In this document: positions 1-64,000 of the stretch, in pieces | Numbering within the stretch: the stretch's first letter is position 1 | Layout of the letters: the number at the start of each line of letters is the position of its first letter | From: Acidimicrobiia bacterium | GTDB lineage: Bacteria; Actinomycetota; Acidimicrobiia; Spongiisociales; UBA5794 | DNA length: 64,000 nt | Direction of reading: 5' to 3' | Assembly (NCBI GenBank): GCA_041581135.1 | Contig: JBFGCM010000003.1 | Span: 9,479 to 73,478, forward strand | Notes under the pieces: generated by a model | Database searches by the model: none | What the model saw: the letters and a program-made list of their open reading frames with translations, nothing else | Told to the model about the DNA's origin: nothing | Program-made: the position numbers and the translations under genes

Positions 1-2
1 GG

Positions 3-854
3 CCGAATACTCGGCTCGTGTTTGCCGAGACGCTGGGCAACCCGGGCCTGGAGGTGCTCGACATCGAACGCGTTGCCGCCATCGCCCACGACGCCGGCCT
101 GCCGCTGATGCTCGACAACACCTTCGCCACGCCCTACCTGCTCCGCCCCATCGAGCACGGTTGCGACATCGTGCTGCATTCGGCGACCAAATGGCTGGGC
201 GGCCACGGTGTGGCGATCGCAGGAGTCTTGGTGGATGCCGGCCACTTCGACTGGGAGGGGAGTGGCAACTTCCCGACCCTCACGGAGCCGTATGCCGGCT
301 ACCACGGCATCGACTTCGTGGAGGAGTTCGGTCCGGCGGCGTTCTCGATGCGGGCCCGGGCCGAAGGCCTGCGGGACTTCGGCGCGGCGGTGAGCCCGGC
401 CAACGCCTTCTACATCCTCCAGGGTGTCGAGACCCTGCCCTTGCGGATGGCGCGTCACGTCTCCAACACGGCCGCCGTGCTGGAATTCCTCGAGGGTCAC
501 GATGCGGTGTCATGGGTATCGCATCCCACCCTGCCTCACCACCCCGACCACGCCCTCGCCAACAAGCTGCTTCCCAGAGGTGCCGGGTCCATCGTGGGGT
601 TCGGCGTCAAGGGCGGACGGGACGCCGGGCGCACATTCATCGAGTCGTGCCGGTTGGCATCTCATCTCGCCAACGTCGGTGACGCCAAGACGCTGGTCAT
701 CCACCCGGGCAGCACCACGCACCAACAGATGTCCGCCGAGCAGCTCGAGGCCGCCGGCGTCGGAGAAGACCGCGTTCGTCTCTCCGTCGGCCTCGAGGAC
801 CCCGAGGACATCATCGCCGACCTGGCGCAGGCGCTACGCGCCTCACAGCGGTAG
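3..854 (+). CDS. metY: O-acetylhomoserine/O-acetylserine sulfhydrylase (PLP-dependent Cys/Met metabolism enzyme), C-terminal part; 5' end outside window
   Basis: The frame is open from the window edge. The translation has FAETLGNP, DNTFATPYL and the PLP-lysine motif HSATKWLGGHG typical of MetY/CysD-type enzymes. Stop TAG at 852-854. Confidence 0.9.
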   Translation, partial: PNTRLVFAETLGNPGLEVLDIERVAAIAHDAGLPLMLDNTFATPYLLRPIEHGCDIVLHSATKWLGGHGVAIAGVLVDAGHFDWEGSGNFPTLTEPYAGYHGIDFVEEFGPAAFSMRARAEGLRDFGAAVSPANAFYILQGVETLPLRMARHVSNTAAVLEFLEGHDAVSWVSHPTLPHHPDHALANKLLPRGAGSIVGFGVKGGRDAGRTFIESCRLASHLANVGDAKTLVIHPGSTTHQQMSAEQLEAAGVGEDRVRLSVGLEDPEDIIADLAQALRASQR

Positions 855-857
855 CCG

Positions 858-1634
858 ATGCAGCTGTCTGTCGGCGGCGAAACCGTCTTTGCCGCCACCG
901 GGGGTACGACGTTCGATCGCGATCTGCCGACGATCGTGTTCCTCCACGGGTCGGGCGCCAACCGGACCGTGTGGGCACTCCCCGCCCGCTACTTCGCCCA
1001 CCACGGCTACTCCGTGCTCGCAGTCGACCTGCCGGGCCACGGGCGGAGTACCGGCGAGCCGCTGCCGGCCATCGCCGACATGGCCGAGTGGCTGGTGGCC
1101 GTGCTCGACGCAGCCGGCGTCGCCAAGGCGAGCTTGGTCGGGCACTCGATGGGATCCCTCGTCGCCTTGGAGTGCGCCGTTCGTCACCCCGATCGGGTCC
1201 GCTCGCTCGCGCTCCTCGGAGCCGCAGCCGAGATGCCGGTCTCCGATGCCCTCCTCAGCGCAGACGACGATCTCGCCGCCCGGCTTATCGTCTCGTGGGG
1301 CCATGGTGACGCCGGACATGTCGGCGGCCAGAAATCACCCGGCTCCTGGGTCATGGGGGCCGCGCTGCAACTGCTCCGGGAGGCGCAGCCTGGAGTCATT
1401 CACACCGACCTCGCCGCCAGCAACGGGTACTCGGCGCGTGAGGAGGTGCCTTCGGTGAAGATGCCGGTACTGGTCATCTGCGGTGAGCGGGATCGGATGA
1501 CCCGGGCATCGGCAGGCCGGGACCTGGCGCAGTTGCTGCCGGACGCCCGTTGCGAGGTGATCCCGATGGCGGGCCACATGATGCACACCGAGAAGCCCGA
1601 CGAGACGCTGGCCCTGCTCCATTCCTTCCTCTGA
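858..1634 (+). CDS. alpha/beta-fold hydrolase
   Basis: ATG lies 3 nt after the metY stop. HGSGAN motif, nucleophile elbow GHSMGS and a C-terminal His region (MAGHMMH). 258 aa. Confidence 0.8.
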   Translation: MQLSVGGETVFAATGGTTFDRDLPTIVFLHGSGANRTVWALPARYFAHHGYSVLAVDLPGHGRSTGEPLPAIADMAEWLVAVLDAAGVAKASLVGHSMGSLVALECAVRHPDRVRSLALLGAAAEMPVSDALLSADDDLAARLIVSWGHGDAGHVGGQKSPGSWVMGAALQLLREAQPGVIHTDLAASNGYSAREEVPSVKMPVLVICGERDRMTRASAGRDLAQLLPDARCEVIPMAGHMMHTEKPDETLALLHSFL

Positions 1635-1668
1635 GCGGCCGGGGTCCCGAAAACCTAGGATCGAGCCG

Positions 1669-2535
1669 GTGAAGCTCCACCTCCTGGACGGCACCTACGA
1701 GCTGTTTCGGTCCTACTTCGGCGCGCCCAAACGCAAGTCACCGGAGGGGATGGAGATCGGCGCCATCGCCGGAGTGGTCGCCAGCACGTTGAATCTGCTC
1801 GAAGAAGATGGGGTCACCCATCTCGCTGCCGCCTTCGACACTCGCATCGAGTCGTTCCGCAACGACATCTTTCCCGGTTACAAGACCGGCGCCGGCATCG
1901 ACCCGGAACTGCTCGCCCAGTTTCCGCTGGCCGAACAGGCGATGGCCGCCATGGGCGTGACGGTGTGGCCGATGGTGGAGTACGAAGCCGACGATGCCAT
2001 CGCCACCGCAGCGGCTCGCTGGGCGGGCGACGTGGAGCAGGTGGTGATCCTGAGCCCGGACAAGGACATGGCCCAGTGCGTCGTCGGTCAGAGGGTCGTC
2101 GGGTTCAGTCGGCGCGACGGCAAGTTCATCGACGAGGCGGGAGTGCACGACAAGTTCGGCATCCGCCCGGCCTCGATACCCGACTACCTGGCGCTCGTCG
2201 GCGATTCGGCGGACGGCCTGCCCGGCGTGCCCGGGTGGGGTGCCAAGTCATCCAGCCTGGTCCTCGACCGGTATGACCATCTCGAGCACATCCCCCTGGA
2301 GGCGGCGCTGTGGGACGTGCCGGTGCGGGGGAGCGAGCGGTTGGTGGCGTCGTTGCGCGCCGGAATGGCGGATGCGCTCCTCTACCGGTATCTCGCCATG
2401 CTTCGCACCGACGTGCCGCTCGCCGAGGAGCTCGACGACCTCGAGTGGGGCGGCGTGATGCGCGAGCCCTACGAGCTGCTCTGCACCGCTCTCGGTCTCG
2501 ATCGGTTGATGAAGCGGCCCACCCGCTGGCAGTGA
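1669..2535 (+). CDS. 5'-3' exonuclease (Pol I 5'-nuclease / FEN-like, stand-alone)
   Basis: GTG start. N-terminal LLDGTYELFRSYF and acidic EYEADD motifs, plus the H3TH-type motif DGLPGVPGWGAKS. Confidence 0.85.
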   Translation: MKLHLLDGTYELFRSYFGAPKRKSPEGMEIGAIAGVVASTLNLLEEDGVTHLAAAFDTRIESFRNDIFPGYKTGAGIDPELLAQFPLAEQAMAAMGVTVWPMVEYEADDAIATAAARWAGDVEQVVILSPDKDMAQCVVGQRVVGFSRRDGKFIDEAGVHDKFGIRPASIPDYLALVGDSADGLPGVPGWGAKSSSLVLDRYDHLEHIPLEAALWDVPVRGSERLVASLRAGMADALLYRYLAMLRTDVPLAEELDDLEWGGVMREPYELLCTALGLDRLMKRPTRWQ

Positions 2536-2637
2536 TGCTCCCCACCGTGGTCCGGTCGCCGGGCGAGATCGGCGCCAGACGCTCATGCACACCGGCGTCA
2601 GATCAGTACCCCTCCGGCCGGCGGTAGCCTGCGGATC

Positions 2638-3456
2638 GTGCAGTCAGACCCAGGCTTCTTCGGGCCGGATTCCATGATGTGGCGGGTCAACCGCGAGATG
2701 ACCACGCTCTTCGGCGGTGCCCTGGCGCTGTTCTATCACGCTGCACATCCGTTGGTGGCAGCCGGCGCCCGCCAGACCGGTGGATATCGTCGTGACCCCT
2801 GGGCACGACTGATCCGCACCGTGCAGCTCCAGAACCTGGTCACGTTCGGCTCCGAACGCGAGTCGAGGGAGGCGGCGAACCGCATCAACAAGCTGCACAA
2901 GGTGGTGCACGGGGCTGACGAGGTGACCGGAGAGTGGTATGACGCGCTCGACTACGAGCAGCTGCTGTGGGTGCACATCGCCCTCGAGGTGAGCACGCTG
3001 CGGTTCTACGAGCTGACGGTCGGTCCGTTGAGCGACGCCGAGAAGCAGCAGTACCACGTGGAGAACGCCGTCGCTGCCGAACTGATGCTCGTGCCGTCCG
3101 ACTACATCCCGGCCACGTATGCCGCCGCGCTCGGCTGGGTCGATCAGGTGATCGACTCCGGCCGTCTCCAGGTGACCGATGTCGCTCGCGAGGTGGAGTG
3201 GCTCATCCGTACCGGCCCGGTGCCGACCCGCATCAAGCCCATCTGGAAGTTCATCGCCTTGGCCTCCGTGGGAACCATGGACCCGCGGCTGCGGGACCTC
3301 TACGGGCTCACCTGGCACCCCTGGCAGCAGAAGGTGCTGGACGCCAACTTCGCACTGATGCGGGCCGCCCACCCCTTCATTCCCTACCGGTTCCGTATCA
3401 CGTTGCCGGCGCGATGGGCGGAGCTGCGGATGGCCCACCCCCTGCCGGCCCTCTGA
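2638..3456 (+). CDS. DUF2236 / MpaB-family oxygenase-like protein
   Basis: The N-terminus GPDSMMWRVNRE...LFYHAAHPLVAAG and the 272-aa length match my recollection of the DUF2236 family. The assignment is by motif only. Confidence 0.65.
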   Translation: MQSDPGFFGPDSMMWRVNREMTTLFGGALALFYHAAHPLVAAGARQTGGYRRDPWARLIRTVQLQNLVTFGSERESREAANRINKLHKVVHGADEVTGEWYDALDYEQLLWVHIALEVSTLRFYELTVGPLSDAEKQQYHVENAVAAELMLVPSDYIPATYAAALGWVDQVIDSGRLQVTDVAREVEWLIRTGPVPTRIKPIWKFIALASVGTMDPRLRDLYGLTWHPWQQKVLDANFALMRAAHPFIPYRFRITLPARWAELRMAHPLPAL

Positions 3457-3493
3457 GCATGACGCAGCTCCCACATGCCGCCGACTCGCAGCC

Positions 3494-4912
3494 GTGAGTG
3501 AGTTCGACGTCGTGGTGGTCGGATCCGGCCCCAACGGCTTGTCTGCCGCCGTCGAGCTCGCTCGCAGCGGCGCCCGCGTGCTGGTCCTGGAGGGGGCTTC
3601 CACCGTGGGAGGCGGATGCCGAACGGAGGAGCTCACCCTCCCCGGTTTCCACCATGACGTGTGTGCCGCGTTTCATCCACTCGGCATCTCCTCGCCGTTC
3701 TTTCGGGCGTTGCCCCTCGAGGACCACGGCTTGCGCTGGCTGCACCCCGAGGTCTGCGTTTCCCACCCGCTGCCGGCCGGACGGGCCGCGACGATGATGC
3801 GCTCCCTCGAGGACACCATCAGCGGGTTGGGCGTGGACGGCGACGCCTATCGGCGTTTGATCCAACCGCTGGTCTCCGATGCAGATGCCGTGCTCGCCGA
3901 GGCGCTCGGACCGATCATCCACCGGCCGCGAAGCCTGACGGCGTTGGTCCGGCTCGGCCTTGCGGGCCTGCCGTCGGCGACGAGGACGGCGGCACGGTTC
4001 GGCACCCAGGAGGGCCGGGCGCTCCTCGCCGGCACCGCGGCCCACAGCTTCGGACTTCTGTCGTCGCCGTTCACCGCGGCGGTTGCGGTGATGCTTTTGC
4101 TGGCCGGCCATCACCGCGGGTGGCCAGTCGCCGAGGGTGGGTCTGCCGCCATCACCGATGCGCTCGTCTCGTACCTCGAGTCTCTCGGAGGCACGGTGCA
4201 GACCGGTGTCTGGGTGCGCGATCTCGATGACGTCCCGCCGGCTACTGCAGTCCTGTTCGACGTGGCTCCGTCGCACCTCGCCGCCATCTGTGGTGATCGG
4301 CTGCCGGCGGGGTATCGCACGCGGCTGTTTCGATGGCGCCACGGCCCGGGGGCATTCAAGCTCGATGTCGCTCTCGACGGGCCCGTGCCGTGGACCGACG
4401 CGGCGAGCCGGCGCGCCGGCACCGTGCACGTCGGGGGCACGTTCCAGGAGGTGGCTGCTGCCGAGGCGGACGTGGTGCGAGGGGTGCACCCGGAGCGGCC
4501 GTTCGTCCTGGTCGGACAGCAATCGGTGCAAGATCCGACCCGGGCGCCTGTAGGGCGGCACACGGTGTGGGCCTACACCCACGTTCCGGCCGGCTCCACC
4601 GTCGACATGACCGAGCGGATCGAGGCCCAGATCGAGCGGTTCGCCCCCGGCTTCCGAGACCGCATTCTGGCTCGTGCCACCATGAACCCCCGCAGGCTGG
4701 AGTCACACAATCCCAACTACATCGGGGGGGATGTGGCCGGGGGCGCGTTCGACATGCGCCAGCTCGTGGCACGACCGGTACCGGCATTGGACCCGTACGC
4801 CACACCGCTCCCGGGCGTCTACCTCTGCTCCGCCTCCACACCGCCCGGCGCCGGCGTCCACGGTATGTGCGGGTATCAGGCCGCCCGCTCGGTGCTACGC
4901 CGCCACGGTTGA
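3494..4912 (+). CDS. NAD(P)/FAD-dependent oxidoreductase, phytoene-desaturase (CrtI/COG1233) family
   Basis: Rossmann motif DVVVVGSGPNGLSAAVELARSGARVLVLE at the N-terminus. 472 aa with clean coding composition. Confidence 0.8.
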   Translation: MSEFDVVVVGSGPNGLSAAVELARSGARVLVLEGASTVGGGCRTEELTLPGFHHDVCAAFHPLGISSPFFRALPLEDHGLRWLHPEVCVSHPLPAGRAATMMRSLEDTISGLGVDGDAYRRLIQPLVSDADAVLAEALGPIIHRPRSLTALVRLGLAGLPSATRTAARFGTQEGRALLAGTAAHSFGLLSSPFTAAVAVMLLLAGHHRGWPVAEGGSAAITDALVSYLESLGGTVQTGVWVRDLDDVPPATAVLFDVAPSHLAAICGDRLPAGYRTRLFRWRHGPGAFKLDVALDGPVPWTDAASRRAGTVHVGGTFQEVAAAEADVVRGVHPERPFVLVGQQSVQDPTRAPVGRHTVWAYTHVPAGSTVDMTERIEAQIERFAPGFRDRILARATMNPRRLESHNPNYIGGDVAGGAFDMRQLVARPVPALDPYATPLPGVYLCSASTPPGAGVHGMCGYQAARSVLRRHG

Positions 4913-4964
4913 CGGTCAAGTGCGGCCTGTTGCAGCCCGATACATCTGCAGAGGAACCACACAG

Positions 4965-5444
4965 ATGGCCACGTCTCACATACGCGTCCAAGGAGCCGGA
5001 TTCAGCCTGGCTCGATCGGTATTGGTCGCGCTCGCCGCCGCTGCAGCTGCGGCCGCGGTGTGGTTCCTCGGCGTTTCGTTGCTGGGATACGTCTCGTGGC
5101 TGCGGAACTACCTCGGCGTTCTCAGCCTCGGTGTGGGTGCAGGGGCCGCATATGGTGCGCTGTGGGGAGCAAATGAGCATCGAGGCTGGAGAATCCAGGC
5201 CATCTCCGTGCTGGCGGCCGTCGTCATGCTGGCCATCGGCCAGGCGTGGGTGACGCGACTCGTGATCATCCGTGACGCCGCCACAGTGCTCGACGTCCAC
5301 GGCGCCGCCATCATCGCCCCCGTGTCGACCTACTGGCGGGTGATGTCGATCGGTTTGTTCGGCACCAATCCCCCTGGGATCGTGTACTGGGGTATCGCCA
5401 TCGGCTATGCCATCGCCATCCCGAGGGCTCGCGACGAGTTCTGA
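4965..5444 (+). CDS. hypothetical integral membrane protein (about 4 TM)
   Basis: I chose the internal ATG (MATSHIRV...) of ORF 4731..5444 because the upstream part overlaps the previous CDS and is Arg/Pro-rich. Several hydrophobic helices are present (VLVALAAAAAAAAVWFLGVSLLGYV, ISVLAAVVMLAIG, etc). Confidence 0.6.
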   Translation: MATSHIRVQGAGFSLARSVLVALAAAAAAAAVWFLGVSLLGYVSWLRNYLGVLSLGVGAGAAYGALWGANEHRGWRIQAISVLAAVVMLAIGQAWVTRLVIIRDAATVLDVHGAAIIAPVSTYWRVMSIGLFGTNPPGIVYWGIAIGYAIAIPRARDEF

Positions 5445-5448
5445 GTGC

Positions 5449-5769
5449 TCAGCGGGGTGAGACCCGCTCCTGGTGGTCGGCGTTCGCCTCCATCTCGCGG
5501 ACGTAGGACTCGATCTTGCGCTCTTCCCACTCGGCGGCGAATCGGCTGCCGCTGAAGAAGAGCGTCACGGCGTGGGCGGCCACGCCAATCCCCCAGCCAA
5601 ACAGCACCCACATGAAGAACCAGCCTTCACCGGTGAAGACGTCGATGATGAACAGTGCGGCGTTCACCAGCAGGTAGATCGCCAGGTGGATGTAGAACCC
5701 CCTGATCTCCTCGACGCGCTCCCGCGCCTTGGCATAGAGATCGTTGGGCGTCATGGAACCGGTGGTCAT
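5449..5769 (-). CDS. 2TM domain-containing small membrane protein
   Basis: Start taken at the internal ATG (MTTGSMTPNDLY...). The pattern RVEEIRGFYIHLAIYLLVNAALFIID...WFFMWVLFGWGIGVAAHA matches the 2TM-domain architecture. Confidence 0.7.
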   Translation of the reverse strand: MTTGSMTPNDLYAKARERVEEIRGFYIHLAIYLLVNAALFIIDVFTGEGWFFMWVLFGWGIGVAAHAVTLFFSGSRFAAEWEERKIESYVREMEANADHQERVSPR

Positions 5770-5863
5770 CCGTACCACCTCCTGTCCACATCGAACCTGA
5801 GGGTCGGAGTCCGGCCTAGGGCCGAAGGTCCGCTCCGGTCTCGATCGGCGCGACAATGGCGCC

Positions 5864-6559
5864 ATGTGCGGACGATTCGTGCAGGCGGAACCAGTGGACT
5901 ACTACGCCGACTTCCTGGCTGCGGCCACGGTGAAGACCGAGGCGCTGAAGAAGAGTTGGAACGTCGCACCCACCGATTCGGTCTATGCGGCGGCAGAGTT
6001 CAAGGGAGAGCGTCAGCTCGGGACGTTCCGATGGGGTCTGCTGCCGTTCTGGGCCAAGGACCGCAAGATGGCGGCGCGCAACATCAACGCCCGTGCCGAG
6101 ACCGTGGCAGAGAAGCCGGCCTTCCGTGACTCGTTCGCCCGGAAGCGGTGCCTCATCCCCGCCGACGGGTTCTACGAGTGGGAGCCGAAAGAGCGCGGCA
6201 AGCTGCCGCACTTCATCCACTCCATCGATGGCAAGCCGCTGGCGCTGGCAGGGCTGTGGTCGTCGTGGCGTGACCCCGAAACCGCCGAACGCCTCAAGAC
6301 GTGCACGATCATCACCGGCCGACCGAACAGCGTGGTGAGCCCCATCCACGATCGCATGCCGGTGGCTCTGCTTCACGATGCATGGGACACCTGGCTCGAT
6401 CCCGACTTTCACGATGTCGATGTGTTGCTGGATCTGCTCAAGCCGATCCCGGGCCGCTTGGTGACCGCATACCCCGTTTCGACGCTGGTCAACAAGGTGC
6501 AGAACAACGTCCCCGAGTGCATCGCGCCGCTGGAGACCCCCGCTGCGGATGCCGACTAG
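5864..6559 (+). CDS. yedK: SOS-response-associated peptidase (SRAP/YedK, abasic-site DNA-protein crosslink family)
   Basis: Canonical MCGRF N-terminus with catalytic Cys2. 231 aa with conserved SRAP-like core (WNVAPT, ADGFYEW). Confidence 0.9.
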   Translation: MCGRFVQAEPVDYYADFLAAATVKTEALKKSWNVAPTDSVYAAAEFKGERQLGTFRWGLLPFWAKDRKMAARNINARAETVAEKPAFRDSFARKRCLIPADGFYEWEPKERGKLPHFIHSIDGKPLALAGLWSSWRDPETAERLKTCTIITGRPNSVVSPIHDRMPVALLHDAWDTWLDPDFHDVDVLLDLLKPIPGRLVTAYPVSTLVNKVQNNVPECIAPLETPAADAD

Positions 6560-6583
6560 CTGCGATGCCCGGTGACGGGCGGC

Positions 6584-6997
6584 TCAGGAAGCCGTCGTCT
6601 TGCCGCCGGGAACGAGGTGGGCGATGGTGGCGCCGAGGAGCGCTCCGATCACGCCCAGCAGCAGTGCTTCCAGCAGCAGGCTCATGCCGTCCACCAGCGG
6701 CACCCCGTCGAGCCGGCGACCGATCCTGAGCAGCAGCGCCACGATCGCGACGTTGATCAGCCCGGCGACACCGGCTCCGAGGCCGGCCGGCCAGCTCAGC
6801 CGGGGACCTCCGTGCAGCCGATACGCAATGGGCATGACGGCGGCGACGATGAAGGGAAAGAGAAAGTAGTTGGACTCCGGGTTGAGCCACCCGACCACAG
6901 CCCACACCGCCGCAATGCTGCCGGAGAGGTAGACGAACGGGTTTCTGTCGGCGTTGTCAGGATCGTGTTCCTCGGCCACGGCACCTCTGGCCCGCAT
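6584..6997 (-). CDS. hypothetical integral membrane protein (about 4 TM)
   Basis: The internal ATG at 6995-6997 (MRARGAVAEEH...) overlaps the stop of the upstream small ORF by 1 nt (TGATG on the minus strand). The rest of the protein is hydrophobic. Confidence 0.55.
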   Translation of the reverse strand: MRARGAVAEEHDPDNADRNPFVYLSGSIAAVWAVVGWLNPESNYFLFPFIVAAVMPIAYRLHGGPRLSWPAGLGAGVAGLINVAIVALLLRIGRRLDGVPLVDGMSLLLEALLLGVIGALLGATIAHLVPGGKTTAS

Positions 6998-7173
6998 CAG
7001 TGAAGCGTTCTGAGCCCGAACCAAGCATACGTGAGGATCCACACTCCCACCGTGAACAGGCGCCACTCGGGATATCGCCTCACCAGAAACAATGCGGCAG
7101 CGAAGATCACGGTGGCGGCGGCCACTTGGGCCAACACCCCGCCGTCGGTGCTGGGGAGGAGCAGATCGATCAC
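6997..7173 (-). CDS. small hydrophobic protein (58 aa), below the ORF-track length cutoff
   Basis: Hand translation of the minus strand from GTG 7171-7173 gives VIDLLLPSTDGGVLAQVAAATVIFAAALFLVRRYPEWRLFTVGVWILTYAWFGLRTLH, then stop at 6997-6999. It has two hydrophobic helices. Its stop overlaps the next ATG. Confidence 0.45.
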   Translation of the reverse strand: MIDLLLPSTDGGVLAQVAAATVIFAAALFLVRRYPEWRLFTVGVWILTYAWFGLRTLH

Positions 7174-7225
7174 GTCACGGCAACCGGGGTGGCGTGGTGA
7201 TTCTTCCGGCCGCTATGTTGCAGGG

Positions 7226-7507
7226 ATGCTGCACCCGGTCTTGGACGGTGCCTTCGACGATCTGCTGGCGGCATGGCGCCGGTATCAGGAGCGCCCCCAC
7301 CGGCTCCTGGATCTGGCGACCGCTCGTGCCCGACTCGACGAGGAGCGGTGGCGGGTGCACCGGCTGCGCCGGGCGCTGCATCCCGAGGCTGCAGAGGCAG
7401 GGGAGGCACGTGAAGTGGTCACGTGCCCGGTGCTGGATGCACAGGTGTTTCTCTACGGCGGCGAGGAGCCGACGTGTGTGTGCGGCGAGCTGGCGCACAA
7501 CGGGTGA
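7226..7507 (+). CDS. hypothetical small protein (93 aa) with C-terminal Cys cluster (TCP...TCVCGE)
   Basis: Internal ATG (MLHPVLDGAF...) of ORF 7031..7507. The upstream part overlaps the small minus-strand ORF. No recognisable family. Confidence 0.4.
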   Translation: MLHPVLDGAFDDLLAAWRRYQERPHRLLDLATARARLDEERWRVHRLRRALHPEAAEAGEAREVVTCPVLDAQVFLYGGEEPTCVCGELAHNG

Positions 7508-7611
7508 CCTGGCGTACTGACTAGCGCGGCTGCTTCTCGGCAGAACGGTGCGCGTTGGTCAGCCCATAACGGGCTACCTTGTAGCTACTCTCATCAGAGG
7601 AGCCAGGGGGA

Positions 7612-10600
7612 ATGAAGCCACTGCGATTGATGCTGGCGCTCGTCGTGGCGTGCACGACGGTCCTCGCCGCCGATGCCGCACACGCCGCGCCGGGATCGAT
7701 CGACGGCACCGTCACGGTCGACGGGGCGGTCGCGTCCGGCGTCACCGTGGCCGCGTTCGACGTGTCCAACCAGCTGGTCGGGTCCGACGTCACGGATGGT
7801 TCCGGCGCGTACAGCATCGCCGGCCTCGACCCGGCGGACTATCGCGTCCGGTTCGATCCCGGGCCCGGGATCGGCATCGAGTGGTACATCGACCAGTACT
7901 CGTGGACCACGGCCACCCCGGTCACCGTCCCCGACGGCGGGGCGGTCGCCGGCATCGACGGTCAGCTGAGCACCCTCACCGGATCGCCGGGCACCATCAC
8001 AGGCACCGTCACCAACAGCAGCACCGGCGACCCCATCGGCGGCATCTGTGTCACCGCCTACACGGAGTTCGGCTCCGTCGTCGCCGGCAGCGACACGAGC
8101 GATTCCGGTGGGGTGTACTCCATCGGAGTGATCGAAACCGGCCAGCAGGTCGACTTCTTCAAGGTCGAGTTCGTCGACTGCGGCATCGGGGTCCGACTCA
8201 CCGAGTGGTACGACGACGAGCGCAACTACGAGGAAGCGACTCCCGTGGCGGTGACGCGGGGCCAGACCACGACGGGCATCGACGGGCCGCTCGATGGCGC
8301 CGGTGAGATCCAGGGGATGGTTCGCTATCAGGGCGGTGGCCAGCCCGATGAGTACTGCATCAACCTGTTCGACGCCACCAGCGGAGCGACCTTCCCATTG
8401 CTCGCCGACTTGGAGAGCGCCACTGCGGTCGGTTCACCGACCTACGTGGTGTCGGGCATCGTGCCGGGCACGTACTACTTGCAGGCGGCGCCGTGCTCTA
8501 GTGGCAACCTGGTTCCCGGTTGGTACGGCAGCATCGATGGCTCGTTCGAGGATGCCCTGGGGCTCGTCATCGGCAGCGACGAGACGTTCACCGGGGTCGA
8601 CATCACCACGTACCGCGGCAACAGCGCGTTCACCGTGTTGAGCACGGGTCAGTCCGCCACCACCGACACCGGCAACGGAGCCACGGCGGGCGACCCCTTG
8701 GTCAGTACGCTGGCCATCGTGGGCCCCGGCTCGTTCGAGGACTACGTCTTGGTCGTCGAACCGGCCACTCCCAGAGGACCGACGCCGTCTGAGCTCGTGC
8801 CCTTCGGTTTCGAGACCGAGATCGACGTGCCGCCCCTCCCGGCAGGCGTGACCTACGCGGCCACCTTCGAGATCGACGCCGGCGTGGTTCCCGGGGGCCA
8901 CGACAGGCTGAGCCTGGCGGTGGGCTACGACGGTCTCTTGGTTCCCGACTGCACCGGGCCGGATCCGGTGCTGCCCTGCGTCATGTCGCGAACCGTGCAA
9001 GGCGACACTGATGTCGTGATCAGCGTGGCCGGCGAGACCTCCGGCATCTTCTCCTTCGGAACGCCCGCGGGCGGTGTGATCCGAGGCAGCGTGACGGCGG
9101 ACGTCGGTGGGGCGGCACTCGCCGGGATCTGCGTCTTCGGTGATGTCGCCGGCAGTACCGCCGCGGCCGTCACCACGGCCGTCGGGACCTACGCACTGGG
9201 TCTCGGACTCGCAGGCGACGTGAAGGTCTCCTTCCAGGACTGCGCCGATCCAGTGAGCCCGGCGTATGCCACCGAGTGGTACGACAACGTGCCGGACGCA
9301 GGAGCCGCCACCACGGTCGCCGTGTCCGGTGGCGCCATCGTCTCGGGCATCGATGCCTCGCTGGCACCCGCCGCTTCGATCCGAGGGGTCGTCACGGACG
9401 GTTCCACCGGACTGCCATTCGTCGGTCCGGACCAGGCGCCCGGTGTCGAGGGGCTCTGCGCCAATGCCGTCGCCGGCGGCTACCGCGTGGGGCCGCCCGC
9501 ATGGGTGCAGGCTGACGGTACCTATCGGCTGGTCGGGCTCTCCGCAGGCACGTTCACGGTGCTGGTGGGCCCTTGCGGCAACGAACCGGCACCAGGTTCG
9601 TACGTTCCCACCTGGTACGACGCTGCCGCCGGGTCAGTGCAACCGGCGGACGCTGCCGGCGTGGTGGTGACCACCGGTGGCGAAACCGCCGGTATCGACC
9701 TGACCGTCGACGAGGGCGTCTCGGCCCATCTGCTCGACGCCGAAGCCGGCGAAGCCGTCGTGCTCGATCTGGCCGCCGGCATAGGCGTGACCCTCAGCCA
9801 TCCCTCGGGTGGATACCTGGCCGCCATCGTCGCTCCGGGCTCCTCCGGTGGGGGATTCCTCGGCCTCGACGTCACCCTGATCCACCACAACGGCGGCCCC
9901 GGGACCCCGGCAAGCGCTACCTTCACGGTGCCGGCGGCGAGCATCCCGGCCGGGGCGGCGCCCTTCCACCTGGATCCCTACTTCGACGGCACCACGGTGG
10001 TGCCGTGCGTCGTCGCCGGCGCCGATCCATGCTCCTCGGCGAAGTACCTCTCGTCGGGCGGTCATGCCGTCGCCGTCCTCGCCGGTGCTCCCGGCACCTG
10101 GACGTTCGCCTACGACGTGCCGCCGGTCCTGCCCGGTCCATGGACCGACTCGTTCGTGGGCGACTTCGATGGTGACGGCCTCGACGACCTCGCTCTCTAC
10201 ACCGAGTCTGACGGTACATGGTGGGTGCATCGATCCAGCTCGTACGACTTCGTGCCGGAGTGGTGGGCGACGTTCAGCACCACGACGGGCTGGTCACCTC
10301 AGCTCGTCGGTGATTTCACTGGTGACGGGTTGGATGACATCGTGTCCTATCACGAGGGGACGGGTCGGTGGTGGGTGAACCGGTCGACGGGTTCGTCGTT
10401 CGTGTTGGAGTGGTGGGCGACGTTCAGCACCACGTCGGGGTGGGATCCCCAGCTGGTGGGTGATTTCACCGGTGACGGCAAGGACGACGTCGTGTCCTAT
10501 CACGAGGGGACGGGTCGGTGGTGGGTGAACCGTTCCACCGGCAGCACCTTCGGCCTCGAGCTGTGGACCACGTTCGGCACCAAGTCGGGTTGGGGGCCAC

Positions 10601-11034
10601 AGCTGGTGGGTGATTTCACCGGCGACGGCAAGGACGATGTCGTGTCCTACTACGAGGGGCTCGGGCGATGGTGGGTGAACGTGTCGACGGGCTCGACGTT
10701 CGTACAAGGACTCTGGTCGACGTACGCCACCACCTCGGGATGGCACCCGTACCTCGTGGGGGATTTCACCGGTGACGGCAAGGACGACCTGGCCACCTAC
10801 TACGAGGGGCTCGGCCGCTGGTGGGTCAACGCCGCCGCCACCGACACGTTCGAGCTGAGCCTGTGGACCACCTTCGGTACGCCGAGCGGGTGGACGATTC
10901 GCGTCGCTGGCGATTTCACCGGTGACGGTGCCGACGACATCGCCAACTACCACCCCGGTACGGGCCGGTGGTGGATCAGCGAATCGGGAGACAACACCTT
11001 CGACACGAGATTGTGGTTCGAACCGAGGTCGTGA
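7612..11034 (+). CDS. large secreted protein: signal peptide, multiple carboxypeptidase-regulatory-like beta-sandwich domains, C-terminal FG-GAP/VCBS-type repeat propeller
   Basis: RBS GGGGGA immediately precedes the ATG. Signal peptide MKPLRLMLALVVACTTVLAADAAHA. Recurrent G(S/T)I(D/T)GTVT...G..V.....DG.Y.I.GL..G.Y.V.F modules. Six 50-aa GDFTGDG(K/L)DD...G.G(R)WWV repeats at the C-terminus. Confidence 0.85.
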   Translation: MKPLRLMLALVVACTTVLAADAAHAAPGSIDGTVTVDGAVASGVTVAAFDVSNQLVGSDVTDGSGAYSIAGLDPADYRVRFDPGPGIGIEWYIDQYSWTTATPVTVPDGGAVAGIDGQLSTLTGSPGTITGTVTNSSTGDPIGGICVTAYTEFGSVVAGSDTSDSGGVYSIGVIETGQQVDFFKVEFVDCGIGVRLTEWYDDERNYEEATPVAVTRGQTTTGIDGPLDGAGEIQGMVRYQGGGQPDEYCINLFDATSGATFPLLADLESATAVGSPTYVVSGIVPGTYYLQAAPCSSGNLVPGWYGSIDGSFEDALGLVIGSDETFTGVDITTYRGNSAFTVLSTGQSATTDTGNGATAGDPLVSTLAIVGPGSFEDYVLVVEPATPRGPTPSELVPFGFETEIDVPPLPAGVTYAATFEIDAGVVPGGHDRLSLAVGYDGLLVPDCTGPDPVLPCVMSRTVQGDTDVVISVAGETSGIFSFGTPAGGVIRGSVTADVGGAALAGICVFGDVAGSTAAAVTTAVGTYALGLGLAGDVKVSFQDCADPVSPAYATEWYDNVPDAGAATTVAVSGGAIVSGIDASLAPAASIRGVVTDGSTGLPFVGPDQAPGVEGLCANAVAGGYRVGPPAWVQADGTYRLVGLSAGTFTVLVGPCGNEPAPGSYVPTWYDAAAGSVQPADAAGVVVTTGGETAGIDLTVDEGVSAHLLDAEAGEAVVLDLAAGIGVTLSHPSGGYLAAIVAPGSSGGGFLGLDVTLIHHNGGPGTPASATFTVPAASIPAGAAPFHLDPYFDGTTVVPCVVAGADPCSSAKYLSSGGHAVAVLAGAPGTWTFAYDVPPVLPGPWTDSFVGDFDGDGLDDLALYTESDGTWWVHRSSSYDFVPEWWATFSTTTGWSPQLVGDFTGDGLDDIVSYHEGTGRWWVNRSTGSSFVLEWWATFSTTSGWDPQLVGDFTGDGKDDVVSYHEGTGRWWVNRSTGSTFGLELWTTFGTKSGWGPQLVGDFTGDGKDDVVSYYEGLGRWWVNVSTGSTFVQGLWSTYATTSGWHPYLVGDFTGDGKDDLATYYEGLGRWWVNAAATDTFELSLWTTFGTPSGWTIRVAGDFTGDGADDIANYHPGTGRWWISESGDNTFDTRLWFEPRS
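10159..11031 (+). repeat. intragenic tandem repeat, period 150 nt (6 FG-GAP-like blades) with stretches of exact nucleotide identity between neighbouring units
   Basis: GAGTGGTGGGCGACGTTCAGCACCACG occurs at about 10258 and about 10408. TCGTGTCCTATCACGAGGGGACGGGTCGGTGGTGGGTGAACCG recurs one period apart. Confidence 0.85.
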
Positions 11035-11078
11035 CGCCCCGCCCGGCAGGGACGGGCGGTGCGGTCGCCGCCGGCCCT

Positions 11079-11654
11079 TCAAGGCAGCAGCACCTCGCGG
11101 ATCTTGGCTTCCAGATCGGCCTCGAAGATGGCCCCGTTGTGCTGGTCGACGATCTCGCCGAGCTCGTTGATGAAGAGCGTCGTCGGCATGGCAAATCCGC
11201 CGATCTCCGTGTAGATCGCGCCGTTGGCGTCCTCGACCAGGGTGTAGGTGACGCCGGTCTCCTCGGCGAGGCGCAGAGCATCCGGGCGCGCATCCTGGAT
11301 GTCGATTCCCACGAACGTCACCGCCCCGCCCAGCTTGGCGTTGACGGCCTCGAAGTCGGGCATCTCCGCGATGCATGCCGGGCACCACGAGGCCCAGAAG
11401 TTCGCCACCACGGGAGTGCCTATGAAGTCGGCCAGGGTGCCCTCCTCGCCGGTCGCGAAGTACTCGAACGGCAGGTCGGGTGCGGGATCGCCGCGCAGCA
11501 CCGGCCCGGCGGAAGGGACCGCGGTCGTGCCGTCCACGGCGGTCGTGGTGACCGGTGCGGGCGACTCGGTGGAGTCTGCATCGCCGCTGCCGCCACAGGC
11601 CGCCGCGACCAGGCAGAGTGCGGTCAGCGTCGTGACGAATGGTCTCGTGCGCAT
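11079..11654 (-). CDS. TlpA/ResA-like thiol:disulfide oxidoreductase lipoprotein (thioredoxin fold)
   Basis: ATG at 11652-11654 preceded by GAGG. Lipobox-like LCLVAAAC|GGS. Redox motif FWASWCPACIAEMP (CxxC). Confidence 0.85.
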   Translation of the reverse strand: MRTRPFVTTLTALCLVAAACGGSGDADSTESPAPVTTTAVDGTTAVPSAGPVLRGDPAPDLPFEYFATGEEGTLADFIGTPVVANFWASWCPACIAEMPDFEAVNAKLGGAVTFVGIDIQDARPDALRLAEETGVTYTLVEDANGAIYTEIGGFAMPTTLFINELGEIVDQHNGAIFEADLEAKIREVLLP

Positions 11655-11723
11655 GGAACCTCGAACGTGTTCGTACATTGCTAGAACGATGCGAGCCCGG
11701 ACGATGTTCCCGGGAAGTGTCGG

Positions 11724-13598
11724 CTAGCCGACGAGGTCGATCCCGTCGGGATCCTGGCTGGCGGCGATGATGGTCAGCGCGCCATGGGCGTCACCGATCA
11801 TCAGCGGCTGACCGCACGACGCATCGAACTTGATGCTCTGCACCACCGTGTCCGTGTCATCGAGGATGTAGCCGTACGTTTCGGCGGTGAACTCGGCCCC
11901 GCCCGCGTTGCCCACCGCGGCGGTGAATGGGCGGCCGACTTCGACAGTGGCGTCGTGGTGCGCAGGGTTGGCGATTGCGTCGGCGACGCTCCGATGCTGG
12001 CTGATGATGATCCGGGCCGTTGTCGGCAACACGCCGAACTCCTCGCACGTGTAGGTCCCCTCTGCCTGGCCATGCGCCGCCGGTGCTTGGCACGCCGAAC
12101 CGCTGTACAGGAATTGGAGCGCCATCGGCTTGCCCGGCTCGCAGCAGCTCTCTCCGTCGGCTGGCTCGTCATGGCCGCCCGGGTCATCCGGCATGCAGTC
12201 GACGATCTGCACCGCGCCGAACTCGTCGTTGAGGCCGAGCGGCTTGCTGCAAGAAGTGTGGAACTGGACCTCCTGCAGCAACGCCGACGTTGCCGGATCG
12301 AGCACGTATACGTAGGTGTCCGACTTGAAGCTGTTCTCGCCCGCGGCGGACGCCGATGCGGTGAAGATGTCGCCTACGGTGACGGAGTCGTCGAAGAACG
12401 AAGGCGCGACGAGCGCATCACCGAGGTCGCTCTCCTTCGTCACGATCACCCGTGAAGTGAGTGGCACCGCGCCGACGTCGGAGCAGGTCGCCTTGCCTTC
12501 CTGGGCGTTGGCCAGCGGCACTGCGCACGCCGCGCCCGTGAAGACGAAACTGAGGCCCTTGATGTCGCCGTCGGCGGCCTCGCAGCAGCTGTCGTCGGTG
12601 ATGATGCCGCTCTCGCCCGAGCATTCGATGACCTTGATCGCGCCGAACTCGTCACCGAGATCGAGCGGCTGGCTGCACGACGTGTGGAACTCGATCTCCT
12701 GGATCAGACCGTTCGTGTCGGGGTCCAGCACGTAGACGTAGGTGTCCGACTTGAACGTGCTCTCTCCACCGGCTGCTGCAGTCGCGTCCAGGGTGGCGCC
12801 GGCAGCGATGATGCCGTCGAAGTACGCCGGCTCGACCAGAGCGTCGCCCAGGTTCTTCTCCTGGGTGACGATGATCCGAGCGGTGGCACCGGGGGTGCCG
12901 AAGCCGGCGCAGAGGGCCTTGCCGCTTTGGGTGTTCGGCAAGGGGTTCTGGCACAGTGAGGCCGTGTACTCCAGGGTCAGCTTCGCGATCTCACCGCCGG
13001 CGGCATCACAACAGCTGTTGCCGCTGCCGCCGGAGTTGCACTCGACCAATGAGAAGCTGGCAAAAACCTCGCCGAGCGGAAGAGCCTTGCTGCACGAGGT
13101 GTGGAGCTTGACGAACTGTGCCACCGGTGTGCTGCTGTCCGGCGCCGTCCCCTGTTGGAAGACGGTCAGGTACGTGGAGCTCTTCAGTTTGTCGTCGCCG
13201 ACCACCCCGGCATCGGCCGTGAAGAAGTCGCCGTCGCTGACCGGACCGGCGAAGTAGATCTTGCCGTTGAACGATCCATCGCCGTCGAACAGGTCCTCGG
13301 GCTTCTTCTCCGACGCGATGATGTAGACGGTTCCGGGAGTGGGCTGGGCCCCGTCGCACTCCTCCTGCGCCTCTCGGGCGACGATGCCGCCGCCGTCGCC
13401 GACGGGCAAGCACGGCCCGGGTTGGTACAGGAACGTGAGATTGCGAAGGTCCACCTTGGGGTCGCAGCAGTCGGTACCGAAGCCGCTGACGTCCTGGGCC
13501 AGCGCTTGGCTCATCCGGATGGCCTGCACCGCGGGCGTGGTCCACGCGGCGGCGCCTGCCACCACTGCGCCACGCTTGAGCGCCTCGCGACGCGTCAT
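11724..13598 (-). CDS. Tat-signal secreted protein made of four tandem about 145-aa cysteine-rich repeats (unassigned domain)
   Basis: ATG at 13596-13598 preceded by GGAAGGGGGG. Twin-arginine signal MTRREALKRGAVVAGAAAWTTPAVQA. Four repeats each contain CC...C...C...TY.Y.LD...Q.I.FHTSCS.PL.LGDEFGA...C. Confidence 0.8.
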   Translation of the reverse strand: MTRREALKRGAVVAGAAAWTTPAVQAIRMSQALAQDVSGFGTDCCDPKVDLRNLTFLYQPGPCLPVGDGGGIVAREAQEECDGAQPTPGTVYIIASEKKPEDLFDGDGSFNGKIYFAGPVSDGDFFTADAGVVGDDKLKSSTYLTVFQQGTAPDSSTPVAQFVKLHTSCSKALPLGEVFASFSLVECNSGGSGNSCCDAAGGEIAKLTLEYTASLCQNPLPNTQSGKALCAGFGTPGATARIIVTQEKNLGDALVEPAYFDGIIAAGATLDATAAAGGESTFKSDTYVYVLDPDTNGLIQEIEFHTSCSQPLDLGDEFGAIKVIECSGESGIITDDSCCEAADGDIKGLSFVFTGAACAVPLANAQEGKATCSDVGAVPLTSRVIVTKESDLGDALVAPSFFDDSVTVGDIFTASASAAGENSFKSDTYVYVLDPATSALLQEVQFHTSCSKPLGLNDEFGAVQIVDCMPDDPGGHDEPADGESCCEPGKPMALQFLYSGSACQAPAAHGQAEGTYTCEEFGVLPTTARIIISQHRSVADAIANPAHHDATVEVGRPFTAAVGNAGGAEFTAETYGYILDDTDTVVQSIKFDASCGQPLMIGDAHGALTIIAASQDPDGIDLVG

Positions 13599-13842
13599 CC
13601 CCCCTTCCGCTCTGCCCTTGCCCATGTACGTGACTGCCCTTCCACGCCGGTCTGCGTCATTCCAATCTAAGGCAGCCACGCGCCAATGCCTATACGCCTG
13701 TGGTCGTATTTGCCGATCAACATGCAGTTGGCATCGGGTACGTAGGCAGCGATACGCGGGACGAGGGGCCGGCCGGGCCCGTGGCCGCAGGCGTCACGCA
13801 CCGCCGATCTAGCATCTCGCCAGCTACCGACGAGGACCAGTC

Positions 13843-15615
13843 ATGACGGCAGATGCATGGATCACGCTCATCGTGATCGCCGTGCTGGTGGTCATCTTCG
13901 TCACGGAGCGCATCGGTACCACCCTCGCCATCGGCGGAGCGGTGGCGGTGCTCTACGTGGTCGGGGTGCTCGAATTGCCCCGTGCCTTCGCCGGCTTCAC
14001 CAACGCCGCACCCATCACCGTAGGTGCGCTCTACGTGGTTGCCGGTGCCGCCGACATCACCGGCGCCCTGAGTGCGCTCGTCTCCCGGGTACTGGGCTCG
14101 GACTCCGCCACGTCGGTGCGCCGCTCGCTCGTGCGAGTGGTTGCGCCCGTCACCGCGCTGTCTGCCTTCATACCCAACACGCCGCTGGTGGCGATGTTGG
14201 CGCCCCGAGTGCAGACGTGGGCCCGTAACCGCGGAGACTCTCCGTCTCGGTACCTCATGCCGCTGTCGTTCGCCACGATCCTGGGCGGAGTGATCACGGT
14301 GTTGGGAACCTCGACCAACCTGGTGGTGAACGGTCTGCTGACGGATTCCGGCAACGAGGCCTTCTCGATCTTCGCCATCACCCGGGTGGGACTGCCGGTG
14401 GCGATCATCGGGGGCGCGCTGCTCGTGTTCGTGGCCCCCTTGTTCCTTCCGGAACGTCGGGCCCCGGTCGCCGATCTCGACGCCCCGCGGGAGTTCACCC
14501 TCGAGATGCGGATACCCGACGGAAGCCCGTTGGACGGCCGCACCGTCGAGGACGCCGGTCTGCGCGCGCTGGACGGGGTCTACCTCATCGAGGTGGAACG
14601 CGACGGAGCCGTGATCGTCCCGGTCGCCCCGGCAGAGACCCTGCGCGCCGGGGACCGGCTGGTCTTTGCGGGCAACATCGAACGCATCGTCGACCTCCAG
14701 AATCATCCCGGTCTCGTCATGGCCGAGGAACACCACTTCGGGGCCGATCGGGTCGGGCAGCGGTTCTTCGAGGCCGTGGTGAGCGAGACGAGCCCACTGA
14801 ACGGCGCCACGCTGAAGGACGTCGGGTTCCGCAATCTGTACTCGGCCGCCGTGGTGGCGGTGCACCGGGCGGGAGAACGGCTGCCGGGCAAGCTGGGCGA
14901 CACGAGGCTCAAGACCGGTGACGTGCTGCTCGTGGTCGGCGGTCCGGGGTTTCGTGACCGAATGCGGGACCTCTCCGACTTCTCGGTCGTTGCCACCTTC
15001 GAGGAGGCGGCACCCATCCGCCGGACCGGCTCCCGCATCGTCGGGGTGGCAGTGGTGGGCCTCATCGTGGTGACCGGAGCCGGCCTCGTCGATCTCACCC
15101 GGGCTGCCGTAGCGGTGGCGCTGGGACTCGTCGTGCTGCGGGTGGTGACGCCGGCGGAGGCCAGGCGCTCCGTCAACCTGAGCATCATCCTGATGATCGC
15201 CTTCGCGTTCGGGCTGGGAAATGCGGTGGCAGACAGCGGATTGGCCAACCTCGCCGCCTCCCGCCTGCTCGACGCCATGGGTGGATTGGGTGACGTGGGA
15301 GTGCTGGCCGGAATCCTCATCGCCACGGTGATCGCCACCGAGCTGCTGTCGAACAACGCCGCCGCGGCGCTGATGTTCCCGATAGCCGTCTCGGTCTCGG
15401 TCGAGACCGGTATCGCCCTCGAACCACTGGCGATGGGCATCATGATGATGGCGTCGTCGTCGTACCTGACCCCGATCGGCTACCAGACCAACACGATGGT
15501 GTACGGCATGGGCGGATACCGGTTCACCGATTTCGCCCGGGTCGGGCTGCCGTTGACAGTGGTGGCGGTGGTGGCGACGCTCCTCATCACCCCGCTCGCG
15601 TTTCCCCTCCGCTGA
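13843..15615 (+). CDS. SLC13/DASS-family anion permease with two central TrkA-C (RCK_C) domains
   Basis: 590 aa with hydrophobic N- and C-terminal halves. Two soluble inserts resemble TrkA-C (LEMRIPDGSPLDGRTVEDAGLR...GDRLVFAG and VVSETSPLNGATLKDVGFR...GDVLLVVG). Confidence 0.8.
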   Translation: MTADAWITLIVIAVLVVIFVTERIGTTLAIGGAVAVLYVVGVLELPRAFAGFTNAAPITVGALYVVAGAADITGALSALVSRVLGSDSATSVRRSLVRVVAPVTALSAFIPNTPLVAMLAPRVQTWARNRGDSPSRYLMPLSFATILGGVITVLGTSTNLVVNGLLTDSGNEAFSIFAITRVGLPVAIIGGALLVFVAPLFLPERRAPVADLDAPREFTLEMRIPDGSPLDGRTVEDAGLRALDGVYLIEVERDGAVIVPVAPAETLRAGDRLVFAGNIERIVDLQNHPGLVMAEEHHFGADRVGQRFFEAVVSETSPLNGATLKDVGFRNLYSAAVVAVHRAGERLPGKLGDTRLKTGDVLLVVGGPGFRDRMRDLSDFSVVATFEEAAPIRRTGSRIVGVAVVGLIVVTGAGLVDLTRAAVAVALGLVVLRVVTPAEARRSVNLSIILMIAFAFGLGNAVADSGLANLAASRLLDAMGGLGDVGVLAGILIATVIATELLSNNAAAALMFPIAVSVSVETGIALEPLAMGIMMMASSSYLTPIGYQTNTMVYGMGGYRFTDFARVGLPLTVVAVVATLLITPLAFPLR

Positions 15616-15652
15616 ACTCGAGGCCGCCGCCGACGCGTACACTTCCGGTCCC

Positions 15653-16474
15653 ATGCGACCCACGATTGCCATCCTCGGTGCCGGCAGCCTCGGCGAGATC
15701 TTCGCCAAGGGATTGCTGCGCGCCGGCTGGGAACCCACAGAACTGGTGCTGGCGGCGCGCCGCGCCGAACGTGCCGTCGAGGCCGAGAAGGCCACCGGCG
15801 TCACCACGCTGCTGGACGCCTCCGAGGCGGCAGCAGGGCGCGAGGTCGTGATCCTGGCGGTGAAGCCCAAGGACGCCGTCGGCCTGTTGCACACGCTCCA
15901 GGGGACCATCCAGGCGGGGCAGGTGGTGGTTTCGGTGATGGCGGGTGTGCCCCTTGCGGTGTTCGAGCGGGAACTGCCCGGCATCGCGGTGATCCGGGCC
16001 ATGCCCAACACGCCGGCGGCTGTCGACGAAGGCATGACGGCCTTTTGCGGCGGCACGTTCGCCGACGACCCGGCCCTGGCGGTCGCCGAGACCGTCCTCG
16101 GCGCCGTCGGAGAGACCATCCATCTCTCGGAGGACCTCCTCGATGCGGTCACGGCGGTCTCGGGCACGGGTCCGGCCTACATCTTCCTCCTCGCCGAAGC
16201 GATGACGGATGCCGCCATCCGTGAGGGTCTTCCGCGTGACGCCGCCGTGAAGCTGGTCGATCAGACGCTGCGAGGCTCCGGCAAGCTGGTCGCCGAGTCA
16301 CACCTCCCGCCGGTGGAGCTGCGTGCCCAGGTCACCTCCCCCGGCGGTACGACCGCGGCTGCGGTTCACGTGCTCGAGGAGGGCGGGTTCCGGGCACTCA
16401 TGGAAGACGCCGTGCGTGCCGCTGCGGCCCGCTCCCGTGAGATGGGGGCCCGGGCCGCCGCCGACGAGGAGTAG
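15653..16474 (+). CDS. proC: pyrroline-5-carboxylate reductase
   Basis: N-terminal ILGAGSLGEIFAKGLL dinucleotide fold. The signature VTSPGGTTAAAV lies near the C-terminus. 273 aa. Confidence 0.92.
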   Translation: MRPTIAILGAGSLGEIFAKGLLRAGWEPTELVLAARRAERAVEAEKATGVTTLLDASEAAAGREVVILAVKPKDAVGLLHTLQGTIQAGQVVVSVMAGVPLAVFERELPGIAVIRAMPNTPAAVDEGMTAFCGGTFADDPALAVAETVLGAVGETIHLSEDLLDAVTAVSGTGPAYIFLLAEAMTDAAIREGLPRDAAVKLVDQTLRGSGKLVAESHLPPVELRAQVTSPGGTTAAAVHVLEEGGFRALMEDAVRAAAARSREMGARAAADEE

Positions 16475-16518
16475 GGGGCGTGTCGTCGGCGGCGGGTGGC
16501 CCGCGGCCTTGCGGTCGG

Positions 16519-17535
16519 CTATCCGCGGCGGTTGCTCGTGAAGGTGAACACCGCCGTGTTGCCGAGACCGTCGGAGAGCGTCACGTCGAACGGCTCTCCG
16601 TAGGGCGCCGACGGGAACACCATCTTGATGTGCCATCTGCCGGCGTCGTCGGCGACGTCTGAGCGAGAGCCGTACGGGGAGGATGCCGTAACGGTGGCTC
16701 CCGGCACCGCCGTGCCGATGTAGACCTCATACGCGATACGCTTACCGGTACGGCCGTAGGCCTGGTAGGCGACGAACTGAGGCGGGGATTCGTCCCCTCC
16801 GTGGTCGCCGCTGCGACTGGATCCTTGGTCCACGGAGTCGTGACTACTGCTGGTGTCGTGGCTGTCACCAGGGTTGTCGGACAAAGGAGTCGCAGTGGCG
16901 ACCCCGGCTGGGTCGAACTGGACGAAGATCTGCGTGGTCGTCGTGTTGCCGGAGGCATCGGTAGCGGTCAGCTCCGCAGCGTTCGTGCCCGGCTCGAGCA
17001 CCAACACCATGTACCAATTGCCGTCGGCGTCCACATCGGCCTCGTAGATCCCCGTGCTGATCTTCGCCCCCGGCTCGGTCGTGCCCTCGAAGAGGACATG
17101 GTCCACTTCGAAGACCTGACCGTCCGCGGGCGACGTGATCATCAGGGTCGGGGGGTTCGTGTCGGGGGAGGGAGCGGGGATGGCGTCCGCCTCTTCGAGC
17201 GGCGGCATGGATTCTGTCAGCCTGGCGTCCTCCGGGAGCACGGAGTCGGCACGGCGTTCGGGACGCACGGTGACGGTCGGCGGCTCGGGGGGCGCCTCGA
17301 CTCGTATCTGCGGCTGCGTCGCGGCCGGCGGCTGTTCCTGGATCTCGGGGGCGGTCTGTAGCCAGGCTGCGCCCACGATGAGGCCGACGATGGCAACGCC
17401 GGCAACCATCAGCTGGCGAGCCTGTCGGATGCGGCGCTTACGCCGGATCCGGCGCAGTCCTGCGCTCGGGGAGACGGTGACGACGGCCTCTTCCATCGTG
17501 GTGGCGGCCTGGCGGGCGCGAGCTTCGAACGTCAT
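16519..17535 (-). CDS. membrane-anchored anti-sigma-factor-like protein with extracytoplasmic Ig-like domains
   Basis: The ATG overlaps the sigma gene stop (ATGA, 17532-17535). Short cytoplasmic N-terminus, one TM (LMVAGVAIVGLIVGAAWL), Pro-rich linker and beta-rich ectodomain. The long N-terminal extension of the tracked ORF overlaps the sigma gene and was discarded. Confidence 0.65.
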   Translation of the reverse strand: MTFEARARQAATTMEEAVVTVSPSAGLRRIRRKRRIRQARQLMVAGVAIVGLIVGAAWLQTAPEIQEQPPAATQPQIRVEAPPEPPTVTVRPERRADSVLPEDARLTESMPPLEEADAIPAPSPDTNPPTLMITSPADGQVFEVDHVLFEGTTEPGAKISTGIYEADVDADGNWYMVLVLEPGTNAAELTATDASGNTTTTQIFVQFDPAGVATATPLSDNPGDSHDTSSSHDSVDQGSSRSGDHGGDESPPQFVAYQAYGRTGKRIAYEVYIGTAVPGATVTASSPYGSRSDVADDAGRWHIKMVFPSAPYGEPFDVTLSDGLGNTAVFTFTSNRRG

Positions 17536-18116
17536 CGCAAGTCCTCGATGTGGAGACGCTTGGCGATGGCCTTGCGACCCTTGAACAGGTGGACCCGTAC
17601 CGTGGCCTCGGTGCAGCGGAGCACTTCGGCGATCTCGGACACGGGCCGATCCTCGAGGTAGTGGAGAGCGATGGCCTGAGCTTGCCGTTTCGGCAGCTTG
17701 CGGACCGCATGCCAGAACTCGTGGTCCTCGGGCATCAGCTGGGAGACCTGAGGCTCGTGCCGCATCCGGGCCACTGCCTTGGCCTCCCGCACCTTGGTGC
17801 GGAACATCGACACGGAGATGTTCGAGACCACGCGTCGCACCCACAGCTCGGGTCGTTCGAACTTGCCGATGCGGTCCCAGTCCTTGTGCGCCGCCAGGAA
17901 CGCGTCCTGGGCGATGTCCTCGGCGATGTGGCGGCTGCCGGACAACGCATACGCCAAGCCCACGGTGGCCCGGTAGTTGGCGTGGTAGAAGGTCTCGAAT
18001 TGTGGCGCGACCTGGATCACCGGAGGTGCGTCGGGTGCGTCGGAATGCGGCGTCTGTGCTGCCGACCGCGAGAGGCGGCCGGAAGAACGCTGCTTGTGCC
18101 GGTGGTGCGCCTTCAT
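17532..18116 (-). CDS. ECF-type RNA polymerase sigma factor (sigma-70 family, group 4)
   Basis: Region 2 (IAEDIAQDAFLAAHKDW) and region 4 HTH (LPKRQAQAIALHYLEDRPVSEIAEVLRCTEATVRVHLFKGRKAI). Confidence 0.88.
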   Translation of the reverse strand: MKAHHRHKQRSSGRLSRSAAQTPHSDAPDAPPVIQVAPQFETFYHANYRATVGLAYALSGSRHIAEDIAQDAFLAAHKDWDRIGKFERPELWVRRVVSNISVSMFRTKVREAKAVARMRHEPQVSQLMPEDHEFWHAVRKLPKRQAQAIALHYLEDRPVSEIAEVLRCTEATVRVHLFKGRKAIAKRLHIEDLR

Positions 18117-18324
18117 CTGTGTATCAATCGCTCCAGCGGCCCGAAACGTTTACTCCGATTTGGCGGGATGTGTCTCCCGACCCGGAGGATCGTCGTGTAG
18201 GTGCTGGTCGATCTGGTTCGCGTGCAGGTTGGTGGCGCCAGCCAAGCACGGCGGACGCGCGATGCGTCGCCTTTAAGGTATCCCCCGTCACGTAGGTCAC
18301 ACGACTGGAGGGTCCGGGCTTCCC

Positions 18325-19653
18325 ATGCGGCTCAGCGCCACCCGTATCGTACGTTTTTCCGCGGTGCTCTTCACCTTGGCGGCCCTGTGGGCGCCGCCGG
18401 CTCTGGCTGCCGATCCCGACGACGTGGCTCGTACGGTCTTCGATCAAGGATATTTCATCGAGCCGGGGGCGAGCATCTCTGCCGGTAGAGCGGGCGAGCT
18501 CGTCGCGGAGGTGCGCAACGAAGGTGAGCGGTTCTCGCTGGTCGTGCTGTCCGAGGAACCGGCGGGCGGGGCGGTCACCTTCGCAGACGCCGTCTTCGAC
18601 CGGTTGGGGCTGGACGGCACCGTGTTGGTGGTGGCGCCAGAGACGGCGGGCTTCAGCTCGGACCAGAGCCTGTTCACCGATGCCGAGCGCAATGCCGCGT
18701 TGGAGCGCGCGTTCGATGTCGGCGGGGATGACGAGAGTTTCGCAGCGGCGTTCGTGGCGACGCTGGTTGGCGAGCCGGCCTCTGCACCCGGCGGCTCCGA
18801 CGGTGGAGGCGGCTCCGGCTTCCTCGTGTTTCTGGTCGTCATCGCCGTCATCGGGCTGCTCGGCTTCCTCTGGGTGCGATCCCAACGCAAACGGAGTGAG
18901 GCCAAGGTCGTCGGCCACCTCGAGGAGGCGAAAGCGGAGATCCAGAACCAGGTCGACGCCGTCGCCAACGAGGTGCTCGACCTGGAGGAGCGGGTGCGCG
19001 TGGCCGACAACGAAGAAGCCGACGCGTTCTATCAGCAGGCCAACGCCGCCTACGTTGCCGCCGCCGAGGCGTTCGAGCGGGCCACCGATCTGCGCGCCCT
19101 CGAGTCCATCTCCGACCAGCTCGACGAGGCGGCGTGGCAGCTCGACGCCGCCGAAGCGGTGCTCGAAGGACGACCGGTGCCCAAGAAGCCGCCCAAGGAG
19201 GAGCCGGGGCGTTGCTTCTTCGATCCGACCCACGCCCCGCCGTATGTCGATGCCGAGATTCGCACGCCCGCAGGGAGCCGCACCGTGAAGGTCTGTCGAG
19301 CCGACGCAGAGAAGTTGCAGCGCGGTGAGCGTCCTGACTCACGAATGATCGAAGTCGGCGGCCGGCGTGTGCCCGCGGCGTCCGCACCGCGGTCTCACGG
19401 CGGCCTCGGTATGGGCGGCCTCGACATGTTCTCGGTGATTCTCGGCGGCATGGCCTCGCAGATGTCATGGGGTGGCGCCGGCCGGGGCCGCAGCTCGCGG
19501 CCGCGTGCGTCGTCGCGCTCGGGTGGAGGGCTCTTCCCTCGACCCTCGGGCCGGGGCCGCTCGAGCAGTCGTGGTCGCAGCTCGGGCTCGTCGCGTCGCC
19601 GATCGGCGAGCCGGTCCGGTAGGAGTCGCGGTGGGGGTCGGCGGCGCCGCTGA
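18325..19653 (+). CDS. membrane protein: signal peptide, TPM-like ectodomain (tentative), one TM, coiled-coil region, Arg/Ser/Gly-rich tail
   Basis: Signal peptide ...LFTLAALWAPPALA. TM FLVFLVVIAVIGLLGFLWV. Helical heptad-like segment. Conserved-looking GRCFFDPTHAPPY...VKVCRADAEKL. The C-terminal 70 aa are almost only R/S/G. Confidence 0.6.
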   Translation: MRLSATRIVRFSAVLFTLAALWAPPALAADPDDVARTVFDQGYFIEPGASISAGRAGELVAEVRNEGERFSLVVLSEEPAGGAVTFADAVFDRLGLDGTVLVVAPETAGFSSDQSLFTDAERNAALERAFDVGGDDESFAAAFVATLVGEPASAPGGSDGGGGSGFLVFLVVIAVIGLLGFLWVRSQRKRSEAKVVGHLEEAKAEIQNQVDAVANEVLDLEERVRVADNEEADAFYQQANAAYVAAAEAFERATDLRALESISDQLDEAAWQLDAAEAVLEGRPVPKKPPKEEPGRCFFDPTHAPPYVDAEIRTPAGSRTVKVCRADAEKLQRGERPDSRMIEVGGRRVPAASAPRSHGGLGMGGLDMFSVILGGMASQMSWGGAGRGRSSRPRASSRSGGGLFPRPSGRGRSSSRGRSSGSSRRRSASRSGRSRGGGRRRR

Positions 19654-19749
19654 GTGGCGGTAGCACAGCACGCCGTAGCCGCCCGCCCATCCCGTTTGGC
19701 TTTCTCCTACACTTCTGGCACCGCTTTCGAAATGGAGGACTGAGCCGTC

Positions 19750-20472
19750 ATGGGATTCCTGAAGCGCTTGTGGGGCTACATCAAGCAGCTCTTCAAGTCG
19801 ACCGCCGAAGGTGCGATGAATCCGGAGATCGAGATCGAGCAGGCCATCAACGAGGCCAAGAAGCGTGATCAAGAGCTGCGGAATCAGGCTGCCAAGGTGG
19901 TGGCGCACCGCACGCAGATCGAAGGGCAGATGGAGCGCGCCGCCGACGACGTCGGCGAGGCGCGTGAACTCGCCAAGCAGTCGCTGCTCAAGGCCGAGCA
20001 GGCCAAGAGCAACGGCGACACCGACGGCGTTCAGAAGTGGACTCGCACCGCCCAGGCGTTGGCGATGAAGCTGCAGGCCGCCGAGAACAACCTGAACTCG
20101 CTGAAGGGCCAATACGAGACATCGGTGACGCAGGCGGACAAGGCCAAAGAGGCCGTGACCCAGAACGCGATGCGACTGCAGGAGCTGGCCGCCAAACGGA
20201 TGGAGCTCTTGGGTTCGTTGCAGCAGGCGAAGATGCAGGAGTCCGTGAACAAGGCCGTCGAGTCGATCTCGTCGACCATGGACGTCGATATGCCCTCGCT
20301 GGAGAAGGTCGAGCAGAAGATCGAGGCGCGGAAGGCCGAGGCCATGGCGAAGGCCGAATTGCGGGAAGCGACTCCCGAAGGCGCCGAGACCGAGTTGCGC
20401 GAGGCGATCAGCGAGGCACAGGCCGACGCCAAGCTCGACGAGCTGAAGGCCGAGCTGGGGCTCACCACGTGA
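19750..20472 (+). CDS. pspA: PspA/IM30 (Vipp1) family envelope-stress protein
   Basis: RBS GGAGGA. The N-terminus MGFLKRLWGYIKQLFK...NPEIEIEQAINEAKKRDQELRNQAAKV and the all-helical 240 aa are typical of PspA/IM30. Confidence 0.9.
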   Translation: MGFLKRLWGYIKQLFKSTAEGAMNPEIEIEQAINEAKKRDQELRNQAAKVVAHRTQIEGQMERAADDVGEARELAKQSLLKAEQAKSNGDTDGVQKWTRTAQALAMKLQAAENNLNSLKGQYETSVTQADKAKEAVTQNAMRLQELAAKRMELLGSLQQAKMQESVNKAVESISSTMDVDMPSLEKVEQKIEARKAEAMAKAELREATPEGAETELREAISEAQADAKLDELKAELGLTT

Positions 20473-20554
20473 CGCCGCAGCGGTAACACGACGCCTTTTG
20501 TCGCAGCGCCGTCGGGGCATCCCGGCGGCGTTGCCGTTTCTGGGGAGGATCGAG

Positions 20555-21298
20555 ATGGAAGCAGGAGAGCGGCGTGACCCGTCGCGGCAGCGGTGGTTCA
20601 CGAAGTCGGCAACTGTGTACGACGCGATCTACGAGTCGATCCTCGATTACGACGCAGAAACCGAGCTCTTGATGGACATCATCGGCGAGCGGCGCCCGGG
20701 TGCCGAGTCCGTGCTCGAGGTCGGGTGCGGTACCGGTCAGTTCCTTGCGCGGTTGCGACGCGACTTCGGGCGGGTGGTCGGCGTCGACGTGTCCGAGGAG
20801 ATGGTGGCGGTGTGCCGTGCTCGACACCCTGAGTGCGATGTCAGGCTCGACGACATGCGGACGTTCGACCTCGGCGAACAGTTCGACGCGGTGCTGTGCT
20901 TGTTTGCATCGGTCGGCTACGTGCGCACTCTCCACGGTCTGCAGCAGGCGACGAGTGCTCTGGCGCGCCATCTCGCTCCAGGTGGGGTGCTCGTGCTCGA
21001 CGGCTGGATCCGGCCCGAGGACTACGTAGTGGGCCATCGTCACGCGCTGACGGCCCACGCTCCGGGGTTGACCGTGTCGCGTCACTCGCTGGCACACGCG
21101 GGTCCGCCCGGGGAGTCCATGATCGACATGGCGCATCTCGTGTCGACGCCGGAGGGCTTCGACTACTACGTGGAGCGGCACGAGATGGGGCTGTTCGCCG
21201 ACGAGGATGTCGTGGCGGCGATGCGCGCCGCCGGCCTCGAAGACATCGAGGTGCTCGAGTGGAGAGCGCGGGGACGGTACGTGGGGAGTGCACCCTGA
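20555..21298 (+). CDS. class I SAM-dependent methyltransferase
   Basis: ATG at 20555 preceded by GGGGAGG. SAM motif I VLEVGCGTGQF, followed by VVGVDVSEEMV and DAVLCLFASVGY. Confidence 0.85.
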   Translation: MEAGERRDPSRQRWFTKSATVYDAIYESILDYDAETELLMDIIGERRPGAESVLEVGCGTGQFLARLRRDFGRVVGVDVSEEMVAVCRARHPECDVRLDDMRTFDLGEQFDAVLCLFASVGYVRTLHGLQQATSALARHLAPGGVLVLDGWIRPEDYVVGHRHALTAHAPGLTVSRHSLAHAGPPGESMIDMAHLVSTPEGFDYYVERHEMGLFADEDVVAAMRAAGLEDIEVLEWRARGRYVGSAP

Positions 21299-21443
21299 CG
21301 AGTGTGCTCGCCGCGCAACGGCCACCGGGGCGGGCAGGTTCGTTCGTTGTGCTTATTCGGCGCGTAATGGTGGTTCTAAGCACAATCGACGCATCGACCT
21401 CCCTCACTACACTCGCCTGCGTCGCCGACGAACGGGAGGACTG

Positions 21444-23633
21444 GTGGCAGGGACGACGACCGAGGCGCCCGTGACCGAAGACGCGATCACCGCGCCGGTT
21501 CGTACCCGCTCCGTCGCCCATCTGTTGCTGTGGCTCGCCGCAGCCAGCGTCGTCGGCACCTTGCTGCTCTGGTGGCTGGGTACCCTCTCAGCCGAGGAGG
21601 AGCCCGAAGTCGGCCGCGCCGTCTTCGGCAACATTCCCGGCGCCCTGGTCGCCTTCTTCTACGTGGGTGTCTCGGTCTTCCTCGGGTTCTCGATCTACCT
21701 GTTCGCCCAGCGAATGCGCAACGTGGAACGGGGACGGCCGGAGAGCCGCGCCGGGCTGTGGAAGCAGCGCATCCGTCGCCTCGACCAGGGTCTTCGCATG
21801 AAGACGCTGCTCGAGGATCGGGAAGCCGGACTGATGCATGCCGCCATCTACTACGGATTCCTGGTGCTGTTCTTGGGCACCGTCACCCTCGAGATCGACC
21901 ACCTGCTCCCCAACAACCTCAAGTTCCTCCACGGGAGCGTGTACCAGGCGTACTCGGCCATCCTCGACGCCTTCGGCCTCGTGTTCCTGGGCGGGCTGGC
22001 ATGGGCAGCCGTCCGCCGCTACGGGAAGCGGCCGTGGCGCCTCCGCAGCAAGACGAAGCCGGAGGACATGTGGATCCTGATCACGCTGGCCACCATCGGC
22101 GTCACCGGCTTGCTCACCGAGGCCGCCCGTATCGCCACGATGGGCCGGCCCGGATTCGAGATCTGGTCGTTCGTGGGATACCCACTCAGCTACCTGTTTC
22201 CCGAGTCGTCGGCGGCGGGGCTCCACCAGATCGTCTGGACGGTGCACGCCATTGCGTTCGGCGTGTTCCTGATCATCTTGCCGACGACGAAGCTCCGCCA
22301 CATGGTCACCTCGCCCGTCAACCTGGCGCTGTCGCCGCGGGAGCGCCCGAAGGGCGCGATGCGCGAGATGGTCAACCTCATGGAGGCCGAAGATCTCCCC
22401 GACGCCGTGGGCGCCTCCACCGTGGGCGAGTTCACCTGGAAGCAGCTGTTCGACACGGAGGCCTGCACCGTGTGCGGCCGCTGCACGTCGGTGTGCCCGG
22501 CCAACACCACCGGTAAGCCGCTGGACCCCAGGGAGATCGTCCTGAAGCTCGGTGAGGTGGCGGCCCGCACGGCGGCGGACCCACTGTCACCGCCGGTGAG
22601 CGTCGACAGCGAGATCACCGTGTCCAGTGACCTCGTCTTCGAACGCATCACCTCCGAGGAGCTGTGGGCATGTACGTCCTGCCGCGCCTGCGACGAGATC
22701 TGTCCCGTCGACATCGAGATCCTCGACAAGATCCTCGACATGCGCCGCTATCTCTCGCTGATGGAATCGGATTTCCCCAGCGAGCTGGGCAAGGCGTACA
22801 TCTCCCTGGAGAACTCTTCCAACGTGTACGGCGTCGACCAGAGCACGCGTGGTGACTGGACCGACGACCTCGGGTTCCCCGTGAAGCGGCTCGGCGAGCC
22901 AGGGGTGGAGGCCGAGTATCTCTACTGGGTGGGATGCGCCGGTAGCTTCGACGACCGTAACCGGAAGGTGACGATCTCCACCGCCCGTCTGCTGCAGGAG
23001 GCCGGTGTCGACTTCGCCATCCTCGGTCCCGGCGAGCTGTGCACGGGTGACCCGGCCCGACGCACCGGCAACGAGTACGTGTTCCAAGGGCTGGCGCTGC
23101 AGAACATCGAGACACTCAACGATCTCGGTGTCACCAAGATCATCACGCAATGCCCGCACTGCTTCAACACTCTGGGCAACGAGTATCCGCAGTTCGGTGG
23201 CGAGTACCAGGTGATGCACCACAGTGAGCTGCTCATGAACCTGGTGGGGGAGGGCAAGATCACGCCCAAGAACGGAGACAGCCGCACGGTCACCTTCCAC
23301 GACCCGTGCTACCTGGGCCGACACAACGACGTATTCCTGGCGCCCCGCGAGGTCATCGACAGCGTGGGCGACCGGGTCGAGATGCCACGCAACGGCCTCG
23401 ACTCGTTCTGCTGCGGTGCCGGCGGAGGCCGGATGTGGATGGAGGAGCACCTCGGCAAGAAGGTCAACATCGAACGTACCGAGGAGGCGGTCGCCACCAA
23501 CGCCGACATCGTGGCGACGGGCTGCCCGTTCTGTTACGTGATGATGGACGATGGCGTAAAGGAGATCGGTGCCGACGAGAGCGTCGAGGTGATGGACCTG
23601 GCGATGTTGTTGGCCCAGCGGAGCCTCGACTAG
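21444..23633 (+). CDS. membrane-anchored (Fe-S)-binding oxidoreductase, heterodisulfide-reductase (HdrD/GlpC)-related
   Basis: N-terminal multi-TM domain. Two 4Fe-4S motifs (CTVCGRCTSVCP, CTSCRACDEICP). Two CCG-type Cys-rich domains (QCPHCFNTLG, FCCGAGGG). The start is uncertain (GTG 21444 or 21471); the upstream part of the tracked ORF overlaps the previous CDS. Confidence 0.8.
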   Translation: MAGTTTEAPVTEDAITAPVRTRSVAHLLLWLAAASVVGTLLLWWLGTLSAEEEPEVGRAVFGNIPGALVAFFYVGVSVFLGFSIYLFAQRMRNVERGRPESRAGLWKQRIRRLDQGLRMKTLLEDREAGLMHAAIYYGFLVLFLGTVTLEIDHLLPNNLKFLHGSVYQAYSAILDAFGLVFLGGLAWAAVRRYGKRPWRLRSKTKPEDMWILITLATIGVTGLLTEAARIATMGRPGFEIWSFVGYPLSYLFPESSAAGLHQIVWTVHAIAFGVFLIILPTTKLRHMVTSPVNLALSPRERPKGAMREMVNLMEAEDLPDAVGASTVGEFTWKQLFDTEACTVCGRCTSVCPANTTGKPLDPREIVLKLGEVAARTAADPLSPPVSVDSEITVSSDLVFERITSEELWACTSCRACDEICPVDIEILDKILDMRRYLSLMESDFPSELGKAYISLENSSNVYGVDQSTRGDWTDDLGFPVKRLGEPGVEAEYLYWVGCAGSFDDRNRKVTISTARLLQEAGVDFAILGPGELCTGDPARRTGNEYVFQGLALQNIETLNDLGVTKIITQCPHCFNTLGNEYPQFGGEYQVMHHSELLMNLVGEGKITPKNGDSRTVTFHDPCYLGRHNDVFLAPREVIDSVGDRVEMPRNGLDSFCCGAGGGRMWMEEHLGKKVNIERTEEAVATNADIVATGCPFCYVMMDDGVKEIGADESVEVMDLAMLLAQRSLD

Positions 23634-23822
23634 CCGCCTGATCGCGCCGGCCGGCGGACCCCACGGTCGGACGCCCGGCTGTCTCGGGCTGCGTCGTCTC
23701 CCCGAGCCGACTGGTGGACGAACTAGTCCGTTGCCGGCGTCGGTCTCGCCTGCACTCAAGGCTCGTCACGGCGTTGCCGATATAGGGAGGGTGCTCATGA
23801 TCAGGAAGGAGCATCAGGCAAC

Positions 23823-24158
23823 ATGACGTGTTCTCGGTGCAGTGCCGAAGCTGTCGTCAAGCGCGACGCCGCGTACTACTGCGGCAAGTGCGCGATGGCC
23901 CGTGACTGGGAAGAGATCATCGCCATTGTCCAGGCCGATGGGGCTCCTGCTTCTCTCGTCGACTTTGGAGCTGCGAACCCCGCTGCTCAGCCGGAGCCCG
24001 AGCCGGTGGTCGAGGTCATCTCGGCTGATCCTGAGCCGGTTGCAGCCATGCCGGAACCCGAGCCGGCAGGAGCTTCTGCGCCCGCCGAGCTCGAAGAGGA
24101 GCCCATGGTGACCGCCGCAGCTGCGGCCAGCGACCTCCCCGCCGACCCCTTCGCATAG
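23823..24158 (+). CDS. small zinc-ribbon protein with acidic Pro/Glu-rich disordered tail
   Basis: RBS AGGAAGGAG. CSRC-x14-CGKC at the N-terminus. The tail is rich in PEPEP. A strong hairpin follows. Confidence 0.55.
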   Translation: MTCSRCSAEAVVKRDAAYYCGKCAMARDWEEIIAIVQADGAPASLVDFGAANPAAQPEPEPVVEVISADPEPVAAMPEPEPAGASAPAELEEEPMVTAAAAASDLPADPFA

Positions 24159-24228
24159 ACCCGGCGCTCGCCGCAGACCACGAAGGACGAGGCATCCCCA
24201 CGGCGTGCCGTGGGGACACAGGATTGAT

Positions 24229-24266
24229 GAAGCAGGGCCGGACCACGTCCGGCCCTGCTTCTGTTT
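24229..24266 (+). terminator. intrinsic terminator-like hairpin
   Basis: Perfect 13-bp stem GAAGCAGGGCCGG / CCGGCCCTGCTTC with loop ACCACGT, followed by TGTTT. It lies 70 nt after the stop of 23823..24158. Confidence 0.7.
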
Positions 24267-24325
24267 ACCATCGCCTCCCGAATCGAGGGTGAGGTGTCCG
24301 TGCCGGCGCCACGGGAGGAGCGAAC

Positions 24326-24877
24326 ATGACGTCCGTCGGTTTCACGCGTATGGACGAGGGCACCGCCGAGGACTATGCGCTGCTGGCCGGTTACGAGCAA
24401 GCCGAGCTGGACTCCTTCCCCGATCGAGTGCTCGGCTGGCTGCGCGACATGGACGAGCACACGGGCTACCAGATCTCCCGTCTGGGCCACTCGCTGCAGT
24501 CCGCCACGCGGGCGCATCGGGACGGCCGATCCGAGGAGTACGTGGTCGCCGCCCTGCTCCATGACATCGGTGACGTGCTGGCTCCCGCCAACCACAGTGA
24601 GGTGGCGGCCGCCATGTTGCGGCCGTACGTGGGCGACGAGCTGTACTGGATCATCAAGCACCACGGGGTGTTCCAGGCGTACTACTACCACTCACAGATC
24701 GGCAAGGACCCCAACCTGCGGGATCGTTATCGCGACCATCCTCTGTACGACGCCACCGTGGAGTTCTGCGAGAACTACGACCAGGTGTCCTTCGACCCCG
24801 ATTACGAGACCGAGCCCCTGGAGTTCTTCGAACCGATGCTCCGCCGCGTGCTGGCCGAGCCGAGGCCGCACGTCTGA
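24326..24877 (+). CDS. HD-domain metal-dependent hydrolase/oxygenase-like protein
   Basis: RBS GGGAGGAG. HD motif region GHSLQSATRAH...VVAALLHDIGD. It resembles the PhnZ/MIOX-like HD subgroup, which is inference. Confidence 0.75.
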   Translation: MTSVGFTRMDEGTAEDYALLAGYEQAELDSFPDRVLGWLRDMDEHTGYQISRLGHSLQSATRAHRDGRSEEYVVAALLHDIGDVLAPANHSEVAAAMLRPYVGDELYWIIKHHGVFQAYYYHSQIGKDPNLRDRYRDHPLYDATVEFCENYDQVSFDPDYETEPLEFFEPMLRRVLAEPRPHV

Positions 24878-24878
24878 A

Positions 24879-25841
24879 TCACCCGAGCGCGGCCTCGACC
24901 AGGTCAGCGGCGGTTGCGGCACATCCCCACGACAAGCTGTGGCCGGATCCGGCATGGCCGTAGTTGTGGATCACGGTTGTCTCCCCACGTGGCTCGGCCT
25001 CCAACCGCACCGACGGTCGGCCGGGTCGCAAGCCGACTCGCACGTCGATGATCTCGGGGTCGGCCACGCGAGGCTCGATGGCGGCACAGCGGCGGAGAAT
25101 GTCGGCCGTCAGCTCGTCGTCGACCCTCCGGTCCCAGTCGCCCTGCTGCCGGCTGCCACCCAGGATGCAGTCGTCACCGCGTGGGAACACGTAGGTGACG
25201 TCTTCCAGGTGATGGTCGTCGATCACACAGCGCGGTACACCCGGGTTGACGATGCGGATCACCTGGCCCCGAATCGGGAACACGTCCGGGTCGTGGGCGA
25301 GCCGATGCGCCCCCACGCCGGTGCAGTTGACCACGACGCCGTCGCCGGCCTCTTCGAGGTCGTCGAGCATGCGTAGCTCGATCGATCCGCCCAGGTCCCG
25401 GAAACGACGGGTGAGCCACTCCAGGTACTCGGGAACCTTGATCACCAGACATGAGAACGCCCACGCATGTTGCCGCCCGGCCGGTAGTGGGATGTCCGGC
25501 GCATCGGTGAAGCCCGGCACCAGGTCCGCCCAGACCGGGGGCGGCTGCGGACCGGTGTGCAGTTCCAGGACCTCCGTCTCCAGGACGGTACCCGTGGCAG
25601 TCAGCTCCTCGAGCCGTCGCAGCGTCTGTTCGGCCCATCTGATCATCCGGGTGTCGTCGAGCGCATCGAGGGGATACCAGATGGCTCCTGCAGCCGCTGA
25701 GGTGGTGTCGGCGGGCATCTCTGCGGCGACGATGTCGGCGGCGATGCCGCGCTCTCGCAACACCGTGCCGGTGGTCAAGCCGATGACGCCGGCTCCGACG
25801 ACAGTCACGCTCACGAGTGCCGGACTCCCCCCTGGACCCAC
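24879..25841 (-). CDS. FAD-dependent D-amino-acid oxidase family protein
   Basis: N-terminal VTVVGAGVIGLTTG. C-terminal HNYGHAGSGHSLSWGCA typical of DAAO. The exact start (ATG or an internal GTG) is uncertain. Confidence 0.85.
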   Translation of the reverse strand: MGPGGSPALVSVTVVGAGVIGLTTGTVLRERGIAADIVAAEMPADTTSAAAGAIWYPLDALDDTRMIRWAEQTLRRLEELTATGTVLETEVLELHTGPQPPPVWADLVPGFTDAPDIPLPAGRQHAWAFSCLVIKVPEYLEWLTRRFRDLGGSIELRMLDDLEEAGDGVVVNCTGVGAHRLAHDPDVFPIRGQVIRIVNPGVPRCVIDDHHLEDVTYVFPRGDDCILGGSRQQGDWDRRVDDELTADILRRCAAIEPRVADPEIIDVRVGLRPGRPSVRLEAEPRGETTVIHNYGHAGSGHSLSWGCAATAADLVEAALG

Positions 25842-25878
25842 GCGCCTCGCGTCGAACTCGGTGTGCGACGGGGCGTGT

Positions 25879-26205
25879 TCACCTGCTGGTGGCTTCTTCG
25901 ACGGTGGACACGACCGCGAACACCCGGTCGATGCCGCTCACTTCGAGCACCCGCCGCACCGGTCCCTTGGCCGACACCAGCGTCAGGGTGCGCCCGGCCT
26001 CGCGCAGCGCGTTCCCGACATGCACCAGGGCGGTGACCCCGGTGGAGTCGAGGAACTGCACGCCCGTGAGATCGGCAACGACGTTCCGGCTGTCTGCCGA
26101 GTCGAGGGTCGGTTCGAGGTCGGCCTGCAACAAGCCCGAGGTGCGCAGGTCGACGGTGCCGGTGATGGAGACCACCACGTACTCCGCGTGGTCGTGGCGG
26201 TCCAC
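25879..26205 (-). CDS. STAS-domain anti-sigma-factor antagonist (RsbV/SpoIIAA-like)
   Basis: Only the 3' 327 nt of tracked ORF 25879..27327 look real. GTG at 26203-26205 lies downstream of GGGAGGA. The translation has VVSITGTVDLRTSGLL...VVADLTGVQFLDSTGVTALV. Confidence 0.8.
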   Translation of the reverse strand: MDRHDHAEYVVVSITGTVDLRTSGLLQADLEPTLDSADSRNVVADLTGVQFLDSTGVTALVHVGNALREAGRTLTLVSAKGPVRRVLEVSGIDRVFAVVSTVEEATSR

Positions 26206-26284
26206 GTGGATGTCGGGTCCTCCCAAGATGCCTGCTCTCGTGCCGCTATCGTCGACGGTGCCGGTCCCCGATCCGAGGTTACCT

Positions 26285-26665
26285 GTGAGCGTCCCCGAAG
26301 TCCCACCGGTCACCGTCACCGTGCCGGCCGTACCCGGATGCTTGCCCGTGATACGGGCCGTCGTGGCCACGATGGCCGCAGCCGCCGATCTGACGATCGA
26401 CGACGTCGACGATGCCACGATCGCCGTCGAGGAAGCGGCACTGTTGCTGTTGGAGCACGGCTCATCCGAGCTGACGATGACGGTGCAAGCCGACGACGGG
26501 CTCATCACCGTCACGTTGCTCGGCGATGGCGCCGCCACCGACTGGCCGCCCCCCGCCTTCGAGGGAGGGCTGGCGGGCCGCATCCTGCGCGGCGTCGCCG
26601 ATGAGGTTGCGGCAGCATCGGACGAGCCCCGGTTGATGTTCGCCAAGGCGTCTGCAGCGCGGTGA
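26285..26665 (+). CDS. short RsbW-like anti-sigma factor (HATPase_c-like fold)
   Basis: In-frame GTG at 26285 after GAGG. N-terminus VTVTVPAVPGCLPVIRAVVATMAAAADL, then EEAALLLLEHG. The stop overlaps the sigma start (GTGA at 26662-26665). Confidence 0.65.
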   Translation: MSVPEVPPVTVTVPAVPGCLPVIRAVVATMAAAADLTIDDVDDATIAVEEAALLLLEHGSSELTMTVQADDGLITVTLLGDGAATDWPPPAFEGGLAGRILRGVADEVAAASDEPRLMFAKASAAR

Positions 26666-27384
26666 GCCGGGGGAGGGTCGACGAGGAACAGATCGAGACG
26701 TTGGCGCGCCGGCTGCCGGACAGCAGCGCCCGGCGAGCCATCATCGAGCTGTGCCATCCGCTGGCGCATCGGTTGGCACGTCGCTTCCAGGGCAGGGGCG
26801 AGTCCCACGACGACCTCGTGCAAGTCGCCGCGGTCGGTCTGATCAAGGCGGTGGACAACTTCGATCGGGGTCGGGGCGAATCGTTGGTGGGGTACGCGAT
26901 GGCAATGATGCTCGGTGAGCTCCGCCGCCACTTCCGTGATCGGTCTCGCATCGTGCGCATGCCGCGCGAGGTACAACAGCGAGCGGCCGAGGTGAACCGC
27001 GCAGTGGACCATCTCAGTCAGCGATTGGGCCGGTCGCCCACCATCGCCGAGATCGCGGCCGAGACCGACTTGCCGGTCGAGCGGGTGCTGGAGGCCCACG
27101 GTTCGGCTCGGTTGGCCATGCCCGCCTCGATCGAGGAGCTCGACATCGAGGGAACCGAGCTGAGCCGAGCCGAGCGCGACGAGTCGGCGTTCGTTGCGGA
27201 CTGGGTCAGCGTGGCTCCGGTGTTGGCGGATCTTCCGCCGCTGCAGCGGCGGATCCTCTACCTGCGGTTTCACCGCGGTCTGAGTCAGAGTCGGGTGGCG
27301 GTCGAGGTGGGCGTCTCGCAGGTGCACGTGTCACGTCTGCTCAACAAGGCGCTCGTCAGCCTGCGCCGTTCTTCGGGGCACTGA
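26662..27384 (+). CDS. SigB/SigF/SigG-subfamily RNA polymerase sigma factor
   Basis: Region 2 DDLVQVAAVGLIKAVDNFD, region 3 and region 4 (LPPLQRRILYLRFHRGLSQSRVAVEVGVSQVHVSRL). Its position after an rsbW-like gene fits. Confidence 0.88.
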   Translation: MSRGRVDEEQIETLARRLPDSSARRAIIELCHPLAHRLARRFQGRGESHDDLVQVAAVGLIKAVDNFDRGRGESLVGYAMAMMLGELRRHFRDRSRIVRMPREVQQRAAEVNRAVDHLSQRLGRSPTIAEIAAETDLPVERVLEAHGSARLAMPASIEELDIEGTELSRAERDESAFVADWVSVAPVLADLPPLQRRILYLRFHRGLSQSRVAVEVGVSQVHVSRLLNKALVSLRRSSGH

Positions 27385-29440
27385 CGGGCTGCAGGACCAC
27401 CACCGCCAAATCGTCGTCCACGTCGTGAGCCCGCGGCACGCCGGCTGCGATCTCCTGTGCCGAAGCGGTTGAGGCGGCCTCCAGTGCGGATCGAAGCCGA
27501 GCCTCGGCGTCGCCTTCCACTCCGATCGCGCCGTCGGTGAGCAACACGACACTCTGACCGGCCGACAGCCCGATGGTGCGCTCCTCCACCATCGGATCCG
27601 AGAAGAGCCCGAGCACGAGACCTCGGGACACGATGGTGCAGCTGCCGCCGGCCTGGAGGAGGATCGGCTCGACGTGACCCGCCCGAGCAATGGTCATCGC
27701 CCACGTGCGATCCGTCGGCACCAGTCGAGCGCAGATGGCCGTGCACGATCTGTCCTGGGACGACGCATGCAGCGCAGTGTTCAGCATCTCCAAGGCTGCG
27801 GCGGGGGAAGCCCGTTGCAGGGCCGCGGTGCGCAACGTGTGGCGAGCGAGGCCGATGAGCGTGGCCGCTTCGATGCCCTTGCCCTGCACGTCGCCGATGA
27901 CCACGTACCACGAGCCGTCGTCGGCGCCGACGATGTCGTAGAAGTCGCCGCCCATGCGGGCTCGTGACGACGCCGGCTGGTAGCGCACGGCAACGTCCAC
28001 ACCGGGTATCTCCGGGAGCTCCGCCGGGAGCAGACTCTCCTGGAGTGCCTGGGCCACTCGTGATCGGCTCGTGTGGATCCGGGCGTTGTCGATGGCGAGC
28101 GCGGCACGCCTGGCCAGATCTCGCGCCATGGCCAGGTCGGACTCGCCGTACCGGAAACGCTCGAGATCGGTCGACACCAGGCTGATGGTCCCCAGCACCT
28201 GCCCCCGGGTCTCCAGCGGCACGATGATGCACGAGCGGATGGCGAGATCTCGGGTGATCTCCAAGTACTCCGGATCGTTGGCCGTTGCCTTCAACAGGTC
28301 ATCGGACACTTCGGGATACAGCCTCGGTTCACCGGTGCGAATCACCAGGGGCACGCCGGTATCGGCATCGGGATCGTGGGGGTGCTCGTCGAGGAGCTCC
28401 AACAGTCGGCCGCGACGGTCCGGTCTGGCGTGCTCGGCGGCGACGCGTCGGATGGAGCCGTCCTCGTTGATCAGGTTGATGGTGCACCAGTCCGCCCGTT
28501 CGGGTACGAGCAGCCGGGCCACCTGCTCCAGTGTGCTGTCGTAGTCGAGCGAGCTGGCGAGCACCTCACTGGCGCGGGCCAGGAACGCCAGCTGGGCCAC
28601 GAGGAAGTCCTCGGTCTGACGGGTCTCCTCGCGCCCCAGTACCGGCGCGATCAACCCGCTGATCCACAACAACAGCTCAACGGCGGCAGCAGCCTCCGCC
28701 TCGGGGCACACCACCCCCAGGATGCCGATGACGTGGCCTCCGTGGACCACGGTCATGGCTGTTGCCACATGGCCGGACACCGGTACCACGGCGGTCTCGG
28801 AGCTGTCGAGTGCGGCGCGGCATGCCCCGTCGAGTGCAGCCCGGTCGGCAGGGGTAGGCGCGCCGGCGCCCGCCCCGGCGCGTATCTCCAGGTGCTCCAC
28901 GCCGCGCGTCCGATACTCCACGAGCGGCCATACCATGCCGGTGGCGACGGTATCCAGCAGGACGTCGAGCGGCGGCGACACCTCATCGGACAGCATGCGC
29001 CGGCAGGTCGCCAGCACCCCGGTGGTCCCTGCTCGCGGTGCGGTCGAGCCCAACTCCGCCCAGAAGGACGTTGTCTTCTCGGACCGGTATCCCCAGGCGG
29101 AGGCCAGTCGATCGATCATCGCCAGGCCGCGCCGGCCCTCCCGATCCGGCGGCGTGTCGACGAGCGCCGGCACGGCGCCGCTCCCGGCGTCCGTGACGTC
29201 GATGCGGGTGCCGGTCGCACCCCAGGCGACTCGGAGCGCCACGGTGCCGTCCTCGAACGGACGTCCGTGGCGAAAGGCGTTGCCGATCAACTCGGCGGCG
29301 ACGATCTGGAGGTCGTCGCCGGTGGCGGTGGGATCCAGCTCCACGAGAAGGCTGCGAACCGCACCGACGGCCTCGGCTCCCAGTGCCAACCTGCGCTGCA
29401 CCACGTGGTCGTACCGCCGGTCGTGGGGTGTCGATGGCAT
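27356..29440 (-). CDS. multidomain PP2C (SpoIIE-type) phosphatase: N-terminal RsbW-like HATPase domain, two GAF domains, C-terminal PP2C
   Basis: Start at the internal ATG (MPSTPHDRRYD). HATPase-like AAELIGNAFRHG...IDVTDAGSG. GAF-like middle region. PP2C motifs GGDFYDIV and VVIGDVQGKGIEAA. Confidence 0.85.
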   Translation of the reverse strand: MPSTPHDRRYDHVVQRRLALGAEAVGAVRSLLVELDPTATGDDLQIVAAELIGNAFRHGRPFEDGTVALRVAWGATGTRIDVTDAGSGAVPALVDTPPDREGRRGLAMIDRLASAWGYRSEKTTSFWAELGSTAPRAGTTGVLATCRRMLSDEVSPPLDVLLDTVATGMVWPLVEYRTRGVEHLEIRAGAGAGAPTPADRAALDGACRAALDSSETAVVPVSGHVATAMTVVHGGHVIGILGVVCPEAEAAAAVELLLWISGLIAPVLGREETRQTEDFLVAQLAFLARASEVLASSLDYDSTLEQVARLLVPERADWCTINLINEDGSIRRVAAEHARPDRRGRLLELLDEHPHDPDADTGVPLVIRTGEPRLYPEVSDDLLKATANDPEYLEITRDLAIRSCIIVPLETRGQVLGTISLVSTDLERFRYGESDLAMARDLARRAALAIDNARIHTSRSRVAQALQESLLPAELPEIPGVDVAVRYQPASSRARMGGDFYDIVGADDGSWYVVIGDVQGKGIEAATLIGLARHTLRTAALQRASPAAALEMLNTALHASSQDRSCTAICARLVPTDRTWAMTIARAGHVEPILLQAGGSCTIVSRGLVLGLFSDPMVEERTIGLSAGQSVVLLTDGAIGVEGDAEARLRSALEAASTASAQEIAAGVPRAHDVDDDLAVVVLQPVSAPKNGAG

Positions 29441-29540
29441 CGCAGTGATGGTCGTGTCCGATCTGCCGGCGACGCCAAGAAAAAAAGTATGGAACCGCGT
29501 CAGGTGGGCAGACCAATAGTAGGAGCACAGTCGAGAAAGG

Positions 29541-30179
29541 ATGCAGCGGATGCTTTCACCCTGTGAAGCAGGACGTCGCTTCAGGCGCCACGTCCGATCA
29601 AGCGCGCTCGGCGCCATCGTGTTGGCCGCCAGCCTGCTGGTGACCCCGGCAGCTGTCGCCGATGAAGAGACGCACTGCGTGATCAATGTGCTGGATGTGC
29701 TCCTGGACGGGGAATTCGTGGTTTCGGACCCGGTGTGCTTCGGCACGTTCGCCGAGGCCATGGAATACCTCGGTGCCGGGGACCTCGGTATCCAGAGCGG
29801 ACCCGAGCTCTTCGCCGAGCAGCCCCGACTGGACGGTCGGTTCGCCCGTGGTACCGCCGTTTCCCGAAGCGACGCCGAGGCGACGCCGACGCCGCAAGGT
29901 GGCTACAGCAGCATCATCGGGATCCATTTCAAGGGGAGAGGCGGGTCCGGCAGCTCGGTATCGATCAGTGGTTCGAACTGCAGCGGTGGCTACTGGAACG
30001 CGTCCAGCTCCTGGCGAAACGTGATCTCGTCCAGCTACAACGGTTGTGTCCGGCTGGCGCACTACTCGCAACCCAACATCTCGGGCTCTCGGTACGACAC
30101 CTATGGAGTCGGCCAGACGGACTCGATCTACGGGTCGATGGACAACAACACCGAGTCCGTCAGGTACCTGTCGAGCTGA
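29541..30179 (+). CDS. hypothetical secreted protein (possible beta/gamma-crystallin-like C-terminal domain)
   Basis: Signal peptide ...ALGAIVLAASLLVTPAAVA. Cys pairs are present. The C-terminal SNCSGGYWNASSSWRNVISSSYNGC...MDNNTESVRYL loosely resembles I36/crystallin-type small secreted proteins, with low confidence. Confidence 0.5.
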   Translation: MQRMLSPCEAGRRFRRHVRSSALGAIVLAASLLVTPAAVADEETHCVINVLDVLLDGEFVVSDPVCFGTFAEAMEYLGAGDLGIQSGPELFAEQPRLDGRFARGTAVSRSDAEATPTPQGGYSSIIGIHFKGRGGSGSSVSISGSNCSGGYWNASSSWRNVISSSYNGCVRLAHYSQPNISGSRYDTYGVGQTDSIYGSMDNNTESVRYLSS

Positions 30180-30284
30180 GATCGGTTCTCGCATCTCCGG
30201 AGCCTGCGCTCCGCTGAGACCTGTAGCGTGGCGCGCCGGAGTACCAGGCGCGTGCGGAGGCGCCGGCCCGACGGAAGCTGACGA

Positions 30285-30884
30285 GTGGGACTGACCCTTC
30301 GATCCGACGCGGAGGTGATTCGGAGCTCGTGGGATGAGCCTGCCGAGTTCTCCGAGATCTTCGAGCGCTACTTCGAGGAGATTCGGCGCTTTGCCGTGAG
30401 CCGCGCCGGGCACGACGACGGACCCGACATCGCCTCGCAGGTCTTCGTGACCGCCTTCCGGAGGCGAGACAGCTACCGGCACGAGGAGTATCCCGACTGT
30501 AAGTACTGGCTGTACGGGATCGCCCACAAGGTGCTGAAGTCGCACTACCGCCGTTCGGGCCGGACTCGCGAGAAGGAAGAGCGGGCGCGGGCGCGCGAAA
30601 CCGGCATCACCCCACCACCCCAGGCCGATGTCGATGACCAGATCGTCGCCGAACAGGAGCTGGACCAGGCCCGGAAGGCGATCGCGGCGCTGCGTCCGAA
30701 GCTGCGCGAGCCCCTCCTCCTCTACTGCTGGGAAGAGATGAGCTACGAGGAGATCGCAGAGGTCCTCGACGTTCCGGTGGGCACCGTCCGCTCCCGCATC
30801 AATCGGGCCCGCAAGAGAATCAGGGAACTGACGGGCCTCGACGAACAATCTCCCAATACAACGAGAGGAAACCGCGATGGATGA
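30285..30884 (+). CDS. ECF-type RNA polymerase sigma factor
   Basis: GTG start. Region 2 (DIASQVFVTAFRRRDSY) and region 4 HTH (LREPLLLYCWEEMSYEEIAEVLDVPVGTVRSRINRARKRI). Confidence 0.88.
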   Translation: MGLTLRSDAEVIRSSWDEPAEFSEIFERYFEEIRRFAVSRAGHDDGPDIASQVFVTAFRRRDSYRHEEYPDCKYWLYGIAHKVLKSHYRRSGRTREKEERARARETGITPPPQADVDDQIVAEQELDQARKAIAALRPKLREPLLLYCWEEMSYEEIAEVLDVPVGTVRSRINRARKRIRELTGLDEQSPNTTRGNRDG

Positions 30885-31860
30885 TCGCGATCTACAACTG
30901 CTGCGGCGGCTTCGCGACGAGTCGACCCCGTCGGTAGAGGAGGTCGCTGCCGCCCGCCGCATGCTCAACGCCGAGATCCAGAAGGAGATCTCGGCTGCGA
31001 GCCGGAGCCGGCTACGGCGACCTCAGCTCGCCGCGCTCGCCGCAGCTGCGGTCGTGGTCGTTGCGTTTGTCTTCTCGTTCGTGGGTCAGCTGGTTCGGCC
31101 CGCACCGGTGACGGCGGCGCTGACCGAGATCGCCGCAGTGGTGGAGGCCCGGGTCCCGCCGCTGCCGGTCGCCGGTGAGGGCGTCTACGTGCGCTCGGTG
31201 CGGAGCGATCTCGTCCAGCTTGCCGCCGAAGACGTCCCCGGAGCAGAAGGTCAGCTCTTCTCGTTCCGACTGCCCCAGACCCGAGAGGTGTGGATCCGCG
31301 CAGACGGGTCTCGATTGCTCCGGGCCGAGGTCGGTCAACCCGAGTTCTTCGATTCGATCGATGCCGAGCTGTTCGCTCGAGCCGGTCTGTCAGAGGTCTT
31401 CGGAGTGGGCGACGTCGAACTCATCGACTTCGCACCGCCCGAGGTCGAGTTCGATGTGTCGGCACTGCCGCTCGAGCCCACTGCGCTGCGCGCCGCATTG
31501 CTCACCGAAGCCGGGACCTCGGAGGATCCCGAGACCGCCACCCTCATGCGGATGGCCGGCATCGTGTTGCGCGAGAGCTCTGCCGGGCCGGAGCTGCGCT
31601 CCGCGGTCGTCGAGATGTTGGCAGAGCTGGGCGACGATCTGGAGATCGTCACCGAGGACGGCTCGATCCTCGAGGTGGCCACCGAGTACCGCGTCGGTGA
31701 CATCACCCGATTGCGGTCGCTGACCTTCGACGTCGCCACGGGCGCGTTGGTTGCCGAGGCGCTGATCGCCGTCGATGTCACCGACGACTTCGGGGTGCTA
31801 CCGGGTACCCCGATCATCGAGGCGACGTACAGCATTCCCACGCCGGCACCGCTGCCCTGA
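30877..31860 (+). CDS. single-pass membrane protein, putative cognate anti-sigma factor/sensor
   Basis: The start overlaps the sigma gene by 8 nt (ATGGATGA). Short cytoplasmic N-terminus, TM LAALAAAAVVVVAFVFSFVGQLV, and an extracytoplasmic domain of about 250 aa. Confidence 0.65.
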   Translation: MDDRDLQLLRRLRDESTPSVEEVAAARRMLNAEIQKEISAASRSRLRRPQLAALAAAAVVVVAFVFSFVGQLVRPAPVTAALTEIAAVVEARVPPLPVAGEGVYVRSVRSDLVQLAAEDVPGAEGQLFSFRLPQTREVWIRADGSRLLRAEVGQPEFFDSIDAELFARAGLSEVFGVGDVELIDFAPPEVEFDVSALPLEPTALRAALLTEAGTSEDPETATLMRMAGIVLRESSAGPELRSAVVEMLAELGDDLEIVTEDGSILEVATEYRVGDITRLRSLTFDVATGALVAEALIAVDVTDDFGVLPGTPIIEATYSIPTPAPLP

Positions 31861-31980
31861 ACCGCCCCTGAGCCGGCGGGGCAGCACCCGCACGATCGGC
31901 TCTCCGTCGGAAAGTACGGAACCCGACCCCGTGAGCGGACCAATGAAGCGTTGGAACCGTCTTCACGGAGGGACGCACAC

Positions 31981-34900
31981 GTGGGCAGTACACAGGACCG
32001 CAAGACAACGACGCTCGATCGCGTACTGGTGATGCTCGCCGCGCTGGCAGTGGTCATTCCACTGTTCCCGGCGGCGGGATCCGCGCAGGCCGCCGAGCCC
32101 GACATGTGGCTCGATCCCGGCCCGGGCGTGGTCGTCAACGAGACCGGCGAGCCCGGTCCGGATACCTACATCGTCCTCCATCAGGCGCCGCCGCTGGCCC
32201 TCTACGACGGATCGGTGGCCGGCCTCCTGGCCACTGCCACCGACGTGACGGGTGAGCCCCGGCTCGACCCGACGACGCCTGCCTCGGTCGCCTATCTCGA
32301 GTACCTCACCGCCGAGCAGGATGCGCTGCTCGCCAGGATCGAAGCGTCCATCGGCCACAGCGTGGATCCCACGTTCCGCTATGCCGCCGCACTGAACGGC
32401 TTCGCCGTGACGTTGACCGTCGACGAGGCGGCCACCGTGTCCTCGCTCACCGGTGTCGCCCGCGTCGAGCGCGACTCCGACCGGTTCCTCCTCACCGACA
32501 ACGGCCCGGCGTGGATCGGAGCCGACGCCATCCACGATGGTTCCGCCACTCCCGATGCGGTGGGCACCCTGGGAGAAGGTGTCGTGGTGGGGGTGATCGA
32601 CACCGGCATCAACGCCGACCATCCCAGCTTTGCCGCCATTGGCCCGGTGGACGGCTACGTGCACCTCAATCCGCGGGGGACCTTCTTCGGGGCGTGCGAT
32701 CCGGTGCTGGGAACGCCTTTCTGCAACAACAAGCTGGTCGGTGTCTACGACTTCACCGGGACGTCACCCGAGGACGACAACGGTCACGGCAGCCATACGG
32801 CCTCCACGTCGGCCGGCAACGTCGTCGATGTGGAGTTGGTGGCGCCCACCAACACGATCAACCGCCGCATTGCCGGCGTCGCCCCGCACGCCAACATCAT
32901 CTCCTACAAGGCGTGCGTCACCACACCGGTGCGAGGCACCTGCCCGATCTCGGCGCTCATCGCGTCCATCAACCAGGCGACGCTCGATCAGGTCGACGTG
33001 ATCAACTTCTCGATCGGTGGGAGCTCCTCGGACCCCTGGGCCGACCTCGACGCCCAGGCCTTCTTCTCGGCGAATGCGGCCGGCATCTTCGCCGCCACTT
33101 CGGCGGGCAACGACGGGCCCGGGGCCGCCACCCTCGGCTCACCTGCGGATGCTCCGTGGGTGACCTCGGTGGGTGCGTCCACCCACGACCGCCGTCTGCA
33201 GAACGGCCTCATCAGCATGGCCGGGGGCGACACGACCCCGCCCGCCGACCTCTTTGGCAAGTCGAACACCAGCGGATACGGACCGGCGCCGATCGTGTAC
33301 GCCGGCGATTACCCGTCCGCCCTCACCGCGACCCCTGAGCTCTGTGGCGCCGGCACGCTGGAAGCGGCGGTGAGCCCATGGCCACCCGGCACCTTCAACG
33401 GCGAGATCGTCGTGTGCGACCGTGGCGAGTTCGGCCGCGTCGCCAAAGCCCAGCACGCCATGGAGGCCGGCGCCGGCGGCTTCATCCTCGCCAACGACTT
33501 CGACAACGGCGACAGTGTCGTTGCCGACGGCTACGCCATCCCCGGGGTACACATCAGCCACGACGACGGTGTGATCCTCAAGGCGTGGCTGGCATCGGGG
33601 GCCGGACACACCGGCACCATTCGCGGCACCAACGCCGACGAGTCACCCGACTTCGCCGACTCGATGGCCGGCTTCAGCTCGCGAGGCCCCAACCCGGCAT
33701 TCGCCGGCCTGGTGAAGCCGGACGTGACGGCGCCCGGTGTCGACATCCTCGCCGCCTTCAACACGCCGGTGCTCACCACCGGGACCGACGAGTACAACAT
33801 CATCAGCGGCACCTCCATGTCGAGCCCGCACACCGCCGGTGCCGGAGCCCTCATCCGGGCCGCCCATCCGGGTTGGTCGCCGGACGAAGTGAAGTCGGCA
33901 CTCATGACCACCGCCTTCACCACCGTGCCCACAGACACCGAGACGCACGGCACCTTCAAGGAAGACGGAACCACCCCGACGGACGCCTTCGACCTCGGAG
34001 CCGGAAGGATCGACCTCCGCCAGGCGGCCCTCGCCGGGTTCGTGCTCGACGAGTCGGATGCCGACTACACCGCCGCGAATCCCGGTGACGGCGGCGACCC
34101 GACCTCGCTGAACATCGCCAGCTTCGGTACCAGCTCGTGCTCGGGCACGTGCTCGTGGACCCGGACGATCTCGAGCACGCTCGGTGCGGACGTCGGCTGG
34201 ACGTTCTCTTTCGATGCCCCGGCCGGTGTGGTCCTCAGCAGTGACCAGCCCACCATCACCCTGGCGGCCGGGGGCGAGGCGACATTCACCGTCACCGCCG
34301 ACGTGACCGCCGCGCCGACGAGCCAGTGGCTGTTCGGGACGGTGAGCATGACGCCCGACGCGGCGGGCGTGCCCGTCGCCAAGTTCCCGCTTGCACTCTT
34401 CGTCACCGGCACGTCCACCACGCCGCAGACTGCACTGCACATGCACGGCAACGTCCACGACGCGCCCTGCACCGGTGACGGGCGTGCCGACCTGATCGCA
34501 TGCGACGGGCCCTTCCTGTCCGTCGATCCCGACCTGGACATCGCGCCTGCGGCCAAGTTCGGTCCGGTGACGCCCGCCTTCAACGGCAGCAACTCCCGGA
34601 ACATCTACGACCCCAACTGGGTGTGGCACGTGGCGTCCCCTGCGGTGATCGAGGGTGAGATGACCGTGCGGATGTGGGCGTCATGTGGCGCCTGCGCCGC
34701 CGGCCTTCTGACCGCAGATTGGGACGTCAAGGTATTCGACACCGATGCGGCCGGAGCGACCCCGGTCTTCACCGAGCGGGTGGTTGACGCGACGCCAGTG
34801 GCGCCGAACACTCCGAGCTTGGTCGAGTTCAGCGTGCAGCTGCCTCGTATCGAGATCGCCTCGGCCATGGTGCTGCAGATCGACCCGCTCTACCTCGACA

Positions 34901-37900
34901 GCCAACAGAACACCACGATCTACTACGACTCCCAGCAGCCGTGTGGCGCCGGCACCGACCCGTGTGACTCCGTGGTGCTGATGCCCATCGTCTCCGGCGG
35001 CCCGGAGAACCGCGCCCCGGTGGCGAGTTCCGATTCGGTGGACGTCACCCAAGGTGGCGCCGTGACCTTCGACGTGCTCGCCAACGACTTCGATCCTGAC
35101 GGCGATGCCATCTCGATCATCGGCAACACGGATCCGGTGCACGGCGTCTTGGTCGACAACGGTGGAGGGAGCTTCAGCTACACCCACAACGGCGGGGACA
35201 GCCTCTCCGACAGCTTCACGTACACCATCTCCGATGGCCAGTTGGAGTCGACCGGCCACGTCACCATCACGGTGGTCGGCTCGACACTGACCGTCCGCAA
35301 CTCGTTCGTCTCCTCGGTGGGATGGGTGAAGCCGGGCGAGGGGTATCCCTTCCGAGTGATCGTGGAGAACCCGACCACCGACGATGCCACCGGTGTGGTC
35401 GTCACGGTGGAGGAGCCAGCCGGGACCGACTTCTTGTTCACCACCGAGAGCCAGGGCACCGCGGTCGTCAGCGGTGACATCACGTGGACGCTCGGTACGT
35501 TGCCTGCCGGCGCCACCGCAACCATGGTGGTGCAGGCCGAGGCTGACACGTTCGCCGACGACGCTGAGATCGTTTGGAAGAACATCTCGTCCACCGCCAC
35601 GCTCACCTACGACGGCGGGCCCGCCGGTCTCATGTCCATGGGCCACGGCCCGAAGGTGATTCCGGTTGACTCGACGTACGACTCGGCTCGCTACGGCGAC
35701 CGCCCGTTCCCGGTGGTGCCGGTGGACTGGTTCGACCGCAAGCATGATCCCGAGCACACCGCCGAGTTGCTCTCGGCCAAGATCAACTCCCCCGACGTGG
35801 TCGGCTCTACGTTCAACCTGTTCCAGGAGATGTCGCTGGGCCAGCTGTTCCCGATGGGCACCGTGCCCTCGGCGGGCATTGCCAGCGCCGACTTCTCCGG
35901 GCAGACGTTCGAGTTCACCGATCCCGAGCCGCAAGGGGCGTGCACCGGTACGACGTTCAAGGACACCGCAGGGACGCCGGTCTACGGCGAGCGGATCAAG
36001 GACGGCTGGTACCAGATGCCGGGCGACACCAACTACTACGGCGCCGATCGGTTCACCTTCGGCGGCTCCATCGGTGGCGCCCAACTGGGTGTGGGCCCGC
36101 TGCTCCAGATCGACGATGCGTGCGGCCCCACGGGCAAAGCTGTGTACGACGCGGCGCACATCGCCGACCCGGAGATCGACTACAACGACTTCGATACCGA
36201 CAAGGACGGCGTCGTGGACTTCTTCATGATGGTCTTCGTCGGTCTCGGCGGTAACGGCGACAGCCAGATCAATGGGACTCCGCCGTACGACAACATCTGG
36301 CCGCACAGCTCGAGCTTGGAGTTCTACTACACCGATCCCGACACCGGGCTGACTGGGTACATCTCCAATGATCAGCTGAAGAGCCTCAGCGGCGTGCCGC
36401 AATGCTGGACGTCGACGGCCTATCAGGTGTCCGATGACTGCGCCGCCAACGGCGGGACCGGCCTCGACTCGCTGCCGGTGTTCGTGCGGGTGGGCCCGTA
36501 CAACGTGAACCCGGAGGAGGCGATCGACCGGGCCAGCGTCATCAGCCACGAGTACGGCCACAGCCTCGGGCTGCCCGACTTCTACTCGCTGGGTAGCCGG
36601 GACACCTATGGCGACTGGAACCTGATGGCGACCGACAAGTCTCAGCACATGGACATCTTCTCCAAGCAGGAGCTGGGCTGGATCGTGCCCGAGGTGCTGC
36701 AGCCCGGAGACGACATCTCGGTGCTGGGGTGGCAGGACTCCAAGATCGACACCGGTGAGATCCACTGGCAGACGCCGGACGGCACGCCGTACACCCTGTC
36801 CGCGGCCAACGGCGACCAGAAGATCCACAACGCCGATGCATGGATGGTCAAGCTGCCGAGCCGCAAGGTGATCGACGAGGCCGTCGTCGCCAACGGTGCC
36901 AGCCTGGACCACGTGTGGTGGTCGGGCTCGGGCAACGACTTCGGATGCCCGCCGCTGGGGGGCCACAACTTCGACCTCTACCTGCCGCAGCTGGCCGACC
37001 TCGGACCCGGCGACACGGTGGAGGTGCAGTTCGCCACCAGCTTCGACATCGAGTGGGACTACGACTACGGCTTCGTGCTGTACTCCACCGACTTCGGTGA
37101 GTCGTACCAGTCGCTGGGGTCGCTCGAGGGCTACACCGAGGCCGTCTTGAACCCCAACGCCAACGCCTGCCAGACCCAGTACGGCAACGGAGTGACCGGT
37201 ACCACCGCATCCCACGATGCCGGTACGGCCGGCGTCGACCGCGGCTTGGGGAATTACCCGGCCAACACCGGGTTCTCCCTCGACCGCTACGACCTGAGTG
37301 CGGCCGTGGGCAGTGAGACCGTGCTGCGGTTCAGCTACGCCACGGACCCGGGCCTGGCCCGACCCGGCTGGTTCATCGACGATCTGAAGGTCATCGTCAA
37401 CGGCACGGACGTCATCTACGACTCGAACTTCGAGGACGGTGCCGGCGAAGCGGCAATCTTCAACGGTGGGTGCCAGGGCGAGCGCGGCCGGGTGGCGCAG
37501 ACCTGCACACCGGGCTGGAAGTACATCAATGCTTCCGCCGGCTCACCGGCCGACCACGCCTACTACCTCGAGATGCGAGACCGTTCCGGTTTCGACTTCA
37601 ACGGCAACGGCGAGAACGACCGTGGCGCCATCAGCTTCGATCCCGGCGTCCTGCTGGTGTACACGGACGAGAACCACGGCTACGGCAACGTCGGCACTGA
37701 CGACCCGCCGGCCCAGACGCCGGTCGACTCCAGGCCGGAGCCCACCGACAACACGCCGAATCTCAACGATGCGGCGTTCAAGGCGGGCGACGTGTACTTC
37801 GACGACGGCGCCTCGATGCTGGGCACGCAGGCCAACCTCGATGCCCCGGCGTGGACGGACAACTACGAGAACCCCGGCCCCGACGACCCGTGGGTGCACC

Positions 37901-46003: not shown

Positions 46004-46066
46004 GTCCGAAGTCTGAAGTCTGAAGTCTGAAGTCTGAAGTCCGAAGTCCGAAGTCTGAAGTCCGAT
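46004..46066. repeat. heptanucleotide microsatellite (GTCYGAA) x 9
   Basis: Counted unit by unit: GTCCGAA, GTCTGAA x4, GTCCGAA x2, GTCTGAA, GTCCGAT. It lies in the non-coding gap between the convergent glgA and kgd genes. Confidence 0.95.
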
Positions 46067-46110
46067 ATCGTTTCTAGCGCCTCGACGGGTCACCCCGATC
46101 TCGGACTTCG
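46042..46110 (-). repeat. hairpin repeat element, copy C (minus orientation)
   Basis: The minus strand reads CGAAGTCCGAGA, 19 nt, GCGCT, 11 nt, CGGACTTC, the same architecture as copies A and B. The distal arm continues into the heptamer array. Confidence 0.7.
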
Positions 46111-46317
46111 TAGAGCCGGGCCGGCGTGGGGCGGGTGAGGGCTCAGTCCACGTGGAGTCGCCAGCCCGTCGCACGGATGTCGTAGAGGCGGGTCGGCGCG
46201 AGGAGCGCAAACTCGCCTGACCGGTTCTGGCTCGGGCTCCGTCGCGTCGGATCGGGTGTCGTGGAGGCGGGTAGGCGAACGGACGTCGTGCCGCCCACGC
46301 ACCGAACCCACGACCCC

Positions 46318-49300
46318 CTACTCGTAGGCGAGCTCCACGATGCGGCGCTGCTCGCGCACGTGGGTCTTGGGATTGCCGGTTGCCGGGCTGGCGCTCTCCT
46401 TGCGATAGATCCCTCTGCTCGAACGACCGGCGGCCACGAACAGGTACCGCGACATGAACCGCCACGCTCCCATGTTGGCTGGCTCCTCCTGGACCCACAC
46501 CAGCTCGGCGTCGCCGTACGGGGCGAGCACCTCGTTCAGCTCCTCGGCGGGGAAGGGGTACAGCTCTTCGACCCGTACGAGCGCCACGTCGTCGGGCTGG
46601 GCCTTCAGCAAGTCGTAGTACACCTTCCCGGCACACAGCACCACACGGCGCGCACCTGAGGTCACCCGGGAGTCCCCGATGACGCGGCGAAACCCGCCAT
46701 CGCTGAACTCATCGATGGGGCTGTAGGACTCCTTGGTGCGCAGCAGCGATTTGGGCGTCATCACGATGAGCGGCTTCCTGACCGGGTGCAGTGCCTGGCG
46801 GCGGAACATGTGGAAGTGCTGGGCTGCCGTGCTGGGGACCACCACTCGCACGTTCTCCTCTGCCGCGTTGGTGAGGAACCGCTCGAGGCGGGCGCTGGAG
46901 TGTTCGGGCCCTTGTCCTTCGAATCCGTGGGGCAACAGCAGGGTGAGTGACGAAGTCTGGTTCCACTTGTCCTCGCCCGTCATCAGGAACTGATCGATCA
47001 CCACCTGGGCCCCGTTGACGAAGTCGCCGAACTGGGCCTCCCACATGACGAGTGCATCGGGCGCCTCGACCGAGTACCCGTACTCGAACCCCATCGCAGC
47101 GAACTCGCTGAGCAGGCTGTCGACGATACGAAGGGGCGCTTGCTCGGGATGGAGGTCGCGCAGCGGCACCCATTCCTCTTCGGTCTCGTAGTCGACGAGC
47201 GCCGCATGGCGGTGACTGAAGGTGCCGCGCTGGCTGTCCTCACCGGCCAGCCGCACCGGCCGTCCCTCCAACGACAGCGAGCCCCATGCCAGCGATTCGG
47301 CCAGGGCCCAGTCGGCCATCCCGGACTCGAAGAGCGCATGGCGGTCATCCAGGGTCTTCGCCAGCTTGGGATGCACCACGAAGCCTTGCGGCAAGGCATG
47401 GAGCTTCGCCTCGATGGCAGCCAGCTGATCACGGTCGACGGACGTGTCGATCGGAGTCGTCGGGTCGCCCTTCTCGGGCGGTACGAACGGCTCGGGCTCT
47501 TGATCCCTGGTGGCGTCGAACGCCGCATCGAGCTGCTGCTTGAAGGACGTGAGCACCTCCTCGGCTTGCTCGATTGTGATGTCTGCGCGGTTGACGAGGC
47601 GCTCCATGTAGAGCTTGCGCACAGAGCGGTGCTTGTCGATCGCCCGGTACATCCGGGGCTGGGTGTAGGACGGCTCGTCGCCCTCGTTGTGCCCCAACCG
47701 CCGGTAGCAGATCAGATCGATGACGATGTCCTTGTGGAACGCCTGCCGGAACGAAAACGCAAGCCGGGCCATGCGAACCACCGCTTCGGGATCGTCTGCG
47801 TTCACGTGGATGATGGGCGCTTGGACCGCCTTGGCGATGTCGGTGGCGTAGAAGCTCGACCGGGCTTCGGCGGCGCTCGTGGTGAAGCCCACCTGGTTGT
47901 TCACGACGATGTGCACGGTGCCGCCGGTGTAGTACCCGGGGAGCTGGCTCAGGTTGAGAGTTTCGGCAACCACGCCTTGTCCGGCGAAGGCCGCATCGCC
48001 GTGGATGAGGAGGGGCAGCACCAGGTCGTCCGCTCCGGCGCCGCGCCGCTCCTGCTTGGCGCGCACGATTCCTTCGAGCACGGGATCGACCCCCTCCAGG
48101 TGGCTCGGGTTCGCGGCCACTTGGATGTTGATCGTGTTGCCGGCCGGCGAGGTGTGGGATCCATGTGCGCCGAGGTGGTACTTGACGTCACCGGAGAACT
48201 CTCCCTCATGGTCTGCTTCACCTTCGAACTCGCGGAAGATCCTCTCGAGGCTCTTGCCGACGATGTTGGCGAGCACGTTGAGCCGGCCCCTGTGGGCCAT
48301 GCCGATCGTGGCCTCGTCCATGCCGGCATCGGCAGCGGCATTGAGCACGGCATCGATCAGCGGGATCAGCGACTCCGACCCTTCGAGGCTGAATCGCTTG
48401 GCACCGAGAAACTTGGTGTGGAGGAAGCGCTCGAAGGCCTCGGCGTCGTTGAGCTTGCCCAGAATGGCGAGCTTGTCGTCGACGCTCAGTGGCTCACTTG
48501 GGCGCTCCACGTGCGTCTGGATCCAGACCTTCTGGTCAGGCTCCTGGATGTGCATGTACTCGAGGCCGACGGTGCGGCAGTAGGCGTCGCGCAGCAGGCC
48601 GAGGATGTTGCCCAGCTTCATTCGGCTGTGGCCGCCAAGATCGCCGGTGGCGAACTCCCGCTCCAGGTCCCAGATGGTGAGGTTGTAGGTGAGCGGGTCC
48701 AGCTCGGGATGGATGATCGGCGGGTCCTGCCGCAGCGGATCGAGGTCGGCGATGAGGTGGCCGCGCACTCGGTACATGTTGATGAGTTGGAAGACCCGAG
48801 CCTGCTTCTCGGCCCACGGCCGGCTTCCCGGCGGCGGATTCGAGTCGGTGGCCCACCGTGCCGGCACGTACGGGACCGACATCGACGCGAACACGTCGTC
48901 GTAGAACCCATCGTCGCCGAGCAACAGGCGGTGGACTCGTTGGAGGAAGAGCCCGCTCTCGGCACCCTGGATGATGCGGTGGTCGTAGGTGCTGGTCATG
49001 GTCAGCGCGCGTCCCACCCCCGCCTGCGCCAACATGATCGGATCGGCGCCCTCGTACTCGGGTGGGTAGCCAATGGCGCCGACGCCGACGATGAGGCCCT
49101 GGTCCTTCATCAGCCGTGGCACCGATTGCACGGTGCCCACCGTGCCGGGGTTCGTGAGCGTGACCGTGGTCCCGGCGAAATCGTCCGGCGTGATCTCACC
49201 GGCGCGGACGCGGCGGATGACGTCCTCGTACGCCAGCCAGTAGCTGTGGAAGTCCATCTTGTCGACGCCCTTGATGTTCGGGACCAGCAAGGTGCGGGAG

Positions 49301-49917
49301 CCGTCCTTGCGCTCGAGATCGACCGCCAGCCCGAGGTTGATGGACTTGAACCTGACCAGGTGTGGCTCGCCGTCGATCTCGCGGAATGCGGCGTTCATGG
49401 CAGGGCGGTCCATGATGGCTCTCACCACCGCCCATCCGATGAGGTGCGTGAAGCTGACCTTGCCTCCCTCGACCAGGCGGGCGAGCTGGTTGTTCAGGAT
49501 CCTGCGGTTGACTTCGAGCAACTTGGCCGGGAAGGTCCGCACCGACGTGGCCGTGGGCAAGTCCCTGCTCTCGTCCATGCGTTCGGCGATGGTCGCCAGC
49601 GCGCCGCGCAGGGGGACGATTTCCTCGTCGCCGGAGGTGGCGGGCGTAGCTGATTTCTCCGGTGCGGTCTCCGCCGGAGTGGCCGCCGGTTGCGGTGCGT
49701 GCGACGGTGCTTCCGTCGCCGGAGCTGTGGTCGGTACCGGAGCGGTCTCGGTTGCAGGGAGGGTGGTCGGTACGTAGTCGGCGAAGTACTCCCTCCAGGC
49801 CTCGCTCACCGAATCGGGCGCTTCCAGGAAGCGCCGATACATCTGGTCCACCAGCCAGGTGTTCGGACCGAACTCGGCATGGTCGATGCTGGTGTCTGGC
49901 TCGCTCATTCCGTTCAT
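46318..49917 (-). CDS. kgd: multifunctional 2-oxoglutarate dehydrogenase E1 / decarboxylase with N-terminal E2-like succinyltransferase domain (actinobacterial Kgd type)
   Basis: About 1200 aa. Acyltransferase-like segment ending DHRIIQGAESGLFL, followed by the E1 ThDP domain (HRGRLNVLANIVGK, AAFAGQGVV). Start at MNGMSEPD (49917) or MSEPD (49908). Confidence 0.92.
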   Translation of the reverse strand: MNGMSEPDTSIDHAEFGPNTWLVDQMYRRFLEAPDSVSEAWREYFADYVPTTLPATETAPVPTTAPATEAPSHAPQPAATPAETAPEKSATPATSGDEEIVPLRGALATIAERMDESRDLPTATSVRTFPAKLLEVNRRILNNQLARLVEGGKVSFTHLIGWAVVRAIMDRPAMNAAFREIDGEPHLVRFKSINLGLAVDLERKDGSRTLLVPNIKGVDKMDFHSYWLAYEDVIRRVRAGEITPDDFAGTTVTLTNPGTVGTVQSVPRLMKDQGLIVGVGAIGYPPEYEGADPIMLAQAGVGRALTMTSTYDHRIIQGAESGLFLQRVHRLLLGDDGFYDDVFASMSVPYVPARWATDSNPPPGSRPWAEKQARVFQLINMYRVRGHLIADLDPLRQDPPIIHPELDPLTYNLTIWDLEREFATGDLGGHSRMKLGNILGLLRDAYCRTVGLEYMHIQEPDQKVWIQTHVERPSEPLSVDDKLAILGKLNDAEAFERFLHTKFLGAKRFSLEGSESLIPLIDAVLNAAADAGMDEATIGMAHRGRLNVLANIVGKSLERIFREFEGEADHEGEFSGDVKYHLGAHGSHTSPAGNTINIQVAANPSHLEGVDPVLEGIVRAKQERRGAGADDLVLPLLIHGDAAFAGQGVVAETLNLSQLPGYYTGGTVHIVVNNQVGFTTSAAEARSSFYATDIAKAVQAPIIHVNADDPEAVVRMARLAFSFRQAFHKDIVIDLICYRRLGHNEGDEPSYTQPRMYRAIDKHRSVRKLYMERLVNRADITIEQAEEVLTSFKQQLDAAFDATRDQEPEPFVPPEKGDPTTPIDTSVDRDQLAAIEAKLHALPQGFVVHPKLAKTLDDRHALFESGMADWALAESLAWGSLSLEGRPVRLAGEDSQRGTFSHRHAALVDYETEEEWVPLRDLHPEQAPLRIVDSLLSEFAAMGFEYGYSVEAPDALVMWEAQFGDFVNGAQVVIDQFLMTGEDKWNQTSSLTLLLPHGFEGQGPEHSSARLERFLTNAAEENVRVVVPSTAAQHFHMFRRQALHPVRKPLIVMTPKSLLRTKESYSPIDEFSDGGFRRVIGDSRVTSGARRVVLCAGKVYYDLLKAQPDDVALVRVEELYPFPAEELNEVLAPYGDAELVWVQEEPANMGAWRFMSRYLFVAAGRSSRGIYRKESASPATGNPKTHVREQRRIVELAYE

Positions 49918-50029
49918 GGTAACGAGACGACGACGCCGGGTTCGTGCAGGGCGGCGAATCGTCGGTAGCCTGTAGGGCTGACCCCCGACTTCCGGTGCTT
50001 CAGCGTGCTTCGCGAAGTGCCGATGATGC

Positions 50030-53000
50030 ATGGGCAGAGCTCGCGAGGGGCAGTTGGCAGACAGACGACGGCGGTGGAAGAGCCGGCCCTTCCGGGCCGG
50101 ACTGGTTCGCTTCGCGGCATTTGCGATACCAATCGTGGCTGCCGTCGTGGCGGCGATCAGCGCTGCTCAGCTTCTTCCGGTTCCCGAAGATCCGCTCCAA
50201 GAGGTGCTGTGGTGGGTGGCGGTCATCTCGGTTTCATTGGTGGCGCTCTTCGTGTTCGACCGCATCGCTCGCAGGCTGCTGCCGCTGGCGGTGCTCCTCC
50301 GCTTGTCGCTGGTGTTCCCCGACCAGGCTCCGTCCCGCTACCGGCTGGCGCTGCGGTCCGGATCCACCCGCCTCCTCCGGGCGCAGGTGGAGTACGCCCG
50401 GTCGCACGGCATCGACGACAGCCCGACCCGATCTGCCGAGTTCATCCTCTCGCTGACGGCGGCGCTCACTTCGCACGACCGCATCACCCGGGGCCACGCC
50501 GAACGCACCCGGGCATACGCAGACCTCATCGGTGAAGAGCTGAAGCTCGACGATCGCGACCGCAATCTGCTGCGGTGGGCGGCACTCCTGCACGACATCG
50601 GCAAGCTGGCCGTGGCCGCCGAGATCCTCAACCGCAGTCGGCCGCTGAACGAGCCGGAGTGGGAAGCCATCAAGCACCACCCCATGGACGGCTACGACCT
50701 GGCGGCGCCACTCCACGACTTCCTCGGAGAGTGGGCGGAGTCGATCGCCATGCACCATGAGCGGTGGGACGGTTCCGGCTATCCCCGGGGCATCGCCGCG
50801 GATGACATCGCCCTCGGCGCCCGGATCGTTTCGGTGGCCGATGCCTACGACGCCATGACCGCGGCACGCTCCTACAGCCGGCCCGTGCCGGCCGCTGCCG
50901 CCCGCCGCGAGCTGGCCACCCAGGCCGGTAGCCAGTTCGACCCCGCCATCGTGCGTGCCTTCCTCAATGTCTCCATCGGCCGGCTCCGCTGGATCATGGG
51001 TCCGCTGGCCATCCTCGCCCAGCTGCCGTTCCTCGGCGGCTTGCAGCGTGTCGGTGAAGTCGCCGGCGTGGTGGCCGGCGGGGTAGCCGCCGTCGGGGCG
51101 CTCATGCTGGGGGGCGCCGTCACTCCGGACACGCCCCTCATCGAGCCCGGGCCTCGCATCGAAGTGCTCGCCGCCGCAACGGAGGTGGTGGTGGAACCCG
51201 ACGTCGCCGACCTCGAGTCCGTCGAGATCACCTCGGAGCCGCTCTTCGGTACGGCGATGATCCGTCCCGACGGCTCCGTCACGTACGCGCCGAATCCGGG
51301 ATACGAGGGGTCCGACACGTTCACGATCATGACGTGCACCACATCGGGTGCATGCATCGAACAAGACGTGGTCGTCACCGTGACCGCTCCACCGTTGGCA
51401 GCTGGAGAGGAGCCGCTGGACCCGGGACCCACCACCACGATCCCACCGCCGCCGCCCACGACTGCTGCCACGACGACCACGACGAGCGCGCCGACCGGCG
51501 GTGCGACGACGACTACGACGGCGGCGACGACCTCCACGACGGCGGCCGCGGCCACGACGACGACGACCACCGCCGGGGCCACGACAACGACCACGATGGC
51601 ACCCGCGACGACGACGTCCACCACGAGTACCACCACCACCACCACCACCACCACGAGCACGACGATGCCCCCGGGCCCGGCGGTCGTCGCCGATGCGTTC
51701 GTCACCAACGAGGACACGGCGGTGACCGCGTCGGTGACGGCCAACGACCCGGGCCCCGGCCTCGATCTGGTATCGCTGCGCATCGTCACCGGACCCACCT
51801 CGGGAACCGCAGCGCTCGCCGGAGGCGGATCGGTGACGTACACCCCGACGCCGAACTTCTTCGGTGCGGACTCCTTCGTGTACGAGATCTGCGACACGAG
51901 CGGTCTGTGCGCCACTGCCATGGTCGCCGTGACGGTGGTCGCAGTGAACGATGCTCCGGTCGCGGTCGACGACACGGCGTCGACCAACGAGGACGAGGCC
52001 GTGGTGGTCAATGTGTGGATCAACGACAGCGACGTCGAGAGCGACATCGACCCCGCCAGCGTGTCGGTGGACACCCCACCGACGTCGGGCTCGGCTGTGC
52101 CTGACGGCCTGGGCGGTGTGATCTACACCCCGGCGCTCAACACGAACGGCATCGACACGTTCACCTACCAGATCTGTGACTTGGCCGGGGCCTGTTCTAC
52201 GGCGACCGTGACGGTCACGGTGGCCGCCGTGAACGATGCCCCTGACGCCGTGGACGACACCTCTGCCACCGACCCGGGCGTGCCCGTGACCATCGATGTG
52301 CTGGCGAACGACTCCGATGCCGAATCAGACCCGATCGCCGTCACCTCGTGGGATGCCACGTCGACCTTCGGCGGAACGATCACGTGCGGGCCGTCCACCT
52401 GCACGTACACACCTCCCGTCGGCAGCTGGGCCACCACCGATACGTTCACCTACACGATCGCTGACCCCGACGGTGCGGCCGACACCGCCACGGTGAGCGT
52501 CGACCCGAACTTCGTCGTGGCCGAACTGGGCGTGCAGCCGGCGGGACTGGGTGACCAGGTATCGCAGCCGATCCTGCCCTTGACGTTCGATGCGACGCCG
52601 GGCAACGCCACGCTGCCGAACTACGACGCCGACCGCAACCCCGATCCGGGCCTCACCATTCTCATCGGGCCGCCGGGGATCGCGGCACAGCTGGCGGAGA
52701 CCGACCCCGCCAAGTTCCAGCTGTGGGCGCACGCTGCCACGTCCGACGTCGAGCTCGACGGTGCCGTGACGTTCACCATCTGGAGTGCCATGGATGGGCT
52801 GGCCGGAGGACTCACCGGACGGCTTCGGGTCTTCCTGCTCGATTGCCCCGCTTCGACCGTCGACGGCACCGACTGCACGGAGCTGGACCACAAGACCATC
52901 ACGAACATTCCGTGGCCGGCGGCGTGGGAAGAGGTGACCATGAACTTCGGCCCCATCCTGCACACGGTCCCGGCGGGCAATCTGTTGGCCATCAAGGTGG

Positions 53001-53095
53001 TGGTGCCGCCGACGTCGAGCGCCGACATGTGGTTCGCCTTCGGGGCCACGGGCTTCGAGAGCACACTGACGGTTCGAGCCAACTCACCGCTGTAG
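50030..53095 (+). CDS. membrane HD-GYP domain protein fused to Thr-rich linker, cadherin-like modules and an unassigned C-terminal beta-rich domain
   Basis: Two N-terminal TMs. HD-GYP core (HAERT...LLHDIGK...HHERWDGSGYP, about 50447-50960). Two further hydrophobic segments. Poly-Thr/Ala region (about 51425-51673). VNDAP...DD...V..ND.D modules. Confidence 0.85.
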   Translation: MGRAREGQLADRRRRWKSRPFRAGLVRFAAFAIPIVAAVVAAISAAQLLPVPEDPLQEVLWWVAVISVSLVALFVFDRIARRLLPLAVLLRLSLVFPDQAPSRYRLALRSGSTRLLRAQVEYARSHGIDDSPTRSAEFILSLTAALTSHDRITRGHAERTRAYADLIGEELKLDDRDRNLLRWAALLHDIGKLAVAAEILNRSRPLNEPEWEAIKHHPMDGYDLAAPLHDFLGEWAESIAMHHERWDGSGYPRGIAADDIALGARIVSVADAYDAMTAARSYSRPVPAAAARRELATQAGSQFDPAIVRAFLNVSIGRLRWIMGPLAILAQLPFLGGLQRVGEVAGVVAGGVAAVGALMLGGAVTPDTPLIEPGPRIEVLAAATEVVVEPDVADLESVEITSEPLFGTAMIRPDGSVTYAPNPGYEGSDTFTIMTCTTSGACIEQDVVVTVTAPPLAAGEEPLDPGPTTTIPPPPPTTAATTTTTSAPTGGATTTTTAATTSTTAAAATTTTTTAGATTTTTMAPATTTSTTSTTTTTTTTTSTTMPPGPAVVADAFVTNEDTAVTASVTANDPGPGLDLVSLRIVTGPTSGTAALAGGGSVTYTPTPNFFGADSFVYEICDTSGLCATAMVAVTVVAVNDAPVAVDDTASTNEDEAVVVNVWINDSDVESDIDPASVSVDTPPTSGSAVPDGLGGVIYTPALNTNGIDTFTYQICDLAGACSTATVTVTVAAVNDAPDAVDDTSATDPGVPVTIDVLANDSDAESDPIAVTSWDATSTFGGTITCGPSTCTYTPPVGSWATTDTFTYTIADPDGAADTATVSVDPNFVVAELGVQPAGLGDQVSQPILPLTFDATPGNATLPNYDADRNPDPGLTILIGPPGIAAQLAETDPAKFQLWAHAATSDVELDGAVTFTIWSAMDGLAGGLTGRLRVFLLDCPASTVDGTDCTELDHKTITNIPWPAAWEEVTMNFGPILHTVPAGNLLAIKVVVPPTSSADMWFAFGATGFESTLTVRANSPL

Positions 53096-53186
53096 GTGAT
53101 TGAAGCGGGTCTCAGGCCTGGCGCCACACTGCCAACTCACCGCTGTCGGTGATTGAAGCGGGTCTCAGGCCTGGCGCCACACTGCG
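53081..53186. repeat. 53-bp tandem direct duplication (2 copies; internal mismatch at 53094 vs 53147, terminal bases 53133 vs 53186 also differ)
   Basis: AACTCACCGCTGT(A/C)GGTGATTGAAGCGGGTCTCAGGCCTGGCGCCACACTGC occurs at 53081 and again at 53134. Copy 1 holds the stop of the HD-GYP gene. Copy 2 holds the stop of the GH13 gene. Confidence 0.95.
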
Positions 53187-54631
53187 GCCGATCGCCCCGG
53201 CACGCTGAACCGCACGTTGTGCTCGCCGGCCTCGGCCGTCCCGGTGCCCCACACTTTGGCCAGCGTGGCCTGATGGGTGATCGACACCGACTCGGTCTCC
53301 TCTCCGGCGTTCACCGCAACCACCATCGAACCCGGTCCTTTGCCCCTTCGGAAGAGATACAGCATGGCGCCCCACTCCGATGAGTCCGGCCACAGCACCT
53401 GGTAGTCGGGTGCGCGTAGGGCGGCATGCTCGTGGCGGAGCCGGGTGAGGCTCGTGACGGTCTCCAACGTCTCCGTGTCCCAGGTGTCGGGCCGGTCCCA
53501 CGGGAATGAACGGCGGCAGTCCGGATCGCGGCCGCCGGGAAGGCCGACCTCGGTGCCGTAGTAGATGCAGGGCGGGCCGGGGAAGGTCAACAGCAACACG
53601 AGCGCCAGCTCGACCGAGGTGCGGTCGCCGCCGGCGATGGTGAGGATGCGGGCCGTGTCGTGGCTGTCGAGCAGGTTCAGGTTGGCGGTGTTGGCCGCGG
53701 GCCGGTAGATGGACAGTAGGTGGCGCATCTTGTCCCCGTACATGGCCGCATCCACGGGCGGCAAGATCTCGTAGTGGTGGTTGTCCAGGTCCATGCGCGG
53801 GTCCACCCGGCGCCCCGCCGTGAAGGCGATGGTGGGCCCGGTGAATTGGTAGTTCATGGTGGCGTCGAACCGGTTTCCGCGATTGACCCACTCCGCCGCT
53901 TCTCCCCACAGCTCGCCGACGATGTAGAGGTCGGGGTTGATGGCGCGCACCCGGCTGCGGAACTCCTCCCAGAATCCTGGCGTCGTGATCTCGCCGGGCA
54001 CGTCGAGGCGCCATCCGTCGATGCCCTTGCGTGCCCAATGCTCGGCGACCCGCATGAGGTACTCCCGGACATCCGGGTTGTCCGTGTTGAAGGCCGGTAG
54101 CGCCTTCAGTCCCCACCAGGCTTCGTAGTTGGCCGGCTTGGTCTCGTCGTACGGGTGGAGCGGCCACTCGCTGACGCGAAACCAGTCGATCCACGGTGAG
54201 TCGGGTCCGTTCTCGAGGATGTCGTGGAACTGGAAGAACCCGCGTGACGCGTGATTGAACACTCCGTCGAGCACCACACGAACATCTCTGGCGTGAGCTT
54301 CCTCCACGAGCTCGTCGAAGGCGTCGCCGCCACCGAGCAGCGGGTCGACTCGGTAGTAGTCATGGGTGTGGTACCGGTGATTCGACCCGCTCTGGAAGAT
54401 CGGGTTCAGATAGAGCGCGTTGACTCCGAGATCCACCAACCAGTCGAGCTTGTCGACGATGCCGAGCAGGTCGCCCCCTTTGTAGCCGTGGGTCGTGGGC
54501 AGAGCGTCCCAGGGCTCCAGCTGGGCCGTCGGCTGCTCCGTCTTCCCGGAACGGGCGAAGCGATCCGGAAAGATCTGGTAGAAGACGGCGTCCTGCACCC
54601 ACGCAGGCGGTTCGTTGAGTCGGGTGGTCAT
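53165..54631 (-). CDS. GH13 alpha-amylase-family glycoside hydrolase (neopullulanase/cyclomaltodextrinase/alpha-glucosidase-like)
   Basis: Start at the internal ATG (MTTRLNEPPAWVQDAVFYQIFPDRF). The four conserved GH13 regions are recognisable: LNPIF...HRYHTHDY, GWRLDVPGE, GELWGE, LLDSHDT. Confidence 0.9.
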   Translation of the reverse strand: MTTRLNEPPAWVQDAVFYQIFPDRFARSGKTEQPTAQLEPWDALPTTHGYKGGDLLGIVDKLDWLVDLGVNALYLNPIFQSGSNHRYHTHDYYRVDPLLGGGDAFDELVEEAHARDVRVVLDGVFNHASRGFFQFHDILENGPDSPWIDWFRVSEWPLHPYDETKPANYEAWWGLKALPAFNTDNPDVREYLMRVAEHWARKGIDGWRLDVPGEITTPGFWEEFRSRVRAINPDLYIVGELWGEAAEWVNRGNRFDATMNYQFTGPTIAFTAGRRVDPRMDLDNHHYEILPPVDAAMYGDKMRHLLSIYRPAANTANLNLLDSHDTARILTIAGGDRTSVELALVLLLTFPGPPCIYYGTEVGLPGGRDPDCRRSFPWDRPDTWDTETLETVTSLTRLRHEHAALRAPDYQVLWPDSSEWGAMLYLFRRGKGPGSMVVAVNAGEETESVSITHQATLAKVWGTGTAEAGEHNVRFSVPGRSAAVWRQA

Positions 54632-54797
54632 GAGCGGCACTCTATTCGGCGGATCTGAGTTCTCTGTATCGACACCTGGCGGCACACCCATGAGCGCGTC
54701 TGCCCGGCTCATCGAAAGCTCGTTCTCACGGCTCCGGCTACGGGGATAGCCTTCGTGGTAGAGCGGCTCGGGGGAGAGCCGCAGATTGGAGGGAATC

Positions 54798-55241
54798 GTG
54801 AAACATCGGAGCGTGCCAGTTCTGCTGGTGACCGCCTTGGCCGCGCTTGCGCTCGCAACTACGGGTGTCGTGTCGGCGTCGAGCGTCGCCGAGGACGGCT
54901 ACATGGTTGCGTCCGACTTCACGGCGGCCGCCCTGCCGGGCAGCCTCACCATTTCTGCGCCGGAGTGTGCGGATCCGGGGACGACCGTGTCCATCGGGCT
55001 GAGCTATGACGAGGTGTCGCCCACGACAGCCATCGTCAGGCTCAAGCAGCCGGTCAACGATCCGGCGACGTACCTTGCGGAAGAGAAGACCAACGTCCGG
55101 CGGGCCGCCTTGGCATCCACCGGGACGTCACACAACTTCTTCATCGATCCGTTCATCCAGATCGAGGGAACGGCCGTGGTGATGGCCCGGGTGTTGGGGG
55201 CCGGTTCGGCAAGCACGACCTTCGAGGTGCCGTGCCCGTAG
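54798..55241 (+). CDS. hypothetical secreted protein
   Basis: GTG at 54798 after GGAGGG. Signal peptide VKHRSVPVLLVTALAALALATTGVVSA. No recognisable family. Confidence 0.5.
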   Translation: MKHRSVPVLLVTALAALALATTGVVSASSVAEDGYMVASDFTAAALPGSLTISAPECADPGTTVSIGLSYDEVSPTTAIVRLKQPVNDPATYLAEEKTNVRRAALASTGTSHNFFIDPFIQIEGTAVVMARVLGAGSASTTFEVPCP

Positions 55242-55363
55242 ATCGGGTCTGTCACTTCGGATAGCCGGTTTTCCTGGTCATGGCGTCGGTTGCCGTCACC
55301 AACCGAGCGGTGCGATAGCGCCTAATCTCGGCAGGGCTCTGCGACGAATTCGAGGAGATCCTG

Positions 55364-56548
55364 GTGGCTGCAACCGACGTCCCCCATCCCATCGACTTCC
55401 TTGGGGTCGATGCCCTGCTGACGCCCGAAGAGCGCCTCGTGCGCGACACGGCTCGCCAGTTCGTGAAAGACCGCGTGCTGCCCGGCATCGCCGATTGGTA
55501 CGAGGCCGGCACGGTTCCCACGGAGCTGGCCAAGGAGCTGGGCGACCTCGGCATGCTCGGCATGCATCTCACCGGCTACGGGTGTGCCGGGACCAACTCG
55601 GTCAGCTACGGCCTCGCCGCCATGGAGTTGGAGGCCGGCGACAGCGGCATTCGAAGCCTCATGTCCGTCCAAGGCTCACTCGCCATGTTCCCCATCTGGA
55701 AGTACGGCTCCGACGAGCAGAAGGAGCACTGGCTGCCACAGATGGCCGCCGGCGACTTGATCGGATGCTTCGGCCTCACCGAGTCGGACTCGGGATCCGA
55801 TCCCGGCTCCATGCGCACCAACGCCAAGCGCGACGGCGACGACTGGCTGCTCAACGGTTCCAAGATGTGGATCACCAACGGCAGCATCGCCGACGTCGCC
55901 ATCGTCTGGGCACAGACCGACGAGGGGGTGCGTGGCTTCATCGTTCCCACGGACACACCGGGATTCACCACGCAGGACATCCACAAGAAGCTGTCCTTGC
56001 GGGCCTCCGTGACGTCGGAGCTGATCTTCGACGGCGTGCGCCTCGCCGCCGACGCGGTGCTGCCCGGCGTCGTCGGCATGAAGGGACCGCTGTCGACCCT
56101 CAATGAGGCCAGGTTCGGGATCCTGTTCGGCGTGCTCGGCGCGGCCCGCACGTGTTACGAGACCGCACTGAGCTACTCCAAGGAGCGACACCAATTCGGA
56201 ATGCCGATCGCCGCCTTCCAGCTCAGCCAGCGCAAGCTCGTCGACATGATGGTGGCCCTCAACAAGGGCTATCTCACGGCGGTGCATCTGGGTCGGCTCA
56301 AGGACGAGGGCAAGCTGCACCACACCCAGGTGAGCTTCGGCAAGCTGGACAACGTACGGGTGGCGTTGGAGATCGCCCGCACCGCGCGTTCCATGCTCGG
56401 CGCCAACGGCATCACCCTGGAGTACCCGGTCATGCGGCACATGGCCAACCTGGAGACCGTCTACACCTATGAGGGCACCAACGAGATTCACACGCTGATC
56501 CTGGGTCATGCGCTGACGGGATTGAACGCCTTCGGGGCTGCTGGGTAG
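55364..56548 (+). CDS. gcdH: glutaryl-CoA dehydrogenase (acyl-CoA dehydrogenase family)
   Basis: RBS GAGGAG. The N-terminus DFLGVDALLTPEERLVRDTARQFV and the C-terminal YTYEGTNEIHTLILGHALTG are characteristic of GCDH-type ACADs. Confidence 0.85.
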   Translation: MAATDVPHPIDFLGVDALLTPEERLVRDTARQFVKDRVLPGIADWYEAGTVPTELAKELGDLGMLGMHLTGYGCAGTNSVSYGLAAMELEAGDSGIRSLMSVQGSLAMFPIWKYGSDEQKEHWLPQMAAGDLIGCFGLTESDSGSDPGSMRTNAKRDGDDWLLNGSKMWITNGSIADVAIVWAQTDEGVRGFIVPTDTPGFTTQDIHKKLSLRASVTSELIFDGVRLAADAVLPGVVGMKGPLSTLNEARFGILFGVLGAARTCYETALSYSKERHQFGMPIAAFQLSQRKLVDMMVALNKGYLTAVHLGRLKDEGKLHHTQVSFGKLDNVRVALEIARTARSMLGANGITLEYPVMRHMANLETVYTYEGTNEIHTLILGHALTGLNAFGAAG

Positions 56549-56646
56549 GACGCGGTCCGGCGCATCCTGCGTCGCGTGGCCGGCGCGCCCCTGCGATCAG
56601 GTCAGCAGCTGTGCGGCTGACGGGTGCGGGCGCCGCGCTGCCGGCG

Positions 56647-56708
56647 TGCCTCGACGACGTCCGAAGTCCGAGACCGTTGCATTCGGAGAGGCGCTCGAAC
56701 CGGGGTCG
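56647..56708 (+). repeat. hairpin repeat element, copy A (right arm degenerate)
   Basis: It matches copy B at 50 of 62 positions with identical spacing: TGCCTCGACGACGTCCGAAGTCCGA, variable centre, GCGCTCGAACCGGGGTCG. Confidence 0.8.
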
Positions 56709-56761
56709 TGTGCGGGCGGTGGCGCCGGCGCGTACTTGCCTCGTTCCTGTCGGGATGTCCC

Positions 56762-57166
56762 TCAGGATGCGGTGAAGCGGTCGGGGAGGGGTGCACCTCC
56801 GGTCATGAAGCAGAGACAGAAGGGATGGCCGGCCGGGTCGGCATAGACCTGGAAGTCGTCACCCTGGGTTGCGTCAGCAGCCGGCTGCAGCACCCGCGCA
56901 CCCAGCGCCATCACCCGCTCGTGTGCTGTAGGGAAGTCCTCGACCCACAGATCGAGGTGCACCTGTTGGGGTGGTGAACCGTCGGGCCAGTCCGGCGGCA
57001 CATGGTCGGGTGCGTGCTGGACGCCAACTCGGGGCTCGCCGTCGACGATGACCATGTGCCAACCATCGTCCCGATCGACCTCGCCACCGAGTACGCCAGC
57101 CCAGAACGCGCTCTCCTCCTCGAGATCTGCGGCGTCGAAGGTCACGACCTGGAATCTGAGCCTCAT
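56762..57166 (-). CDS. VOC (glyoxalase/bleomycin-resistance/dioxygenase) family protein
   Basis: 134 aa with the typical small VOC layout (FWAGVLGGEV..., PPQQVHLDLWVED..., ADPAGHPFCL). Confidence 0.8.
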   Translation of the reverse strand: MRLRFQVVTFDAADLEEESAFWAGVLGGEVDRDDGWHMVIVDGEPRVGVQHAPDHVPPDWPDGSPPQQVHLDLWVEDFPTAHERVMALGARVLQPAADATQGDDFQVYADPAGHPFCLCFMTGGAPLPDRFTAS

Positions 57167-57421
57167 GGGGCGGCGCTACACGGAGGCCGAGCAAGGGCGA
57201 GGCTCGACGGACACGGAACATCGCGCGGTGTCAGGCTTGTGCTCTCGGCGGCCCAGAGTGGGCCGCCCAAGTGGCAGTGGGACGGTGACGCGGGTGAGTC
57301 GCGTCGCCGCCGCCGCATGGGATGCGGCTGCGACGCTCGCCTGCGCGTTGCCGGGTTGTGATCAGTGGATTGACTTTGGGCTGGTCGTGGGGTCGTGTCG
57401 GTACGAACCGTCGCCAACGGG

Positions 57422-58516
57422 TCAGCCGTTCGGGGGTGATTTGTTGGGTGGGATGAACCGTCGCCGGCCGGGTGGCGACTCCGGATCGATGGTGTAGTGG
57501 CGTTTATGGACCACTACGTGGTGGTGGAACCAACAGAGCAGCGTGAGGTTGGAGGGGTCGTGGCTGCCGCCGTGGGATCGGGGGAGGATGTGGTGGGGCT
57601 CCAGGCGATAGGTGGAAGTGCAGCCGTCGGCGGTGCAGCCTCCGTCGCGGTGACGTACGTAGGCGCGGATCCTTGCCGGGATGGTGGGTCCGGTGGTGGG
57701 AACGGCGGTCAGTCCGTGCCTGTCGACGATGGTCACAGAAGTGGTGCCGACACAGAGGATCTCCTCCAACATCCCGACACCCAACTGCAATCCCGACTCG
57801 GTCAACGCACCGGCTTCGCCGTGGGTCCGTGCGGCCAACTCGGCGTCGACGAACACCTGCGCCTGGGGTCGCCGCGGGTTGCCCGCGGTGCGGTCGTCCA
57901 GCGCCAGCGACACCAACGCGTCGACCCGGCGTTGCGCCACCTGCGGCCGATCCGGGTCGGAGCGGTCACACAGCTCATCGGCTCTTGCGTCCAACGCCGC
58001 CACCAGCATGTCGGCGTCCGTGCCCGACAGGCGCAACGTGCCCGACATCACGGTGCGGTCCAAGTTCGGCTGCAACACCAGCCGCCGCGACTCGAACGCC
58101 GCCGCCTCATCCATTGGGGTCAGGCGTCGTTGCCGGGCCACCAGCCGGGACACGTGATGCACCGCCACCCCCGCCGATCGCGCCACCGTCACCTCGTCGG
58201 CACCGGCATTCACAAGGCGTTGGGTGGCGGCGGCCCGATCGAACGACACGGTGCCGTCTTCCAACGACTCCTGAACGTGACCGGCGTCGGAGCGGGCCAG
58301 TACCGCCAGCTGACCGGCGGTCGACGGCGCCACGTCCAGGCGGCCGGCGATCCACTCCTTCAGCGTGGCGCACCCATCCCGGGTCGGGACCTGGCGGGCA
58401 TCGGCGTCCCGGAGTAGCTCTACCTGGCGGGCACGCAGCCGGCCGACCAGATACTCGACCTCGATGAGCTCCTGCTCCAACGCATCGTCGGTGATCGACT
58501 TAGTTACATCCAACAT
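57422..58516 (-). CDS. DUF222 + HNH endonuclease protein (actinobacterial 13E12-repeat-like family)
   Basis: The N-terminal DUF222-like region has RARQVELL. The C-terminal HNH motif is DGGCTADGC...LEPHHILPRSHGGSHDPSNLTLLCWFHHHVVH. Confidence 0.88.
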   Translation of the reverse strand: MLDVTKSITDDALEQELIEVEYLVGRLRARQVELLRDADARQVPTRDGCATLKEWIAGRLDVAPSTAGQLAVLARSDAGHVQESLEDGTVSFDRAAATQRLVNAGADEVTVARSAGVAVHHVSRLVARQRRLTPMDEAAAFESRRLVLQPNLDRTVMSGTLRLSGTDADMLVAALDARADELCDRSDPDRPQVAQRRVDALVSLALDDRTAGNPRRPQAQVFVDAELAARTHGEAGALTESGLQLGVGMLEEILCVGTTSVTIVDRHGLTAVPTTGPTIPARIRAYVRHRDGGCTADGCTSTYRLEPHHILPRSHGGSHDPSNLTLLCWFHHHVVVHKRHYTIDPESPPGRRRFIPPNKSPPNG

Positions 58517-58588
58517 GGATCACATCATGCCAACTACCTGTGACAAGTAATGGCCGAAGCCGGATCGGAAACCCGCGGTCGGTCGGCA

Positions 58589-58659
58589 TGCCTCGACGAC
58601 GTCCGAAGTCCGACACCACGAAACCGGTACAAGCGCTCGAACCGGGGTCGGACTTCGGA
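58589..58659 (+). repeat. hairpin repeat element, copy B (intact 13-bp stem)
   Basis: TCCGAAGTCCGAC (58602-58614) and GTCGGACTTCGGA (58647-58659) are perfect inverted repeats around a 32-nt loop containing GCGCTCGAACC. The left flank TGCCTCGACGACG is shared with copy A. Confidence 0.85.
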
Positions 58660-58759
58660 AATCGGAATCGGCGGGGTTGGAGCGGGCAGGCGAAGTTGGC
58701 GACCAGCCGACCGCCCCGACCCCGAGCATGCGGGAAAGTGCCGGCGGTGGCCGGCGAAC

Positions 58760-59614
58760 CTAAGACAGGCCCCGTACGAAAGCGCGCCGCCACTCCTCGG
58801 TGGTGTCGACCTGGTTGAAGGTGTACACGTGGAACGCCTCGATGTCGATCTCGTCGTCGAGGAGGGCGGGGCCGAGGCGCTCGATCAGCACGTCGGGGGA
58901 ATAGCCGCCGGGCTTCACCAGTTTGCCCACCAGGCTGGTGTTCTTGGAGAGGAACCGCATCGAGGCACCGATGCCGATGCGAGTGGAGATCGTGATCAGC
59001 TTGTGGAGGGGTGCCACGCCGGGCAGCCCGATGTGGACCGGCAGGGTGATGCCTTCCGCCCGCATTGCCCGGATCCAGGAGACGATCACGTCGGGGTCGA
59101 AGCACATCTGGGTGGCCATGTAGCCGGCGTAGCGCTGCTTGTCCTTGAGCGCCTGGAGCAAGGCGTCGTCGGGGATCACCGCATGTCCTTCGGGGTATGA
59201 CGGGATGCCGATCTCGGTGAGGCCATGTCCGATGGACTCCATCGCCTCGAGCAGCGACAGGCCGTCGAAGAACTCGCCGGGGTCGTCGGCGTCGCCGCCC
59301 ACCACGAATGCCTTGGTGATGCCGGCCTGGTCGAGCAGGCCGAGAATGCGTGCCAGGTCCTCCTTGTCCTTCACCATGCGGGCCGAGAGGTGAGGAATGA
59401 CGTCGTAGCCCTTCTCAGCAAACTCCATCGCCAGGCTGACGGTGGCGTCGAGCCCCTTGGCCGGTGAGGCGGTGACGGTGACGGTGACGTCCGGCGGCAG
59501 ATACTGCGCCTGCTCGTAGACGTTCTTGAGCGGTATCACCTCGTACTTGGGGCGCATGAGGATGTCCGTGACGGCAGCCGCCACCTCCGCAGGCAGTTGC
59601 TCTCGTTTCGCCAT
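58760..59614 (-). CDS. metF: methylenetetrahydrofolate reductase family protein
   Basis: Start at the internal ATG (MAKREQLPAEV). MTHFR-like TIM-barrel pattern (YEVIPLK..., TVTASPAKG, IPHLSARM, FVVGGD, IPSYPEGH). Confidence 0.75.
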   Translation of the reverse strand: MAKREQLPAEVAAAVTDILMRPKYEVIPLKNVYEQAQYLPPDVTVTVTASPAKGLDATVSLAMEFAEKGYDVIPHLSARMVKDKEDLARILGLLDQAGITKAFVVGGDADDPGEFFDGLSLLEAMESIGHGLTEIGIPSYPEGHAVIPDDALLQALKDKQRYAGYMATQMCFDPDVIVSWIRAMRAEGITLPVHIGLPGVAPLHKLITISTRIGIGASMRFLSKNTSLVGKLVKPGGYSPDVLIERLGPALLDDEIDIEAFHVYTFNQVDTTEEWRRAFVRGLS

Positions 59615-59622
59615 GTCGCTCC

Positions 59623-61161
59623 TCACACGTTCGAGTCGGGGAAAGATGTCTTGCGCCGCTCGATGTACTCGCGCAGCTCTACGTCCTTGGCCTCGTCGAG
59701 TGGTGGTGGCTCGTACTCGGCCAGCAGGGTCTTGCACCGTTCACTCGCCCTGGCGATCGAGTCCCTGGCGCCTTCGTCTTCCCACTGTTCGAAGCTGTTG
59801 TTGTCGGCCATCCCCGAGCGCCAGAAGGCTGTCTCGAAGTTCGCGATCGTGTGTTCGTTGCCGAGGAAGTGCTGACCCGGCCCGCTCTCCAAGATCGCAG
59901 TCAAGGCCTGGCCGTTCTCGGAGATGTCCACCCCTGCCACCAGCTTGGCCGCCATGGAGGCCTGGTCGGCGTCGAGGATGAACTTCTCGTAGCCCATGGT
60001 GAGCCCGCCTTCCAGCCAGCCGGCGGTGTGCAGCACGAAGTTCACGCCGGCGTGGAGCGTGGGCATGAAGGTGGCCATGCTCTCGTAGGCGGCCTGGGCG
60101 TCGGGCACCTTGGATGCCGTCAGGTTGCCGCCACTGCGGAACGGCACACCGATGCGGCGTGCGAGTTGGGCGACGGTGTAGAGCATGAGCGCCGGCTCCG
60201 GGGTTCCGAAGGTCGGGGCACCGCTCTGCATGGACATCGACGAGGCGAACGATCCGAAGATGACGGGTGCACCCGGGCGTACCAGCTGGGTGAAAGCCAT
60301 GCCCGCCAGCGCTTCGGCGAGGGTCTGGGTGGCGGCGCCGGCCACGGTGACCGGGGCCATGGCGCCGGCCAAGATGAATGGGGTCACCAGCACGGCCTGG
60401 TTGGCCTCGGCGTATGCCTTGGCCGAGCCGAGCATGGCGAAGTCCCACGACAGCGGTGAGTTGGCGTTGGCCAGGCCCAGGATGACGGTGTGTTCCTCCA
60501 TGAACTCGGCCCCGAAGAGGATGCGCGCCATCTCGACGCTGTCCCGTGCCCGGTCCGGGTGGGTGACCGAGCCCATGAACGGCTTGTCGGAGTACTTCAT
60601 GTGGGCGTAGACCATGTCGAAGTGCCGCTTGTTCACCGGCAGGTCCACGGGCTCGCACACGGTGCCGCCGGAGTGATGCAGTCCCGGCGACAGGTAGGCC
60701 AGCTTCACGAAGTTCTCGAAGTCGGTCATCGTGGCGTACCGGCGGCCTCCGTCCAGGTCGCGCACGAAGGGCGAGCCGTAGGCAGGCACCAGCACCGTGT
60801 GCGGGTCGCCGATGGTGACGCTCTTGTCAGGGTTGCGGGCGTGCTGCACCCACGTCGCCGGAGCCGACGCCTGAACGATCTGACGGCACATGCCGCGGGG
60901 GAACCGCACCCGGGTCCCATCCACGTCGGCGCCGGCGGCGGCGAAGATCGAGAGGGCTTCGTCGTAGCCGACGATCTCCATGCCGACTTCTTCGAGGATG
61001 GTGTCGGCGTTGTGCTCCAGGATCTCCAGGCCCTCGTCGCTGAGCACCTCGTACGGGGCAAGCCGTCGAGTGAGAAAGCTCTCTCGGTCCATCACGGCCC
61101 CAGCCCGGGCCGCTTGGCGCGCCGCACGGCCTCCGGATCTGCGCCGACGGGTATCGCTCAT
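59623..61161 (-). CDS. MttB-superfamily (trimethylamine methyltransferase family, non-pyrrolysine) methyltransferase
   Basis: The ATG overlaps the upstream stop (ATGA, 61158-61161). 512 aa collinear with the MttB family (LSDEGLEILEHNADTILEEVG..., FGTPEPAL...). There is no in-frame TAG. Confidence 0.85.
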   Translation of the reverse strand: MSDTRRRRSGGRAARQAARAGAVMDRESFLTRRLAPYEVLSDEGLEILEHNADTILEEVGMEIVGYDEALSIFAAAGADVDGTRVRFPRGMCRQIVQASAPATWVQHARNPDKSVTIGDPHTVLVPAYGSPFVRDLDGGRRYATMTDFENFVKLAYLSPGLHHSGGTVCEPVDLPVNKRHFDMVYAHMKYSDKPFMGSVTHPDRARDSVEMARILFGAEFMEEHTVILGLANANSPLSWDFAMLGSAKAYAEANQAVLVTPFILAGAMAPVTVAGAATQTLAEALAGMAFTQLVRPGAPVIFGSFASSMSMQSGAPTFGTPEPALMLYTVAQLARRIGVPFRSGGNLTASKVPDAQAAYESMATFMPTLHAGVNFVLHTAGWLEGGLTMGYEKFILDADQASMAAKLVAGVDISENGQALTAILESGPGQHFLGNEHTIANFETAFWRSGMADNNSFEQWEDEGARDSIARASERCKTLLAEYEPPPLDEAKDVELREYIERRKTSFPDSNV

Positions 61162-63176
61162 TCCGGGCCCTCCTGGTTGTGGTCGGGGCGGCGACGTCGC
61201 CGGCGCCGTTCGGGTGTGGCTGGTTCGGTGCGAGCCGGCAGCGTGACGACACGGGCCAGCTCGGGGTAGTCGGCGGTGGCGTGCGGCAGGGCCATGGCGT
61301 CCACGAAGTGTTCCTGGAACCGGGGTTCCACGGCGGTCTCGATCTTCTCCACCTTGCGTACGAGTCCCTCGACCTCGGCACGGGATGCGCCGCTGAGCAG
61401 CGCCAGCACGGCCCCGACACCGGCGGCGTTCCCGGCCGCCGAAACCCGCTCCAGGTCGCAGTCGGGTATCAGGCCGAGCACCATCGCGTAGGTGGTGTCG
61501 ATGTGGCTGCCGAAGGCGCCGGCGAGGCGGATCTGGTCCACCCGGTCGACGCCGAGGTGGTCCATCAGCAGCTTGGCGCCGGCATACAGGGCGGCCTTGG
61601 CCAGCTGAATGGCGCGCACGTCGTTCTGGGTCACCAGGAGCCGGGGCGCGGCGTCGCGCAGCACGTAGGAGGCGGTCCGTCCATCGGCGATGACCCGGGG
61701 GTTGCGGTCGGCGGCGGCCGGGTCGATGGTGCCGTCGGATCGAATCACGCCGGCCAGGAACAGCTCGGCGATCACTTCGATGATGCCCGAGCCGCACACG
61801 CCGATGATGTCGATCTTCTCGGCGGCGAACTCGGGATCGTCGGACCACAGGTCGGAGCCGATCACCTGGTAGCGGGGCTCGAGCGTGTCTGCGTCGATGC
61901 GGACGCGCTCGATGGCACCCACCGCAGCGCGGGTCCCCGAGCTGATCTGAGCTCCCTCGAAGGCCGGTCCCGTGGGGCTCGAGGCGGCGAGCAGGCGATC
62001 GCGATTGCCGAGAACGATCTCGGCGTTGGTGCCCACGTCGACGAGCAGCTGGGTCTCGGCCGATCGGTGGGGAGCCTCTGACAGCATGGCTCCTGCCGTG
62101 TCAGCGCCCACGTGACCGGCGATGCAGGGCAGCACATACACACGTGCGCCCGGGTGGCAGGCCAGCCCCAGCTCGCGCGCCGGCAGACGCACGGCGGCGT
62201 CGGTGGCCAGCGCGAACGGTGCGCCGCCCAGCTCGGTGGGGTCCAGGCCCAGGAACAGGTGGTGCATGATCGGATTGCCGACGAACGTCAGTTCCAGGAC
62301 GTCGCGACGATCGATTCCCGCCTCGGCGGCCAGCTCGCCGATGAGTCCGTCGAGGGCGTCCCGGACCGCAGCGGTGAGCTCGGCGTCGCCGCCGGGGTTC
62401 ATCATCACGTAGGAGACGCGGCTCATCAGGTCCTCGCCGAAGCGAATCTGGGGGTTCATCACCCCCGCCGACGCCCGGACTTCGCCGGTGAAGAGGTCGC
62501 ACAAGTGTCCGGCGATGGTGGTGGAGCCGATGTCGACGGCGATGCCGAACGCGGTGTCGCGGAACCCGGGCCAGACCGCCGTGATCGTGGCGCCGTCGTG
62601 GACCGCGACGGTCACGGTCCACTGTCCCCGGCGCAGTGCCGGCTGTACCTCGCGGAGCACCGTGGAGTCGATGGTGAGGCCCGTCAGCTCCCACTGATCG
62701 TGCAGCGCCGCCAGGAGCCGCTGGGCGTCTCCGGTGGGGTCGTGCATGTCGGGCTCGGCGACCTCCACGTAGTACAGCCGCACCACAGGGTCCACGTCGA
62801 TCGCATGAACCTCGGCTCGCTTCCGCACCACCTGGCGGTGGACCTGGCTCTCGGCGGGCACGTCGATGACGACGTCACCGAGGACCGCGGCAGCGCATCC
62901 GAGGCGGCGGCCATCTCCCAGACCGCGTTTGCCCCGGTAGGTCTCCTCAGTCTCCGTCCAGGCGCCGAGGTGGTCGGGGGTGGAGCTGATGCCGTGCTTG
63001 GCGAACTCTCCGATGCTCTGGGTGACCTGGCACCGGCCGCAGATTCCCCTTCCGCCGCACACCGAGTCGAGGTCGACGGCGAGGGTGCGAGCCGCCTCCA
63101 GCACGGTGCTTCCGGCCGCCATCCGGCCGCGCCGACCCGAGGGGGTGAAGACGACGAGGGGGTCCTCGGCGGTCAT
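61158..63176 (-). CDS. corrinoid reductive activase (RACo-like: N-terminal 2Fe-2S ferredoxin + ASKHA/DUF4445 ATPase)
   Basis: Plant-type ferredoxin motif CGGRGICGRCQV and later GRCQVTQ...C. The long ASKHA-like body has DIGSTTIAGHL and VDVGTNAEIVLG. Confidence 0.85.
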   Translation of the reverse strand: MTAEDPLVVFTPSGRRGRMAAGSTVLEAARTLAVDLDSVCGGRGICGRCQVTQSIGEFAKHGISSTPDHLGAWTETEETYRGKRGLGDGRRLGCAAAVLGDVVIDVPAESQVHRQVVRKRAEVHAIDVDPVVRLYYVEVAEPDMHDPTGDAQRLLAALHDQWELTGLTIDSTVLREVQPALRRGQWTVTVAVHDGATITAVWPGFRDTAFGIAVDIGSTTIAGHLCDLFTGEVRASAGVMNPQIRFGEDLMSRVSYVMMNPGGDAELTAAVRDALDGLIGELAAEAGIDRRDVLELTFVGNPIMHHLFLGLDPTELGGAPFALATDAAVRLPARELGLACHPGARVYVLPCIAGHVGADTAGAMLSEAPHRSAETQLLVDVGTNAEIVLGNRDRLLAASSPTGPAFEGAQISSGTRAAVGAIERVRIDADTLEPRYQVIGSDLWSDDPEFAAEKIDIIGVCGSGIIEVIAELFLAGVIRSDGTIDPAAADRNPRVIADGRTASYVLRDAAPRLLVTQNDVRAIQLAKAALYAGAKLLMDHLGVDRVDQIRLAGAFGSHIDTTYAMVLGLIPDCDLERVSAAGNAAGVGAVLALLSGASRAEVEGLVRKVEKIETAVEPRFQEHFVDAMALPHATADYPELARVVTLPARTEPATPERRRRRRRPDHNQEGPE

Positions 63177-63177
63177 G

Positions 63178-64000
63178 TCATCCGCGGTTGCGGCGACCGG
63201 TGCGCCGCCGGATTCGCTCGCCCTCGGCGGCGGGCTCGCGATGCGCCGCGATCCATGCAGCGCACTCGGCGTCGTTGCCCATGAGCACGTCCGCCGCCAT
63301 CACGGCCTCCTTGACGTTGGCGTGGAGCGGATTGGTGATCGCCGACGTCATGCCGGCGGCGATGGCCATGGACAGGAACGCGCCGTTGATGCCCTCGCGA
63401 TGGGGGAGGCCGAAGCTGATGTTGGAGGCCCCACACGTGGTGTTGACCTGGAGCTCCTCGCGAAGCCGCCGCACTAGCCGGAACACCTGCCGGCCGGCGT
63501 ACCGCAGCGCACCGATGGGCATCACCAGCGGGTCGACGACGACGTCTTCTGAGGGGATGCCGTGGTCGGCGGCCCGGTTCACGATCTTGCGTGCCACCTC
63601 GAACCGAACGTCCGGGTCTTCCGAGATACCGGTCTCGTCGTTGGAGATGGCCACCACGGCGGCGCCATGTTTGGCGACGAGGGGCAGGACGCGTTCCATG
63701 ACCTCGTCCTCACCGGTGACGGAGTTGACCAGGGCCTTGCCCTCGTAGACGGCGAGCCCGGCTTCGAGCGCCTCGACGATGGAGGAGTCGATCGACAGTG
63801 GAACGTCGGTCAGCGACTGCACCAGTTTGACGGTGGAGGCCAGGATCGCCGGCTCGTCGGCGAGGGGGATGCCGGCGTTGACGTCCAGCATGTGAGCCCC
63901 GGCGGCCACCTGGGCGTGGGTGTCGGCCTCGACCCGGCTGAAGTCGCCGGCTTTCATCTCGGCGGCGAGCGCCTTCCGGCCGGTGGGGTTGATGCGCTCG
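63178..64000 (-). CDS. pterin-binding methyltransferase (methyl-THF:corrinoid methyltransferase, MetH/AcsE/MtgA-like domain); 5' end outside window
   Basis: The frame is open to the window edge. Motifs GAHMLDVNAG, SIDSS, LVNSVTGE and ISFGLP are typical of the pterin-binding (DHPS-like) barrel. The stop lies 1 nt before the RACo start. Confidence 0.85.
   Translation of the reverse strand, partial: ERINPTGRKALAAEMKAGDFSRVEADTHAQVAAGAHMLDVNAGIPLADEPAILASTVKLVQSLTDVPLSIDSSIVEALEAGLAVYEGKALVNSVTGEDEVMERVLPLVAKHGAAVVAISNDETGISEDPDVRFEVARKIVNRAADHGIPSEDVVVDPLVMPIGALRYAGRQVFRLVRRLREELQVNTTCGASNISFGLPHREGINGAFLSMAIAAGMTSAITNPLHANVKEAVMAADVLMGNDAECAAWIAAHREPAAEGERIRRRTGRRNRG

Follow-up and report, generated by a model that had tools for sequence, protein, structure and literature searches.

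Modules of the SdrD B-like, DUF11, SpaA/CnaB-type, CARDB, Big and cadherin-like kinds are all-beta units of about 100-140 aa that stand in tandem in extracellular proteins. The TlpA, ResA, CcmG (DsbE), StoA, MPT53 and DsbF proteins share a Redoxin fold, a WCxxC active site and an N-terminal anchor; of these, M. tuberculosis DsbF and MPT53 are listed as extracytoplasmic Trx-like proteins (PMC3792642). We analysed a stretch of 64,000 nucleotides from an Acidimicrobiia bacterium (the window) in which genes reminiscent of both groups lie next to each other. The reading that we hold to be the probable one is a secreted protein made of a signal and four disulfide-stapled DUF7467 modules with structural cysteines, beside a tlpA-like gene of general rather than dedicated function.

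The DUF7467 gene and its family

The DUF7467 gene lies in a minus-strand ORF (11724..13679) and ends with a TAG stop codon at 11724-11726. Translation from the ATG at 13598 gives a product of 624 aa that begins with MTRREALKRGAVVAGAAAWTTPAVQA. The NCBI copy (P0001) is the identical protein in a 633-aa version, with the start 9 codons (27 nt) farther upstream at 13625. We favoured the 624-aa start because a purine run, GGAAGGGGGG, directly precedes the ATG at 13598. The features of the gene are as follows.

11724..13598, minus strand: coding sequence of the DUF7467 gene, 624 aa from the ATG at 13598, with four PF24269 copies
13599..13608, minus strand: Shine-Dalgarno-like purine run abutting the ATG at 13598, read from the sequence and of putative function
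13521..13598, minus strand: signal peptide (aa 1-26), Tat-like; TRREALK comes first, then an h-region of weak hydrophobicity, and VQA precedes the predicted cleavage site
13029..13475, minus strand: repeat 1 (aa 42-190), motif LHTSCSKALPLGEVFAS; Cys 44, 45, 63, 81, 169, 187
12609..13019, minus strand: repeat 2 (aa 194-330), motif FHTSCSQPLDLGDEFGA; Cys 196, 197, 216, 230, 308, 326
12183..12593, minus strand: repeat 3 (aa 336-472), motif FHTSCSKPLGLNDEFGA; Cys 338, 339, 358, 372, 450, 468
11763..12152, minus strand: repeat 4 (aa 483-612), degenerate, motif FDASCGQPLMIGDAHGA; Cys 485, 486, 503, 518, 595

The whole protein is a signal peptide followed by four tandem DUF7467 copies of about 135-150 aa and nothing else. 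Repeat 1, which carries an insertion of about 13 aa, is the most divergent copy (27-32% identity to the other repeats); between repeats 2 and 3 the identity is 51%. Invariant across the four repeats are C, L, C, C, T-Y, Q and S-C. In repeat 4 the motif is changed from H to D and from T to A (FDASCGQPL..GDAHG) and the C-terminal Cys is missing. The 23 Cys are arranged in a 6+6+6+5 pattern that includes four CC pairs. The anatomy given in a preliminary description of this DNA, a 624-aa ORF with four repeats and 23 Cys, was confirmed by the ORF, Cys and repeat checks, and the positions of the Cys agree with its count of six conserved Cys per repeat and five in the last.

The same description had left the repeat unassigned to any family. 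Based on a Pfam profile search we found that PF24269 (DUF7467) matches the protein in four stretches (304 bits, E 1e-91, cutoff 27 bits), and because four stretches are matched at this E value the repeats are far beyond chance. The family is catalogued and uncharacterised, and relatives already go by the name 'DUF7467 domain-containing protein' at NCBI. The closest relative shares at most 39% identity (191 homologues, indexed search). Within this catalogued, unstudied family the protein is a new, ordinary member.

At E<=1e-3 the family comprised 3,101 cluster representatives (50% identity clusters), 1,970 of them at E<=1e-10, and almost all members came from uncultured marine or sediment bacteria. 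Its signature, C..GKP..L..YTG..C...Q...K..C.G ... FHTSCSQPL..GDQFG, is present in repeats 1-3 and decayed in repeat 4. Conservation in the loop was H 92-95%, T 90-96%, S 95-98%, C 98-100%, S 97%, Q 80% and P 87-91%; a distant Gln (88-97%), a Lys (84-85%) and a Tyr (94-95%) were also conserved. Such conservation of FHTSCSQPL..GDQFG and of Y, Q and K exceeds what a stalk module with a structural task alone usually requires. The domain may hold a specific site for a ligand, a cross-link or catalysis. The HTSCSxP motif was also found in a second, shorter module type of the homologues. Companion domains in the homologues were all extracellular (DUF7507, DUF11, SdrD_B, CarboxypepD_reg, SpaA, CARDB, CBM96, dockerin), as were the sorting signals (T9SS C-terminal domain, PEP-CTERM-like tails), and the array stood at the extreme C-terminus in 132 of the 241 homologues.

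Fold, cysteine pairing and export

Repeat 3 alone was modelled by AlphaFold2 with high confidence (pLDDT 94, pTM 0.89) as eight strands and two one-turn helices. Repeats 2 and 3 together gave pLDDT 88.5 and pTM 0.71, with a linker of lower confidence. Foldseek gave no significant match in PDB or BFVD (E<0.001); the best TM-score, about 0.31-0.36, belonged to a lamin Ig-like domain at E 0.02, and a PDB profile search with the repeat had no match. The structure prediction and Foldseek search suggested earlier for a single repeat therefore yielded a confident all-beta model with no significant fold relative. As modelled, DUF7467 is an all-beta unit some 135 aa long, found outside the cell in surface or secreted proteins with several domains. 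The invariant Cys is paired with an N-terminal Cys that falls outside the 116 positions of the Pfam model.

The presence and absence of Cys was compared over about 290-585 domain copies. The C23/C38 pair co-occurred with a phi of 0.97-0.99. The first Cys of the CC was present in about 30% of copies (a quarter to a third) and accompanied the terminal Cys in 71 of the 72 copies that have one. The N-terminal Cys and the HTSC Cys were effectively always found together: in six of nine apparent exceptions the N-terminal Cys is kept and shifted by 1-3 alignment positions, and the other three are degenerate repeats of one homologue (P0175) that have no HTSC Cys. Two Cys were counted in 102 copies, four in 165 and six in 183; overall 467 copies (80%) had an even number and 118 an odd one. 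Since the Cys are gained and lost in pairs and their counts are mostly even, the pattern fits structural disulfides, probably three per repeat.

As judged from the sequences, a universal first disulfide would run between the N-terminal Cys and the one in the near-invariant FHTSCSQPL loop. About 80% of copies would have a second, which closes a loop of about 13 residues with the conserved Gln and Lys. The third, confined to a subset of copies, would link the extra first Cys of the CC to the Cys that ends the last strand. By the pairing logic of the family copies, one Cys of the 485/486 pair is left without a partner because repeat 4 has lost its C-terminal Cys, and the four-repeat protein would hold 11 disulfides and one spare thiol, the latter in this degenerate repeat.

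The near-invariant loop could also be viewed as reactive, with H-T-S-C-S-Q-P forming an autocatalytic Thr/Ser-Gln ester, a Cys-Gln thioester or a covalent-adhesion warhead, a chemistry likened to that of Gram-positive adhesin domains. Such a loop would agree with the very high conservation of HTSCSQP and of the distant Gln, Lys and Tyr, with the recurrence of HTSCSxP in the shorter module type, with a fold that has no solved relative and with the company of the adhesin stalk domains SdrD_B, SpaA and DUF11. However, the HTSC Cys always comes with the N-terminal Cys, and P0175, the only member that has lost the HTSC Cys, decays in the rest of the motif; for these two reasons a disulfide is the simplest reading of this Cys. 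Neither sequence nor fold resembles thioester, isopeptide or ester-bond domains, as thioester, CnaA/CnaB and ester-bond domains gave no match by Pfam, PDB profile or Foldseek (E<0.001). We regard a reactive loop as very unlikely.

The signal had been called a textbook twin-arginine signal. Its TRREALK is followed by GAVVAGAAAWTTPAV and then by VQA, an order that corresponds to an S/T-R-R-x-F-L-K-type motif, an h-region and an AxA-type site, and its maximum 12-residue Kyte-Doolittle mean was 1.19. The motif is thus present, but the profile scores fell short of a textbook case: TIGR01409 gave 16.6 bits (E 0.0074), 0.1 bit below its cutoff of 16.7 bits, and PF10518 (cutoff 22.7 bits) did not match. 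The comparable signal of an Acidimicrobiales homologue (L054) clears PF10518. A Tat-type signal is plausible from the motif and the borderline HMM score. No tat genes were found among the window genes scanned. Among the homologues 72 signals were Sec-like and about 4 Tat-like, the Sec type making up about 78% of the complete N-termini. The Tat-like signal is therefore a rare variant, and the domain normally folds outside the cell. With a family that is overwhelmingly Sec-exported, the paradox previously seen between Tat export and the many Cys is weaker than claimed.

These data also bear on the earlier proposal of a metal or cofactor CC site loaded in the cytoplasm and exported by Tat, or else of a surface protein kept reduced by TlpA. 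A metal site is disfavoured because the first Cys of the CC, absent from most copies, tracks the C-terminal Cys; all common Cys behave pairwise with strongly even counts, and most family N-termini are of the Sec type. Nor is there similarity to a metal- or cofactor-binding family in Pfam, NCBIfam or PDB, or a conserved linkage to thiol-redox genes (see below). The Tat-like signal, the odd total of 23 Cys, the TlpA-like neighbour and the near-invariant His and Cys of HTSC would suit the proposal, to which we give very little credence.

The tlpA-like gene and its neighbourhood

The genes and intervals around the DUF7467 gene are as follows.

11079..11678, minus strand: gene of a thioredoxin-fold lipoprotein of the TlpA/ResA/DsbE superfamily (Redoxin/AhpC-TSA/Thioredoxin) with a WCPAC active site
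11679..11723, minus strand: intergenic spacer, 45 nt long if the tlpA-like gene starts at 11678 and 69 nt with the start at 11654
7000..7167, minus strand: homologue of the 58-aa gene that lies directly 3' of tlpA in a relative (L082); tblastn 50% identity, E 3e-11
13843..15615, plus strand: CitMHS/TrkA_C transporter gene, transcribed away from the DUF7467 gene
15653..16474, plus strand: proC (pyrroline-5-carboxylate reductase), Pfam P5CR_dimer and F420_oxidored

The first ATG of the tlpA-like gene is at 11678, and NCBI chose the ATG at 11654 (191 aa), which is the probable true start; the gap of 69 bp stated before is correct for this start. The product matched Redoxin with 67.3 bits (cutoff 26.6) and AhpC-TSA with 55.9 bits. 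Its N-terminus, MRTRPFVTTLTALCLVAAAC, is lipoprotein-like, with ...LCLVAAAC resembling a lipobox, so that the preliminary description was right about a TlpA-like lipoprotein with WCPAC. All NCBIfam scores were far below the equivalog or subfamily cutoffs (TlpA 55.5 vs 230, ResA 59.9 vs 170, DsbE TIGR00385 62.4 vs 123.15 bits). The best PDB matches, with E values from 3e-13 to 1e-8, included CcmG/DsbE, TlpA, ResA, StoA and M. tuberculosis DsbF (3ios) and MPT53/DsbE (1lu4). In the spacer no terminator-like or promoter-like site was found and Rfam had no match; with a fold z-score of 0.67 its structure is nothing unusual. The shared strand, the gap of 45-69 nt and the lack of a terminator are compatible with a genuine functional link between the two genes in this lineage.

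The synteny in relatives was informative. Orthologues of the tlpA-like gene, with 69-74% identity, sit in a Septum_form / proC / DUF3159 / tlpA context without a DUF7467 gene, and in two relatives (L082, L083) a single gene, DUF3159, stands between proC and the tlpA orthologue. In the window the slot held by DUF3159 is filled by the CitMHS/TrkA_C and DUF7467 genes, and an FG-GAP gene (7612-11034) separates the 58-aa gene homologue from tlpA. Common to the window and the relatives are proC, tlpA and the 58-aa gene. The MAG SS_bin_13 has its DUF7467 gene (L017) on one contig and its tlpA orthologue (L082) on another. The tlpA-like gene is a conserved, syntenic backbone gene of Acidimicrobiia, upstream of which the DUF7467 gene would have landed.

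Around other DUF7467 genes, a phmmer scan (E up to 10) of 77 homologous loci totalling 1.01 Mb found no TlpA-like ORF, and no Trx-type WCxxC motif occurred there either. None of 67 first downstream genes matched thioredoxin-fold Pfam families, and no ccdA or DsbD gene was seen among the neighbours scanned. The Tat-type homologue P0093 likewise had no thioredoxin-fold gene nearby; the contig of P0099 was too short for such a scan. A neighbourhood survey of the kind proposed earlier thus found DUF7467 genes without conserved thioredoxin-fold neighbours, the outcome named beforehand as refuting the linkage, and the idea of a 'dedicated' TlpA is not supported, given also that the orthologues keep the proC-tlpA synteny on their own. 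The tlpA-like product is probably a general envelope thiol-disulfide oxidoreductase and not a dedicated partner of the DUF7467 protein.

A lineage-specific pair was weighed against this, in which the two genes form an operon and the TlpA-like lipoprotein handles the 23 thiols after export, either as an oxidase, in the manner of actinobacterial DsbE/DsbF, or as a reductase/isomerase that repairs wrong disulfides such as those of the vicinal CC. Oxidase activity has reportedly been seen for M. tuberculosis DsbE and DsbF (attributed to Goulding, 2004, and Chim, 2010), and these are among the PDB relatives of the enzyme. The closely spaced same-strand genes with no terminator or promoter consensus between them, an unusually Cys-rich substrate with four vicinal CC pairs and, going by the lipobox-like N-terminus, an enzyme probably anchored on the outer face of the membrane, where the substrate emerges, all speak for it. 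Yet tlpA is conserved in relatives that have no adjacent DUF7467 gene, thioredoxin-fold neighbours never accompany DUF7467 genes elsewhere, ccdA/DsbD genes were not among the scanned neighbours, and the adjacency by itself is weak evidence, as the other flank of tlpA is another inserted surface-protein gene. We judge such a pair unlikely, albeit less so than the reactive or the metal-loaded domain. The boldest combination, a new fold with a reactive or ligand-binding HTSCSQP loop plus Gln/Lys, folded Tat export and tlpA co-opted into an operon for the thiols, appears highly improbable.

Implications and comparison with known systems

Under the preferred reading, with structural disulfides and a general oxidoreductase, the protein would leave the cell by its Tat-like signal and the disulfides would form after export. 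Going by the companion domains elsewhere, the array would most likely serve as a stable binding or stalk module. Both genes may share a transcript, and the DUF7467 thiols may be among the targets of the oxidoreductase.

The analysis gives a refined domain boundary, with a structural unit of about 135 aa that includes the N-terminal Cys absent from the Pfam model, and a disulfide map open to testing, in which copies fall into 2-, 4- and 6-Cys subtypes. It adds a confidently predicted all-beta module without a solved structural relative and a portrait of a family of about 3,100 clusters at 50% identity, usually C-terminal in surface proteins. It is also a cautionary case, as a suggestive pair of a Cys-rich protein and TlpA dissolved on a synteny check in relatives. 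In practical terms the gain is modest, since the protein adds one to a catalogued, unstudied family. If the HTSCSQP loop turned out to be reactive or binding, the family would represent a novel kind of surface-protein module that merits structural study, for which the four-repeat protein, free of other domains, would be a handy construct.

Compared with other PF24269 members, in which a median of about 225 aa precedes the first copy, the four-repeat protein is only a signal and an array. It belongs to the 6-Cys 'CC' subtype, carries a Tat-like instead of a Sec-type signal and has no sorting tail (T9SS C-terminal domain, PEP-CTERM or dockerin). Its signal resembles Tat signals in the T-R-R-x-A-L-K motif, the weakly hydrophobic Gly/Ala-rich h-region and the A-x-A-like VQA site; unlike Tat substrates, the passenger has no sign of a cofactor and its family is usually Sec-exported. 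The tlpA-like product has the Redoxin fold, WCxxC motif (WCPAC) and N-terminal anchor of the TlpA/ResA/CcmG(DsbE)/StoA/MPT53/DsbF proteins, but its gene lies outside any ccdA-resB-resC cytochrome c biogenesis cluster. The DUF7467 domain shares the all-beta build, size, tandem arrangement and extracellular location of the stalk modules named at the outset, and occurs in the same proteins as SdrD B-like, DUF11, SpaA and CARDB-type stalk or binding modules. In contrast to these tandem beta-sandwich modules, to which it has no detectable sequence or fold similarity, it would be stabilised by disulfides instead of isopeptide or ester bonds or calcium.

Gene structure and the repeat family

The minus-strand ORF 11724..13679 has an internal ATG at 13598, just after the purine run GGAAGGGGGG; translation from this start gives a 624-aa product beginning MTRREALKRGAVVAGAAAWTTPAVQA. 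The protein consists of a signal and a DUF7467 array only and carries no anchor, which is unusual among the homologues. Its four repeats aligned over approximately 135-150 aa. Of its 23 cysteines, distributed 6+6+6+5 over the repeats, eight form four vicinal CC pairs. In repeat 4 the C-terminal cysteine is lost and the motif has decayed to FDASCGQPL. The preliminary description was accurate for the gene itself (624-aa product, four-repeat skeleton, 23 cysteines, neighbour with WCPAC). Its interpretation was partly supported; support was lacking for a "dedicated TlpA" and for a "metal or cofactor CC site". Two plus-strand ORFs with high GC3 (12316-12735 and 12742-13257) were taken as antisense artefacts of the high-GC gene and not as genes. 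Horizontal acquisition of the DUF7467 gene was unsupported, its GC (0.657-0.666) and GC3 (0.84) being typical of the window.

The repeat had been described as unassigned, but Pfam PF24269 (DUF7467) matched the protein four times (E 1e-91, 304 bits vs a cutoff of 27). In an indexed homology search 191 relatives reached E<=1e-3; PF24269 was present in 120 of 120 among the matches listed, and some are named "DUF7467 domain-containing protein" by NCBI. When a profile was run exhaustively against 1.84 billion cluster representatives, 3,101 proteins had E<=1e-3, among them 1,970 with E<=1e-10. No published paper mentioning DUF7467 or the motif HTSCSQP was found in a literature search, and the family is therefore catalogued but uncharacterised. 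With the present domain this known, unstudied family gains a new member. With an 18-sequence alignment, 77 homologous loci were recovered from GTDB species genomes, almost all of them MAGs. The hosts were Planctomycetota, Saprospiraceae and other Bacteroidota, Myxococcota, Gemmatimonadota, Acidimicrobiia, Chloroflexota, Verrucomicrobiota and a few archaea.

In repeat 3 (window 12183-12599) the PF24269 model (116 positions) begins at about aa 346, past Cys338/Cys339, and therefore omits the N-terminal cysteine that always accompanies the invariant HTSC cysteine. Modelling predicts a structural unit of about 135 aa. A second, shorter module type with HTSCSxP was seen at the N-terminal side of homologues P0009, P0018, P0019 and P0022 and at the C-terminal side of P0032, P0058, P0063 and P0074-76. 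Examples are "...TxIHTSCSQPIGPGxVFGxFxVVxGES..GGPxC" and "...INGVxEVxHTSCSTPFVxxxPAPLxxPKGDPSPNWFVVDF". A broader superfamily centred on the HTSCSxP motif is suggested by these modules.

Putative disulfides, predicted fold and export

About 290 domain copies were aligned to the HMM and the co-occurrence of their cysteines was scored. The HTSC cysteine was present in 98-100% of the copies, and the N-terminal cysteine accompanied it essentially always, with nine apparent exceptions. Six of these keep the N-terminal cysteine shifted by one to three alignment positions, and the other three are degenerate repeats of the homologue P0175 without the HTSC cysteine, in which the rest of the motif has decayed too. 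The second and third cysteines were gained or lost jointly (both in 233 copies, one only in 1, neither in 53; phi 0.99). The first cysteine of the "CC" occurred in only about 30% of the copies and tracked the C-terminal cysteine, being present in 71 of the 72 copies with the latter. Among 585 copies, 102 had two cysteines, 165 had four and 183 had six, and even counts (467) exceeded odd ones (118). Such paired gain and loss, with mostly even counts, points to one core disulfide and two optional ones, all putatively structural, and not to the metal or cofactor CC site considered earlier. On this basis 11 disulfides are predicted in the window protein, with one unpaired thiol in repeat 4, where the C-terminal cysteine is lost.

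AlphaFold2 modelling with a 105-sequence alignment gave an all-beta repeat 3 of eight strands and two one-turn helices (pLDDT 94, pTM 0.89), from which we infer that the module is a beta-sandwich. The AlphaFold2 model of repeats 2 and 3 together showed the same topology twice (pLDDT 88.5, pTM 0.71). The linker of about 12 residues between them had lower model confidence, and the model suggests an arrangement of beads on a short string. Foldseek found no match at E<0.001 for the single repeat in PDB and BFVD or for the two-repeat model in PDB. The best TM-scores, approximately 0.3, were to a lamin Ig-like domain, GH2 accessory domains and hot-dog thioesterases, and were judged to be chance. A profile search of PDB sequences with the same 105-sequence alignment returned only spurious 22-residue WD40 repeat matches. 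The DUF7467 module is therefore without a solved relative, and the residual novelty lies in this confidently predicted fold and in an unexplained near-invariant loop.

In the homologues DUF7467 was accompanied by DUF7507, DUF11, SdrD_B, CarboxypepD_reg, SpaA, CARDB and CBM96 domains and by T9SS, PEP-CTERM-like or dockerin tails, and the array was the extreme C-terminal element in 132 of 241. The best-supported reading of the window protein is a disulfide-stapled extracellular module with a putative binding or stalk role. Conservation in DUF7467 is very strong at the FHTSCSQPL..GDQFG motif and at the distant Tyr, Gln and Lys; this, and the HTSCSxP of the second module type, leave room for a specific site, for example a ligand pocket or an autocatalytic cross-link.

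Among homologues with complete N-termini, 72 had Sec-type signals vs about four with twin-arginine signals. Folding outside the cell is thus the norm in this family, and it agrees with stabilisation by disulfides. The signal of the window protein has a T-R-R-E-A-L-K motif, a weakly hydrophobic h-region and VQA; it reached 16.6 bits on TIGR01409 (cutoff 16.7) and had no match to PF10518. A similar signal, SRRTVLKGGAAVGAAMWAAPVIES, on the single-domain DUF7467 protein of L054, a locus of another Acidimicrobiales MAG, passed PF10518 with 29.1 bits, and that of the homologue P0099 passed TIGR01409. The L054 protein (2-658) further carries extra cysteines and, at its C-terminus, a (GGK)n tail. No such twin-arginine signal was found on the other predicted secreted proteins of the window. 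Tat routing of the window protein is plausible from its signal, as a rare variant within the family. Its combination with many cysteines had been called odd; a module exported pre-folded by Tat, its partner cysteines already side by side, could oxidise after export, which would make the pairing less of a paradox.

The TlpA-like neighbour

The DUF7467 stop codon is followed by a spacer of 45 nt, or 69 nt with the NCBI start at 11654, and by a gene for a 199- or 191-aa product with a Redoxin/thioredoxin fold, a WCPAC motif and an N-terminus like that of a lipoprotein. Among its PDB relatives are CcmG, TlpA, ResA, StoA and M. tuberculosis DsbF and MPT53; DsbE and DsbF reportedly behave as oxidases. 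The protein belongs to the TlpA/ResA/CcmG superfamily and scored far below the equivalog cutoffs. DsbE and DsbF are extracytoplasmic Trx-like proteins of mycobacteria, as listed in PMC3792642.

This neighbour had been proposed as a dedicated partner, and linkage of DUF7467 homologues to thiol-redox genes was surveyed in other genomes. In none of the 77 loci (1.01 Mb, all six-frame ORFs) did phmmer with the TlpA-like protein of the window detect a TlpA-like ORF, even at E<=10, while the same query recovered itself in the window. The Trx-type motif F-x-A-x-WCxxC was also absent from the 77 loci. For 67 loci the gene next downstream was compared with Pfam, which gave no recurrent family and no thioredoxin-fold match, and the Tat-type homologue P0093 had no thioredoxin-fold neighbour within 6 kb; the contig of P0099 was too short for this comparison. 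The survey was decisive against such linkage. Many orthologues of the TlpA-like protein were found at 69-74% identity; the homology search gave no relatives of the DUF7467 protein above 39% identity.

Two loci of relatives, L082 (Acidimicrobiia MAG SS_bin_13) and L083, share the gene order Septum_form, proC, DUF3159, tlpA. In L082 a 58-aa gene follows tlpA, and in L083 the contig ends after tlpA at a partly read opposite-strand gene.

Window counterparts of genes in the relatives' loci
15653-16465: proC, 56% identity
11085-11504: tlpA, 71% identity
7000-7167: 58-aa gene, 50% identity

In the window the DUF3159 slot holds a CitMHS transporter gene and the DUF7467 gene, and a 1,140-aa FG-GAP surface-protein gene parts tlpA from the 58-aa gene. 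SS_bin_13 carries its DUF7467 gene on another contig (L017) than its tlpA orthologue. Two loci with TlpA homologues at 58-61% identity, L084 and L086, have differing contexts (Hsp20 or DUF3179, MFS); these are probably paralogues and were uninformative.

Promoter and terminator scans and RNA folding of the spacer revealed nothing, and there were no Rfam matches in 10900-14000. As no terminator was found and the gap is short, the DUF7467 gene and tlpA could still be co-transcribed, which would suit a functional coupling particular to this lineage; with no TlpA-like ORF in the 77 loci and orthologues standing in the proC-DUF3159-tlpA order without a DUF7467 gene, we consider such coupling unlikely. 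Since its synteny is kept in relatives without an adjacent DUF7467 gene, tlpA belongs to the genomic backbone, with variable surface-protein genes on either side of it, and is not a dedicated partner.

In the relatives the tlpA orthologue is directly preceded, on its own strand, by the DUF3159 membrane-protein gene (L082 3047-3715, L083 2604-3251), and no DUF3159 homologue was found in the 64-kb window. DUF3159 could be the usual partner of the TlpA-like protein. A second public assembly (L081; GCA_041611855.1, JBFIMF010000017.1) encodes an identical TlpA-like protein, and there too the FG-GAP gene comes next. Upstream, in the position of the DUF7467 gene, it has a 531-aa product cut by the contig end and without family annotation. 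The gene arrangement of the window is likely reproducible in this population.

Other genes of the window

Several further genes of the window were noted with their domains.

7612-11034, plus strand: 1,140-aa Sec-signal protein with CarboxypepD_reg, SdrD_B-like domains and six FG-GAP/VCBS repeats; convergent with tlpA and, relative to L082, an insertion between tlpA and the conserved 58-aa gene
31861-39966, plus strand: 2,701-aa ORF with subtilase S8 and PA insert, fn3_6, DUF11, an M6/InhA-like metallopeptidase with MAM, PKD and four Big_9/cadherin-like repeats
50030-53095, plus strand: 1,021-aa protein with N-terminal transmembrane segments, HD_5/HD (HD-GYP-like), a Thr-rich linker and 3-4 Big_9/cadherin-like repeats
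61158-63299, minus strand: RACo-like protein (reductive activator of corrinoid enzymes) with linker, middle and C-terminal ASKHA domains
21123-23633, plus strand: ORF fusing a NarI-like membrane domain (Nitrate_red_gam), 4Fe-4S ferredoxin domains and two CCG cysteine-rich domains

The 2,701-aa ORF has the appearance of a giant surface protein that carries two proteases, and in the 1,021-aa protein a cytoplasmic signalling domain is fused to an extracellular Ig-like array. The ORF at 21123-23633 resembles an HdrD/DsrMK-like electron-transfer protein.

Follow-up and report, generated by a model that had tools for sequence, protein, structure and literature searches.

A putative receptor-type HD-GYP phosphodiesterase with a C-terminal, predicted extracellular region in Acidimicrobiia

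PA4781, RpfG (REC-HD-GYP) and PmGH (GAF-HD-GYP) are soluble HD-GYP proteins in which the regulatory domain is N-terminal and cytoplasmic. V-cGAP3 from Vibrio cholerae, a 3'3'-cGAMP-specific enzyme, is soluble as well, carries a second, N-terminal pseudo-HD-GYP module and has no membrane or extracellular parts. The actinobacterial receptor Ser/Thr kinases PknB and PknD and the RsgI-type anti-sigma factors begin with a cytoplasmic output domain, continue with one transmembrane (TM) helix and end in an extracellular binding domain that varies (PASTA, NHL beta-propeller or CBM); they form multi-paralogue families with swapped ectodomains. Classical BapA/LapF-type adhesins with tandem-95/Big_9 repeats are secreted or cell-wall-anchored giants of tens of repeats and have no enzymatic cytoplasmic domain.

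LapD (GGDEF-EAL) and DvhD (dCache-PAS-HD-GYP) have degenerate, inactive nucleotide domains and act as inside-out c-di-GMP receptors controlling large adhesins (PMC13090378). In both, two TM helices enclose a periplasmic domain at the N-terminus, and the proteins on which they act, a protease and an adhesin, are separate molecules (PMC13090378). DvhD's HD-GYP domain acts as a receptor only, with SQ and MN replacing HD and HH (PMC13090378).

Features of the protein encoded at 50030..53095

The DNA analysed here, a 64-kb stretch referred to as the window, contains at 50030..53095 of the forward strand a single open reading frame with an ATG start, encoding 1021 amino acids plus a stop codon in the ORF listing. 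The sequence features listed in an earlier note on this DNA were all recovered where it had placed them by ORF, Pfam/NCBIfam, motif and hydropathy analyses. The features are summarized in Table 1.

Table 1. Predicted features of the 50030..53095 gene product and the evidence or motif that defines each
Feature	Residues (aa)	Position in window	Strand	Evidence or motif
Cytoplasmic N-terminal tail	1-20	50030..50089	+	Arg-rich, family motif RWxxR
TM1	21-46	50090..50167	+	Kyte-Doolittle peak 2.43, family conservation, AlphaFold
Short outside loop	47-57	50168..50200	+	LPxP motif; 0 K+R, 2 D+E
TM2	58-76	50201..50257	+	Kyte-Doolittle peak 2.28; AlphaFold helix 55-91
Family-specific cytoplasmic juxtamembrane region	77-144	50258..50461	+	DRxARRLLPL...FPDxAPSR
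HD-GYP catalytic domain	145-315	50462..50974	+	Pfam HD_5, PDB matches, AlphaFold
Conserved hydrophobic juxtamembrane segment	316-344	50975..51061	+	GRLRWxxGPLAxLAQxPF...R.G+
TM3	345-365	51062..51124	+	Ala/Val/Gly-rich uncharged anchor; Kyte-Doolittle 1.95
Big_9/cadherin-like repeat 1	384-465	51179..51424	+	Aligns with repeats 2-4; Cys436/Cys442
Thr/Ala/Pro/Ser-rich mucin-like linker (82 aa)	466-547	51425..51670	+	Composition
Big_9/cadherin-like (tandem-95) repeats 2-4	548-825	51671..52504	+	Pfam, NCBIfam, repeat alignment
C-terminal jelly-roll beta-sandwich	826-1021	52505..53092	+	24-homologue alignment, AlphaFold, Foldseek

The HD-GYP core called canonical in the earlier note comprises HDIGK (aa 188-192) and HHERWDGSGYP (aa 242-252), and Pfam HD_5 (PF13487) matches aa 145-307 with 118.1 bits against a cutoff of 27.2 (E 4.5e-34, profile positions 6-170 of 170). 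Sequence matches in the PDB include V-cGAP3 (5z7c, 1e-36), PmGH (4mcw, 2e-30) and PA4781 (4r8z, 4e-24), and PA4781 is the best match to the AlphaFold model (36% identity, TMt 0.74). Judged by these matches, the best solved relatives of the domain are active phosphodiesterases. The metal-ligand set H156, H188/D189, H217, H242/H243 and D271 aligns with the ligands of PmGH and PA4781. Across 97 homologues there is no variation at H188, D189, K192, H217, H242, H243, E244, G250, Y251, P252 and D271, and H156 is conserved in at least 90% of them; all 246 family proteins checked have HD, and 239 of them have HH...GYP by a strict regular expression. From its sequence, the domain is of the active type with its catalytic residues intact.

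Assignment to two narrower classes was rejected. The PmGH-type trinuclear-iron subgroup has an extra Glu as third-iron ligand, which we take to be E185 of PmGH, four residues before the first His; here this Glu is absent and the aligned residue is Ile152 ('DRITRGH' versus 'DPETQNH' in PmGH), which makes a binuclear site of the PA4781 kind more likely. The NosR-family response-regulator c-di-GMP phosphodiesterase model (NF053512) reaches 110 bits against a cutoff of 400 and matches the HD-GYP part only; Pfam and NCBIfam detect no REC domain in the protein.

The substrate is most likely c-di-GMP, although the best solved-structure sequence match, V-cGAP3, is a 3'3'-cGAMP-specific enzyme and counts against this assignment. 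The window and about 80 kb of related loci (L002-L006), together about 140 kb, revealed no GGDEF cyclase, c-di-GMP riboswitch or known effector, but this is too little sequence for absence to be informative. Signalling by c-di-GMP in this organism is therefore an assumption.

The cadherin-like modules reported earlier correspond to Pfam Big_9/Cadherin_5/Cadherin_4 matches in four stretches (Big_9 E 3e-56, 188.7 bits against a cutoff of 23.6), and the NCBIfam tandem-95 repeat NF012211 is found four times (179.2 bits against a cutoff of 90). All four repeats can be aligned with one another; repeat 1 is truncated at its N-terminus and lacks the NDAP..DD part, and repeats 2-4 contain acidic NDAP..DD..NDSD motifs and the Cys pairs 621/627, 716/722 and 786/791. 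The large-adhesin model for BapA/Bap/LapF (NF045619) was rejected at 50.1 bits against a cutoff of 180. The run of Thr, Ala, Ser and Pro that had been estimated at 80 residues holds 47 T, 14 A, 10 P and 5 S in the 83 residues of aa 466-548. Its length differs by one codon between two assemblies. A giant S8/M6 protease at 31951-39966 of the window also carries four Big_9 repeats, with 41-44% identity to those described here, in agreement with the likeness of modules that had been noticed by eye.

The final beta-rich domain, left unassigned in the earlier note, can now be described as a PepX_C-like jelly roll by AlphaFold and Foldseek. The model (pLDDT 89.9, pTM 0.88) is similar in structure to the C-terminal domain found in CocE, PepX and alpha-amino-acid ester hydrolases (TMq 0.62-0.67, E 2e-8, probability 1.0). 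PepX_C (PF08530) gives weak matches in 4 of 24 homologous domains (best E about 1e-3), and aa 826-1021 of the window's own protein matches no Pfam family at a reporting limit of E 10, where HMMER filters drop most weak matches. The domain is conserved and occurs in about 35 of 120 homologues; it has a DxDxD..PGL loop and the pair Cys939/Cys949, and the alignment of 24 homologues contains invariant D, G, W, C, C and G. It is probably ligand-binding.

Family, proposed mechanism and alternative functions

More than 115 of the 120 best database matches have the HD_5 plus Big_9 architecture, and hundreds of homologues follow a common plan. These sequences point to a large family in Acidimicrobiia with a constant core (two TM helices, HD-GYP, one TM helix) and interchangeable extracellular modules (Big_9, fn3, Ig-like, LTD, PKD and FG-GAP). 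The earlier note had considered that the architecture might be a known, common family with established topology. It is common, forming at least 150 clusters at 50% identity in metagenome databases (E<1e-97), but the literature search found no paper on the combination of 2TM/HD-GYP/TM with an ectodomain and no experimental topology.

Much of the constant core is specific to this family. HD-GYP proteins of other phyla align only from about aa 137 (aa 137-314), and aa 1-135 and 315-365 are both family-specific and highly conserved. R15, W16 and R19 of the N-terminal tail are family-conserved; in TM1, R27 is near-invariant and P34 invariant, and AlphaFold places a helix at 20-48 with pLDDT above 90. 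The WW pair of TM2 is retained in most members (W61 88%, W62 95%). At 10-11 residues, the loop between TM1 and TM2 is too short for a sensor domain. The region aa 77-144 has no Pfam match and contains the near-invariant residues R81, L84, P85, F96, P97, D98, P101 and R103.

The 50030..53095 protein is, on balance, probably a receptor-type cyclic-dinucleotide phosphodiesterase whose sensing or adhesive domain is C-terminal and extracellular; we infer both its regulation and its substrate. The TM hairpin and TM3 would keep the HD-GYP domain at the membrane, on its cytoplasmic side. Outside, TM3 would be followed by a stalk of one Ig/cadherin-like repeat, the Thr-rich linker, three Big_9 repeats and the jelly roll. 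Binding, adhesion, Ca2+ or tension at the ectodomain may then alter the activity or oligomeric state of the HD-GYP domain. TM3 and the juxtamembrane helix aa 305-338, which is strongly conserved and emerges directly from the last helix of the catalytic domain, would transmit the signal, and second-messenger levels would be lowered on cell-surface contact. A receptor-like logic is suggested by the constant core with swapped ectodomains, by tandem paralogues (present in two genomes), by the family-specific aa 1-135 and 315-365, and by the search for a conserved operon partner able to provide a separate sensor, which found none. A family of this kind could couple surface contact directly to second-messenger levels.

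An unlikely but serious alternative is that the ectodomain anchors the protein only, with neither allosteric coupling nor an outside-in signal. The protein would then be a localised phosphodiesterase or tethered adhesin, fixed for instance within the cell wall, where cells touch one another or on a substrate, and its constitutive HD-GYP domain would act as a local sink for cyclic dinucleotides. TM3 ends in the conserved residues G362 and P366 and is otherwise little conserved in sequence, and AlphaFold models it as helix 345-360 at low confidence (pLDDT 51-61); such a segment fits a passive tether as well as a signalling helix. Adhesin-type modules in the ectodomain (Big_9, fn3, LTD) and the same Big_9 modules in a secreted protease of the window are also compatible with simple anchorage. 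However, conservation in the family is among its highest in aa 77-144 and 316-344, which would be needless for a mere tether, and a constant core with swapped ectodomains and tandem paralogues is the pattern of a sensor family.

It is improbable that the protein works mainly from the inside out, following the logic of LapD and DvhD, with the HD-GYP domain as a cyclic-dinucleotide sensor and the second messenger setting stickiness. Nucleotide binding would here cause the adhesive ectodomain to change its conformation or oligomerisation or to be shed. That an HD-GYP domain can be a c-di-GMP-binding transmembrane switch over adhesins is known from DvhD (PMC13090378), whose HD-GYP domain is among the structural matches, and an adhesin-like ectodomain is here fused directly to the nucleotide-binding domain. 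DvhD, however, is inactive and has lost the HD and HH metal ligands (PMC13090378), whereas the metal-ligand and GYP positions of this family are at or near invariance in 97 sequences and the motifs are kept in nearly all 246 proteins, which points to selection for catalysis. One poorly conserved TM helix would also be a weak conduit for conformational signalling.

Membrane topology and integrity of the gene

Hydrophobic segments are located at aa 21-46, 58-76, 319-338 and 345-365; the first two are the N-terminal TM helices of the earlier note, with Kyte-Doolittle peaks of 2.43 and 2.28, and the last two are the segments it had described after the HD-GYP domain. That note left open whether one or both of these span the membrane. 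The evidence, indirect but strong, favours three spans, with the N-terminus inside and the C-terminus outside, which is the second of its topologies, with one span after HD-GYP and a C-terminal ectodomain; it is favoured by the compartment signatures of the flanking regions and by the properties of segment 319-338.

The charges along the protein follow a positive-inside pattern. Residues 1-24 contain 9 K+R and 2 D+E, and the K+R counts are 0 in loop 47-57, 7 in aa 77-110 and 3 in aa 310-344; R340 and R343 precede TM3. Directly after TM3, K+R drops to about 2% family-wide, and aa 366-400 contain 1 K+R versus 9 D+E. The whole region after aa 365 has 1.5% K+R, versus 13.2% in the cytoplasmic part, and contains all 10 Cys of the protein as five close pairs, with none in the cytoplasmic part. 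Among 118 homologues the median K+R is 3.5% in the ectodomain versus 13.6% in the cytoplasmic part, 95% of them have an even number of Cys, and close pairs account for 89% of the Cys; the same pattern of K+R and Cys is seen in 121 representatives picked solely by their N-terminal core. The part after aa 365 is acidic family-wide and resembles in composition the secreted proteins of the window, where proteins with signal peptides have 3-5.7% K+R and cytoplasmic enzymes with reliable start calls about 8-10%.

The juxtamembrane segment aa 316-344 is probably membrane-associated and non-spanning. On the Kyte-Doolittle and Hessa scales its hydrophobic stretch 319-338 does not qualify as a TM helix, with a Hessa sum of +7.5 or more (median +9.7 and never below 3 in 103 homologues). 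The stretch is conserved and rich in Pro and Gly (G324 97%, P325 99%, P333 94%), with a conserved Q331, and is flanked by Arg on both sides (R318/R320 and R340/R343). AlphaFold continues the last HD-GYP helix as helix 305-331, which covers most of it. TM3 is itself only marginally hydrophobic on the Hessa scale (+2.0); it is uncharged family-wide, and in the homologues the position of its hydrophobic peak is fixed relative to the GYP motif (+94 to +111).

There is very little probability that 319-338 and 345-365 both span the membrane, which would place the Big_9 repeats, Thr-rich linker and jelly roll in the cytoplasm. On the Eisenberg scale segment 321-338 equals TM3 (<H> 0.71), and its hand-calculated Kyte-Doolittle mean of 1.26 is not negligible. 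A dedicated topology predictor could therefore call four helices; hydropathy alone is not decisive, and it is the compartment signatures that tip the balance. Here and in more than 230 homologues, the sequence after aa 365 is low in K+R, acidic and has its Cys in pairs, which agrees with the secreted proteins of the window, and Big_9, fn3, PKD and LTD are extracellular module types. Four helices would also put the conserved Arg of the six-residue loop 339-344 outside, and would require a spanning helix with conserved G324, P325, Q331 and P333, a Hessa sum of at least +7.5 and, in AlphaFold, an HD-GYP helix that extends into it through aa 331.

The gene is real and intact, with no frameshift fusion. 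A second, independent assembly, GCA_041611855.1, shares 99.8% identity with the window over 22.5 kb and has the same unbroken ORF, in which one Thr codon inside the Thr run is the sole difference. A frameshift or chimeric contig near 51.0 kb joining a membrane HD-GYP gene to one for a secreted repeat protein, the fusion that the earlier note had named as one refuting case, is excluded by this second assembly and by homologue architecture and has a negligible probability: some database entries are short N-terminal fragments, a weak hint explained by short metagenomic contigs, whereas the same fusion recurs in more than 115 of the 120 best-matching homologues, which come from many independent samples and in part from contigs above 1 Mb, and the distance from TM3 to GYP is fixed across the family.

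Comparison with known systems

The catalytic domain is the same as that of PA4781, RpfG and PmGH, with the H...HD...H...HH...D ligands, the GYP motif and similarity to PA4781 (36% identity, TMt 0.74) and PmGH (E 2e-30). In contrast to these proteins, the HD-GYP domain has here a TM hairpin before it and a TM helix on its C-terminal side, and the putative input domain is found outside the cell, at the C-terminus. V-cGAP3 is the best solved sequence match, with E 1e-36 over aa 148-307; its second, pseudo-HD-GYP module matches the single domain only weakly, and its substrate preference cannot be transferred at such similarity.

The ectodomain resembles tandem-95/Big_9 adhesins of the BapA/LapF type, since its four repeats match NF012211 and Big_9/Cadherin_5/Cadherin_4 and contain acidic NDxD/DxD motifs. 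The jelly roll shares its fold with the C-terminal domain of CocE/NonD/PepX hydrolases (PepX_C; galactose-binding-domain-like) at an identity of only 9-14%. In those enzymes it is an intracellular accessory to an alpha/beta-hydrolase, whereas here it is predicted to be the last extracellular module of the protein and to have a disulfide together with the DxDxD loop.

LapD and DvhD are likewise membrane proteins in which a cytoplasmic cyclic-dinucleotide-binding domain is linked to adhesins outside, and DvhD uses the HD-GYP fold. The protein described here differs in its intact catalytic residues and in carrying the adhesin-like part in cis at its C-terminus. Assignment to the LapD/DvhD type of receptor was rejected on the intact catalytic residues and on the TM1-TM2 loop, which at about 10 residues holds no periplasmic output domain. 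PknB, PknD and the RsgI-type anti-sigma factors are kinases or anti-sigma factors, single-pass, unrelated in sequence and devoid of an N-terminal TM hairpin, but they present the same order of parts as the family described here.

Gene integrity and the catalytic domain

In the ORF listing, the HD-GYP protein is encoded by one uninterrupted open reading frame (Table). Its HDIGK and HHERWDGSGYP motifs, four hydrophobic segments, Thr-rich run and C-terminal beta-rich domain all lie where the earlier note had placed them. Beside HD_5, Pfam detects Big_9/Cadherin_5/Cadherin_4 in four stretches (E 3e-56), and NCBIfam detects the tandem-95 repeat four times (179 bits against a cutoff of 90). G+C content is 65-70% along the whole window, and the nearest database proteins come from Acidimicrobiia MAGs. 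The protein collection contains versions of 1020 and 1021 aa from two NCBI assemblies. The contig of GCA_041611855.1 is 99.8% identical to the window across 22.5 kb and carries the ORF intact; the sole intragenic difference is one Thr codon in the Thr run (~51640-51660, aa ~536-545), which is either a repeat-length polymorphism in the mucin-like linker or assembly slippage. HD_5 and Big_9 occur together in more than 115 of the best 120 homologues, drawn from many independent samples with contigs of 1-3.8 Mb included, and across homologues the hydrophobic peak after the HD-GYP domain keeps a constant distance of +94 to +111 residues from the GYP motif. Since this fusion is conserved and the ORF is intact in the second assembly, the frameshift near 51.0 kb that the earlier note had considered, or a chimeric origin, is rejected, and the probability of an assembly artefact is practically nil.

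The nearest solved proteins by sequence are V-cGAP3 (E 1e-36), PmGH (2e-30) and PA4781 (4e-24), all active HD-GYP phosphodiesterases, and the model of the domain superposes best on PA4781 (36% identity, TMt 0.74). Its metal ligands align with those of PmGH. Residues H188, D189, H217, H242, H243, D271, K192, E244 and those of the GYP motif are invariant in 97 homologues, in which H156 is at least 90% conserved. Among proteins of the family, i.e. homologues with the same core of two transmembrane (TM) helices, HD-GYP and a further TM helix, HD is found in 246/246 and the strict HH...GYP pattern in 239/246. Ile152 occupies the position of the PmGH Glu that binds a third iron, which makes a binuclear metal site likely. 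By every sequence criterion the domain is an ordinary HD-GYP family member, and it looks active; c-di-GMP and 3'3'-cGAMP are not separable as substrates by sequence similarity. The limited DNA examined, namely the window with related loci, yielded neither a cyclase nor a riboswitch or effector: a GGDEF/EAL motif scan of both gave no cyclase, in a sample too small to support a conclusion, and Rfam gave no match on the whole window, hence no c-di-GMP riboswitch within 64 kb. PADLOC returned nothing beyond trivial HD matches to Cas3, and a promoter and terminator scan found neither.

Features of the HD-GYP protein (aa), of the window, and of L002 and L006, two related loci in other genomes that carry family members
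Feature	Position	Description
HD-GYP gene	50030-53095(+)	1021 aa, ATG start
TM1	aa 21-46	
TM2	aa 58-76	
HD_5 (HD-GYP)	aa 145-307	Pfam, E 4.5e-34
TM3	aa 345-365	
Repeat 1	aa 384-465	truncated Big_9 module
Thr-rich linker	aa 466-548	Thr 47/83 residues; between repeat 1 and repeats 2-4
Three full repeats	aa 548-825	NDAP..DD..NDSD acidic motifs
C-terminal domain	aa 826-1021	predicted jelly roll, after full repeats
Repeat protein gene	7612-11034(+)	1140 aa; clear Sec signal peptide, CarboxypepD_reg/SdrD_B-like domain, FG-GAP/VCBS repeats
DUF7467 protein gene	11724-13679(-)	651 aa; DUF7467 repeats x4, Tat-like N-terminus (RREALKRGAVVAGAAA)
Putative ORF	13717-16167(-)	816 aa; adjoins DUF7467 protein gene; no Pfam match at E<=1e-5
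Signalling protein gene	27356-29761(-)	801 aa; HATPase_c_2 (anti-sigma-kinase-like), GAF, SpoIIE/PP2C phosphatase domains
Protease gene	31951-39966(+)	2671 aa; signal-peptide-like N-terminus, Peptidase_S8 with PA insert, DUF11, Peptidase_M6/InhA-like MAM, PKD, four Big_9
OdhA-type gene	46318-49917(-)	fused 2-oxoglutarate dehydrogenase (E1 + E2-like domain)
Methyltransferase cluster	59623-63176(-)	MTTB-family (trimethylamine methyltransferase-like) gene, then RACo corrinoid-activation gene; MTHFR near (public annotation)
L002 E1 gene	2789-5497	pyruvate dehydrogenase E1
L002 tandem family members	5642-10475	756 and 824 aa
L006 tandem family members	~6001-10500	ORFs of 597 and 541 aa

Predicted membrane topology and extracellular region

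Hydropathy by itself leaves the topology of the HD-GYP protein ambiguous. TM1, TM2 and TM3 pass the Kyte-Doolittle threshold and segment 319-338 falls short of it (mean 1.26, hand calculation). The best 19-residue window per segment was also scored in 103 homologues with values of the biological scale of Hessa et al. 2005; the medians were +1.0 for TM1, +0.7 for TM2, +2.3 for TM3 and +9.7 for segment 319-338, which was below +3 in 0/103. Charge and cysteine content are more telling. The N-terminal tail holds 9 K+R, the TM1-TM2 loop none and aa 77-110 seven; the short loop preceding TM3 has conserved R340 and R343, and the first 35 residues beyond TM3 contain 1 K+R and 9 D+E. After aa 365, K+R amount to 1.5% and D+E to 11.9% of residues, against 13.2% K+R in the cytoplasmic part, and all 10 Cys lie there in five close pairs (436/442, 621/627, 716/722, 786/791, 939/949), with none in the cytoplasmic part. 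Across 118 homologues the median K+R content is 3.5% outside and 13.6% inside, 95% of them have an even number of Cys, and close pairs account for 89% of all Cys; the same pattern holds in 121 representatives picked solely by the N-terminal core. As a calibration within the window, signal-peptide proteins have 3.0-5.7% K+R and cytoplasmic enzymes with reliably called starts about 8-10%.

The HD-GYP domain has to lie on the cytoplasmic side, and the region C-terminal to TM3 has the marks of an exported protein, so the number of spans after HD-GYP should be odd. In the AlphaFold model of aa 1-405 (97-sequence alignment, mean pLDDT 79.9), aa 305-331 form a single helix running out of the HD-GYP core, followed by a short helix at 334-337 and a helix at 345-360. 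Segment 316-338 is among the best conserved stretches of the family (G324 97%, P325 99%, P333 94%, Q331 65%), unlike TM3, which is poorly conserved. In the simplest model, TM3 spans the membrane and aa 316-338 constitute a membrane-associated juxtamembrane element. A three-pass topology with the N-terminus inside and the C-terminus outside is very probable, and the charge, composition, paired Cys and AlphaFold helix support the second of the earlier note's two options, one span after HD-GYP and a large C-terminal ectodomain. A four-pass topology would leave the repeats in the cytoplasm. On the Eisenberg scale aa 321-338 are as hydrophobic as TM3 (<H> 0.71 and 0.72), so some predictors could call four helices; the K+R depletion and paired Cys after aa 365, in the protein and in the family, make this arrangement very improbable. 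Signal-peptidase cleavage after TM3 was also considered and judged unlikely, as Val predominates at positions 363/364 in the family and an AxA motif is not conserved.

The repeats of the ectodomain are ordinary tandem-95/Big_9 modules. The C-terminal domain, left unassigned in the earlier note, occurs in about 35 of the best 120 homologues, usually at the extreme C-terminus; a Cys pair in it is invariant and a DxDxD..PGL loop conserved. AlphaFold gives a jelly-roll beta-sandwich (pLDDT 89.9, pTM 0.88), which among solved structures comes closest in Foldseek to non-catalytic C-terminal domains, those of cocaine esterase, PepX and alpha-amino-acid ester hydrolases (E 2e-8, TMq 0.62-0.67), with a weaker likeness to TNF-like jelly rolls. 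Its sequence does not place it in Pfam PepX_C, and a profile search with the domain returned six fragments and no new context. By analogy, a binding role is plausible.

Family, distribution and gene neighbourhoods

Searched exhaustively with HMMER, 1.84 billion cluster representatives gave at least 150 matches to aa 1-405 at E<1e-97, nearly all spanning about aa 12-365, with protein lengths from 344 to 2051 aa among the matches listed; at E<=1e-30 there were 7254 matches, good generic HD-GYPs included. Big_9 or jelly-roll sequences were undetected in 82 of the 126 new representatives among the matches listed. A domain scan of ten longer proteins from these 82 found fn3 (one to eight copies), Big_13/Ig-like, LTD, pentapeptide repeats or unassigned sequence, and more sensitive Pfam profiles showed that two of the ten do carry Big_9. 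PKD, FG-GAP/VCBS, NHL and He_PIG are found on other members. The family combines its constant core with interchangeable modules, most of them typical of extracellular proteins. Generic HD-GYP proteins of other phyla match over about aa 137-314 only, so aa 1-135 and aa 315-365 are family-specific. A profile search with the N-terminal module, which returned short fragments only, found it solely together with HD-GYP and with no alternative output domain. A single-protein scan of GTDB genomes, dominated by the generic pattern VADAYDAM and of no use as a family census, gave 79 generic HD-GYP loci and one family member (in L006); its one use was to reveal those family-specific regions. Source names comprise Acidimicrobiia, Acidimicrobiales, Ilumatobacteraceae and Actinomycetes MAGs and one Dormibacteraeota fragment, under labels as varied as "tandem-95 repeat protein", "Ig-like domain-containing protein" and "HD domain-containing protein".

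Tandem family members are present in L002 and L006, whose genomes are unrelated, and recent duplication is in keeping with a family of receptors or adhesins that is diversifying. Four neighbourhoods were all different and contained no conserved operon partner. The sole recurring neighbour is a 2-oxoacid dehydrogenase E1 gene, adjoining the family gene in two of them, which may be coincidence. In the window this is the divergent OdhA-type gene 112 bp upstream of the HD-GYP gene; in L002, from an unrelated genome, the E1 gene lies directly upstream of the two tandem paralogues. The longest OdhA-type ORF (1237 aa, start at 50031) runs into the start of the HD-GYP gene and has probably been called too long; in the public annotation it has 1199 aa.

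Elsewhere in the window, the 1140-aa product is another surface or secreted repeat protein, and the window is rich in such genes. The 2671-aa protein bears two different protease classes on one chain, and its Big_9 modules share 41-44% identity with those of the HD-GYP protein and are without Cys pairs. The 801-aa product is a partner-switching-type signalling protein, and the MTTB-family and RACo genes are a methylated-amine or glycine-betaine demethylation cluster.

Proposed receptor model and comparison with known systems

The data show the anatomy of the HD-GYP protein, the conservation of its catalytic residues, its compartment signatures and the modular evolution of the family; beyond these, we infer that the protein most likely works as a receptor-type phosphodiesterase. 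On a monoderm actinobacterium, the jelly roll at the tip would be held outside the cell wall by a Thr-rich stalk and Ig-like repeats that reach across it. Events at the ectodomain, be they binding of a ligand, adhesion dependent on Ca2+, clustering or tension, would influence HD-GYP by way of TM3 and conserved helix 305-338, predicted to run on from the catalytic domain without a break. The TM hairpin (P34 invariant, R27 near-invariant, W61 and W62 conserved) together with the conserved helix that follows TM2 would keep the enzyme membrane-bound and may also serve as a partner surface for helix 305-338. Because TM3 itself is poorly conserved, control via oligomerisation or pulling is favoured over a precise helix-rotation mechanism.

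It is a tentative proposal that the family consists of bacterial adhesion receptors in the strict sense, in which attachment would lead to a drop in a cyclic dinucleotide (c-di-GMP or other) through one polypeptide. Ca2+-dependent cadherin-like, fn3 or lectin-like ectodomains would engage a neighbouring cell, polymer or surface, and clustering or tension would be passed through the single TM helix and the conserved juxtamembrane helix to switch the phosphodiesterase. If true, a single component would sense surfaces or mechanical force for second-messenger signalling, and the family would have expanded in Acidimicrobiia to numerous paralogues of different specificities. As rivals of the receptor-type phosphodiesterase, an unregulated, spatially tethered phosphodiesterase is unlikely, and an inside-out mechanism like that of LapD or DvhD is distinctly improbable. 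DvhD, the only HD-GYP known as a pure c-di-GMP receptor, no longer has the HD and HH residues and shows no activity in vitro (PMC13090378), whereas the family keeps these residues, so its logic is a less likely model for the HD-GYP protein.

The receptor reading gains its interest from an apparently active HD-GYP, judged by its conserved residues, that carries a large adhesin-like cell-surface array fused in cis at its C-terminus, and from the recurrence of the same core, joined to extracellular modules of many kinds, across an abundant, barely studied actinobacterial class. How surface contact or adhesion changes c-di-GMP in bacteria is a long-standing question, and the known routes are indirect, e.g. 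pili, flagellar motors, the Wsp system and Lap systems. Should the enzyme be under the control of the ectodomain, the family would offer a minimal one-protein system for adhesion-coupled second-messenger signalling and a first entry point into the cyclic-dinucleotide biology of Acidimicrobiia; even otherwise, it is an architecture that lacks annotation. The HD-GYP protein is a clean, testable candidate for surface binding directly coupled to cyclic-dinucleotide turnover in a neglected lineage.

The earlier note had allowed that this might be a known, common family. It is common in metagenomic data but uncharacterised, and no description of the architecture was found in the full-text literature, where coverage is thin for subscription journals and mention in a domain census is possible. 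The family involves no new biochemical principle; the unusual feature of the protein is the arrangement of its parts. In part order it resembles the actinobacterial receptor kinases PknB and PknD and the RsgI anti-sigma factors, from which it differs by the extra N-terminal hairpin. Characterised c-di-GMP enzymes carry the sensor domain upstream of the catalytic domain (PMC12448109; review PMC8846402), whereas the only candidate input of the HD-GYP protein is downstream and extracellular.

Follow-up and report, generated by a model that had tools for sequence, protein, structure and literature searches.

Three short repeats in a 64-kb stretch of Acidimicrobiia DNA (hereafter, the window), designated A, B, and C, constitute one homologous family, and their arms consist of two to nine copies of a single heptamer (GTCCGAA/GTCTGAA) set in inverted orientation, with the number of units varying from copy to copy. 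The reading that we favor, to which we assign a probability of roughly one in two, is that they are REP-like extragenic palindromes with heptamer-microsatellite arms, a small family confined to this lineage, which originated from slippage and local duplication and, if it acts at all, probably provides hairpins in 3′ untranslated regions. The elements are a small example of the REP-like/heptamer-repeat hairpins that are common in bacteria, and not a new class.

The family occupied positions 56633–56708 (A), 58572–58674 (B), and 46000–46117 (C, inverted) of the window, and its parts and neighboring genes are listed in Table 1. The sequences and coordinates given for the three copies in a preliminary description of this DNA were reproduced when the sequence was re-read. 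That description had called the right arm of A decayed, and indeed only TCG was left of it; no hairpin was formed by A on folding, marking it as a 3′-truncated copy.

Table 1. Positions of the three repeats, their parts, and the adjoining genes in the window
Feature	Position	Strand	Basis or relation to the repeats
Glycogen synthase-like (glgA-like) gene	44587–45933	+	C array starts 67 nt after stop codon
Copy C, expanded array GATGTCC, (GAAGTCT)x4, (GAAGTCC)x2, GAAGTCT, GAAGTCC, GA	46000–46065	+	TRF; sequence
Copy C, centre, minus-strand reading GATCGGGGTGACCCGTCGAG-GCGCTAGAA-ACGATA; box at 46072–46080	46066–46100	-	Sequence; centre similarity p = 5.5e-4
Copy C, single-unit arm TCGGACTTCG and flank; minus strand GGCTCTACGAAGTCCGA	46101–46117	-	MAFFT; A+B HMM match
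kgd-like gene (2-oxoglutarate-dehydrogenase-like), convergent with glgA-like gene	46318–50031	-	Stop 208 nt from C
Copy A: flank, left arm GTCCGAAGTCCGA (56659–56671), centre with box GCGCTCGAA (56691–56699), TCG	56633–56708	+	Alignment; folds
Glyoxalase-like gene	56762–57166	-	A ends 54 nt after stop codon
DUF222/HNH endonuclease unit (gene 57422–58516)	57296–58547	-	Pfam; blastn against paralog
Copy B, left flank common to A: GGTCGGTCGGCATGCCTCGACGACG	58572–58601	+	A vs B local alignment; flank-only HMM
Copy B, left arm, two heptamer units GTCCGAA-GTCCGAC	58601–58614	+	Sequence; fold
Copy B, centre: 19-nt block unlike A (58614–58632), box GCGCTCGAA (58633–58641), CCGGGG	58615–58646	+	Sequence; A/B alignment
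Copy B, right arm and trailing degenerate units GTCGGAC-TTCGGAA-ATCGGAA-TCGGCGG	58647–58674	+	Sequence; fold
MTHFR-like gene	58760–59614	-	B starts ~100 nt after stop codon

The relationship among the copies was examined by alignment, profile searches, and shuffling. In a local alignment, A and B (56633–56708 vs 58572–58650) matched without indels across ~78 nt, and 49 of 61 core positions were identical, in line with the 50 of 62 counted earlier; the similarity reached ~10 nt further to the left (GYCGGC). A profile HMM of just A and B recovered C in the 64-kb window as an inverted match (46056–46112 on the minus strand; E = 2e-4), and in the other orientation it gave a match to the arm only (E = 0.054). 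The score of the 35-nt centre of C against the A and B centres was reached by 11 of 20,000 shuffles with either orientation allowed (p = 5.5e-4). The exact arm pair GAAGTCCGA-N25-50-TCGGACTTC occurred three times in the window, at B and C only, and in none of 100 shuffles; exact occurrences of the 10-mer CGAAGTCCGA were confined to the three elements (64 kb). A left flank common to A and B had been noted previously. This flank was indeed shared by the two, and an HMM of the flank alone matched only these copies in the window, but its restriction to A and B did not hold, since MAFFT aligned GGCTCTACGA of C with GCCTCGACGA of A and B. In the same alignment, the minus-strand sequence GGCTCTACGAAGTCCGA of C was homologous to the A/B flank GCCTCGACGA(CGTCCGA), and C was shorter than A and B by exactly one heptamer unit. 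Together, the HMM, the shuffles, and the alignment place the proposed three-member family with a common architecture beyond chance.

The heptameric make-up of the arms was clearest in C, where TRF reported an array of period 7 at 46004–46062 (8.4 copies, 94% matches, score 97). In this copy, 8.4–9 GAAGTCY units are followed by 35 nt and a single inverted unit, and the last unit of the array forms one side of the stem. B reads CGACGAC-GTCCGAA-GTCCGAC ... GTCGGAC-TTCGGAA-ATCGGAA, with two to three imperfect heptamer units per side, and A carries two units. At least three tandem 7-nt units in non-coding DNA, the mark of an STRR-like heptanucleotide SSR, were thus present. The preliminary description did not recognize a described element here, which remains correct for the exact sequence; the heptamer-microsatellite nature of the arms, evident from TRF and from the sequence, had been overlooked. 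Since the arms are a heptamer microsatellite, the elements fall into a known, widespread, and poorly understood class. Heptanucleotide repeats are described as the most abundant class of long SSR in prokaryotes (the long SSRs of Mrazek et al.), with polymerase slippage proposed, in a summary given by PMC4679880. Tandem heptamers are reported from cyanobacteria (STRR; bioRxiv 10.1101/2022.06.06.494920) and, as TAACTGA, from Beggiatoaceae (PMC4679880); those of Nostoc occur in both orientations, and a binding partner has been speculated upon (bioRxiv 10.1101/2022.06.06.494920). Like these, the elements are intergenic tandem 7-nt units with point variants. The cyanobacterial and Beggiatoaceae heptamers are mainly direct arrays, often located just upstream of start codons, whereas the elements are inverted around a unique centre, lie 3′ of genes, and have a flank and a box common to the copies.

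The differences between A and B were not evenly distributed. All 12 fell within one 19-nt span of the 61 aligned positions (p ~1e-6); this divergent span is flanked by 24 and 18 identical bases, giving identities of 42/42 outside it and 7/19 within it. This block mosaic is not fully explained, and patchwise template switching within the palindrome is a plausible cause.

Folding bore out the stems that had been described. In B, TCCGAAGTCCGAC (58602–58614) pairs perfectly with GTCGGACTTCGGA (58647–58659) over 13 bp around 32 nt, and in C, GAAGTCCGA (46057–46065) pairs with TCGGACTTC (46101–46109) over 9 bp, or 10 with a G–U pair, the stem continuing for 4 bp (AUCG/CGAU). B and C are therefore hairpin-forming imperfect palindromes of the kind that defines REP/REPIN elements; A cannot fold. 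The predicted folding energies were about -30 kcal/mol for B and -21 to -23 kcal/mol for C. Against dinucleotide shuffles, B alone stood out (z-scores of -1.7 and -2.4 for the plus and minus strands), and A, as well as C over a 136-nt region, folded no better than the shuffled sequences. Inside the arms, the stem is extended by different yet complementary bases in the two folding copies (ACC/GG in B vs AUCG/CGAU in C). RNAalifold returned only the outer stem with a 3-bp extension, including one double change from C–G to U–A in C, and no inner fold common to the three centres was found by folding. An Rfam search, one of the checks proposed earlier, gave no match at the gathering score over the whole window and none at the elements with E <= 10 (45800–59000), so that no family covers them. 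Of the compensatory changes that were also to be looked for, RNAalifold found a single pair. With no Rfam match, no common inner fold, one compensatory pair, and a box seen nowhere else, a structured RNA with a functional box was not supported.

Pfam and ORF analysis agreed with the intergenic placement described previously, two copies lying between convergent genes and one between co-directional genes: A is located between an acyl-CoA dehydrogenase gene and the glyoxalase-like gene (convergent), C between the glgA-like and kgd-like genes (convergent), and B between the MTHFR-like and DUF222/HNH genes (co-directional). All three copies are thus extragenic, as REP/REPIN elements are. Each lies 54–100 nt 3′ of a stop codon, that of the glgA-like, glyoxalase-like, or MTHFR-like gene, and all point the same way with respect to that gene. 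An MttB/corrinoid methyltransferase operon that is conserved in two relatives ends with the MTHFR-like gene. A consensus scan detected no canonical terminator across 44000–60000, including A, B, and C, and no canonical promoter was found at the three copies. An intrinsic terminator is expected to have a 3–8 nt loop followed by a T-rich tract, but the loops here are 25–35 nt long and no T-run follows. The missing U-tract and the large loop set the elements apart from canonical terminators. They nonetheless resemble intrinsic terminators, including the actinobacterial ones devoid of a U-tract, in having a GC-rich stem that follows an operon's last gene or separates convergent genes; the difference lies in the typical 3–8 nt loop of terminators as opposed to the far larger loop and missing T-tract of the elements.

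The genome has a GC content of 67%, and strong folds were also predicted next to the elements. The 70-nt segment 56578–56647 beside A had a predicted MFE of -42 kcal/mol, and folds of -36 kcal/mol after the glgA-like gene and -31.5 kcal/mol after the MTHFR-like gene were predicted between the stop codons and the elements. With stable folds predicted between them and the stop codons, the elements may be dispensable. Elsewhere in the window, gene ends carry GC hairpins of their own, each of them unique and tighter.

B lies close to a DUF222/HNH endonuclease gene, and the surroundings of a paralog in the same genome (L122) were compared. The paralog showed 82% protein identity, and blastn gave 76.7% identity over 1260 nt corresponding to window positions 57296–58547, a unit whose boundary is 25 nt from B; A, B, and the glyoxalase gene all lie outside it. 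The arm motif was absent from the L122 locus and from the locus of a 58%-identical homolog (L123). Since the paralog homology is limited to 57296–58547, the repeats are not tied to the HNH gene; the HNH unit merely happened to land 25 nt from B. A and B were also considered as termini or att sites of a DUF222/HNH (REP13E12-like) element; this was rejected because the paralog homology excludes both and the paralog carries no repeats.

The same neighborhood bears on a guide-like RNA tied to the endonuclease, in which the arms and box would act as a scaffold and the 18–20-nt variable block as the specificity segment. Such an RNA would account for the sharp bounding of a fully divergent 19-nt block by invariant blocks and for the 25 nt that separate B from the HNH unit, and the variable block of C does match window positions 20567–20586 at 17 of 20 positions, the sole such match in the window. 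This match is within chance, however, at 0.05–0.3 by our own estimate for a 128-kb search in 67% GC DNA; the paralog and the 58% homolog lack the element, A and C are not beside an HNH gene, the centres have no common inner fold, and RNA guidance has no known precedent in DUF222 proteins. We therefore regard a guide function as hardly credible.

The reach of the family was narrow. In ~80 kb of this genome there were three copies, all within 12.7 kb, and none in the other ~67 kb; nhmmer searches from a manual A/B/C alignment, together with a covariance model (R1), found no further copies in the window, a 4.5-kb extension, the 11.5-kb L122 contig, or any of the other loci compared. A sister contig (GCA_041611855.1, JBFIMF010000002.1) was 99.9% identical and carried identical elements, so that no insertion polymorphism was seen. 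The next relatives, with at most 66% protein identity, have the operon in common with this genome, but not the downstream DNA. Among 241 million records of the JGI metagenomes, none matched the full arm-box-arm pattern, and a looser arm-box pattern matched 24 loci in the JGI metagenomes, all of them coding sequence of two conserved gene families. The arm pair was not found in the 2.9 million viral contigs of IMG/VR. It had been anticipated that the similarity would be chance or local if there were no more copies and no conservation; half of this came about, as none were found in ~80 kb or in public metagenomes.

These searches weigh on the possibility that the copies belong to a mobile REPIN/MITE-type element moved in trans by a RAYT or another transposase, the window holding three of many copies. 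The extragenic palindrome architecture would suit such an element, as would the GTAG beside the C arm (CTTCGTAGAG); three copies in ~80 kb would extrapolate to ~100 per genome if evenly spread, and multi-copy palindrome families with conserved arms do exist elsewhere, in a Poribacteria MAG (with GTAGGTCGGAGTGAGC flanks) and in a Hyphomicrobiaceae MAG. Yet Pfam detected no Y1 (RAYT) or other transposase among 30 of the ~40 gene-like ORFs of the window, the centre is not conserved as copying predicts, and no target-site duplication was seen by eye. The lack of copies in the other ~67 kb, the absence of related copies from the JGI metagenomes and IMG/VR, and the identical elements in the sister assembly also argue against mobility, making it quite unlikely.

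Two named element types were not supported. A MITE has inverted arms, which are present here, but the copies have unrelated 19-nt internal blocks, no target-site duplication was visible by eye, and the annotated ORFs of the window include no transposase. As for integron attC sites, the arms depart from the R''/R' core consensus (RYYYAAC / GTTRRRY), and no integrase was present in the scanned ORFs.

The arms considered separately from the box had a much wider distribution. The arm pair alone, CGAAGTCCGA-N28-48-TCGGACTTCG, matched at least 120 loci from many phyla in a 596-Gb collection of genome contigs, where we estimate that about 11 would be expected by chance. The matches listed span Acidobacteriota, Gemmatimonadota, Planctomycetota, Verrucomicrobiota, Bacteroidota, NC10, Nitrospirota, Chloroflexota, Poribacteria, Hyphomicrobiales, Actinomycetota, and others, and the majority of those listed consist of 7-nt units arrayed in inverted fashion around centres that are unrelated. 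None of the 129 arm-pair matches listed contained the box. Since the box is absent elsewhere and the arm pair is widespread, the box and the flank are private to this lineage and the arm architecture is generic. Tandem arrays in the loci among the matches listed had mainly period 7 (119 arrays), followed by periods 6 (25), 8 (5), 5 (2), and 9 (1). Among arrays in these listed loci that had diverse units and were not selected by the search pattern, 19 of 45 had an inverted partner within 200 nt. Two other Acidimicrobiia MAGs (L110 and L114) had the same arms with unrelated centres, wedged between convergent genes.

The wider heptamer hairpins often contain a YCCGA/TCGGR core. Rfam assigned no family to those of 18 other loci, and no enrichment in convergent intergenic regions was detected with a crude ORF caller that is unreliable in high-GC DNA. 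In the literature, we found nothing that describes inverted heptamer arrays as a class, nor the sequence itself. The window elements could then be local members of an unnamed pan-bacterial class that is made or recognized by a conserved mechanism with a 7-nt register, whether as a slippage footprint or through a heptamer-binding nucleic-acid protein, and that provides register-shiftable, length-tunable stems setting mRNA 3′-end stability or termination; we consider this unlikely.

Among known systems, the REP/BIME and REPIN elements of E. coli, Pseudomonas, and others are similar to the elements in several respects: both are short imperfect palindromes, repeated and strictly extragenic, commonly located in 3′ UTRs or between convergent genes, with conserved stems and looser loops. 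Roles in mRNA 3′-end protection and termination have been proposed for REP elements (bioRxiv 10.64898/2026.03.23.713779; PMC3116915). Classic REPs reach a high dispersed copy number (tens to hundreds), in contrast to three copies in ~80 kb here. The elements further depart from REPs in their much larger loop (25–35 nt), in arms that are 7-nt periodic with a varying number of units, and in the absence of both a RAYT in 30 of the ~40 window ORFs and a 5′ GTAG common to the copies. Of the three options offered in the preliminary description, the REP-like one fits best, as the elements are extragenic, imperfectly palindromic, repeated, and near gene 3′ ends; a MITE and a structured RNA were not borne out.

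Short inverted motifs downstream of genes are also known as the Neisseria DUS and Haemophilus USS, which the elements resemble in presenting a short conserved motif as an inverted pair. GTCTGAA is the 3′ end of the Neisseria DUS GCCGTCTGAA. Unlike DUS/USS, CGAAGTCCGA is not over-represented outside the three elements (exact matches, 64 kb).

A further parallel was found in Geobacter metallireducens, whose "putative global regulator binding sites" are described in PMC2700814 as ~5 tandem heptamers, multicopy and mostly paired. According to the legends of that paper, the class 3 consensus is MTYCTGA, which agrees with AGTCTGA/AGTCCGA of the elements at 6 of 7 positions. The Geobacter sites are likewise multicopy and intergenic and are drawn there as paired strand-switching structures; they belong to another phylum and, in PMC2700814, are read as protein-binding sites. 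In a further reading, A, B, and C would be bound by protein as double-stranded DNA: a regulator or nucleoid protein would read tandem GTCCGAA in inverted arrays, as proposed for the Geobacter sites, or as heptameric direct repeats are bound by SARP-type regulators. The heptamer periodicity of the arms is compatible with such a protein, and heptamer-repeat binding has precedents in PMC5930380, PMC2700814, and bioRxiv 10.1101/2022.06.06.494920. The copies, however, are downstream of genes and not at promoters, B being upstream of the HNH gene only because the mobile HNH unit landed there. Moreover, a half-site spacing of 32–35 bp and 2 vs 9 units per site are atypical of one regulator, and no candidate protein is known. 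We thus judge binding-site function to be very unlikely.

The main rival, possible though we lean away from it, is that the elements are functionless by-products, inert as regards both RNA and protein: heptamer arrays together with a locally duplicated segment, which the gene-poor intergenic DNA 3′ of genes tolerates. There are only three copies in ~80 kb, and they are clustered; A is broken; C contains runs of identical units typical of recent slippage; the box appears nowhere else among the metagenome and arm-pair matches; and heptamer SSRs are generally abundant (PMC4679880). The stable folds predicted ahead of the elements point in the same direction, as they may make the elements superfluous there. 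Against this, the arms and box of A and B are perfectly conserved around a scrambled intervening block (p ~1e-6), the stem extensions in B and C are complementary despite differing sequences, all copies are oriented alike with respect to the upstream gene, and other Acidimicrobiia have this arm between convergent genes as well.

The REP-like reading that we prefer can be put as follows. We infer an origin by slippage plus local duplication: a palindromic intergenic sequence would have gained its heptamer periodicity via slipped-strand expansion and contraction, with which the uninterrupted run of four GAAGTCT units in C is consistent, and its symmetry may have been kept either because pairing was selected for or through intrastrand template switching. 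Local copying of the unit would have followed, A and B being ~1.9 kb apart, and A may represent a copy that was broken where the right arm starts and persists as a non-folding relic. On transcription of the upstream gene, B and C, as parts of the 3′ untranslated region, are predicted to adopt a 13-bp stem, which in C contains one internal mismatch, with a 25–32-nt loop. By analogy with E. coli REP/BIME, this hairpin might hinder 3′-exonucleases or read-through, without being a canonical intrinsic terminator; if the elements act at all, they probably do so in such a REP-like manner as 3′-UTR hairpins. The box would have been inherited by descent within the family and would not be a widely conserved functional motif.

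Several features count against the REP-like reading: the marks of a terminator are missing, other stable folds are predicted nearby, A does not fold, the folding statistics of C are weak, the copy number is low, the A/B mosaic goes beyond simple neutral divergence, and the wider heptamer hairpins were not concentrated in convergent intergenic regions (crude ORF calls).

The three copies themselves add one more lineage-specific family of extragenic palindromes, from a poorly studied lineage of Acidimicrobiia. The sharp block mosaic of A and B is a small, concrete puzzle that may report template-switch patch mutation inside palindromes. Of greater interest is that inverted 7-nt arrays with variable centres recur across phyla, with period 7 dominant. 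If such paired arrays are tunable 3′-end hairpins, or a footprint of some specific machinery for slippage or recognition, they would link the over-abundance of heptanucleotide microsatellites among prokaryotes with REP-like post-transcriptional control.

Among the listed loci matching the arm-pair pattern (L001–L120, matched in a genome contig collection with the repeat arms but not the box), long palindromes composed of inverted arrays of heptanucleotide units were present in many phyla and with many differing unit sequences. A period of 7 greatly outnumbered periods of 5, 6, 8, and 9 among these matches, and 19 of the 45 listed arrays lying outside the search-pattern selection had an inverted partner no more than 200 nt away. 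Rfam, searched at 18 of these loci, contained no family covering the inverted heptamer arrays.

Two multi-copy families were found. In the Candidatus Poribacteria MAG SB0677_bin_25, the arm-pair matches listed included a multi-copy 48-nt palindrome, CGAAGTCCGACA-N24-TGTCGGACTTCG, embedded in longer inverted flanks (TGTAGGTCGGAGTGAGC ... GCTCACTCCGACCTACA) and sharing a 12-mer arm with copy B, one of the three hairpin repeats of the window. These palindromes look like a classic GTAG-type REP/REPIN family. The Hyphomicrobiaceae MAG SRP237561_co1_281 carried at least 12 copies of CCCG-CGAAGTCCGACA ... TGTCGGACTTCG-CCGG, in which the outer flanks were conserved and the centres were fully variable in both sequence and length (24–44 nt). 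These copies were often paired, 0.3–2 kb apart, and one of them lay within a 271-bp tandem duplication at L015.

Among the metagenome matches, the arm+box DNA pattern was satisfied by the conserved 5′ terminus of a gene that begins with ATGGGTCGCATATTCGAAGTCCGAAA... (MGRIFEVRK...), indicating that conserved coding sequence alone can satisfy this 21-base degenerate pattern. Within the window, the variable block of copy C (the inverted repeat copy) matched another segment at 17 of 20 positions (GAGCGGCGTGACCCGTCGCG), probably by chance in DNA of 67% GC.

Beside copy A, a 70-nt segment (GCCGGCGCGCCCC...GGGCGCCGCGCTGCCGGC) was predicted to fold with an MFE near −42 kcal/mol; it begins 30 nt 3′ of the acyl-CoA dehydrogenase stop codon and runs into copy A's left flank. 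The modeled fold could represent the real transcript-end structure of the convergent acyl-CoA dehydrogenase/glyoxalase-like gene pair.

The window also contained other repeats. A 53-bp unit in tandem duplicate (98% identical), also found in the sister assembly GCA_041611855.1, falls exactly across the gap that separates two convergent genes at their 3′ ends: one encodes a 1021-aa HD/cadherin-like protein (ending at 53095), the other an alpha-amylase-like protein (ending at 53165). A low-complexity tract rich in ACC/ACG/CAC trinucleotides lies within the ORF for this HD-domain/Big_9/cadherin-like protein; since the sister assembly has a 3-bp (ACC) deletion in this tract, it is a length-polymorphic coding repeat. 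Further repeats were located inside coding sequence, namely 5–6 tandem 150-nt copies (60–80% identical) in a 1140-aa ORF and a repeat spaced 426 nt in a DUF7467 protein gene.

Locations of the repeats, palindromes, and pattern matches
Feature	Sequence or loci	Position	Strand
Inverted heptamer arrays (examples)	L008	910-977	
	L060	2941-2991	
	L094	2953-3002	
	L002	5071-5193	
	L038	6302-6366	
	L101	7348-7429	
Poribacteria palindromes	L009, L021, L034, L037, L045, L047, L058, L074, L076, L081		
Hyphomicrobiaceae palindromes	L007, L011, L015, L026, L082, L086, L105, L109		
MGRIFEVRK... gene matches	L125, L127, L128, L132, L136-L138, L142, L146, L147		
Match to copy C variable block	window	20567-20586	
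Predicted fold beside copy A	window	56578-56647	
53-bp tandem duplicate	window	53078-53185	
Trinucleotide-rich tract	window	51470-51663	
ACC deletion in sister assembly	window	51629-51631	
HD-domain/Big_9/cadherin-like ORF	window	50030-53095	
Repeats inside coding sequence	window	10156-11003; 12195-12885	
1140-aa ORF	window	7612-11034	
DUF7467 protein gene	window	11724-13679	
DUF222/HNH unit	window	57296-58547	minus
Paralogous DUF222/HNH copy	L122	5719-6976	

Finally, a second copy of the DUF222/HNH endonuclease gene was found elsewhere in the same genome (77% DNA identity). Besides the gene, the duplicated unit takes in about 30 nt on the upstream side and about 126 nt on the downstream side. 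With its defined boundaries, it resembles a repeated unit of the REP13E12 type in behaviour.
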